Origin: Myxococcales bacterium
GTDB lineage: Bacteria; Myxococcota_A; UBA9042
Assembly: GCA_037441385.1 (NCBI GenBank)
Contig: JBBISH010000056.1
Coordinates: 1-40,008 of the forward strand
Direction of reading: 5' to 3'
Length of the DNA stretch: 40,008 bases
Part shown: positions 1 to 40,008 of the stretch, piece after piece
How positions within the stretch are numbered: the first letter of the stretch is position 1
Layout of the letters: the number at the start of each line of letters is the position of its first letter
The notes under the pieces: model-generated
What the model was told of the DNA's origin: nothing
What the model saw: only the letters and a program-made list of their open reading frames with translations
Databases searched by the model: none
Position numbers and translations under genes: made by a program

Positions 1-87
1 AGGGGTCCCCGCGGTGAGCGAAGCGAGCGAGCCGTGACTCAATTTCACGGCGAGAGCGGGGTCGGCCGAAGGCCGGGGGTGAGGGCT
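1..87. repeat. REP-like palindromic intergenic repeat (partial, at window edge)
   Basis: Bases 1-31 are the near-exact reverse complement of ~35487-35517 (CTCGCTCGCTTCGCTCACCGCGG.GACCCCT). GGGTCGGCCG.AGGCCGGGGGTGAGGGC (~58-86) recurs directly at ~35586-35613. Confidence 0.7.
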
Positions 88-147
88 ATTCGCGCCATCC
101 GACAGCAAATCCATGGCAAGGCGCAGACCAATTCTCAGGAGGATCCC

Positions 148-1269
148 ATGGCCGCCACTCAAAACCTGCAGCGCATCGCCCGCGATGGGCTCTCGTACCA
201 GCAGCTGTTGCCCTTGATCGAGGCCGCGTTGCGCGCCGACGCGCCGGTGCTGCTGCGCGGTCACCCCGGCGTGGGCAAGTCCGCCCTGGCTGCCGAGCTC
301 GCCGAGCGCTTGCACCTGCCTCTGCTGGATCTACGCCTCGCCCAGAAGGATCCTGCCGAGCTGGCCGGCATCTACGCGCCCAACGCCGCCCGCACCGGGC
401 TGGAGCTGCTGCCGCCCGACTGGGCCCTGCAGCTGGCCGAGCGGCCGATGCTGTTGTTCTTGGACGAGATCAACGCCGCCGTGACCAAGCTGCACCAGGC
501 CGCGGCCTACCAGCTGGTGCTGGAGCGGCGGGTGGGGCCGGTGCGCTTCCACCCCCAGACGCGGGTGCTGGCGGCGGGCAACCTGGACGAGGACCGCGCG
601 CTGGCGACGCCGCTGTCCACGGCGCTCCTCAACCGCTTCGTGCACTTTCGCCTGCGGGTCGACGCCGCGGACTGGCTGCAGTGGGCACGGGATCAGGGGC
701 TGCACCTGGGCATTTGCGACTACATCGAGGCCCACGGCCGCCGCGGTGCCCAGCTGCTGTACCAGAACAGCGGTCAAGACGCGTTTGCGACGCCGCGTTC
801 GTGGGCCCAGGCGGCGCGGCTGTTGGCCACGGTGGGCAAGCGCGACGGGCTGCTGTTGTTGGCGGCGAGCGTGGGGCCTACCGCAGCGGAGCAGTACCAG
901 CGCTGGCAGCAGCTGGCGGGCAAGGTGTCGCCGCGGGCCATCGTCGTGGACGGCAAGCTGCCCGACCTGGGCGCCGCGCCGCTGAACGACCCGTCGCTGC
1001 GCTTGAACCTGCTGTACGGCGTGGCCGACTACCTGGCCGGCGAGGCCGAGACCGACAGTGAGCCGCGGCCCGAGCGCTGGCTGCAGCACGTCGCGCAGTT
1101 TCTGGCGCTGCCTGACCTGGACGTGGAGCACGCCGTGCTGTTCCTGCGGCGGTTGCCGGTGGGCGTGCGGCGCCAGCTGGAGGTGAGCCCGCACTTTGCC
1201 AGCCTGGCGGCGCGGTTGGTCGACGTGCAGCTGGCCAACTTGGAGGGCGAGCATGCCCGCGCCGCCTAG
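148..1269 (+). CDS. MoxR-like AAA+ ATPase (AAA_5 type)
   Basis: Walker A GHPGVGKS, Walker B LLFLDEIN, AAGN sensor, ALLNRF arginine finger and TPRSW motif. AGGAGG RBS precedes ATG 148. Confidence 0.85.
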   Translation: MAATQNLQRIARDGLSYQQLLPLIEAALRADAPVLLRGHPGVGKSALAAELAERLHLPLLDLRLAQKDPAELAGIYAPNAARTGLELLPPDWALQLAERPMLLFLDEINAAVTKLHQAAAYQLVLERRVGPVRFHPQTRVLAAGNLDEDRALATPLSTALLNRFVHFRLRVDAADWLQWARDQGLHLGICDYIEAHGRRGAQLLYQNSGQDAFATPRSWAQAARLLATVGKRDGLLLLAASVGPTAAEQYQRWQQLAGKVSPRAIVVDGKLPDLGAAPLNDPSLRLNLLYGVADYLAGEAETDSEPRPERWLQHVAQFLALPDLDVEHAVLFLRRLPVGVRRQLEVSPHFASLAARLVDVQLANLEGEHARAA

Positions 1270-2533
1270 CCAACCTCTGCCAACCGCAGCGCTCCGCGAC
1301 CGCCTGAGCCAACTGCGGATGCAGCTGCTCAGCGCCTACCCGTTCTGGGGCACGCTGCTGTGCGAGGTCGACCTGCTGTGGTCGGCGTCCCTGCCGACGT
1401 TCGCCGCCACCAACGGCGTCGACCGCATCTGGCTGCACCCCGAGCTGTGCGCGCTCTTGGCGCCGCGCCAGCTGGGGTTCGTGGTGCTGCACGAGCTGTA
1501 TCACATCGTGTACGAGACCCTGGGGCGCGAGCAGAACCGGCAGCGCGGCCTGTGGAACCGCGCCAGCGACTACGCCATCAACCGGCAGGTGGCGGCGCTG
1601 GGTCGGCGCGATGGCTACCGCTGGGTGGCCGACTGGCAGGCGCCCGAGATCGAGTTGCCCGGCCTGGGCAGGGTGCAGATCCTCCGCGATGGGCGCTTCG
1701 ACTCCCTGCCGGCCGAGGCGATCTACGTCGTCCTGGGGCGGCAGCCGCAGCAGGCCGTCGCCCAGGGTCCGGCCGTCGAGCTGCCCGACTGCCAAGGCGG
1801 CACGGCCCTTTCGGACCCCGACCACCGCGGCGGTGTCGACGTGCATGTCCCCCTTGTCGGGTCGGCCGAGGCCCAGCAGGCGCGGCGCGATGCGGCCACC
1901 GAGCGGCTGGCCCGCGTGGCGCAGGCGGCCAAAGACCTGGTGCCCGGGCCCTTGCCCCTGGACCTCGACCGTTGGCTCGGCGAGCTGCGGCCCGGTCAGC
2001 AGGACTGGCAGGCCCTCTTGCGGCGCTACTTGTCCGAGGTGGGCGCGGCCGTCGAACGGAGCTGGCAGCGCCCGCACCGCCGCTGGCTGACCCAGGCACC
2101 GGCCGGCGAGACCTGGCTGGTGCCTGGGCCGCTGCCCGAGGCCGACGGCTGCGTGGTGCTGGCCATCGACACCTCGGGCTCGATGCGCGACGGGCACCTG
2201 CAGGCCATCGCCAGCGAGCTGGCCGCGCTGGACGATCGGGTGAGCGAGCTGTGGCTGGTCTGCGCCGACGCCAAGGTGCAGGCGGTGCTGCCGCCCGGCC
2301 AGCTGCGCGGGTTTCTGGCCCAGCGGAAGCTGCCGGGTGGAGGGGGAACGGACCACCGGCCGCTGTTCGAGTGGCTGGCCCGCCAGCCGTTTCGGCCGGA
2401 GGTGGTGCTGTGCTACACGGACCTGCAGACGACGTTGCCCGAGCGCGGGCCCGGATGCCCGGTGCTGTGGCTGGTGCCGAAGGGGGCGCAAGTGTTGGCG
2501 AGGCCTGGGTTTGGCGTGGTGGTGAGGGTGTAG
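1253..2533 (+). CDS. HExxH metallopeptidase-like plus VWA domain protein (DUF2201-like), partner of the AAA ATPase
   Basis: TFAATNG, HELYH, WNRASDYAIN, MIDAS-like AIDTSGSM, GGGGTD and YTD motifs. Start overlaps the end of the ATPase gene. Confidence 0.85.
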   Translation: MPAPPSQPLPTAALRDRLSQLRMQLLSAYPFWGTLLCEVDLLWSASLPTFAATNGVDRIWLHPELCALLAPRQLGFVVLHELYHIVYETLGREQNRQRGLWNRASDYAINRQVAALGRRDGYRWVADWQAPEIELPGLGRVQILRDGRFDSLPAEAIYVVLGRQPQQAVAQGPAVELPDCQGGTALSDPDHRGGVDVHVPLVGSAEAQQARRDAATERLARVAQAAKDLVPGPLPLDLDRWLGELRPGQQDWQALLRRYLSEVGAAVERSWQRPHRRWLTQAPAGETWLVPGPLPEADGCVVLAIDTSGSMRDGHLQAIASELAALDDRVSELWLVCADAKVQAVLPPGQLRGFLAQRKLPGGGGTDHRPLFEWLARQPFRPEVVLCYTDLQTTLPERGPGCPVLWLVPKGAQVLARPGFGVVVRV

Positions 2534-2550
2534 GCGGGCAGGGTGGTGGT

Positions 2551-2574
2551 CTTAGTTGTGGTGGGGGAACTACC
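2551..2574 (-). repeat. 24-bp site copy A (degenerate)
   Basis: Reverse complement reads GGTAGTTCCCCCACCACAACTAAG; lies 17 bp after the VWA gene stop. Confidence 0.85.
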
Positions 2575-2637
2575 AGCGTAGAGGATGGCGAGTAGCGCTG
2601 AACCTGTGAGGGAAACCTGGGCGATGCTGGGCACTTG

Positions 2638-2710
2638 GCCCTCACCCCGCCGCTACGCGGCACCCCTCTCCCAAAGCATTGGGCGAGGGGTATGGCAATG
2701 TTCCCATTGC
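2638..2710. repeat. REP-like palindromic repeat
   Basis: GCCCTCACCCC...CCCCTCTCCCAAAGCATTGGGCGAGGGG hairpins; similar to ~35515-35560. Confidence 0.65.
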
Positions 2711-2767
2711 AGTTTTTGGATCGCAAGGTCATCGCGATTGCGGAGGATTGGTCCAGGGGCTGGCGGC

Positions 2768-2791
2768 CATAGTTGTGGCGGGGGAACTATG
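2768..2791 (-). repeat. 24-bp site copy B (consensus)
   Basis: CATAGTTGTGGCGGGGGAACTATG, the exact reverse complement of 12417-12440. Confidence 0.95.
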
Positions 2792-2861
2792 CCAGCCGCC
2801 GCAGTCCTGGGGTGAGGGTCAGCCTCCAAGAAGATTCAACAAGTAAGGAGAGGATCAAGGA

Positions 2862-3932
2862 ATGCGCGACGAAAGCAACCAAAACCTCAGCTGGTTCCAG
2901 CATCTCGCCGGCTTCGCCGAGGCGGACTACCCCAGCACCCAGGCGTGCCTGGCCATGGACGGGCACGTTTTGCTGGCGGGCGGGCGGCGCTGGCAGGTAG
3001 GGCCCTTTGCCACACCCAGCCTGGCCGAGCTGCGGCAGCAAGTGGCCCAGGTTCAGCAGACGGGCCCGCTGCGACCGCCGATCCGCTGGGCCGACGCGGT
3101 GGTGGGCGATGTGCGGGCCATGCACCGCGACCCGGCCTGGAACGGTGCGGTGTTTCAGGTCGCGTCGCAGTTCAACATGCTGGAGATGACCAGACCGGAG
3201 GTGACGCCCGAGGCCGGCGTGACCCGCTATGCCTCGGACCATACTCAAGGGCCAGCGTGCGCCATTGCCTGTGGGGCCGCGACCTTGTACCGCAACTACC
3301 TGGTGCCAGTAGCGAACGGCGGTGGCATGGGCGGCCAGGGTGACCCGCTCGGCCAGACCCGCGACCGCCAGCTGGACGGGGCCGCGGACCTGCGCGCCGA
3401 GCTGGCCTTCCGGGTGGGGTGCGCGGCCAAGGACCTGTGGCAGATGCGCAACGGCTACCTGTGGCCCAGCCGCGACGGGTTGACGCGGGTGGCCGAGTAT
3501 CTGCGCGGGCTTGCCGAGCCGGAGCGCGACCAGCTGCGGCAGCTGCTGCGGGTCGGCTGGCACGCGGACACGCAGGTGACGGACCGCGGCGCTGCGCCGG
3601 ACCAGCGGGTGGGGCAGGTGTTTTGCTCGGCGCTGCCGGTGGGGTATGTGCGCGGGTTGGCGACGAGTCTGTGGGAGCCGCTGGCGACCCTGGTGCTGGA
3701 GGCCTGCTACGAGGCGACCTTGCTGTGTGCGGTGTTGCGGGCCGAGGGGCAGGGCGCTGGCCTGGGCGCCGGACTGGGCGGGAGTGCGGCCAAGCCGACG
3801 ACGCTGCTGTACACGCATGTTGGCGGCGGGGTGTTTGGCAACGAGGAGCGGTGGATTTTGGCGGCGGTCGAGCGGTTGCGCGGGCTCAAGGTTGCCGGGG
3901 CGGTGGCGGTTCGGCGGGTGAGGTTTGGGTGA
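2862..3932 (+). CDS. Conserved hypothetical protein, probable macrodomain/PARG-like ADP-ribose-processing enzyme
   Basis: FQVASQFNMLEM, YASDHTQGPACAIACG, QVFCSALPVGY, LEACYEATL and C-terminal VGGGVFGN (resembles the macrodomain diphosphate-binding loop). Purine-rich RBS. The function is inferred. Confidence 0.55.
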   Translation: MRDESNQNLSWFQHLAGFAEADYPSTQACLAMDGHVLLAGGRRWQVGPFATPSLAELRQQVAQVQQTGPLRPPIRWADAVVGDVRAMHRDPAWNGAVFQVASQFNMLEMTRPEVTPEAGVTRYASDHTQGPACAIACGAATLYRNYLVPVANGGGMGGQGDPLGQTRDRQLDGAADLRAELAFRVGCAAKDLWQMRNGYLWPSRDGLTRVAEYLRGLAEPERDQLRQLLRVGWHADTQVTDRGAAPDQRVGQVFCSALPVGYVRGLATSLWEPLATLVLEACYEATLLCAVLRAEGQGAGLGAGLGGSAAKPTTLLYTHVGGGVFGNEERWILAAVERLRGLKVAGAVAVRRVRFG

Positions 3933-3966
3933 GCCCGCGTGACAGCCGGAAAGACGGGCAACGGCG

Positions 3967-4284
3967 TCACTTGCCCATCGCGCCCAGCAGCCGATGACCC
4001 TGAAAAACCGTCAGCACTTCGACACTTTCCTTCTGGATGCGGTACACAACACGATACTTGCCGTGGATCAACTCGCGAATCTCCTCCCGGCCAAACTCGG
4101 GCACCTTGCGGCCAAGGCGAGGCTAGTGCGGCAGCCGATCTGCTGCGGCCACCAACTGCTCGACCCACTGCACCGCCGCAACCGGGTCGTCCGCAGCGAT
4201 GAAGTCCGCAATGGCCTCCAGGTCGCGCCCCGCCTGGTCGGTTCAGACCAGAGCAAGAGGTGTCTGTCGTTTGGCTGCCTTCAA
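3967..4284 (-). pseudogene. ParE/RelE-family toxin with two in-frame stop codons
   Basis: One frame reads MKAAKRQTPLALV*TDQAGRDLEAIADFIAADDPVAAVQWVEQLVAAADRLPH*PRLGRKVPEFGREEIRELIHGKYRVVYRIQKESVEVLTVFQGHRLLGAMGK. Stops are TGA at 4245-4243 and TAG at 4125-4123. The TTG start overlaps the antitoxin stop. Confidence 0.85.
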
Positions 4285-4571
4285 GCCGCACCCCTTCCGT
4301 GCCGCTGGCGGATCCGGGTCAGCACGGCCTCAGACGGCTGGACGCGTCCGGCATCCGCATCGGCCAGGCCGGCCTCGACGGCCGCGACAAAGCGGGCCTG
4401 CTCCGTCAAGGCGTCGTACGCGGCAGGCGAGAGGACGACGCCAGCCGCCTTACCGTTTTGGGTGACGACGACAGGCGAGCCGGTCGCGGCGACCTTGCGG
4501 AGCCACTCGGCGATTTGCGACTTGAATTCGCTGACAGGGACGATGTCTTCGGCGGTGTTGATCGTTGGCAC
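4281..4571 (-). CDS. Phd/YefM-family antitoxin
   Basis: DIVPVSEFKSQIAEWLRKV...PVVVTQNGKAAGVVLSPAAYD; GGAG RBS before GTG 4571. Confidence 0.9.
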   Translation of the reverse strand: MPTINTAEDIVPVSEFKSQIAEWLRKVAATGSPVVVTQNGKAAGVVLSPAAYDALTEQARFVAAVEAGLADADAGRVQPSEAVLTRIRQRHGRGAA

Positions 4572-4606
4572 GGCGACTCCGAGGGATGCGGATGGACCCG
4601 AATCCG

Positions 4607-4641
4607 GGTCTAAGTTTAGACCTGGTCGGGGGGCGAGGCAA
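4607..4641 (-). promoter_or_regulatory. Sigma70-like promoter of phd-parE with a palindromic operator
   Basis: Minus strand TTGCCT-17 bp-TAAACT. The palindrome GGTCTAA-GT-TTAGACC (4607-4622) overlaps the -10, as is typical of TA autoregulation. Confidence 0.6.
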
Positions 4642-4672
4642 GCCACGCGTGGCCAACCTAGACCGCTCGACC

Positions 4673-4701
4673 TTGACGTGTGAAGTCAGTTCACGTACAG
4701 T
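4673..4701 (+). promoter_or_regulatory. Sigma70-like promoter of the mqsRA-like operon with an inverted repeat
   Basis: TTGACG-17 bp-TACAGT, with GTGAA-N5-TTCAC (4680-4694) in the spacer. Confidence 0.6.
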
Positions 4702-4716
4702 CGTCACGGAGGCGCC

Positions 4717-5112
4717 GTGAAGGCCAAGAAACCCCATTGGGAACTCGATCGCGTCAAGGCCCTGGCCGCCCAGGGCAAGCTGTTCCTGACCAAGACCAAG
4801 GCCCAGCGGTTCTTCCCGGATGCTGCAAGCGCCGTTGCGACCGCCAAGGCGACGATCGCCGACCTGTCCGAGCGCCAGTTTGCCGAGACGTTGCACCAAG
4901 GTGACGTTTGCGATGTGTACGGCGTCCGTATTGGCGGAGCTGGCTGGTATCTGAAGATTACGATTGACGATTTGCGGGTCGTAGTTTCCCTACACCCGCT
5001 GCAGCGACCGCTGCGGACTAACGCCGGCATGATTGGCGGCGCTTCGGGTGGTGCCAGTTCTGCCGACAAACCTGCCCAGGGGGCTGGAGGCGATAGCGAT
5101 GAAATGCCATAG
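4717..5112 (+). CDS. mqsR: MqsR-like toxin (mRNA interferase)
   Basis: KPHWELDRVKAL...DVY...YLKITI...VVVSLH pattern; GGAGG RBS; immediately upstream of a Zn-ribbon/HTH antitoxin. Confidence 0.65.
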   Translation: MKAKKPHWELDRVKALAAQGKLFLTKTKAQRFFPDAASAVATAKATIADLSERQFAETLHQGDVCDVYGVRIGGAGWYLKITIDDLRVVVSLHPLQRPLRTNAGMIGGASGGASSADKPAQGAGGDSDEMP

Positions 5113-5536
5113 CTGCCATCAAGGTACCGTGGTGCCGCTGGCCAAACCGGGGCGGACGGCGCCGTACAAGACGATTCCCAACCTGCCCGTACCCGCCGAT
5201 CTGGTCATCCCGACGTGCGACCACTGCGGCGAGGAGTGGATGACCCCCGAAGACGCCGCTCGCATCGACGCCGCCATGGAGGCCGTGTATCGAGAGGAGC
5301 TGCTGGCCAGGCTGCGGGCGGTGCTTCCTGAGCCAAGGGATGCTGGCCGGGTCGAGCGCGACTTGGGGTTGTCGCGGGGCTATCTCTCGCGGTTGCGGAA
5401 GGGTGGCCGGCCGCCCAGCGAGGTGTTGTTGGCGGTGTTGGCTTTGGTGCGGGAGGACCAGGGGAATCTGAGGAAAGTTGAGAGATTCTGGCAGATGGGA
5501 ATTCCCTACCCTGACAACGAGATCGGTGCCGAGTAG
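5099..5536 (+). CDS. mqsA: MqsA-like antitoxin (Zn ribbon plus HTH)
   Basis: MKCHSC...CDHCGEE zinc ribbon and ERDLGLSRGYLSRLRKG HTH; overlaps the toxin gene end. Confidence 0.75.
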   Translation: MKCHSCHQGTVVPLAKPGRTAPYKTIPNLPVPADLVIPTCDHCGEEWMTPEDAARIDAAMEAVYREELLARLRAVLPEPRDAGRVERDLGLSRGYLSRLRKGGRPPSEVLLAVLALVREDQGNLRKVERFWQMGIPYPDNEIGAE

Positions 5537-5587
5537 CCCCGCCGGGGCTCGTACCTCTTGCCTGTCTGGGGTACAAATCCTTTCGGT

Positions 5588-8488
5588 TCACCCAGCGCCG
5601 ACCGCGTCATCCGACACGAACTCGTTGCGGTCGACGACAACGGGCGGCAATCCGGGGCCGACGATGGGCACGCCCTGGCGTTCAGCGGCCACAAGGCGAA
5701 GGTTCAGCGCAAGCAGTCCGGATAGGATGTCTTCTTTCTTCGTCCAACCGTAGGCCTTGCGCACAGCGTCGTCGAGCTTGAGCTGCAATTCGCTTACCGG
5801 ATTCGCCGGCGTGGTCTCGACGAGCCGATACAGCTCCCGTAGCGAGAGCCCATCACGCGCCATGATTTCACGGCGCTTCAGTCGCAGTGATCGGGCCGCT
5901 TCCGCCACCGCGCGAATTTGCGCCAGGCTTGGGGTCTGCGGCCAAGGAAAGGAATCGAAGACGGTGTCGGAGGTGTAGCGCCAATCACCTTTGAGAGTTG
6001 AGCACTTCGCTCTGAACCACTCGCAGTGAATGACGGACTGAAGAACGCCGAATGAGTAGTCATCGTCGATGGGAAAGACCTGGAGGGCGTCATTGGGGTG
6101 GACACGGGCGGCGACGAACTCGAATATAGGGCGCTTCGTCACCCTCGAACATGCGATGTAGCGACAAGTCGAATCCAACTTGGCCATAAGCTCCGCACGC
6201 TCGTACGTGAGCCGCCACCAACTCCGGAGGAAGTTCGCGTGATGGTGATTCACGCGTGCATTCGGCTGGGCCGCCAGGGTTGCTTCGTTCTTTTCCGCTT
6301 CTGCTCGGGCCTTTGCATCGCGGTCGGGAAAAACCGTCGATTTGACGACGCGGAATACCTCGTCATAGCGCGCGGCCTCGAACACATCCCGGTTGCGGAA
6401 GTCAATTACGTATCGCGTCGGCAGCGAGTCCTTCTGGCCCAGCAACTCGTCGCCGGTCAGGAATGGGAACACAACCTGAGCGTAGCGCGGGTCTTTCGCC
6501 AGCAGCGCCTCGGCGGGCGCCCGGTCGAGAAGGAACCCCGTGTGACCATGGGTCTGCCCCTGATAGCAGCACCCCGAATCGCGGTTGGCGGCCAGGCTCG
6601 CGGCAGGGGTCACGTCCACGAACCGACTCAAGGCCGGTCCGATGGTCTGCACTTCGTGATACTCAAACGGAGAGTTCGTGCTGTCGCCGTTTTGAAACAC
6701 CAGCCGCTTGAGCCCAGGCTCCTCGCCCTTCACCCAATTCACAATCGACACGTGGACCGCCGCCTCACCGGACCACACTTGGGTGGACACGGCGTCAACA
6801 ATCGTCCCGCCGTTGTTGACGATGTAGTCCAGGCCTCCAACCCGACTATCGTTTTGGCGAATTGTGTTGGTTCCCACCAGCCCGGCGCGCTGGCCGGCCG
6901 CCATGAGCTCGTGCGCCTTGCGGTACCAGTAAACGCAGTAGTCCGCGCGACCAGGCACGTCGGGATATCGCTCGCGCAGGCGCGAGAGGTACGCGTTGTC
7001 CATCTCGCGCTTCATCTTGTTTTTCGACTGATACGGCGGATTGCCCACCACCACGTCGAATGCCGGCCATTCCGTCAGCAACGCGTCCTGACACAAGATG
7101 TTGTCGTCCAGGTTGTCGAGTGGCAGGCCTTGGTCGTAGTCGAGGCCTAGCGCGTTCCACCTCTTGCCGATTCGCTCGTTCCAGGCGTCTGCCGCCAGTT
7201 CTTTGGCCAGCATCATGGTCATCTTGGCAATTTCCACCGCGGTTGGAAGGACGTCCATACCGAAGAACTGCCGCGTCGTCACAACCGATATCCCCAGCGT
7301 CTTGTATCCTGCTCGACTGAAGTTTTCAGCGATTTTCTCAATGATCTGCATCTCCAAATCCTTGAGAACTCGGAACGCTACAAACAAGAAGTTGCCGCAC
7401 CCGCAAGCCGGGTCGAGCACCTTGAATGATCCGATTGCGCTGAGCAGCCCGAGAAGTTCCGTGTAGGTCTTGGCCTTGTTGATCCGAGCTTGCCACGGGA
7501 CAATTATCGACGGGCCAATGACCTTCAAGATGTCGGCCTCGCTGGTGAAGTGTGCACCGAAGGTGTGACGCTCTTGCGCGTCCATCGTTCCTTCAAAAAG
7601 TGCACCAAAAATACCAGGGTTGACGGATCTCCAGTTGCGCGCGCCGGCGCGAGCCAATAGACCAAGGGCGTGTGAATCGAGTTCAATCGGATCGACCGCG
7701 TTGAACAACCCGCCATTAAAGTACCTGACGTCTTTGAACCGCCCGGCCTTGGCACGCTCGGGTGATGCCATCTGTCGGAATAGCGCTCCGAGCAGATCGT
7801 AGGAACTGACTCCCGATTGGCACTCGCGGACGAGTTCTGAGAACAGGCCATTCGGCAGCAGTCCAAAATCCTCGGAAAACAGGGCCAGGACACACTGGAG
7901 AAGGAAGTGTCGTGTGCGGGTTGGATCTTCTTTCCGTTCAAATACCAAGTACTTGAATAGGTCGCCCAAAGTTCCGGCGACATCGCGAGAGATGGCCTCC
8001 ACGTTGTGATGGAAGATCGGAGCGCGGGGTTGTGGCAGAAGGAAGTTCAGGGCGGCAACTCGGTCCGGCAGTTCGCTGAGTGCAACATCGTCCACTTGGG
8101 TCAACTGCCGATAGATCAGTATCCGGTCGAAGTTGCACAGCACGATGTATTCTGGTTTCTGCGCGCCCGGGCCGATCACGACCTCCGGGTTCATCTGAAT
8201 CCAGTAGTCGCGCGCCTGTGGAAAGTGCTTCTTCAGATCCTTCTCAGACCGCTTTTTCATCTCGATGAGCACGCCTGGCCGACCTGGGGCAACCCACAGG
8301 CAGTCGGCGAATTTCGTGCCGCCTTCCGAAAACTTGATGCGAGCTTCCAGTGTTCCGTTCGCCTCGATGATCCCGCCGTGGCCAAAGGCGCGGAACAGCC
8401 GGTCGCAGAACAGCTGCGCCTCGCCCTTCTCGTCACCCTTGAGCTTGGCTGCAAAATCCAGGAAATTCTGAAGTGCTTCGTTGTCCAT
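5588..8488 (-). CDS. Type IIL/IIG restriction-modification enzyme (MmeI/YeeA-like, N6-adenine methyltransferase plus endonuclease)
   Basis: N-terminal D...IEMK nuclease motif, YFNGGLF, GAHFTS, LDPACGCGNF (SAM binding), GNPPY (catalytic) and a C-terminal TRD-like region ending in YTSDTVFDSFPWP. GGAG RBS before ATG 8488. Confidence 0.9.
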   Translation of the reverse strand: MDNEALQNFLDFAAKLKGDEKGEAQLFCDRLFRAFGHGGIIEANGTLEARIKFSEGGTKFADCLWVAPGRPGVLIEMKKRSEKDLKKHFPQARDYWIQMNPEVVIGPGAQKPEYIVLCNFDRILIYRQLTQVDDVALSELPDRVAALNFLLPQPRAPIFHHNVEAISRDVAGTLGDLFKYLVFERKEDPTRTRHFLLQCVLALFSEDFGLLPNGLFSELVRECQSGVSSYDLLGALFRQMASPERAKAGRFKDVRYFNGGLFNAVDPIELDSHALGLLARAGARNWRSVNPGIFGALFEGTMDAQERHTFGAHFTSEADILKVIGPSIIVPWQARINKAKTYTELLGLLSAIGSFKVLDPACGCGNFLFVAFRVLKDLEMQIIEKIAENFSRAGYKTLGISVVTTRQFFGMDVLPTAVEIAKMTMMLAKELAADAWNERIGKRWNALGLDYDQGLPLDNLDDNILCQDALLTEWPAFDVVVGNPPYQSKNKMKREMDNAYLSRLRERYPDVPGRADYCVYWYRKAHELMAAGQRAGLVGTNTIRQNDSRVGGLDYIVNNGGTIVDAVSTQVWSGEAAVHVSIVNWVKGEEPGLKRLVFQNGDSTNSPFEYHEVQTIGPALSRFVDVTPAASLAANRDSGCCYQGQTHGHTGFLLDRAPAEALLAKDPRYAQVVFPFLTGDELLGQKDSLPTRYVIDFRNRDVFEAARYDEVFRVVKSTVFPDRDAKARAEAEKNEATLAAQPNARVNHHHANFLRSWWRLTYERAELMAKLDSTCRYIACSRVTKRPIFEFVAARVHPNDALQVFPIDDDYSFGVLQSVIHCEWFRAKCSTLKGDWRYTSDTVFDSFPWPQTPSLAQIRAVAEAARSLRLKRREIMARDGLSLRELYRLVETTPANPVSELQLKLDDAVRKAYGWTKKEDILSGLLALNLRLVAAERQGVPIVGPGLPPVVVDRNEFVSDDAVGAG

Positions 8489-8543
8489 TCTTGGCGACTC
8501 CATGTTGGCATGGCTGGTTTTGTAGGCGCAGTGGGAGCCACGC

Positions 8544-8570
8544 AGGTTGCTGCCGAGCAACCTTTGTCAA
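8544..8570 (-). promoter_or_regulatory. Putative promoter/operator of the RM gene
   Basis: TTGACA on the minus strand (8570-8565) followed by the palindrome AGGTTGCT-GCCG-AGCAACCT (8544-8563). Confidence 0.45.
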
Positions 8571-8924
8571 GCTTGGTGGCCGGACACGGTGCAGTTCCTG
8601 TAGCAAGTAGGGCCGCGACACTCTTTGAACCAATTTTGAATCCGGATCCTCCGGCCTCAAGAAGTCACGGTGTTCCGTACGGCAGTCTCCAGGGCACCCG
8701 CCACGACCATAGCAGCCTGCCGCCGAAGCGTCTAGCCGCGCACCAATGGCCCAGACGTAGCGGCAAACGGGGCTTGCCTGCCTGTTGACCCCGGCTGAGT
8801 GCGTGAAGGTAGAACCGTGCAGCTCTCTTTTGGCCATGGCTGCCGTCGACTATGCTTCGCGGGACGGCCAGGTCCCACCGACCGGCAACCGAAACTGACA
8901 AGCAGACCCTAGGCTGAGGACACC

Positions 8925-9599
8925 ATGTCACACTTGGTCACACCCCCGAAATCTCCGATACCGCGTGCCGACCTGCACGCCGAACTTGAGCTTGCGCACA
9001 ACTACCTGGCAGAATGCGCAAAGCGAACGCTGCAGTCCCTCCCCGAAATACCCGTGAGGTCATGGGGCAGCCAGATGAAGCGCACGTACGTCCAACTGAC
9101 CGCGGACCGCCCAAAGCACGTCGTCCAGGATCGGCATGAGCACAGCCTGACCGAGATCATGAACCAGTGCGCCACGCTCGAGCGCCTCATCGACGCCCTG
9201 ACGTGGGCCAGCATCCGTGCCAGCGGCCTTGACCACTACTACGTGACGGCCTGCAATCCAACTACCAGCAGCACGGGCCACGACCTGGAGTTGCGGGACG
9301 AAGCTGGAAACGTCGCGCTGTTCGAGGTCTCGGACGTTGCGAGCACTAGCGACGGCAACCAAAAGGAGCGAAAGGACCTGCAATCGCTCGGCTGCATCAA
9401 CAAGGACGGCACTCTCAACGGGGATTGGCCGACCGGTCGCCGCTTTCTTGTTGTTTCATCCGAGTTCGCCGAGCGCCTGGAGGGACTTGGGCGGGCCGTG
9501 TGCAAATACGTTAGGTATACCGAGGTCTTCAGGGGCGCCGGGGCCCAGGGTGGAACCGTAGTTCTGGAGGTGAAGCCGCGAGAACCGCCGCGCCCATAG
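8925..9599 (+). CDS. Hypothetical protein, possible PD-(D/E)xK-like nuclease
   Basis: GAGGA RBS. GHDLELRDEAGNVALFEVSD resembles a D-x(n)-E-x-(K/S) core. The stop codon lies inside site C. Confidence 0.6.
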   Translation: MSHLVTPPKSPIPRADLHAELELAHNYLAECAKRTLQSLPEIPVRSWGSQMKRTYVQLTADRPKHVVQDRHEHSLTEIMNQCATLERLIDALTWASIRASGLDHYYVTACNPTTSSTGHDLELRDEAGNVALFEVSDVASTSDGNQKERKDLQSLGCINKDGTLNGDWPTGRRFLVVSSEFAERLEGLGRAVCKYVRYTEVFRGAGAQGGTVVLEVKPREPPRP

Positions 9600-9618
9600 T
9601 TCCCCCGCCACAACTAAC
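9595..9618 (+). repeat. 24-bp site copy C
   Basis: CATAGTTCCCCCGCCACAACTAAC; 27 bp identical to copy E when the upstream GCGCC is included. Confidence 0.95.
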
Positions 9619-9650
9619 GCACCGTGCCCGCGAATCACCCGGGCCGGACC

Positions 9651-11339
9651 TCAATCGTCATCCTCGCTGTACGTGGCAGCCGCGCGGTCCCGACGGCGCT
9701 TGGCGACCGACGAGCTCCCTTCGAGCCACCGCCGCTCGAACCAGCGAACGAGCAGCATGACGTCGCCACCGTACCACGCGCGATACTCGTGGCGTTCGCT
9801 GCCGGAACCCGACCCGTCCGTGCCTCGCTCGAACATGAACTCGCCGACCGCGCGAAACTCGCACGCCGAGCCCAACATCGGCGCCTGCCGCACCTGGAGC
9901 AGGTTGCCGGCACCAAGGTCGAACACGTAGTCCGGTTTCGCCGAGTCGCGCGGACCGATAAGGACCGGCGCATCGTGCGCCATCTGCAAGGCGCGCAGCA
10001 GCTCGATGCCCAGCTCCGTGGCACGTGCGCCATGGGTGAGCAACTGCCGGAGTTCGCTGCGACACTGGGCCTCTTGGTCGTCGTTCATGCGGTACACGCT
10101 GGGGCATGGCGCTACCAGCGCGTGGCGGGTTGGCTCGAAGGCGGAGCAGAATTCGTTCAGGCGATACCCGCGATTTACAGCGTTGACGCCTGACTCCCGG
10201 CAGGTCTTGGCGTGCCCCTTCAGCCAGGCCTTTGCCGTTGCGGGATCGAGGGCACTTGTTGACCCCGAATTCCACCCTCGGTGATTGCCGTCACCGTCGA
10301 AGGTAACGGCCTCGGTAAGGGCGCGCATGTCAGGGTGGTGGTCGTCGGCCAGGATCTTTTCGAGGCACCACGGGTCGGCGAGTTGCGGCGCCAGTCTCGC
10401 GAGCACAGCCAGCCACGGTGCCTGATGTGCGACGTGGTAGGGGGCAACGAAGCTGCGAAATTCGGCCGCCAGTTCCCCCCAAGCGTAAAGTCTGCCATTC
10501 CGGTCCCAAATCCAAGTGCACTTGGGCTTGTCGGGAAGCTCGCTGTAGTCAATCCTCCCTTGGCTGACAATGGAGTACAGCGACCTTGTTTCGTAACGGT
10601 TCCCGTCCCAGTAGCCGAGGTACATCGCTACTTCGTACAGCGACAAGTCCGGCACCTCGCCTTGCTCGATTTGGTGCTCGACTCGGGCTCTCGTGTCTCC
10701 CGACAGTAAAGCCAACTTCGCGCTGTCTGGTTTCTCGATCGGAATGCGCACCCGGCCGGCCTCGTCAAAGAGCCGGGGCGGTGGCGGCGGCGGCAGCGGG
10801 TACAAGTCCTCATGACCGACCACCTGCCAACCGCGGGGTACCTTGACAAGAGTCGTTGCGGCGACTTTGGCGCCCTTGAAAAACGCAAGGTCCGCTGGAC
10901 TCGCGAGCACGACCACTGCGCTCTTGTGCTCTTGGGCGTGGTCGCGCAACGCGTCCAGCACGTCTGGCGTTGCCTTGACGACCACGCACGTGAATAGCCG
11001 CTGGGCATGCTTGGCACGCCCATCCAGGAACGCGATCGCATCCGCACCGAGCGCTGGGTCCAAGACGAGCACCGTTTGCTCGGCCAGCCGCGACAGGTCA
11101 TCGACCTCGACCCCCAGCGCCGCGGCGAGTGCCTGCTTGCGGCACGCGTGGTGGCTGTCGAAGAAGAAGTCGCGGCCCTCCCGCTTGCCGTTGAGTAGCT
11201 TGCTCACCTTGGCCGTCAGCGTGCTGAATTCGACGGCACTGTCGGCATCGCGCAGGGACTTGTCCAGCACTACAGCAAGCTCCTTCTGTGCGCCTTGGTT
11301 CTTCTTGACCTTCGCCTTGATGAAATCGTGCAGTAGCAT
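9651..11339 (-). CDS. Hypothetical protein (~562 aa) with a possible N-terminal XRE-like HTH
   Basis: GGAGG RBS before ATG 11339. QKELA...VSKLLNGKR...ALAAALGV resembles an XRE HTH. Proline-rich linker; the rest is unrecognised. Confidence 0.65.
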   Translation of the reverse strand: MLLHDFIKAKVKKNQGAQKELAVVLDKSLRDADSAVEFSTLTAKVSKLLNGKREGRDFFFDSHHACRKQALAAALGVEVDDLSRLAEQTVLVLDPALGADAIAFLDGRAKHAQRLFTCVVVKATPDVLDALRDHAQEHKSAVVVLASPADLAFFKGAKVAATTLVKVPRGWQVVGHEDLYPLPPPPPPRLFDEAGRVRIPIEKPDSAKLALLSGDTRARVEHQIEQGEVPDLSLYEVAMYLGYWDGNRYETRSLYSIVSQGRIDYSELPDKPKCTWIWDRNGRLYAWGELAAEFRSFVAPYHVAHQAPWLAVLARLAPQLADPWCLEKILADDHHPDMRALTEAVTFDGDGNHRGWNSGSTSALDPATAKAWLKGHAKTCRESGVNAVNRGYRLNEFCSAFEPTRHALVAPCPSVYRMNDDQEAQCRSELRQLLTHGARATELGIELLRALQMAHDAPVLIGPRDSAKPDYVFDLGAGNLLQVRQAPMLGSACEFRAVGEFMFERGTDGSGSGSERHEYRAWYGGDVMLLVRWFERRWLEGSSSVAKRRRDRAAATYSEDDD

Positions 11340-11375
11340 CGGTACCTCCATGGACGCAATTTGCCATCCCTGCGC

Positions 11376-11416
11376 TTGCTGGCAATAGCATAGGAGGCGA
11401 AAAAAGTTGCCAGCAA
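11376..11416 (-). promoter_or_regulatory. Paired inverted operator-like boxes upstream of the HTH gene
   Basis: TTGCTGGCAA (11376-11385) and its reverse complement TTGCCAGCAA (11407-11416) flank a minus-strand TATGCT -10-like hexamer. Confidence 0.45.
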
Positions 11417-11455
11417 TTTTAGACAGCGCGGTCAGGCGACGCTGGACCCCAAGCC

Positions 11456-11479
11456 AATTGTTCCCCCGCCACAACTATT
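11456..11479 (+). repeat. 24-bp site copy D
   Basis: AATTGTTCCCCCGCCACAACTATT; the outermost arm pair is A...T rather than C...G. Confidence 0.9.
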
Positions 11480-11637
11480 CTCCATCGGTCCACAACGATG
11501 CAGGCAAGCGACGGCTGCCCCTCCTCGACGACAGCGTCGACGTGTATCGGGAAGCCGACCTCGACCGCCTGCGCAATGTGTCGGACGAGGTTGGCTTCTT
11601 GGACCCGCAGTCCGCGGCGGACGTGCTGGCGCCTTGA
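11480..11637 (+). pseudogene. Possible C-terminal gene remnant beginning at site D
   Basis: Frame reads ...PSVHNDAGKRRLPLLDDSVDVYREADLDRLRNVSDEVGFLDPQSAADVLAP* with coding-like codon use but no convincing start or RBS. Confidence 0.3.
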
Positions 11638-11774
11638 AACCTATTGCCGCATCATCAAAAAGTCTCAGCAATGTTCACGAAGAAGGCTGGCGCCAGTGAC
11701 CCACCCTTCCGCACCCTGCCCAAGACTGCTACCCTGTGCGTGGGCAGGCCGGTGCCTGCGCAACACCTGTAGCC

Positions 11775-12005
11775 ATGGGAAACGCCCTCAAAGCCGAAGA
11801 CCTCCTACCACTGGCTGCCCGCCTGTCCGCGCGCGAGCGGCGGCGCCTGGCTACTCGCCTGTTGGCGTTGCCTACGCCGGCGACGCCCAATTCGGATGCG
11901 GAACGCTACCGTGACCACCCGCCAACCAGCGACGAGTCTATGGCGACCGATGCAGGTGTCGCGTTTGACCCCCTCGGCTGGGATGAGTTCTATGCGACGC
12001 GGTGA
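11775..12005 (+). CDS. Putative antitoxin of the MazF-like toxin
   Basis: 76 aa with an acidic C-terminus (FDPLGWDEFY); overlaps the toxin start. Confidence 0.65.
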   Translation: MGNALKAEDLLPLAARLSARERRRLATRLLALPTPATPNSDAERYRDHPPTSDESMATDAGVAFDPLGWDEFYATR

Positions 12006-12303
12006 AATTCGCCTCTGTCGGTTCGCACTGCCGGACAAACGGCGCCCCGTGCTACTGCTGACCCGGCAGGACGTGATAGGGCAATTGCGCGAGGTCATCG
12101 TGGCGCCCATCACGCGGACCGTGCGCGGCTTGGCGAGCGAGGTCGTTCTCACGGGCGCGGACGGAATGCCCACGACCTGCGCCATCAACTTCGACCACCT
12201 CGGCGTGGTGCGCAAGGAAGACTTGGGAGCCGTGGTCGCTGCACTGCCTCACGACCGCTGGCGCGAGGTCGAGCAGGCCTTGCTGATTGCGTGCGGTTTC
12301 TAG
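11992..12303 (+). CDS. mazF: PemK/MazF-family toxin
   Basis: MRRGEI...DKRRPVLLLTR...VIVAPIT...AINFDHL signature. Confidence 0.9.
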   Translation: MRRGEIRLCRFALPDKRRPVLLLTRQDVIGQLREVIVAPITRTVRGLASEVVLTGADGMPTTCAINFDHLGVVRKEDLGAVVAALPHDRWREVEQALLIACGF

Positions 12304-12416
12304 CCCCAACCCCAGGGTAGTGCATAGAAGTCTGGCCGATTCCTAGTGGCTGTACTGGGGGCCAGGGACACCGGCCGGGCCTGAACTGGGTGGGCTGCCG
12401 GGCGACGTCCTGCGCC

Positions 12417-12440
12417 CATAGTTCCCCCGCCACAACTATG
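12417..12440 (+). repeat. 24-bp site copy E (consensus)
   Basis: CATAGTTCCCCCGCCACAACTATG. Confidence 0.95.
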
Positions 12441-12544
12441 ACCTAGCCGCAACAGGCACCGTTGACGCCCTGTCTTGACAGCCCCTGGCCGACAGGCAAA
12501 CTCCGACCTATCGGCCTTCCATCGCCGACCGGAGCCACCGCCAC

Positions 12545-13201
12545 ATGCACGACCTCGCCCCGCAAGTCACCCTGCACCGCACCCTCGACGACCGCTGCCA
12601 GGCCTTCCTGGACCGCGCCGAGCAGATCCGCAAGAACCACACCATCGCCGCAGTGCTAGAGCTGGGCGAAGCGGCGGTGCGCGAGTTCTACGACGGCGAC
12701 GTCAGCCGCTCGTACCTGCGCGGTCAGGCCGTCGAGGAGCCCCTGGCGGCCCTGGTCGAGCGCCACGCCCAGCGCATGGCGTACGTGGGCCTGACGATCG
12801 ACCAAGTCAGGTCGGCGATTCGAGCTTGGGACGTCAACCGCCAGCTGCCGCCCACTTCGCAGGGCCAGCTGGGATCGAGCCAGCTGCGGGCGCTGGCCGC
12901 GATTCCGTCGTCGGCCGACCGCGCGGCGCTGGCCAACCAGGCGGTGGACGAGCGCTGGACCAGCCACGAGACCGAGGCGCAGGTCGCGACTTTCCGCCAA
13001 ACCAGCGGGCTCGCCGGCAAGGGCGGCCGCAAACCCACCGCCGCCGAGGTCAAGGCCAGCAGCGCCGCTGTGCGCGAGCTGGGCCGGTTGGGCGAGCCAA
13101 AGGGCGTAGATGGGATGAGCCTGGCGACGCGGGTGCAGCTGCGCCAAGACCTGCAGAAGCTGGTGCATCAGGCGCAGGCGTGGCTGCGCGAGCTGGCGTA
13201 G
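12545..13201 (+). CDS. Hypothetical helical protein, weakly DUF1016-N (YhcG-N)-like
   Basis: GGAG RBS and an upstream TTGACA (12475-12480). LGSSQLRALA...QAVDERWTSHETEAQV resembles the DUF1016-N pattern; no nuclease domain follows. Confidence 0.6.
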   Translation: MHDLAPQVTLHRTLDDRCQAFLDRAEQIRKNHTIAAVLELGEAAVREFYDGDVSRSYLRGQAVEEPLAALVERHAQRMAYVGLTIDQVRSAIRAWDVNRQLPPTSQGQLGSSQLRALAAIPSSADRAALANQAVDERWTSHETEAQVATFRQTSGLAGKGGRKPTAAEVKASSAAVRELGRLGEPKGVDGMSLATRVQLRQDLQKLVHQAQAWLRELA

Positions 13202-13261
13202 CCTGTACGTCGCACCCAAGGTTCGATTTTCAGGTTGCTGGGGCAGGGTGCGGCCCTTGTT

Positions 13262-16200
13262 CTAGTCCACCACCCCGACCCAGTCCCACGCGCCGACGAA
13301 CAGCAGCCCCACCGCCTCGACTTGCCGGCCGGTGGCCTCGACAGCCTGGCGGTAGGCCTGCAGTTGGGCGGCGTACTTCTCTAGATGCGCGGACTTGACC
13401 AAGTGCTCGGCAGAGCTGGCGTCCACCTGGTTGCCGCCCTTCCAATCCACGATCCACCACTTGCCATTGGGCCGCTCGACCAGAAGGTCTACCCGGCCAG
13501 GCAGCACCGCCGCGCCGGCTACGCCCAGGACCGGCAGCTCGGCGTAGCGGCGGGCGCCGGGCTCGGTCAGCACGTGGTAAATCCCGGGCTGGGCGGTGGC
13601 CAGGTTCTGGCCCAACTCGAGCAGGTACTTCTCGGTCTCCGCGCCAGCCACGGTGGGCCACGCGGTCAGGAAGGCGGTAGCGTCGGCTGGATTGGGGCTC
13701 CGCTCCAGCCCGTGGCTGGCCATCCAGGCGTGCACCAGGTTGCCGCGGGCGTTGTCGGGCATGTCCCGGACGGCCTTGGGTACGTCCAGGCGCTCGCCTC
13801 CCCGGCGGACCTGCGGCAGGGCGCGCTGGGCAAAGGCTAGGGCGAGCTCCTTGCGCTGCTCGGCGGGGAACAACACCTCGGCCGACGACGGTGACTGGAT
13901 CTGCCAAGCCGGTATCGCCTCGGGCGGCGCGGGCAAGGGCGCGGCCACCTCTACCCAGGCGTTGGCCAATGGGTTCAAGGGCTCGGGCGGCTCTAGGGCC
14001 AGGACCTTGACGCCGGGCAGCTCGTGGTCGGCCCCAGCCCACAACCGCCGCAGCTCCTGGTGGATGCCGCGGCCGTCGCCCAGCGCCAGCGTCACGCTGC
14101 GCCTGGCCCGAGTCACGCCCACGTAGGCGGTGCGCAGCCGCTCTTCCTGCCGGCGCGCTTCGCCAACCGCCTTGGCCAATTGCTTGATGGGATCGCCCTT
14201 GGGGTTCAAGGTCTCGGCCGGGTCCAGCTCCACGCCCTGCAGGATGCGCTCTTGGCCCCCGACGAACACCCGCTCGGCCTCGCCCTTCGCCTCGGGGGTC
14301 ATGCCCGCGTCGACCAGGCACACATGGTCCCACTCCAGACCCTTGGCTTGGAAGATGGTGGTGCAGCTGACCGTGCCCTGGCCGCGCCCGACCTTGACCC
14401 GCGGGCCGTCGTCGGCGTTCCCGTTCTCGTCAAGAACCTGGACGACCGCGTTGGGATCCACGCCCTCGCGCTCGGCGCTGCGGACCCAGTCCAGCGCCAC
14501 TTCCAGGTGCGCAACGGCGTCCTGGCCGTCAGGCGACACCGCCAGCAGCGTGCGCCAGTGCAGCGCCGTGGCAAGGGATTCCACGATGTCGGCGGTGGGC
14601 TCGCGACCGATTCGCCCCACTGCCTCGCGCAGCAGGGGTTGGCAGCGGTCGAACACGCCGCGGTCGCGGTCGTCCAGGGCGCCGTCGGCCAACCGCTCGG
14701 CGAGCAGGCTGTACTCCAACCCCTTGCGGCGAGTGTCGCGAACCCACAGGCAGTCGGTGCCGTTCAGGGTGGCCAGGCCCCCGTCGCTCAGCCCCACCAG
14801 CGGCGTCTTCCATAGCGCGGCCACTGCTTGGCGGTCGCGCGGGTCCCAAAGCGCCTGCACCAGCAGCCGCAGGTCGCGCACGGTGGTGGTCTTGGCCAGC
14901 TCGGTCGAGCCGTCCAAAAAGGCCTTGTCGCGCCCGCCCAGCAGCACCCGCAGGCGATCGCGGGCCGCCTGGGCATTGCGCCAAGTGGCCGCCAGCACCA
15001 CCGCGCTGTCGTGGCGCGTGCCTCCGGCGGACTCGTGCGCCCAGGCGTCCTGCATCCGCTGGGCAAACAGGTCCACCGCCGCCGCCCGCACTTCGCCCGC
15101 GGCGAGTTCGTTGTCCTTTGGCTTGTCGCTGTCCGGGTTCGGCGTGCGCACGGCGATGACGATGGGCGCGGTGCCCAGGCGGTGCGCTTCGCTGAGCTCA
15201 TACTTGGCGGTGTCGGGCGAGCTCTGCACCTGATCGACCGGCTGCAAGCCGGGCAGCTGCGGCGCCATGCTGCCGTCGGCCGTGCCCGAGGTAGCCAGAA
15301 ACAACGCCTTCTGCGCCGCCGCCAGCGCCGGTGTGGGCCGGCGCGCCGTCAGCAGCTCGCGAAGCTGGCCGCCGGCCTGGCGCTGCAGGTCGGCGAACAC
15401 CTCGGGCTCGGCGCCGCGGAACAGGTAGATGCTCTGCCGCACGTCGCCCACGTAGGTGGTCGGCAGCGCCCGGCCGCCGCCCGGCAGCTGGCTCAGGGCC
15501 CGATACAGCCGCGCCTGCCGCGGGTTGGCGTCTTGGGCCTCGTCGACCAGCAGGGCGCCAAAGCGGGTCCGCAGGTGCGGCGGCGGCGACTCGCACAGGG
15601 CGATGGCCGCGTCCAGCAGCAGCTCGTAGTCCAGGGTGTTGCTGCTGGCGCACAGGGCGCGGGCGCGGGCACGGCAGGCGTCGGCCAGCTCAGCGATGGC
15701 GCGGCGCAGGGCATCGGCGCGGGCGATGGCCTCGGGGCTGGTCCACTCGGCAAAGCCGCGGATGGCTTGGGCGACGGGCAGCTGTACGGTGCCCAGGTCG
15801 AGTGCCGGTGACTCCGCCAGCTTGGCCAGGATCAAGTCGGTCAGCTTCGTTGGCTTGCCCTTTGGAAAGGCTTGGTTGGCGACATAGGCAAGCAGCAGGT
15901 GCGGGCCCGGCGCTGCGGCACCCGCGTCCAGCCAGGCCTGCACGGCGGCAAACCTCGCTTTGTCCTTCAGCCTGGCGAGGTTCTCGCGGACCGACGCGAC
16001 CAGTTCCCTCACCACCGATTCGGCCACCGGCAGCAGCCGTTCGGCCACCTCCGCCGCCATCCACAGTTCTTCGCCCGCATCGCGGCGCGCCCACTTCGCT
16101 ACCTGTTCAGTCAGCTCGGCCAAGGTCAGGTCGCGCAAGGCCAACTCGGCGGCCGGGGGCAGGCCGCCCGTCGCCGGTTCGATGACCTCGCGGGCCGCCG

Positions 16201-16630
16201 TGGCATAGGCTTCGGCCGTGGCGCCAAGACCAATCGGCTGATCCAGCGCCGCGGTGGTCCCGTCGCCCAGCGGCAGCACGGCGTGCACGGCGAACTCGCC
16301 CAGCAGCGCCTGCACGAACGAGTCGGTGGTGCCCACCGGCGCGTCGAACAGCCCGCGCAGCGCCCGGCGGCACCGGTCGGCATCGGGCGCCGCCGCGGCA
16401 TACTTGCCCCAGGCGGAACCAAGCTCTGCCTTGCAGTCCGGGTCGCCCAACACTGCGCGCAGCACCTTGGCCACCCGCTCGATCAGCTCAGCGCCGGCCG
16501 CGCGGGTAAATGTGATGGCGATGATCGACCGCGGCTCGCAGGTCTTGAGCAGCTGCAGGTACTCGCAGACCAGCTGGGTGGTCTTGCCCGAGCCGGCGGC
16601 GGCGGCATACACGATGGGTGTGTTCGACAT
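13262..16630 (-). CDS. addA: AddA/RecB-like UvrD helicase-nuclease
   Basis: AAAGSGKT, AITFT, VDEAQD, VGDVRQSIYLFRGA, TIFQAKGLEW and YVGVTRAR helicase motifs; C-terminal GRVDLL...IVDWK...QLQAY nuclease. Confidence 0.8.
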   Translation of the reverse strand: MSNTPIVYAAAAGSGKTTQLVCEYLQLLKTCEPRSIIAITFTRAAGAELIERVAKVLRAVLGDPDCKAELGSAWGKYAAAAPDADRCRRALRGLFDAPVGTTDSFVQALLGEFAVHAVLPLGDGTTAALDQPIGLGATAEAYATAAREVIEPATGGLPPAAELALRDLTLAELTEQVAKWARRDAGEELWMAAEVAERLLPVAESVVRELVASVRENLARLKDKARFAAVQAWLDAGAAAPGPHLLLAYVANQAFPKGKPTKLTDLILAKLAESPALDLGTVQLPVAQAIRGFAEWTSPEAIARADALRRAIAELADACRARARALCASSNTLDYELLLDAAIALCESPPPHLRTRFGALLVDEAQDANPRQARLYRALSQLPGGGRALPTTYVGDVRQSIYLFRGAEPEVFADLQRQAGGQLRELLTARRPTPALAAAQKALFLATSGTADGSMAPQLPGLQPVDQVQSSPDTAKYELSEAHRLGTAPIVIAVRTPNPDSDKPKDNELAAGEVRAAAVDLFAQRMQDAWAHESAGGTRHDSAVVLAATWRNAQAARDRLRVLLGGRDKAFLDGSTELAKTTTVRDLRLLVQALWDPRDRQAVAALWKTPLVGLSDGGLATLNGTDCLWVRDTRRKGLEYSLLAERLADGALDDRDRGVFDRCQPLLREAVGRIGREPTADIVESLATALHWRTLLAVSPDGQDAVAHLEVALDWVRSAEREGVDPNAVVQVLDENGNADDGPRVKVGRGQGTVSCTTIFQAKGLEWDHVCLVDAGMTPEAKGEAERVFVGGQERILQGVELDPAETLNPKGDPIKQLAKAVGEARRQEERLRTAYVGVTRARRSVTLALGDGRGIHQELRRLWAGADHELPGVKVLALEPPEPLNPLANAWVEVAAPLPAPPEAIPAWQIQSPSSAEVLFPAEQRKELALAFAQRALPQVRRGGERLDVPKAVRDMPDNARGNLVHAWMASHGLERSPNPADATAFLTAWPTVAGAETEKYLLELGQNLATAQPGIYHVLTEPGARRYAELPVLGVAGAAVLPGRVDLLVERPNGKWWIVDWKGGNQVDASSAEHLVKSAHLEKYAAQLQAYRQAVEATGRQVEAVGLLFVGAWDWVGVVD

Positions 16631-16633
16631 GGC

Positions 16634-19600
16634 TCAGCCCTCCCGCTCGGCGGCGTCTTGGTCGGCCGCGTCGCCCTGGTCTTCGTCGTCGCTCGGTTGC
16701 CGGACGCCCGCGGTGGCGGGCAGGGCGCGCAACCGGCACAGGCTGGCAAAGGCGCAGTAGTCGCCTGGCGGATTCACTACCGGGCAGACGTCGGCGTGGG
16801 GCACCAAGGCGAAGTCGCCGTGGCGCGCCCGCTCGAGCAGCTGCGACCACAGCGCCTGCAGTCCTGGCAGATCGAGCTCGGACTCGCGGCGCAGGCACAG
16901 GCCTGCGTCCTTTGGCTCGCGCAGGAAGTCGAAGCCGGCGCGGATTGCCGTGTCCTTGGTGGCGCCAACGCCAAAACTGCCGCGGTCGATCGCCGCCTTG
17001 GCAACCAGCGTGTAGAGCGCGACTTGTGGCAGCGTGCGGCGCGCCAGGCCGTCCTTGACCCGTTTGGGCCCGCCCTTCCAGGTCTTGAAGTCGATGATGT
17101 CGAGGTTGGTGCCGTCGGAGCCGCCGGTGAGGCGAATGGCGTCCATCGCGCCGTTGACGGTGAGCTTGGTGCCGTCGGCGAGCGTCAGAACGAACGGCTC
17201 CGCTTCCTTGTCACCACGGAACTGGCCGAATTTCCACTCAGCCCCCGTTTCTTGGACGCCGCCCAGTTCGGCAAATGTCCAAGCGAGTTCAGTCGCCATC
17301 TTCGCAGCCAACCGTTCGATTGCCGTCGTGGCGACAGGCTCGTCGCAAAGGGCCAAGTATTTGTTGACGCCGACGGCAGATTCGATCGATTTCGCAGCCA
17401 ACTCTGGGTCGCACGGGTCGCCGCCCGCCAAGGTCGCCGCTGCCGACCTCACCAGAGCTTTGGCAAGCGGCTTGGCGCGGTCCTTGGCCGTCCAGCCTGG
17501 CTTGGCACGAGGGATCATGGCGTCCAATTCGGCTGCTGCAGCAACCGCGATTTCTGAATCGAAGTTGGCATTGTTGACCTTGCCGGCCGCCTCCTCGGCC
17601 GTCCCCACCGCCCGAACCCGCCCAGCTAGCCACCGCCGCACCTGCCGCTGCCACCGCTCGCCCTGCAATGTGTTCGACCGCCGCTGCGCCGCGCTGCCGC
17701 CAGTCGGTATGTCCGCAAACCGCTCCCCGACCAGTTGCCCAAGCGCCGTGGCCAAGCCATCGATCGCCCCCAGGACATCGTCTTGGGTGGCCGGTCGCCA
17801 CAGTGGGTTGGCGTGCAGCTTCTCCAGCGCCAGGTGCAGGGCATTGCCCACTTCGGCCGCGTCGGGCTCCTCGCCGGCCGCCTCGTCCTCTCTCAGCCGC
17901 AGGGTCTGCTTGGCAAACGCCTGGTACAGGCAGTGGGTCAGGGGCTCGAGGCCGCTGGTGGCCGACAGGTTCTTGTCCTCCGGCCAGCGCGCCGCCGGGG
18001 TGTCGCCGGTCTGCCCCAGCCACGGGCCCGCCCACTCGGGCCGCGCCGGCAGAATTACCTGCAAATAGCCGGCAAGGTCAGCTCCGTCCGGCAGCTTCGC
18101 CGGTTGCCGGTCTGCCACCTCGGCGCCACAGCGCAGCCACTCCAAAGTGGCTTGGCGCGCCAGGTCCGCTTCGTGCGCGCCGCCCTGCTGGCTCAGCTCG
18201 CGCGGCACAGGCTCGTCCACCCGCCGCAGCACCGCCCGCAGCCCGGCCTCGCGACCGCCCACTTCCATGCCGTAGGAGCCCAGGGTGGCGAGCCCCAAAG
18301 CCGCGAGTGCCCGCTGGGCCGTGCCGAAACGGACCTCCGCGCCGGGCACGTTCGCCGTCGCACAGGCCAAGAAGCCGTAGGGCGCGGTGCTGCGCCCCGT
18401 GGCGTCGCGGGCGGCTTGGATGGCCACGGCGCGCTGAGCCCGCCGCACCGCCGCGCACAGCCGGGTCTCCATGGCGTCCAGCCAGGCCTCGCCCTGCAAA
18501 ATCCCCAACGTCGCCAAGGGTTCAGTCGCCAAGAAGGGGCTGGGGGCCGGTGTTTTCCCAAGACCCTTGGCGTGCAGGCCGCTCAGGATCAGCAGCTCGG
18601 CCGGGCGACCGTCGTAGCTGGCATACGGCAGGATCGCCACGCCGCGGTGCAGTTCGCCGCTGGTCGCCGCGCCGGCCAGGGCGTCGTCGAGGTTCTGCCA
18701 AGTGGCGGGCAGGCTTGCCGACTCGTTCAGGGCGGCGAGGATCGCCATCGCTGGGCCGTCGGGTCGCTTGCCGTTCAAGGTCCGCACGCCAAAACCGTTT
18801 AAGAAATCTAGGATTTGTCCCAGGTTGCCTGGCGCCTGCGTCCGGCACGCCGCCAGCCAGCGCACGCGGGCCAGGGCGACCAACGCGGCCCGCTTGTCGT
18901 AATCGCCCTCCGCTCCGTTGGCCACGCCCTGCAGCTGCGCGAGCCACCGCCCCAGCGGCGCACGGCCGATGCGGCACGCGTGGACCGCCTGGCCTAGACG
19001 CTGGCCCGGCACCCAGGGGCCCAGCGGCGCCTTGCCCTCGGCCACCGGCTCGGCGCGCGGTTCGTCGCCTTGGACTGGCGCCACCGTCGCCATTTGGTCA
19101 AGGAGTTCGATCCCTTTCTCGGTCCAGCCGTGGACCAGCATCCGATGTTGCATCAGCTTAGCCAAGTCGGCGGCGCTGAGCGTCGGCTCGCTCGCCTCGG
19201 CAAACCATGGCAACACCAGGCGCAGCAGGGACGTTAGGGCGTGGCTCCGCAAGGGCTGGCCCTCGTCGTCATTGGCGGGCACGTCGGCGCGGTAACAGGC
19301 GGCTCGGATGCGCGCGGCGTCGTCGGCCTGGGTCACCAGCACCACGCATCGCGCCAGATCGCCGCCTTGGCGCCGATGCTCGGCCAACATGGCGGCGCTG
19401 GCGCGGGCCTCGGCCACCACATCCGCGGCCGCCAGCATGTCGATCTCCACGCGTCCGGTGTGGACTGGCGGTGCGGCCAGGTGAGCTGCCCCCAGGGCGT
19501 TCAGGAGCCGCCACTCGGGGTGCGCGGTCAGATGCCCCGGCAGCGGCGTCTGGCCGCCATCCAACGAAAAGCCGACGGCGTACACGTGCACGTAGCGGTG

Positions 19601-20029
19601 CTCGGGCCCCAGGTCCTTGCCGGCCGACTCGGCCAATTCGCACAAGCGGAGCAGATTGCTGCTGGCAGCCCCCAACGGACCGTCGGCGACCAGGTGGGCC
19701 AGCTCCGGCCGGTGTCCCTGTCCCAGCAGCGCGATGCGGTCGGCGAGCTCGCTCCACTGCTGGGCCAGGCTCGGGCGTTCATGGAGCTGCGCGGCCAGCA
19801 CCGGGTCGCGCGGCACCACCGGCGTCGCGACGAGCGCGGCGCCCTGGTTGGCCAGGACCCGCGCCGCTAGACCCAGAGGTGTCGCCACCTCCAGGCCCAA
19901 GGCGCCACCCGCTGCGGCCACTTGCCTGCGGACCTCGGCCACGCTGGCCCCAGACGCGCACAGCACCAACGTAGGGGTCGCGGGGTGGGCGTGCTCCAAG
20001 ACTGGGAGCAACCAGTTCGCGGTTGGCAT
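16634..20029 (-). CDS. addB: AddB-like PD-(D/E)xK nuclease subunit
   Basis: LSATSGLE..HCLYQAF, GNALHLALE, GAMDAI..IIDFKT, QVALY and a C-terminal C..YCAFASLCR Fe-S motif; directly upstream of addA. Confidence 0.75.
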   Translation of the reverse strand: MPTANWLLPVLEHAHPATPTLVLCASGASVAEVRRQVAAAGGALGLEVATPLGLAARVLANQGAALVATPVVPRDPVLAAQLHERPSLAQQWSELADRIALLGQGHRPELAHLVADGPLGAASSNLLRLCELAESAGKDLGPEHRYVHVYAVGFSLDGGQTPLPGHLTAHPEWRLLNALGAAHLAAPPVHTGRVEIDMLAAADVVAEARASAAMLAEHRRQGGDLARCVVLVTQADDAARIRAACYRADVPANDDEGQPLRSHALTSLLRLVLPWFAEASEPTLSAADLAKLMQHRMLVHGWTEKGIELLDQMATVAPVQGDEPRAEPVAEGKAPLGPWVPGQRLGQAVHACRIGRAPLGRWLAQLQGVANGAEGDYDKRAALVALARVRWLAACRTQAPGNLGQILDFLNGFGVRTLNGKRPDGPAMAILAALNESASLPATWQNLDDALAGAATSGELHRGVAILPYASYDGRPAELLILSGLHAKGLGKTPAPSPFLATEPLATLGILQGEAWLDAMETRLCAAVRRAQRAVAIQAARDATGRSTAPYGFLACATANVPGAEVRFGTAQRALAALGLATLGSYGMEVGGREAGLRAVLRRVDEPVPRELSQQGGAHEADLARQATLEWLRCGAEVADRQPAKLPDGADLAGYLQVILPARPEWAGPWLGQTGDTPAARWPEDKNLSATSGLEPLTHCLYQAFAKQTLRLREDEAAGEEPDAAEVGNALHLALEKLHANPLWRPATQDDVLGAIDGLATALGQLVGERFADIPTGGSAAQRRSNTLQGERWQRQVRRWLAGRVRAVGTAEEAAGKVNNANFDSEIAVAAAAELDAMIPRAKPGWTAKDRAKPLAKALVRSAAATLAGGDPCDPELAAKSIESAVGVNKYLALCDEPVATTAIERLAAKMATELAWTFAELGGVQETGAEWKFGQFRGDKEAEPFVLTLADGTKLTVNGAMDAIRLTGGSDGTNLDIIDFKTWKGGPKRVKDGLARRTLPQVALYTLVAKAAIDRGSFGVGATKDTAIRAGFDFLREPKDAGLCLRRESELDLPGLQALWSQLLERARHGDFALVPHADVCPVVNPPGDYCAFASLCRLRALPATAGVRQPSDDEDQGDAADQDAAEREG

Positions 20030-20237
20030 GGCGATTCTCCTCGTTGCATCTGTGCGACTGCAGGAGGGTGCGCCGTCGCCGTTTGCACGGTCAAGCGCTG
20101 TTGCGTTGGCTGTGTCACAGCTTGATTGGGTAGCAACTGCGGCGCTACTGCCGGCAGCCTACAACTGCGCTTGGCCCAGCACTCGCCAACCGCTCCCAGG
20201 TCCGCCCGGCCCAACTCACCGCCCTTAAGAACAAAAG

Positions 20238-20358
20238 CCCCTCTCTCCAGTGCGTTGGAGAAGGGGACCCCGCGGTGGCGCCAAAAGCGCCACGCCCGAA
20301 GTCCAGCGGACTCCGGGCGAGCGGGGAGGCAGCCGGCTGGGCCGGCGGGGAGAGAGGC
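20238..20358. repeat. REP-like palindromic repeat
   Basis: CCCCTCTCTCCA...TGGAGAAGGGGACCCCGCGGTG is shared with the copies at 1-87 and ~35430-35614. Confidence 0.55.
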
Positions 20359-20367
20359 GGCGTTATC

Positions 20368-22170
20368 TCAGTACGCCGACAGCTTGTACCCAGTCCGTTC
20401 GACAGCCTCCGCCGCCACCTTGCGCCGCAGCGGCAACAAGGCGATCGGCAGGTCCGCCTGGATCTTGGCAATCTTCTGCAGCCACGGCTCGGCCGCCTCG
20501 CCAGCAAAGCAGTTGTGGATCATGCGCTTGGCGATCGGGCCGGCGCGGTCCAGCGCTTCCACCGCGGCGATGCAGCTCACCGCTTCGGCGATCTCGTCGC
20601 CCTTCTTGCTCTGCAGCGTGCGCGCCACCGCCGAGTCGACCGCATAGCAGTCGATGAGCAGGTTCGACAGCTGCATCAGAGTCTCTTGCTCGCCGTCCAG
20701 CGCCATGCCAAACCGCGTCGAGGTCGCCTGCGCCATCAGCATGGTCAGCCACTTCAGGCGCTGCAGGGCAGCCTGGGCGTTGCCCATCACGTCGCCATCG
20801 GCCGGGGTAGCGGCCAAGTCACCGCCCGCCAGACGCTTCTCCAGTTCGGCCAGCGCGCCGAACAGGCCCAAGCGCTTCTGCATCGTGCGCTTGAACAGCG
20901 TGCCGGGGACAAGCATGCGGTTGATCTCGTTGGTGCCCTCGAAGATGCGGTTGACGCGGGCGTCGCGCACGAACTTCTCGACGTTGTAGTCCTCGACAAA
21001 GCCGTAGCCGCCGTGCCACTGCAGCGCGCGGTCCAGCAGGCGGTCCAGGGCTTCGGAGCCGTAGACCTTGGCGATCGACGCCTCGATGGCGTACTCCTCG
21101 ATCGCCGCCATGGTTTTCTCAACGTAGTCCGGCGAGTTGACGTCCAACCCGGCCAGACGCGCGTCGATGTAACCCGCCACGCGATACACCAGCGACTCGC
21201 CCAGGTACAGACCCACCATCGAGTCCGCGACTTGCTCGCGGATGCCGCCAAAGTCCGCGACCCGCGTGTTGAATTGCTTGCGGTCCTTGGCGTATTGCAG
21301 GGCCTCGGCAAAGGCGCGCTTGCCGAGCGACAGCACGCCGCCGGCCAGCTTGTAGCGGCCCAAATTCAGCGTGTTGAACGCCACCTTGTGGCCCTTGCCC
21401 ACCTCGCCCAGCACGTTCTCCACCGGGATCGGCGAGTCGGTGAAGATCAGCTGGCAGGTCGACGAGCCGCGGAGGCCCAACTTGTGCTCCTCGGTGCCGT
21501 GCGTGAAGCCGGGGGTGCCGCGCTCGACGATGAACGCGGTGAATTTGTCGCCGTCGACCTTGGCGAACACGATGCCCACGTCGGCCCACGCCGCATTGGT
21601 GATCCACTGCTTGGTGCCGTTCAGGATGTAGTGGGTGCCCTCGTCGTTCAGCTTGGCGACGGTGCGGGCGGCCAGCGCGTCCGAGCCCGAGCCCGGCTCG
21701 CTCAGCGCGTAGCACGAGATGACCTCGCCCGCGGCGATGCGGCTGGCAAACTTGTGCTTCTGCTCGTCGTTGCCAAAGTAGAGGATGGGCGCCATGCCGA
21801 TGCCCGAGTGAGCGCCCCAAGTGACGCAGAAATCGCCGGAATTGCCCAGCTTGTCGGCGATGAGCAGGCTGGTGACCTTGTCGGCGCCCAGGCCGCCGAA
21901 TTTCTCGGGCACTTCCACCAGCGCGAAGCCCTGCTCGCAGGCCTTCTTGACCAGCTTGACCATGTCTTTGCTGGCCTTGCCGTCCTTGCTCTCGAGCCAG
22001 CGCTCTTTGGGCAGGACGTTCTTTTCCATGAAGCGGCTTGCCTCCAGGGCCATCGCGCGCTGCTCTTCGCTCAGGTCCTCGACCGAGAAAATCCGATGAG
22101 CGCCAGCGGGTTCAATCAAGAAGCTGCCGCCAGCGGGGGCGGCCGAAAGGGCGTTTGCGGTGTCGGTCAT
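20368..22170 (-). CDS. Acyl-CoA dehydrogenase (FadE-like)
   Basis: CYALSEPGSGSDA, LNGTKQWITNA, KLGLRGSST, RKQF, QWHGGYGF and RIFEGTNEI motifs. Confidence 0.95.
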   Translation of the reverse strand: MTDTANALSAAPAGGSFLIEPAGAHRIFSVEDLSEEQRAMALEASRFMEKNVLPKERWLESKDGKASKDMVKLVKKACEQGFALVEVPEKFGGLGADKVTSLLIADKLGNSGDFCVTWGAHSGIGMAPILYFGNDEQKHKFASRIAAGEVISCYALSEPGSGSDALAARTVAKLNDEGTHYILNGTKQWITNAAWADVGIVFAKVDGDKFTAFIVERGTPGFTHGTEEHKLGLRGSSTCQLIFTDSPIPVENVLGEVGKGHKVAFNTLNLGRYKLAGGVLSLGKRAFAEALQYAKDRKQFNTRVADFGGIREQVADSMVGLYLGESLVYRVAGYIDARLAGLDVNSPDYVEKTMAAIEEYAIEASIAKVYGSEALDRLLDRALQWHGGYGFVEDYNVEKFVRDARVNRIFEGTNEINRMLVPGTLFKRTMQKRLGLFGALAELEKRLAGGDLAATPADGDVMGNAQAALQRLKWLTMLMAQATSTRFGMALDGEQETLMQLSNLLIDCYAVDSAVARTLQSKKGDEIAEAVSCIAAVEALDRAGPIAKRMIHNCFAGEAAEPWLQKIAKIQADLPIALLPLRRKVAAEAVERTGYKLSAY

Positions 22171-22324
22171 GGCGTGGCTCCAAGGTGGGCATGTGGTGAA
22201 AGAGTGGGTCCAGGGGCGGTTGCGGCTACGCGCGAGCACAGCGCGTGCCATACTACGACCGGCGCGGGGCGAAACTCAATCGCTTCGCCGCACCGCGTTA
22301 GTGCGTCATTCTATTGGAGAATCC

Positions 22325-24139
22325 ATGGTTGCTGTGGATCAGCTGGCTCCGGCTTCGTCAGAAATTTGTAACGACCGCGAGCCTGCAGAGGGGTGGCGGC
22401 GCTGGGTGGTCGTGTGGCTGACCCTTGGCGTGGCGGCCTGTGCGACGCCGCAAGTCATCGCAGTGCCCGAGATGCCCAGGCAAACTGCGGCGTTCCATGT
22501 GCAACCCGGCGACACCGGCCGTCACTTCGCGGTGGCGACGGCGCACCCGTTGGCTACCCAGGCGGCGGCTCAGGCCTTGCAGCGCGGTGGCACGGCCGCG
22601 GATGCCCTGGTGGCGGCTAGTTTGGTGCTCACCGTGGTGACGCCGCAGTCCACGGGGATTGGGGGAGGCGGATTCGCGGTGGTGGTGCCGGCGGGTGCTC
22701 CGGCGCAGGCCGTCGACTTTCGCGAGACCGCGCCGGCAGCTACGCGGCGCGAAGACTATTTGGACACGGAAGGCCGACCCATCGCCGCGCGCAGCCAAAA
22801 CCACGGGCTGGCCGTGGCCGTGCCGGGCTACGTGGCAGGCTTGGTCGAGATCCATCGCCGATGGGGACGCCTGGCTTGGACAGAGTTGGCGGAACCGGCG
22901 ATCGCGGCTGCGGAAAACGGCGTGTCTGTTACGCCTCAGTTGGCCCAGGCGATCGCGCTGCGCTGGCCAACACTGAGCCCGGCCGCCCGCTTGGTGTTTG
23001 GGCAAGGCGACCGGCCCTTGGCGGTGGGCGCGCAGCTTCGGCAGCCGGCGTTGGCCGCAACGCTGCGCCAGCTCGCCGAGGATCCGCTGTCGTTCTATAG
23101 GGGTAGCATTGCCCAAGACGTGACGTCCGCCGTGCGGTCCGCGGGTGGGCGCCTGACCACCGCCGATCTGCAGGGCTACCGCGTCCGCGTGGAACCGGCT
23201 CTGACTGGCGAGGTTTTTGGCCACTTGGCCTACACGATGCCGCCGCCGTCGGCGGGGGGGGCGCAGTTGCTCGCGGCCGCGCCGTGGCTGGACGAGTGGT
23301 TGGCCCACGGCCCCAGCAGCGCCGCCCTCGACGACCACGCGCTCGTTGAGTCGATGCGCCGCTCGTTCTGGTTGCGCCTGGCCTTTTCCAAGGACGAGCC
23401 CGTGTTCCGACTGGGCGAGGTCTACCCAGAGGCGGCGCGGGCCCGGCTGGCCGCGGATTTTGACCCGGAGCACGCCCGGCCCACTGCCGCGCTGCCCAAG
23501 CTGGCCCAGGGCGATGACAAGCTAGAGAAGCATGAAAATACTAGCCATATCTCGATCCTCGACGCCGATGGCATGGCCGTCGCCTCCACGCACACGGTCA
23601 ATCTGCTGCTTGGCGCCGGGCTTGTCGCTCCCCGCACGGGTATCGTGCTCAACAACGAGATGGACGACTTCAGCTTTGCGGTGGGTGCGCAAAACTACTT
23701 TGGTTTGGCTGGGTCTGTGGCCAATCTGGTGCGGCCAGGGGCGCGGCCGGTGTCGTCCATGGCGCCGTTGGTGCTCATGGAGGGGCCGCCGGCTCAACCT
23801 GGCGCGGCCTGGCTGGTCGTGGGTGCGCCCGGAGGGACGCGGATCACCACGACCGTCTTGCAGGTGGTCTTTCGCGTGGCGCGTCGGGGTGCGGACTTGG
23901 CGCAGGCGGTCGCCTCGCCGCGGGTCCATCACCAAGCGCTGCCGGACCAGGCCGAGGTGGAGGAGGGGCTTCAAGCGGCTGCCCGCACACAGCAATTGCA
24001 GGGACGCGGGCACACGGTCGTCGTCAAGCCGCCGTGGTGCAATGTACAGGCGGTGCTCCGTCGCGCCGGGCCGGGCCAGACGGTCGATTGGTTTGCCGCG
24101 GCCGACCCACGCGGCGAGGGGACGGCCGTCGCCAGGTAG
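22325..24139 (+). CDS. ggt: Gamma-glutamyltransferase
   Basis: STGIGGGGF, DFRETAP, AVPGYV, N-TSHISI autocleavage site, LNNEMDDFS, RPVSSMAP, GAPGG and ADPRG motifs. Confidence 0.93.
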   Translation: MVAVDQLAPASSEICNDREPAEGWRRWVVVWLTLGVAACATPQVIAVPEMPRQTAAFHVQPGDTGRHFAVATAHPLATQAAAQALQRGGTAADALVAASLVLTVVTPQSTGIGGGGFAVVVPAGAPAQAVDFRETAPAATRREDYLDTEGRPIAARSQNHGLAVAVPGYVAGLVEIHRRWGRLAWTELAEPAIAAAENGVSVTPQLAQAIALRWPTLSPAARLVFGQGDRPLAVGAQLRQPALAATLRQLAEDPLSFYRGSIAQDVTSAVRSAGGRLTTADLQGYRVRVEPALTGEVFGHLAYTMPPPSAGGAQLLAAAPWLDEWLAHGPSSAALDDHALVESMRRSFWLRLAFSKDEPVFRLGEVYPEAARARLAADFDPEHARPTAALPKLAQGDDKLEKHENTSHISILDADGMAVASTHTVNLLLGAGLVAPRTGIVLNNEMDDFSFAVGAQNYFGLAGSVANLVRPGARPVSSMAPLVLMEGPPAQPGAAWLVVGAPGGTRITTTVLQVVFRVARRGADLAQAVASPRVHHQALPDQAEVEEGLQAAARTQQLQGRGHTVVVKPPWCNVQAVLRRAGPGQTVDWFAAADPRGEGTAVAR

Positions 24140-24304
24140 TGCAGGGCGGCAGCGACACTGGCTGCAACAAAACGAAACAATATCCAAAGATTTTGGATTT
24201 GCGGCGGCGGCAAATCGAACTTGCGAGTCCGGTGCCGCTGCTGCTAGGCTGTGATGCTCGTCTGGCGACACTCGCCGCCACGGTCAGCTTGGGGGTGCCT
24301 TTCC

Positions 24305-25759
24305 ATGTTCCGATTCTCTGCAGCGTTCTTGGCCGTTTTGACCCTATCCGCCTGCGGCAGCTCGCCGTCGTCGTCGGGAGGCTCCGCCGCTACTGGGGAC
24401 ACCGTCTCGGATAGCGGCGCGGGCACAGGCGACATCAGCAAAACGGATACGGGCACGGGCGACACCAGCAAGGCCGACAGCAGCAGCAGCGGAGCCGACG
24501 TGGCCAACCAGGACACTGGCCAGTCCAGCGACGAAATTGCCAAGCAACTGGCCGCCGCCAAGAAGGCTGAGTCCGATCTGCTCCAGGCCTTCTGCAAAGA
24601 GAACTTGGTCTGCGACACGGGGCTGTTCTGGTCCAACACGGCCGCGTGCCAAGACTACCTCAAGGTCGAAGGCGGCCTGGTGTTCTTCACCGACGGGCTG
24701 AGCGCCATCGCCGCGGGCCGGGCCACCTTCGACAGCGCCTCGCTCGCCGCCTGCATCGCCACCTTTGACGCCAAGTGCACCTTCTTCAACGCTCCAGACG
24801 TGCCCGCCCCCTGCCTGGCTCTGTTCAAGGGTTTGGTCGACAACAACTTTGCCTGCGACCGCGACCTGGACTGCAAGTCGAGCTACTGCTACCACAGCGC
24901 GGCGAACGACCCGGCCTGCGTCGGCACATGCAAGCCCAAGGTGGCCACCGGGGCTGTTTGCGAGAGCAACGCCCAGTGCCCCGCGGGCAATATCTGCAAC
25001 GCCGACGGCAAGTGCGCCGCCATCAAAGCCGCGGTCAAGGGCGAGAGCTGCCTCGACTTCGCCTGTGCCGAAGGCCTGTTGTGCCTGGCTGTGGGCGATA
25101 CGTCGCCGGTCTGCGTCGAGCCGGGCGCTGCCGGTGCGACGTGCACGCCCTACGACTACTCGTGCGCGGCCGGTTTGTACTGCAAGGCCCCCGACTCGGA
25201 CAGCGACGGTGTCTGCACGGCGGCCATCAAGTCCGGCGACGGCTGCGACAAAGACGCCTGGTACAACGGCGGCACGGAGAATCCCTGCGAAAAAGGCTAT
25301 GTGTGCGTCGACCAGCCCGCGGGCGTCACGCCCACCGGCGCCACCTGCAAGGCCATGGTCAAAGTGGGCGAGAACTGCCTGAGCACGGACCAGTGCGATG
25401 GTCTGGACCAGGAATGCTGGGAGTACCAAGACGGCTCGATGAAGTGCGACTACATGCCCGGTAAGGGCGAAGACTGCACGCCCCTGTCGCAAGATGACTT
25501 GGATGCCGGCTACTTGGACTGCCTGCCGCCCTTGGTTTGCGACGGCACTACCAGCAAGTGCGTGGACCGGCCCGCCGCCGGCAAGGCCTGCATCGAGGCC
25601 AAGTGCGCCAGCGGTCTGGTCTGCAACGACACAGAAAAGTGCAGCGAGCCCGGCAAGGTGGGGGCCAGCTGCACCACCTACACCGACGGCAGCAGCGACT
25701 GTGCCGCGGGCCTTGTCTGCGGCGCTGGCGATAAGTGCCAGACGCCCATCTGCAAATAG
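24305..25759 (+). CDS. Cys-rich repeat lipoprotein (myxobacterial type)
   Basis: Lipobox LSAC, Ser/Gly/Asp/Thr linker and many repeated G..C....C..GL.C modules. Confidence 0.85.
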   Translation: MFRFSAAFLAVLTLSACGSSPSSSGGSAATGDTVSDSGAGTGDISKTDTGTGDTSKADSSSSGADVANQDTGQSSDEIAKQLAAAKKAESDLLQAFCKENLVCDTGLFWSNTAACQDYLKVEGGLVFFTDGLSAIAAGRATFDSASLAACIATFDAKCTFFNAPDVPAPCLALFKGLVDNNFACDRDLDCKSSYCYHSAANDPACVGTCKPKVATGAVCESNAQCPAGNICNADGKCAAIKAAVKGESCLDFACAEGLLCLAVGDTSPVCVEPGAAGATCTPYDYSCAAGLYCKAPDSDSDGVCTAAIKSGDGCDKDAWYNGGTENPCEKGYVCVDQPAGVTPTGATCKAMVKVGENCLSTDQCDGLDQECWEYQDGSMKCDYMPGKGEDCTPLSQDDLDAGYLDCLPPLVCDGTTSKCVDRPAAGKACIEAKCASGLVCNDTEKCSEPGKVGASCTTYTDGSSDCAAGLVCGAGDKCQTPICK

Positions 25760-25803
25760 GTCCTCTCCAGCAACTCGGCCACGCGGCCGCGCAAGCGAGC
25801 ATC

Positions 25804-27846
25804 ATGAAGAAGCTTTTTGTCTTGGGCCTGGCGGCGCAGCTGCTCGGCGCCTGTGGCTCCACTACCGCCACGCCCAGCACTTCTACCGCCAAAGACGCAG
25901 CTACCGCGGGCGATACCTCTACCGATTCGGGCGGTTTGGGCGATAGCCAAGATGGTGGCGCCGGCGACGTGGGCGGCGACGTGCCCGCCAAACCCGATTG
26001 GCCGCCGGCCGACTGCGACGACTTGATGCCCAGTCACTGCGCGCTGCCGTGGCCCTCCAACCTGTACCTGCAGCCGGACAGCAAGCGCAAGACCGGATTT
26101 GCGCTGCGTTTTGGCGCAAAGACGCTCCCCGTCAACAGCGAGGGCAAGGCGATGGACCCGGCGGGGTACGCCATGCTCGACGGCTACTCGGTGGGCACGC
26201 AACTGCTCATGCACTGGCCGGATCTGGACCCGACCGGTCTGCCGACCGAGGCGAGCATCGACAAGAGTCTGGCGGCCGACGCGGCGGTGGTGCTCCTGCA
26301 GGTCGACGGCAGCGGCGCCGTAGAGAAGATTCCCTATTTCACAGAGGTAGACAGCACCGAGCCCGATCCAGCGCAGCGCATGCTGATTGTGCGGCCAGCG
26401 CAGATTCTCCGCCCCGGTACGCGCTATGTGGTGGCGGTGCGCGGTCTCAAGAACAAGCAAGGTGCGCCGTTGACGCCCTCGCCCACGTTTGCAGCCCTGG
26501 TCAAGGGCAATGCCACTGGCGTGGCGGCCTCGCGGCAGGCGCGCTTCGACGACCTGTTCGGCGTGCTGGCCAAGCAGGGAATCGCCAAGGAATCGCTTTT
26601 GCTGGCATGGGACTTTGTGACCAATAGTGATGAATCGCTGCACGCTCGCGTACTCAGCATTCGGGAACAAGGCTACAAAGCGGTGGGCGACAAGGGTCCG
26701 CAGCTGAAGGTGACCGCGGTCACGCCCACGGACGCCAGCGACCCGGACGTGGCTTTTGTGGTGGACGGAACCTTCAAGGTGCCAAATTTCTTGTACAAAT
26801 ACACTGATCAGTACCAGCGCCTGAAGCTGGGGGCAGATGGACTGCCCGTGCAAGACGGCTGGATCGAACGGCCCTTCCAGGCGCGGATTCCGCGGTCGGC
26901 GGTGGCGGGCAAGCCGGTGGGGCTGTTGCAGTATGGCCATGGCCTGAACGGTTCGTACGACGAGATCGGCGGCGGCTACCTGGGCGTCGAGGCGAACAAA
27001 TACGACGTGGTGGTCTTTGGTTGCCTGATGACGGGGATGTCGCAGTACGACGTGGGCTCGATCCTGTTGATGCTGGCCGACCTTAGCGACTTCGTTACGC
27101 TCGCGGACAAGCTGCAGACCGGCGTGGTCGAGAGCATTTTGCTACAGCGCGCCATGCGCGAGCAGTTCGGCGACCTGCCCGAGATCAAGAAACTGGGCGT
27201 AACGGTGGATAAAAGCCGACTGTTCTACTCGGGCAATTCGCAGGGCGGCATCTTTGGCGGCACCGTGATGGCGCTGTCGGCCGACGTCACGCGCGGTCAC
27301 CTGGGCGTGCCGGGCAACAACTACTCGCTCTTGCTGCAGCGCTCGAGCGATTTCACCGAGTTCTTTGAAATCATCAAGATGCACTACCTCAGTTCGCGCG
27401 ACCGGCTGTTGCTGCTGGGCGCGATTCAGCTGCTGTGGGACCAGACCGACCCGGTGACGTGGTACCGGCACCTGAGCGTGGAGCCGCTGCCTGGCAATGC
27501 GGCCCATCACGTGGTGCTTGTGCCGGCCAAGGGCGACTATCAGGTGGCGGTGGTGGCCAACGAGATCGCCGCGCGCAGTGGCGTTGGCTTCAAGATCATG
27601 AAGAATTACGGCAAGCCGGTGTTTGGCGTGACCGAGCAGGACTACCCCTACAGCGGCAGCGGCATTGTACTGGTCGACGCGGGCAACCCCTGGCCGGGCC
27701 TGGGCAATCTACCGCCCAAGGACGACAAGGGCGACCCGCACGGCAAGCCGCGCAAGATGGCCTGGATCCAGGAGCAAATGTTCCACTTCTTCAAGACGGG
27801 CGAGATCATCGACGTCTGCGGCGGCGACGGCTGCACACCGGATTAG
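25804..27846 (+). CDS. Lipoprotein with an Ig-like region and an alpha/beta-hydrolase (lipase-like) domain
   Basis: Lipobox LGAC, PWPSN, YGHGL and GNSQGG nucleophile elbow. Confidence 0.8.
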   Translation: MKKLFVLGLAAQLLGACGSTTATPSTSTAKDAATAGDTSTDSGGLGDSQDGGAGDVGGDVPAKPDWPPADCDDLMPSHCALPWPSNLYLQPDSKRKTGFALRFGAKTLPVNSEGKAMDPAGYAMLDGYSVGTQLLMHWPDLDPTGLPTEASIDKSLAADAAVVLLQVDGSGAVEKIPYFTEVDSTEPDPAQRMLIVRPAQILRPGTRYVVAVRGLKNKQGAPLTPSPTFAALVKGNATGVAASRQARFDDLFGVLAKQGIAKESLLLAWDFVTNSDESLHARVLSIREQGYKAVGDKGPQLKVTAVTPTDASDPDVAFVVDGTFKVPNFLYKYTDQYQRLKLGADGLPVQDGWIERPFQARIPRSAVAGKPVGLLQYGHGLNGSYDEIGGGYLGVEANKYDVVVFGCLMTGMSQYDVGSILLMLADLSDFVTLADKLQTGVVESILLQRAMREQFGDLPEIKKLGVTVDKSRLFYSGNSQGGIFGGTVMALSADVTRGHLGVPGNNYSLLLQRSSDFTEFFEIIKMHYLSSRDRLLLLGAIQLLWDQTDPVTWYRHLSVEPLPGNAAHHVVLVPAKGDYQVAVVANEIAARSGVGFKIMKNYGKPVFGVTEQDYPYSGSGIVLVDAGNPWPGLGNLPPKDDKGDPHGKPRKMAWIQEQMFHFFKTGEIIDVCGGDGCTPD

Positions 27847-27857
27847 CCGGATCTTCG

Positions 27858-29453
27858 CTACTTGCACTCCGTCTCGCCAGCGGGCCCGTAGCGCTCCAAC
27901 CAGGCTCGGTCGCCGTGCGAACCGCCAATGAATACGGCGCCATTCCCGCGAACCGCCGTGGATAGGGCATTGGCAGACGAGCCGAAGCTTTGGCCGTACA
28001 ACTTGGCACCGCTGGTACGCATGGCCCACGGGGCGGTGGTCGAGCCGCTGCGGCCGCCCACCAACAGCCAGGTGTTGTCGTACCAGGCCGCGCCCCCGGT
28101 GAACCACCCCAGGTCGCCGCTCTTGGCGTCGCCCGGATTGATCGGCGCAGACCACAGTACTTTGCCCGCGGCATCCAAGCCCAAGGCCAGGGCGATCTGT
28201 GTGCTGGTGGCCGTCTTGGCCGAGCCCCAGGCCATCAGCTCGCCACTCGCGTTGGCGGTGACGCCCGTCAAGTGGACGGAACTGACGTCGGGCACCGTCA
28301 ACAGGTTCGAGGCGACGGCGACGGGCATCCCGGTGTCGTCGTTGACGCGGATGTACCACGGCGCGCCGTTGCCGGCGACGACGCAGCTGCCGACCGCGAT
28401 GAAGCCGGCGCTGCTGGCAGCGATGCCATTCAGCTCGCAGGGTCCGGGCTGCGGGTGTAGGACAGTGGGGTTGACCTGCGGGGTGGTGGCCAGGCCGCCG
28501 CCGCTGCGGGTCAGTCGCACCAGCAGGGGCTCGCTCGCGCCGGTTTGGCCTACCGCCAGCACCGACTGCGTCGAAGCGGCTACGGCGCGCAAGATCGAAT
28601 CGCCGGCCACGGGTTGCATGGGTTGCTGGCCCGCCAGGCTGCCTTTGGCCAGGGTGTCGGCCAGGGGCAGCAGGGCGGCTTTGCCGGCCACCTGACCTAC
28701 GGCGACCAAGGCCTCGGCGTCCACGCCGTTCCACTGCGAGTTGCCCGTCGAGAGCACGCTGGTCGCCAGGTTCTGAGCGGCGCTGTTGACGACCGCGAGC
28801 CAAGCCGTCCACTGGGGATCGGTCGCGCTGGCCTTGGCCACACCCACCAACACGGCCTTGCCCGCAAGCGGTGCAATTCCGCGGATTTGGGTCAGTCCCT
28901 TGGGCACCGCGGTGGTGGTGCCGCCGCCGATGGCGACCTCGTCGTAGGGGCCAATGGGATTGCCTTGCCAGGCTGCGCACTTGCAGCCGCCGCTGAGCAG
29001 CGACCCGTCGGCACAGACCTTGACGCTGCTCCCGCCGCAGGTCTGGCCCACGTTCTTGGCTTTGGCGTCGCAGCCCTGGGTCGGTTGGCAGTAGAACTCT
29101 TGGCATTCGGTGGCGGCGCCACAGTTCTTCTTGTCGGGGCCGGCCTTGCAGATGTTCATGCCGACCACGTCGCCCAGGGTGCACGGGTCGCCGTCGTCGC
29201 ACGGGGCGCCGGTGGGCAGGCAGTGGCTCTCGACGCAGATGCCGGTGCCGCAGCCGGCATTGCTGGTGCACGAAGCGGTGCAGTGGCCGTTGTAGCAGAC
29301 ACTGGACTCACAATCATCGTCTTCGCTGCACGTGTCGAAGTAGCGGCGTTTGGTTTCGTCGCACGCAGTCAAAGCCGAGCAGGCCGCGCCCAAGGGCACC
29401 GCGAGTGCAAGTACCTGAATCCACTTGCGGGATGTGCTGCGATGCTGCGCCAT
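27858..29453 (-). CDS. Secreted/lipoprotein with N-terminal Cys-rich repeats and a beta-rich C-terminus
   Basis: GGAGG RBS, signal peptide ending LTAC, and a CDDGDPCT repeat. Confidence 0.75.
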   Translation of the reverse strand: MAQHRSTSRKWIQVLALAVPLGAACSALTACDETKRRYFDTCSEDDDCESSVCYNGHCTASCTSNAGCGTGICVESHCLPTGAPCDDGDPCTLGDVVGMNICKAGPDKKNCGAATECQEFYCQPTQGCDAKAKNVGQTCGGSSVKVCADGSLLSGGCKCAAWQGNPIGPYDEVAIGGGTTTAVPKGLTQIRGIAPLAGKAVLVGVAKASATDPQWTAWLAVVNSAAQNLATSVLSTGNSQWNGVDAEALVAVGQVAGKAALLPLADTLAKGSLAGQQPMQPVAGDSILRAVAASTQSVLAVGQTGASEPLLVRLTRSGGGLATTPQVNPTVLHPQPGPCELNGIAASSAGFIAVGSCVVAGNGAPWYIRVNDDTGMPVAVASNLLTVPDVSSVHLTGVTANASGELMAWGSAKTATSTQIALALGLDAAGKVLWSAPINPGDAKSGDLGWFTGGAAWYDNTWLLVGGRSGSTTAPWAMRTSGAKLYGQSFGSSANALSTAVRGNGAVFIGGSHGDRAWLERYGPAGETECK

Positions 29454-29486
29454 GTTCGCCTCCAAGGGCAGCATAGCGCAGCTTGG

Positions 29487-32354
<2,868 letters not shown>

Positions 32355-32431
32355 GGGGCCTCTAAGTGGCAGCGGCGCTGTGCAGTGCCCGCGACAAGGC
32401 CAAGGCAGCTTGAGCGCACAAGAAACAAGGA

Positions 32432-32559
32432 ATACCGGTTCCGTTCGAAGCGGATCGAAAACTCGGGCAATTCTTCGGGCCCGAACCGGGGTCCCCGCCT
32501 GATTCTCGCCAGTTGCTGATCGGGTCCGAAAGGCCGTACCGGTGCGAATCAGGTGGGGT
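32432..32559. repeat. 128-bp structured dispersed repeat or candidate ncRNA, copy 1
   Basis: Ungapped match to 39876-40003 with 15 mismatches by manual count; long stems. Confidence 0.85.
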
Positions 32560-32674
32560 GGGTGTGACGGGCGAGCCCGCTCGCGGGCGAGTATAGGTCA
32601 GCCGCAGTCCGTGGCCAGCGCGTCTGGCGACCCTACGACACGGCTGTGACAGCGCGGTGGCGAGGCACCCGGCG

Positions 32675-34555
32675 TCAGGCGGCGTTGGCCGGTTTCTGCG
32701 CCGAGTGGCGACCGGTGGTGCCGCGGATGGCGGCCTGCTGGGCCAAGAGTTCGCTGGCCTTGACCAGGGCTTGCTCCAGGTCGGGCGCGATGTGCACGTT
32801 CTTGATGCGCTCGTCGATCCTGGCTTTTTCCCAAATCTTGTAGGGTTGTGGCAGGGGGCCGACCAGCACGACGCCGCGGTTGGCGTTCGAGATGCCGCTG
32901 ACGGCCGTCTCTAGCGCTGCATAGCCGGTGGCGTCGATGACGGGCACATGGCCCATGTCCAGTACCAGGACGCGGAACGAGTCGTTGCTGCTGGCGTGGA
33001 GCGCGGCCATGGCGTTGTGGACGGCGCCAAAGAACAGGGGGCCGTTGATCTGGTACAGCACCACGCCCTTGGGCATGGGGCTGCGCACGCGGGTGGCCAT
33101 GTCGCGGGTCAGCCACTTGGCGTCGGTCAACACGGCCATGCGCCGCATGAAGAGCACCGCGGCCAGGGTAAAGCCGACCGAGATGGCGATGACCATGTCG
33201 AAGATGACGGTGAGCGAGAAGCAGATGAGCAGCACCGACACGTCGCTTTTGGGCGCGATTTTGATGGTTTTGACGAAGTGCTTCAGCTCGGACATGTTCC
33301 AGGCCACCAGGAGCAGCAGCGCCGCCAGTGAGGCCATGGGCACGTAGGCGACGGCCGGGGCCAGGGCCAAGATGGCCAGGAGCACGACTACGGAGTGGGT
33401 GGCGCTGGCGATGGGCGACTTGGCGCCGGCGCGGATGTTGGTGGCGGTGCGGGCCAGGGCGCCCGTGGCGGCGATACCGCCAAACAAGGGCGCGATGATG
33501 TTGGCAAAACCCTGGCCGACTAGCTCGGAGTCGGGATCGTGGCGGTCGCCGGTCATGCCGTCGGCGATGACGGCCGAGAGCAGCGACTCGATGGCGCCCA
33601 GCACGGCGATCGCCAGGGCCGGCATGAGCAGGTCGCGGAACTGGCTGAAACTGGGCAGGCTGGGCCCCCACGGCATGGCCGGCGCGGGCAGGATGGGCGG
33701 AATCCCGGCGTAGTCCACGCCGCCCACGGTGGTGTGGAAGCGCGAACCGATGGTGGCGACCTGGAAGGTGGCGTCGAACTGCTGCACCAGCAGCACGAGC
33801 AGCGACACCGAGCCGATGGCGAGCAGCGGCGCCGGAATCTTACGAATCACCTTGGGAATCGTCAGTAGCAGCGTCAGCGTGAGCGCCGCCACGACCAGTT
33901 CTTGCCACTGGAACGTGTCCATGGCGTTCCACAGTGTCGCCAGTTTCTCGTGGTAGTGCTCGGGCATGGGCCCCGTTTTCAGGCCCAGTACGTCCTTGAT
34001 TTGTAACGTGGCAATCACCGTGGCGATGCCCGTGGTGAAACCGGTGGTGACCGGGGCCGGGATGTAGCGCATCAGCCCGCCCAGGCGCAGCCAGCCCAGG
34101 GCGACCAGGAGCAGACCGGCCATGAACCCGGCGGTCAGCAGGCCGGACAGCCCGTATTTACTTACGATCGGCGCAAGAATGACGACGAACGCCGCGGTGG
34201 GGCCGGTGACCTGGAACGCCGAGCCGCCGGTGAGCGCCGCCACCAGACCCGCGACAATCGCGGTGTACAGGCCGTGTTGCGGGGGCGCGCCCACGGCAAT
34301 CGCCAGCGCCATCGACAAGGGGAGGGCGACGATGCCGACGACTGCGCCGGCCATCAGATCGGCCCGCAACAACTTGGAATCGTAACCGTTGTTGAATGCC
34401 GTCCGCAGGGCGAAGCCCACTGGCAGGCCGCGTTTCAGTACGGCGATGGCCGACTCCGAGACGCTGCTGCTCGGAGCCGCCACGGGGGTCGGCTTGGGGG
34501 CGGCCGGCGAAACAGGTTCCGGGGCCGATGGTTCTGGATTAGCTTGAGAGCTCAT
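32675..34555 (-). CDS. SulP/SLC26 anion transporter with STAS domain (DauA/YchM-like)
   Basis: DLMAGAVVGIVALPLSMALAIA, TGPTAAF, ATGALARTATN, GPLFFG and VPVIDATG. Confidence 0.92.
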   Translation of the reverse strand: MSSQANPEPSAPEPVSPAAPKPTPVAAPSSSVSESAIAVLKRGLPVGFALRTAFNNGYDSKLLRADLMAGAVVGIVALPLSMALAIAVGAPPQHGLYTAIVAGLVAALTGGSAFQVTGPTAAFVVILAPIVSKYGLSGLLTAGFMAGLLLVALGWLRLGGLMRYIPAPVTTGFTTGIATVIATLQIKDVLGLKTGPMPEHYHEKLATLWNAMDTFQWQELVVAALTLTLLLTIPKVIRKIPAPLLAIGSVSLLVLLVQQFDATFQVATIGSRFHTTVGGVDYAGIPPILPAPAMPWGPSLPSFSQFRDLLMPALAIAVLGAIESLLSAVIADGMTGDRHDPDSELVGQGFANIIAPLFGGIAATGALARTATNIRAGAKSPIASATHSVVVLLAILALAPAVAYVPMASLAALLLLVAWNMSELKHFVKTIKIAPKSDVSVLLICFSLTVIFDMVIAISVGFTLAAVLFMRRMAVLTDAKWLTRDMATRVRSPMPKGVVLYQINGPLFFGAVHNAMAALHASSNDSFRVLVLDMGHVPVIDATGYAALETAVSGISNANRGVVLVGPLPQPYKIWEKARIDERIKNVHIAPDLEQALVKASELLAQQAAIRGTTGRHSAQKPANAA

Positions 34556-34657
34556 GGCGTTGTAGACGCGACCGCGCAGGCCGCCGCCCCCAAAATACGC
34601 CGGGGGCGCAGGCGCATGGTGCGCTTCCCTGGGGCGGTTGGCAAAATCTGCGGCCGT

Positions 34658-35326
34658 TTATTTTGCGGCTACGGCGCCGACCAGACCGGCCGGCAGCTCC
34701 AAAGTGTGGATGCGGCAAATGGATTCTGTGGCCAGGGTCGCCGTGGTGGGCTGGCGTGGGTCGTCCAGGCACACCTGGCTCAGCTGGTCCAGCCCGCGGC
34801 CCCAGGCCTTCAGGGCGGCCTCTTTTGCGGTCCACATGCGATAAAACATCTCATGTTGCCCTGGATTGGACGCTTGATTCCAAAGTGTCACCTCGCGTTC
34901 TTGCAGACAATACCCTGCTAGTTCGGTCAATTGGCCTCGTGGACGGGCCACTTCAAGGTCCACTCCAAGGCCCATCGGCGGCCCCAGCGCCAGCAACGCC
35001 CAGTCGCCGCTGTGCGAGGTGTTGAAGGCCAGCCCCGCCAGCTCTGGCTTGCCCTTGGCGGTCGGCCTGGGGGCGATTTGTTGGGGCAGCAGGCCCAGTT
35101 GCTCGGCCAGCAGGTGGTGCATGAGCGCTCGGGTCTGCAGGCGGCGCAGGTGCGCGATCGGGCGGAGCGGTTCGGGCCGCGGGGCCGGATCGGGCGGCAG
35201 CAGGGCGCGGCATTGCTCCAGGTCCCAGGGCAGGGCCGCAAGGTCACAAAGATACACAGAAATGCCGGCCGGCAGGTCGCGATTGCGTGCCTGAACGGGC
35301 TGGAGGTGGGCGGCGGGCAGGCGCAT
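34658..35326 (-). CDS. 4'-phosphopantetheinyl transferase (Sfp type)
   Basis: GKP, FNTSHSG, GVDLE and WTAKEAALKAWGRG. Confidence 0.9.
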   Translation of the reverse strand: MRLPAAHLQPVQARNRDLPAGISVYLCDLAALPWDLEQCRALLPPDPAPRPEPLRPIAHLRRLQTRALMHHLLAEQLGLLPQQIAPRPTAKGKPELAGLAFNTSHSGDWALLALGPPMGLGVDLEVARPRGQLTELAGYCLQEREVTLWNQASNPGQHEMFYRMWTAKEAALKAWGRGLDQLSQVCLDDPRQPTTATLATESICRIHTLELPAGLVGAVAAK

Positions 35327-35429
35327 GGCTGGGACTGTGCGCGGATTGCGCCGAGCGTGCAAGCCTGCCTTACCGGATGGCTACTAGTGCCGTAAGTGCA
35401 GTGGAAACCTGTGCGATCCTTCGCACTTG

Positions 35430-35614
35430 GCCATCACCCCGCCGCCGTCGGCGTCTGCCCCGCTCTCCCGGCGCCGCTGGCGTCACTCGCTCGCTTCGCT
35501 CACCGCGGAGACCCCTCCTTTCCCAACGCTTTGGGCGAGGGGCAATGCAATTTCCCGTTACCACTCGCCCACTTCAGTGGGAGAGGGGTCGGCCGCAGGC
35601 CGGGGGTGAGGGCT
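35430..35614. repeat. Composite REP-like (BIME-like) repeat
   Basis: Contains segments matching 1-31 (inverted), 58-86 (direct) and 2665-2710. Confidence 0.7.
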
Positions 35615-35685
35615 TTCGGCGCTGCGTCACAAGGGAGTGTCAGGTATTGACACGTGACACCTTTTTGCCGGAGCCTGGGTTGGTC

Positions 35686-35721
35686 CCTGAACCTGAACCT
35701 GAACCTGAACCTGAACCTGAT
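35686..35721. repeat. Hexamer tandem repeat (CCTGAA)x5 plus one degenerate unit
   Basis: Directly visible in the sequence. Confidence 0.95.
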
Positions 35722-35735
35722 CCCGATTCCGTCTC

Positions 35736-35764
35736 TTGACTACTGAACGCATGTTCAGTACTGT
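35736..35764 (+). promoter_or_regulatory. imuA promoter with an overlapping LexA (SOS) box
   Basis: TTGACT-17 bp-TACTGT. The palindrome TACTGAAC-GCAT-GTTCAGTA (35741-35760) resembles the Myxococcus-type CTGAAC-N4-GTTCAG LexA box. Confidence 0.8.
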
Positions 35765-35770
35765 ACGGGT

Positions 35771-36616
35771 ATGAGCGCGCTCCCCACCCGCAATCTTGCT
35801 CCGCTTTTGCAGCCGGCTGCGGATCCCGCCGACCGTTCGCCACCGCTGACCCGGCTCGAGCAGTTGCGCCTGCAGTTGGCGGCCTCGCCCCACGCGCAAG
35901 TGCTCAAGAACGGTGCGCTGTTGCAGCGCTCGACCCCCGAGCAGGGCGACGCGCCGTTTGCTTTCGAGCGTCTGGCGGGCCGGCTGGTCGAGTTGCTGGA
36001 CGCACAGCCGGCGGCGCGGGCCAAGCCGCATTTTGCCGACGATGTGCACGCGCGGGCCAGTACGTCGGCGCGCGATGCCCGGACCTCGTGGGTGGCGGCG
36101 CGGCTGGCCGAGGCTCAGGCCCTGGGCGAGACGGTGGCCTGGATCATCTGGGAGCCGCGCGGTATCCCCTATCCCCCTGACTTGGCTGGGGTTGGCCTGG
36201 ATCTCCGGGCACTGCCGCTGGTGGTGGTGCAGAGCGGCGCCCAGGTGCTGCGTGCGGCTGATTTGCTTTTGCGGTCCGGGGCATTTGGCCTGGTCGCCGC
36301 CGATTGGCCAACTGGGGAGCCGCCGCCGGGCGACGGCGCGCTGGGGCGCCTGCTGGGGCTGTGCCAGAAGCACGACGCAGCACTGCTGTTTCTCAGTCAA
36401 CCGATGGATATCCAAGACGAGTCTATGGGCAGCGACGGTTCGGTGCTGCGGGCGCTGGCCTCGCTGCGGCTGCGGGTGGCGCGGGTCGACTTGCCGGGCG
36501 GCTCTTTCGAGCTGACCACCACTGTGCTCAAGGACAAGCGCCGCGGGGTTGCGCCGCCGGTTCGCGAGCCGCGGCAAGCGCCCGAAGGGTTGGGCGCTGG
36601 GGCCAAAAGGCTTTGA
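35771..36616 (+). CDS. imuA: ImuA/RecA-like SOS mutagenesis protein
   Basis: [29 protein letters not shown] and VLKDKR motifs; degenerate P-loop; directly upstream of dnaE2. Confidence 0.8.
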
Positions 36617-39600
36617 ATTCGTACGTGCCCTTGTGGGTGAAGTCCAACTTCTCGTTTCTGGAAGGTGCGTCGCATCCCGAGGAATTGGTGGCGGAAGCGC
36701 GGACGTTGGGCTTGCCGGCGCTGGCCTTGACGGACCGCGACGGCGTGCCGGGGGTGGTGCGGGCCCACGTGGCCGCGCGCGAGCACGGTCTGCCGCTAAT
36801 CATCGGCAGTGAACTTACGGTGGCGCTTACGGTTCCTCCGCCGCGCCTGGCCACCAGCGACGGGCTGCTGACCGCCGATGACCTGGCGCGTCACCCGCGC
36901 GAGTCGCTGCTGCTGCTGGCCGAAAACCGTACGGGCTATGCCAATTTGTGTCAGCTGGTCACCCTGGGGCGGCGGCGCTGCGTCAAGGGCAGCAGCCTGC
37001 TGACCTTCGACGACCTGCTGGGCCGCAGCGACGGGTTGTTCCTGCTCGTGCACCAGGCGTCCAGCGCCGAGCCGCCACTGCATCTGCGCAAGTTGGCAAG
37101 TGAATTTGGCGAGCGGGCCGGGGCGCTGCTGACCCGCCACCGCCTGCCGCGCGATGCCGACGCCAACCTGCGCCTGACGCAGTTGGCCAAAACCTTGCGT
37201 TGGCCCCTGGTCGCCGGCACCGAGGTTCTGTACCACGGCCCGGCGCGGCGGCCTTTGCAAGACGTGTTGACCTGCATCCGCCACGGTACGCTGCTCCGGG
37301 GCGCTGGCAACCGCCTCAAGGCCAACGCCGAGCACGATCTGAAGTCGCCCTGGGCGATGCAGCAGTTGTTCAGCGACATGCCCGAAGCTTTGGCGCAGAC
37401 AATAAAAATTACAGAACGTTGTAAGTTCAATCTTCAACAACTACGTTACGTTTACCCGGCCGAGCAGCTGCCCGACGGCACCACCCTGGACGACTACCTG
37501 CGCCAGCTGACCGAGCAGGGCGCTTGTCTTCGCTATAAGACCAGTGAATTCAGTCTTGTACCGGCCGAAGTTCGCGCCCAGATCGACCGCGAGCTGGCCC
37601 TGATTCGCCAGTTGGACTACGGCGGCTACTTCCTGACGATGTGGGAGATCGTCCAGTTTTGCAAAAGTGCCAATATCTTGTGCCAAGGAAGAGGATCTGC
37701 TGCCAACAGTACTGTCTGTTATTGCCTTGAAATTACGTCGATTGATCCTGTTCGAATGGGGCTGCTGTTCGAGCGGTTCCTGTCGCTGGAGCGCGCCGAG
37801 CCGCCCGATATCGACTTGGACATCGAGCACGACCGCCGCGAAGAGGTGATCCAGCACGTCTATGGTCGCTACGACCCGCTGCACCGGTCGTCAAAAAAGG
37901 CTGACGATATGGCCACTTGTGTGGTCGACCGCGATCGCTCGCACGCGGCGATGGTGGCGGTGGTGATCCGCTACCGCGGCAAGTCGGCGGTGCGCGACGT
38001 GGGCAAGGTGCTGGGGCTGCCCGAGACGGCGCTGGACCGCCTGTCCAAGCTGGTGGCGCGTTACAGCGACGGCATCGGCGCCGAGGAACTGCAGTTGGCC
38101 GGGCTGGACGCCGAGTCGCTTACCAGTCGGCTGCTCTGTCAGCTGACCCAAGAGATTCAGGATTTTCCGCGGCACCTGTCGATCCATCCCGGCGGTTTCG
38201 TGCTGGGCCACCAGCCGGTCGACACACTGGTGCCCATCGAAAACGCGGCGATGCAAGACCGCACCGTCATCCAGTGGGACAAAGACGACGTCGAGGCACT
38301 GGGCCTGTTCAAGGTCGACCTGCTGGGCCTGGGGATGCTCAGCCAGGTGCACCGCTGCTTTGACCTGTTGCGCGAGACCAAGCAGCTGGACCTGAGCATG
38401 GCCACGGTTCCGGCTGAAGATTCGCAGACCTACGCGATGATCCAGAAGGGCGACACGGTGGGCGTGTTCCAGATCGAGAGCCGCGCACAGATGTCGATGC
38501 TGCCGCGGCTCAAGCCGCGCACCTTCTACGATCTGGTGGTCGAGGTGGCGATCATCCGCCCGGGGCCCATTACCGGCGGCATGGTCCACCCGTACTTGCG
38601 CCGGCGCCACGGCGAAGAGCCGGTGACCTACCCGCACCCGTGCCTGGAGCCGGTTTTGGCTAAAACCCTTGGTGTACCGCTCTTTCAAGAGCAAGTCATG
38701 AAGTTAGCAATGGTGGCTGCCGACTATACCCCTGGCGAAGCAGACCAATTGCGTCGCGATATGGCCGCCTGGCGCCGCTCGGGGCGCATCGAGCAGCACC
38801 GCGACAAGCTGGTCACACGCATGGAGGACAAGGGGATCGCTAAGGAATTTGCCGAGCGGGTCTTCGAGCAGATCAAGGGCTTTGGCGAGTACGGTTTTCC
38901 CGAGTCGCACGCCGCGTCGTTTGCCCTCATCTCGTACGTGACGGCCTGGTGCAAGTGCCATCATCCCGCAGAGTTCGTGTGTGCGTTGCTCAACGCCTGG
39001 CCGATGGGCTTCTACACGCCGGCGACCCTCATCGAAGACGCCAAGCGGCACCAAGTAGAGATTCGTCCAGTTGATGTTTGTCATAGTTCCTGGGAGTGCA
39101 GCATGGAGCCCACCGATCGGCCCGGTCCGGCGGGTGCTTTCGCAGTGCGGATGGGCCTGAGCTATGTCAAAGGTCTTGGGGTGTTGCAGTTGGGGCGCCT
39201 GCAGAACGCGCCGCCGCCGTACCCCTCGCTCGACGATTTTGTGCGGCGCACCTACCTGGACCGCGGCGCCTTGGACCAGCTGGCCGAAGCGGGTGCCTTT
39301 GATTCCTTTGGGCTTTCTCGGCGCGAGGCGCTGTGGCAGGTGCGGGCCCTGCTGCGCCGCCGCGACGACGCCCTGGCCTTGGAGCAGTTCGACGACTTGC
39401 CACTGCTGGCACCCCTGTCGCAACACTCTACAATTGTGTGGGATTATCGCACCTCGCAGCACTCGACTCGCGGCCACCCGCTGGCGCCTCTGCGGGCCGA
39501 ATTGCGTCGGGAGCGCCTGCCGACCGCGGCGGAGGTGCAGGCCCTGGCCGACGGCAAGAAAGTCCGCTACGTGGGCCTGGTCATCTGCCGGCAGCGGCCG

Positions 39601-39837
39601 GGCACAGCCAAGGGCGTGACCTTCTTTACCCTTGAAGACGAAACAGGTTTTGTGAACCTAGTGCTCTGGCGCGACACCTACGAGCGTTTCCGCATCCTGG
39701 CCAAGACGGCGGCGGTGGTGGGGGTCGATGGCCGGGTGCAGGCCAAAGACGGCGTGGTGCATGTGGTGGTCGAGGACATGTGGGAACCTTCGCTTGGGGC
39801 CAAGGTGACTGCGGCAGCCAGTCGGGATTTCCATTGA
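36613..39837 (+). CDS. dnaE2: Error-prone DNA polymerase DnaE2 (ImuC)
   Basis: [47 protein letters not shown] and the C-terminal SRDFH signature. The TTG start overlaps the imuA TGA. Confidence 0.96.
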
Positions 39838-39875
39838 TACGAACTCCACATCGAACCCGAGGAATAGCCAGAGTC

Positions 39876-40003
39876 ATACCAGTTCCGTCCGAATCGGATC
39901 GAAAACTCGGGCAATTCTTTGGGCCCGAACCGGGGTCCCCGCCTGATTCTCGCCGGTTGCAGACCGGGTCAGAGAAGCCGTACAGGCGTGAATCAGACGG
40001 GGT
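39876..40003. repeat. 128-bp structured dispersed repeat or candidate ncRNA, copy 2 (may extend past the window)
   Basis: Matches 32432-32559 in the same orientation. Confidence 0.85.
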
Positions 40004-40008
40004 TCGTA

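Follow-up and report, generated by a model that had tools for sequence, protein, structure and literature searches.

Five near-identical directional sites at gene-block borders of an accessory region: possible junctions of site-specific recombination

The window, which is the whole stretch of 40,008 bp analyzed here, contains an accessory part in which gene blocks are bordered by five copies of a short motif, designated sites A to E from left to right. To the left of the sites lie genes for a MoxR-type AAA ATPase (ending at 1269, plus strand; AAA_5, with bpMoxR below the cut-off) and a DUF2201 metallopeptidase/VWA protein (1196–2533, plus strand; DUF2201_N, E 6e-26; DUF2201, E 1e-20), and site A is situated 17 nt past the stop of the latter at 2533. 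The A–B interval, regarded in an earlier note on this DNA as an ORF-less unit, proved to be occupied by a copy of a dispersed repeat (2583–2704, plus strand) followed by a terminator-like hairpin (2695–2710). This repeat showed 77–80% identity to 35375–35445 and 35517–35556, so that a copy also occurs at 35375–35556 with no site there, and related pieces were found at 1–95. A second family of dispersed intergenic repeats in the window comprised 32432–32559 and 39876–40003.

The B–C block consists of six genes on both strands. Its first gene (2862–3932, plus strand; 356 aa), with the ATG at 2862 located 70 nt downstream of site B, exhibited a host-like GC3 of 0.88. It had no match in Pfam, NCBIfam, PADLOC, or PHROG, and the Atlas comparison yielded unnamed clusters (0.93–0.95) and leads to MavL-like (0.82) and PARG (0.81) proteins, suggesting a possible macro/PARG-like hydrolase. 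The base composition breaks at about 3933, where no site is present, site B being 1.1 kb to the left. The next gene encodes a Phd/YefM antitoxin (4281–4550, minus strand; PF02604, E 3e-17) with no recognizable toxin partner, as the ORF at 4068–4256 on the minus strand matched no family. Two small plus-strand ORFs (3939–4465), to which the earlier note had assigned a toxin–antitoxin function, seem spurious, with GC3 values of 0.42 and 0.60 and junk translations. These are followed by an MqsR-like toxin (4717–5112, plus strand) and an MqsA-like antitoxin (5033–5536, plus strand), the pair matching PF15723 (E 1.7e-7) and, both below their cut-offs, PF15731 (E 0.004) and TIGR03830 (E 2e-5), and by an MmeI-type (type IIG) restriction–modification enzyme (5588–8560, minus strand; MmeI_N, MmeI_hel, MmeI_Mtase, and MmeI_TRD; PADLOC REase_MTase_IIG, 1221 bits), whose GC content of 0.59 is the lowest in the region. 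The last gene of the block (8925–9599, plus strand; 224 aa) belongs to an unnamed family, for which 43 proteins including the window's own were listed at E ≤1e-3, none with a more specific name than "hypothetical protein". Its label as a nuclease is putative: a Foldseek search of the AF2 model (pLDDT 92) against the PDB gave no match at E ≤1e-3, and the weak top matches (E >1e-3) included AdnA, YaeQ, and EcoRV.

The sole content of the C–D module is a 562-aa gene (9651–11339, minus strand) of an orphan family with 88 representatives at E ≤1e-3 among 1.84e9. No Pfam domain was found in 50 members of this family, and the confidently predicted fold (AF2 pLDDT 86) had no PDB match at E ≤1e-3. The D–E module contains a MazF/PemK toxin (within 11896–12303, plus strand; PF02452, E 3.5e-10) and an antitoxin candidate (11736–12005, plus strand) assigned by position alone, its ORF matching no family; the ORF at 11498–11914 appears non-coding. 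To the right of site E, a gene at 12545–13201 (plus strand) encodes a ParB-type protein of 218 aa, a candidate binder of the sites. Residues 64–171 of this protein matched the DNA-binding domain of Caulobacter ParB (6s6h; E 6e-4), and PF17762 (HTH_ParB) matched below the cut-off (E 1.3e-3). The protein has no N-terminal ParB/CTPase domain and is rare, with three relatives (64, 53, and 53%) in 5.8e9 proteins.

Searches with the 24-mer at ≤3 mismatches (shuffles with any match, 0 of 100) and with the inner 16-mer reproduced the five copies reported earlier, at 2551(-), 2768(-), 9595(+), 11456(+), and 12417(+), with the pattern T[A/T]GTTCCCCC[G/A]CCACAACTA. Sites B (2768–2791, minus strand) and E (12417–12440, plus strand) were perfect matches to the 24-mer, and sites C (9595–9618, plus strand) and D (11456–11479, plus strand) had two and three mismatches, respectively. 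Site A (2551–2574, minus strand) differed at five of 24 positions and was found only with the inner 16-mer, at one mismatch. A sixth match of the inner 16-mer (32845–32860; three mismatches) was at chance level (shuffle mean 0.85) and was rejected. At ≤5 mismatches the 40,008 bp contained no extra copies, an arms-only scan returned the same five only, and no half-sites stood out in a scan of the window.

The near-identity of the five copies spans 20–24 bp, and the best-conserved unit was the 20-mer T[A/T]GTT-CCCCC[G/A]CCAC-AACTA, with substitutions at two of 100 positions. The description of inverted arms around an asymmetric, almost invariant core was borne out. The arms read TAGTT/AACTA and at most CATAGTT/AACTATG; they measured 5 bp in every copy, extending to 7 bp in B, D, and E. 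The core was 10 bp long, or 8 bp if the arms are taken as 8 bp and one mismatch is allowed. Since this core (90% G+C) is non-palindromic and as invariant as the arms, the sites have polarity, and their orientations from A to E were minus, minus, plus, plus, and plus, with spacings of 217, 6827, 1861, and 961 bp between consecutive sites.

Site A (GGTAGTT-CCCCCACCAC-AACTAAG) was the most diverged, with a G>A change in the core and broken outer arm pairs. Site B (CATAGTT-CCCCCGCCAC-AACTATG) shared 26 of 27 nt with site E, which has the inverted orientation. Site C (CATAGTT-core-AACTAAC) lies between convergent genes, as previously pointed out: the 224-aa gene ends inside the site (stop TAG, 9597–9599), and the stop of the minus-strand 562-aa gene is 32 nt beyond its end. 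Site D (AATTGTT-core-AACTATT), in which the outermost arm pair was changed on both sides from C-G to A-T, falls between divergent genes, where the start of the 562-aa gene is 116 nt away and the antitoxin candidate 256 nt away; a near-copy of its right arm occupies 11491–11500. Site E, which has the MazF stop 113 nt to its left and the ATG of the ParB-type gene 104 nt to its right, coincides with a GC3 shift from 0.80 to 0.90. In the array from C to E, three of the four inner half-sites were imperfect, and the outer halves (C left and E right) combined into the perfect palindromic-armed site of B and E.

The conservation around the sites was one-sided. The right edge was sharp, with unrelated flanking DNA from the first base outside the site (sum-of-pairs identity 94/300; P 0.07–0.13, not significant), and on the left about 30–40 nt were weakly conserved (117/300 for the 30-nt flanks; P 0.0002–0.0004 vs random 5-tuples). 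These left extensions correspond to 9555–9594 for C, 11416–11455 for D, and 12377–12416 for E on the plus strand, and to 2575–2614 for A and 2792–2831 for B on the minus strand; that of C encodes the conserved C-terminus of the 224-aa gene. The left-sided conservation suggested that a site forms part of the block to its left, comparable to an integron cassette owning its attC as outlined in the available text of PMC4889954. Single-stranded folding of 64-nt stretches gave z-scores of +0.32, −2.32, −0.27, +0.46, and −0.81, such that four of the five copies had no stable hairpin (z > −1) and an extended stem was formed only by site B (z −2.3), and the consensus fold of the 75-nt units amounted to just −1.8 kcal/mol. 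This lack of stable hairpins makes a protein site on double-stranded DNA likelier than a REP or attC-like fold.

With regard to placement, all five sites were intergenic and found at gene-block borders only, in agreement with the earlier note (intergenic share of 2534–13261, 19%; P about 2e-4). The claim that the direct pairs C–D and D–E each enclose one module also held: between C and D (1.86 kb) lies the 562-aa gene and between D and E (0.96 kb) the MazF pair, each a module with a single function. The motif is absent from the 27-kb housekeeping part, as had been stated, although as evidence this absence is weak: the accessory part has 2005 bp of intergenic DNA and the remainder 1476 bp, and restriction to the accessory part was not significant per intergenic base (5/5, P=0.063) or by occupied intergenic regions (four of nine accessory vs none of six housekeeping; Fisher P=0.09).

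To examine the expectation that no recombinase is encoded in cis, 84 stop-to-stop ORFs were compared with known families, out of 115 such ORFs of ≥65 aa between 2400 and 13300, and so were the main ORFs; the other 31 lie at the left edge (6), within the span of the restriction–modification gene (23), and in the AddA region (2). None of the ORFs tested matched a family of recombinases, transposases, or HUH proteins, Phage_integrase and Y1_Tnp included, and no xer or RAYT gene was found in the window. Moreover, the predicted structures of the 562-aa and 224-aa proteins, the largest unknowns beside the sites, matched no known recombinase fold in the PDB at E ≤1e-3. A search beyond the window, proposed as a check, gave four single chance matches and no genome with more than one copy among 185,579 species genomes, a collection that does not include the source genome; plasmids, phages, and the literature searched yielded no match.

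We compared these features with known systems of short directional or dispersed sites. A lox/FRT-type site would have two inverted binding arms around a short asymmetric spacer; here the arms are shorter and the core is longer and more G+C-rich than in textbook examples. Tandem integrative elements are similar in that the direct repeats C, D, and E flank two blocks and one site overlaps a gene 3′ end. As at the present locus, accreted integrase-less elements and lambda-type cores show direct repeats of about 20–25 bp with short inverted arms between tandem blocks, and the additional similarity is confined to the element side. The present locus differs in that an integrase was found at neither end, the blocks are 1–2 kb long, and two copies have the opposite orientation. 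CALINs, integron arrays without an integrase, share small modules, each carrying a directional site of its own at one of its ends, toxin–antitoxin and defense-type cargo, and the lack of a nearby integrase. According to the available text of PMC4889954, adjacent direct integron sites excise circles of an ORF and its site, and attC is a long imperfect palindrome with R and L boxes, an unpaired spacer, and a variable terminal structure, which is recognized as a folded single strand and shows conservation of structure, not of sequence. In contrast, the sites described here are 20–24 bp long, conserved in sequence, devoid of such a fold, and mixed in orientation (two minus and three plus), and the B–C block comprises six genes on both strands. 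With no integrase match in the ORFs tested and no attC-like sites, the locus was classified neither as a complete integron, which has an integrase gene with attI beside the array, nor as a CALIN, which has two or more attC sites, and none of the attC or dif features tested was found, consistent with the previous view of the site as non-attC and non-dif.

Acinetobacter dif modules likewise use short sites to partition toxin–antitoxin and accessory genes. In the available text of PMC13141974, XerC/XerD act in trans on these modules, with inversions and deletions between sites with matching spacers, and pdif sites are 28 bp long (11-bp XerC arm, 6-bp spacer, and 11-bp XerD arm; e.g., ATTTCGTATAA / TTATGTTAAAT), with conserved arms, variable spacers, and neighboring C and D modules that must alternate in orientation. 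The present sites differ in the invariant 8–10 bp core, in the 5–7 bp arms, which by eye were unlike those in Table 1 of PMC13141974, in the order minus, minus, plus, plus, plus without alternation, and in a locus that appears chromosomal. REP/REPIN-RAYT systems share the short intergenic repeat, inverted arms, and both orientations. REPINs are hairpin-forming palindromes, usually inverted doublets, in the accessible part of PMC3337134, whereas no stable hairpin was formed here, the sole close pair A–B (217 bp) is direct rather than inverted, RAYT is not in the window, and no multi-copy genome was present among those scanned, a set excluding the source genome.

Taken together, we assign a probability of roughly 0.4 to the reading that the five sites are junctions of site-specific recombination. 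Each site would be a directional unit of about 55–65 bp, with a degenerate left extension of 30–40 bp followed by the invariant 20–24 bp. A recombinase encoded outside the window may bind the arms, strand exchange may take place within the conserved core or at its edge, and successive events could have joined unrelated blocks, namely the 562-aa gene, the MazF pair, and the B–C block, at the same sequence. The sites, their orientation, their one-sidedness, their placement at block borders, and the lack of a recognizable recombinase in cis among the ORFs tested are observations; a recombination origin is inferred from several features, and the acting enzyme and any present activity are hypothetical. 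Conservation of 20 positions directly beside an unrelated right flank is the outcome expected when a fixed site is copied by crossover. Integrative elements commonly integrate at gene 3′ ends, and site C overlaps a gene stop, with a conserved C-terminus running into the left extension. The GC3 change at E, the outermost arm pair of D kept through a two-sided change, and the perfect site rebuilt by the outer half-sites of the C–E array also argue for this reading, as do the polarity of the core, the one-sided flanks, the single-function modules between C, D, and E, and the scarcity of stable hairpins. On the other hand, textbook tyrosine-recombinase sites have 9–13 bp arms and A+T-rich spacers of 6–8 bp, and the arms here are short (5–7 bp) and the core long (8–10 bp) and 90% G+C. 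An active simple recombinase would delete the three direct pairs, site B is offset by 1.1 kb from the composition break at about 3933, and the A–B interval holds a native-type dispersed repeat and a terminator-like hairpin, not cargo; the absence of a recombinase match in the ORFs tested, the lack of PDB matches at E ≤1e-3 for the two largest unknown proteins, and the P value of 0.063 for restriction to the accessory part also weigh against it.

Alternatively, the motif might be a short dispersed repeat peculiar to this lineage, either REP-like or representing the solo end of some miniature or non-autonomous mobile element. Its copies would then occur in intergenic DNA all over the genome and have no part in moving gene blocks, five of them lying by chance in a repeat-rich, gene-poor stretch. 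We consider this rather unlikely. It would fit the non-significant restriction to the accessory part and the presence in the window of two or more further families of dispersed repeats in intergenic DNA, and mobile-element ends likewise combine a conserved tip and a sharp edge on the outside with weaker conservation on the inside. The paucity of stable hairpins (four of five copies without one; consensus fold −1.8 kcal/mol), the absence of the inverted doublets of REPINs as portrayed in the accessible part of PMC3337134, the lack of a Y1/HUH or other transposase in the window ORFs tested, and the occupation of none of the six housekeeping but four of the nine accessory intergenic regions argue against such a repeat. 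So does the lack of a multi-copy genome among the 185,579, even though a GcvP cluster (91% identity, NCBI source) exists, with the qualification that the source genome is not in the collection and the relative may lie outside it as well.

A role as centromere-like or operator-like sites bound by a protein that the island encodes, marking or regulating accessory-gene borders, is in our view improbable, the likeliest candidate binder being the 218-aa ParB-domain protein. ParB and KorB-type proteins are known to act at multiple sites of near-identical sequence across a replicon, and a similar set is found here around a gene with a ParB-type helix-turn-helix domain 104 nt to the right of E (6s6h, E 6e-4). 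The rarity of this protein (three relatives in 5.8e9) suggests that a private protein could have private sites; moreover, B, D, and E are upstream of genes and keep dyad arms, D via the two-sided change. Known ParB-family sites, however, are contiguous palindromes of 13–16 bp, whereas these arms of 5–7 bp are split by an asymmetric, equally conserved 10-bp core. A symmetric dimer site would not predict one-sided flank conservation, A and C follow gene ends, with C between convergent genes, the candidate binder lacks the N-terminal domain, and near-perfect identity over 20 positions probably represents far more information than a regulator needs.

The earlier cassette interpretation as a whole was partly supported by these data. 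Extending the recombination-junction reading, the locus might represent a gene-cassette system not described before, from a high-GC lineage that is uncultured, although this appears rather unlikely. Every module would carry a single directional junction element about 60 bp long, made up of a degenerate extension and an invariant 20-bp site with short dyad arms and a G+C-rich asymmetric core, and a recombinase elsewhere in the genome would insert, excise, or invert the modules. If it exists, the array would stockpile toxin–antitoxin and defense genes and would work like an integron or a set of dif modules, with a site related to neither.

The five-copy motif described in the earlier note is real: a 24-mer scan of the window with up to three mismatches found four copies, against none in 100 shuffles, and an inner 16-mer scan with one mismatch added copy A. 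In motif orientation, the five sites, in which inverted arms enclose an asymmetric core, were A (2551–2574, minus strand; GGTAGTT-CCCCCACCAC-AACTAAG), B (2768–2791, minus strand; CATAGTT-CCCCCGCCAC-AACTATG), C (9595–9618, plus strand; CATAGTT-core-AACTAAC), D (11456–11479, plus strand; AATTGTT-core-AACTATT), and E (12417–12440, plus strand; the same sequence as B). The conserved 20-mer was T[A/T]GTTCCCCC[G/A]CCACAACTA, with 2 changes in the 100 positions of the five copies. The outer arm pairs were intact in B, D, and E, both sides having changed in D, and broken in A and C. No additional or degenerate copies were found in the 40,008 bp by scans with up to 5 mismatches in 20, with the arms only, or with half-sites, and the remaining block borders, that at the composition break near 3933 among them, showed neither half-sites nor scars. 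Twelve nucleotides to the right of site D, CACAACGATG at 11491–11500 matched the right arm and core end at 9 of 10 positions; this near-copy may have arisen by chance or may act as an accessory half-site.

The genes to the left of site A encode a MoxR-type AAA ATPase (1–1269) and a DUF2201 metallopeptidase/VWA protein (1196–2533), and overlap by 74 nt. This pair showed weak matches, all under the cut-off, to the bpMoxR and IetA/IteA anti-phage ATPases, and may itself be a conflict system; downstream of it lies the macro/PARG-like candidate, a 356-aa protein with no assigned family (2862–3932). Atlas similarity of the latter to MavL-like and PARG hydrolases was 0.81–0.82, and these identities are leads only. 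The B–C interval further contains genes for a Phd/YefM antitoxin (4281–4550, minus strand), MqsR-like (4717–5112) and MqsA-like (5033–5536) proteins, an MmeI-type IIG restriction-modification enzyme (5588–8560, minus strand), and, last in order, a 224-aa protein of an unnamed family (8925–9599). The small plus-strand toxin–antitoxin ORFs previously proposed at 3939–4465 look spurious, with non-coding composition and junk translations. The 348 bp between the 356-aa gene and the antitoxin gene held only ORFs of non-coding composition, and no recognisable toxin was found downstream of the Phd/YefM gene, which is perhaps an orphan antitoxin or what is left of a decayed pair.

The direct repeats C, D, and E bracket single modules, namely a gene for a 562-aa protein of an unnamed family in C–D (9651–11339, minus strand) and an antitoxin candidate (11736–12005) with MazF/PemK (within 11896–12303) in D–E. 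To the right of E lies the gene for a 218-aa ParB-domain protein (12545–13201, plus strand), followed from 13262 by addA, addB, fadE, ggt, gcvP, dauA, a PPTase gene, and dnaE2. No family was matched for the housekeeping ORFs at 24251–25759, 25735–27846, 27858–29474, and 35771–36616.

All five sites were intergenic, in a region (2534–13261) of which intergenic DNA makes up 19% (P ~2e-4). The absence of the motif from the housekeeping part, to which the earlier note had drawn attention, held in our scan but is weak evidence: the accessory part has 2005 bp of intergenic DNA against 1476 bp elsewhere, so that the chance of all five falling in it is 0.063, and sites occupied 4 of 9 accessory and 0 of 6 housekeeping intergenic regions (Fisher P = 0.09). 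The G+C content was 0.72 to the left of A, 0.71 from B to 3932, 0.61 for 3933–9594, 0.64 in C–D, 0.66 in D–E, and 0.70 from E to 13261. The change from 0.66 to 0.70 therefore places the right composition break at E; no site was present at the left break near 3933.

The 193-bp A–B interval is not a cargo-less cassette of its own kind. Positions 2583–2704 are a dispersed repeat, 77–80% identical to 35375–35445 and 35517–35556, and the other copy, flanked by the PPTase gene and the imuA-like/dnaE2 genes, has no site. Pieces of the same family were also found at 1–95, and a terminator-like hairpin (2695–2710) ends the interval. A–B resembles ordinary 3′ intergenic sequence of the MoxR/DUF2201 operon, flanked by sites at both ends. 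The pieces of this G+C-rich intergenic family (2583–2704, 35375–35622, and 1–95) are 77–88% identical and partly inverted, one copy carries a 60-nt insert, and no Rfam family was found for them. A second dispersed repeat, of 128 nt and 88% identity, lies upstream of gcvP (32432–32559) and downstream of dnaE2 (39876–40003); it had no Rfam match above chance, and may be a MITE, an sRNA, or a leader. RNA-family searches at E ≤ 1 around A–B and at 32300–32700 gave chance-level matches only. At 35688–35760, about 5.5 CTGAAC hexamers precede a 20-bp palindrome, TACTGAAC-GCAT-GTTCAGTA, immediately 5′ of the imuA-like gene and dnaE2; it resembles a LexA box of the form GAAC-N4-GTTC, which would suit an SOS-controlled mutagenesis operon.

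In a MAFFT alignment with 60-nt flanks, full conservation was restricted to 20–24 bp. The 30-nt left flanks (the CATAGTT side) shared 117 of 300 pairwise identities in register (P = 0.0002–0.0004 against 20,000 random 5-tuples; ~0.001–0.003 against shuffles of each flank), and those of the direct copies C, D, and E alone shared 44 of 90 (P ≤ 0.0003), C–E being the strongest pair (18/30). The right flanks shared 94 of 300 (P = 0.07–0.13). The repeat is one-sided, with an extension on the left and a sharp edge on the right, and it is the extension that links every site with its left-hand block. At C, the extension is genuine coding sequence of the 224-aa gene, whose family conservation reaches the TVVLEV stretch immediately before it. 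Joining the left half of C to the right half of E, the outer halves of the C–E array, gives a perfect site as in B and E. Single-stranded folding z-scores for A–E were +0.32, −2.32, −0.27, +0.46, and −0.81, so that four of the five folded no better than shuffles, and the consensus structure of 75-nt units reached only −1.8 kcal/mol.

The 562-aa protein belongs to a rare family: a search of 1.84 billion representatives gave 88 at E ≤ 1e-3, with members of ~500–560 aa and a Pfam domain in none of 50; its model combines an N-terminal helical bundle, an alpha/beta domain, a poly-proline linker, and a C-terminal beta domain, and an atlas search gave no lead (best score, 0.77). For the 224-aa protein, 43 proteins were among the matches listed at E ≤ 1e-3, its own record included. 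Its family signature, NQCAT-ERL and FEVSDVA-DGN-KE-KDL, is strongly conserved, and the gene, within 8561–9599, is divergent from the MmeI-type gene with a 364-bp spacer. A hidden recombinase in cis was rejected, as neither the confident model of the 562-aa protein (pLDDT 86) nor that of the 224-aa protein (pLDDT 92) had a PDB match at E ≤ 1e-3, and profile and single-sequence PDB searches yielded nothing relevant. Because only the weak top matches of the 224-aa model include PD-(D/E)xK nucleases, its predicted nuclease identity stays a lead. Recombinase, transposase, or HUH families were matched in none of the 20 main ORFs, of 10 further ORFs, or of 84 among 115 stop-to-stop ORFs with a length of 65 aa or more in ~2400–13300 (the other 31 lay at the left edge (6), within the restriction-modification gene span (23), and in addA (2)), nor in NCBIfam, PADLOC, and PHROG scans.

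Among 185,579 species genomes, a collection that does not include the source genome, TNGTTCCCCCRCCACAACTA was found at four loci with one match each, so the motif is not a repeat in any scanned genome. Two of these loci, in two Nocardia species, shared one low-complexity tandem repeat, and two lay inside what appears to be a single open frame (…LFP[R/H]HNYG…TIGT…) common to two Bacteroidota MAGs. Plasmids and phages gave no match at E ≤ 10 to a 34-nt query around E, the query being short and the BLAST low-complexity filter on. Plasmid megablast with the 10-kb region 2400–12600 likewise gave none, as did plasmid tblastn with the 562-aa, 224-aa, and ParB-type proteins, the last of which had no tblastn match in phages either. 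Four 14-mers of the motif had no match in the searched literature. The nearest GcvP cluster, which has an NCBI source, was 91% identical; the next were at most 74% identical and carried MAG names (Deltaproteobacteria, Planctomycetota, and Myxococcota). Plasmid tblastn was uninformative as to the taxon: GcvP was <60% identical in all 165 matching records, and full-length DnaE2 47–48% identical among the matches listed. The organism belongs to a poorly sampled lineage.

Several known elements were rejected as identities of the sites. PMC4889954 describes attC as a long folded palindrome, whereas the conserved unit here is too short and has no fold. Compared with pdif, which PMC13141974 gives as 11+6+11 bp, its spacers variable and its orientation alternating, the arms, core length, and orientation rule all differ. 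The sites also depart from the REPIN layout (PMC3337134). None of six terminator-like places in the window was at a site, and the sole sigma-70 promoter-like match lay elsewhere in the window. For an ECF promoter, a reverse-strand GGAAC −35-like element was visible by eye, but there was no conserved −10 and only B and D face genes. A tRNA or tmRNA fragment serving as an att target was dismissed since the window has no tRNA, known RNA families since none reached the gathering score, and a CRISPR-like array since the array spacing is irregular.

The sharp right edge, the invariant non-palindromic core, and the one-sided extension point to copying by crossover, in which site copies would be made at a fixed, directional site, and away from independently evolved binding sites or hairpin repeats. 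Since direct repeats also bracket modules and C-left with E-right forms a perfect site, we ranked recombination junctions first, at a probability of roughly 0.38. This case, built on the sequence and layout of one locus, is circumstantial. Against it stand the failure to find an enzyme, the atypical arm/core proportions, and the position of B off the composition break; moreover, direct pairs should be unstable were the system active. A private dispersed, REP-like repeat is a less probable alternative. Slightly less probable again are binding sites for a ParB-type or other protein, and part of the probability was assigned to no reading. The 218-aa protein encoded to the right of E, which is alignable to the Caulobacter ParB DNA-binding domain (6s6h, E = 6e-4, residues 64–171), could bind the sites; it lacks the N-terminal ParB/CTPase domain and has no parA gene beside it. 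Despite its host-like GC3 (0.90), we regard it as accessory because a search of 5.8 billion proteins gave only three relatives (64, 53, and 53%). The sites known for the ParB family, however, are contiguous palindromes, and symmetric binding by a dimer would explain neither the invariant asymmetric core nor the one-sided extension.

Few systems are known in which site-specific recombination mobilises accessory genes one at a time; integrons and Acinetobacter dif modules are the main ones, and each was recognised from its repeated site. By analogy, the array would operate most like integron cassette arrays without an integrase and like Acinetobacter dif modules. Should the sites instead prove to be a private REP-like repeat or sites for a regulator, the finding would be an ordinary one. 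If they are recombination junctions, they would belong to a kind already known, modules for site-specific recombination whose recombinase acts in trans, and would represent a third site type partitioning defence and toxin–antitoxin genes, here in a lineage for which only metagenomic sequence is known. This would broaden our view of the assembly of defence islands and provide a tag sequence by which cassettes could be recognised in metagenomic data.
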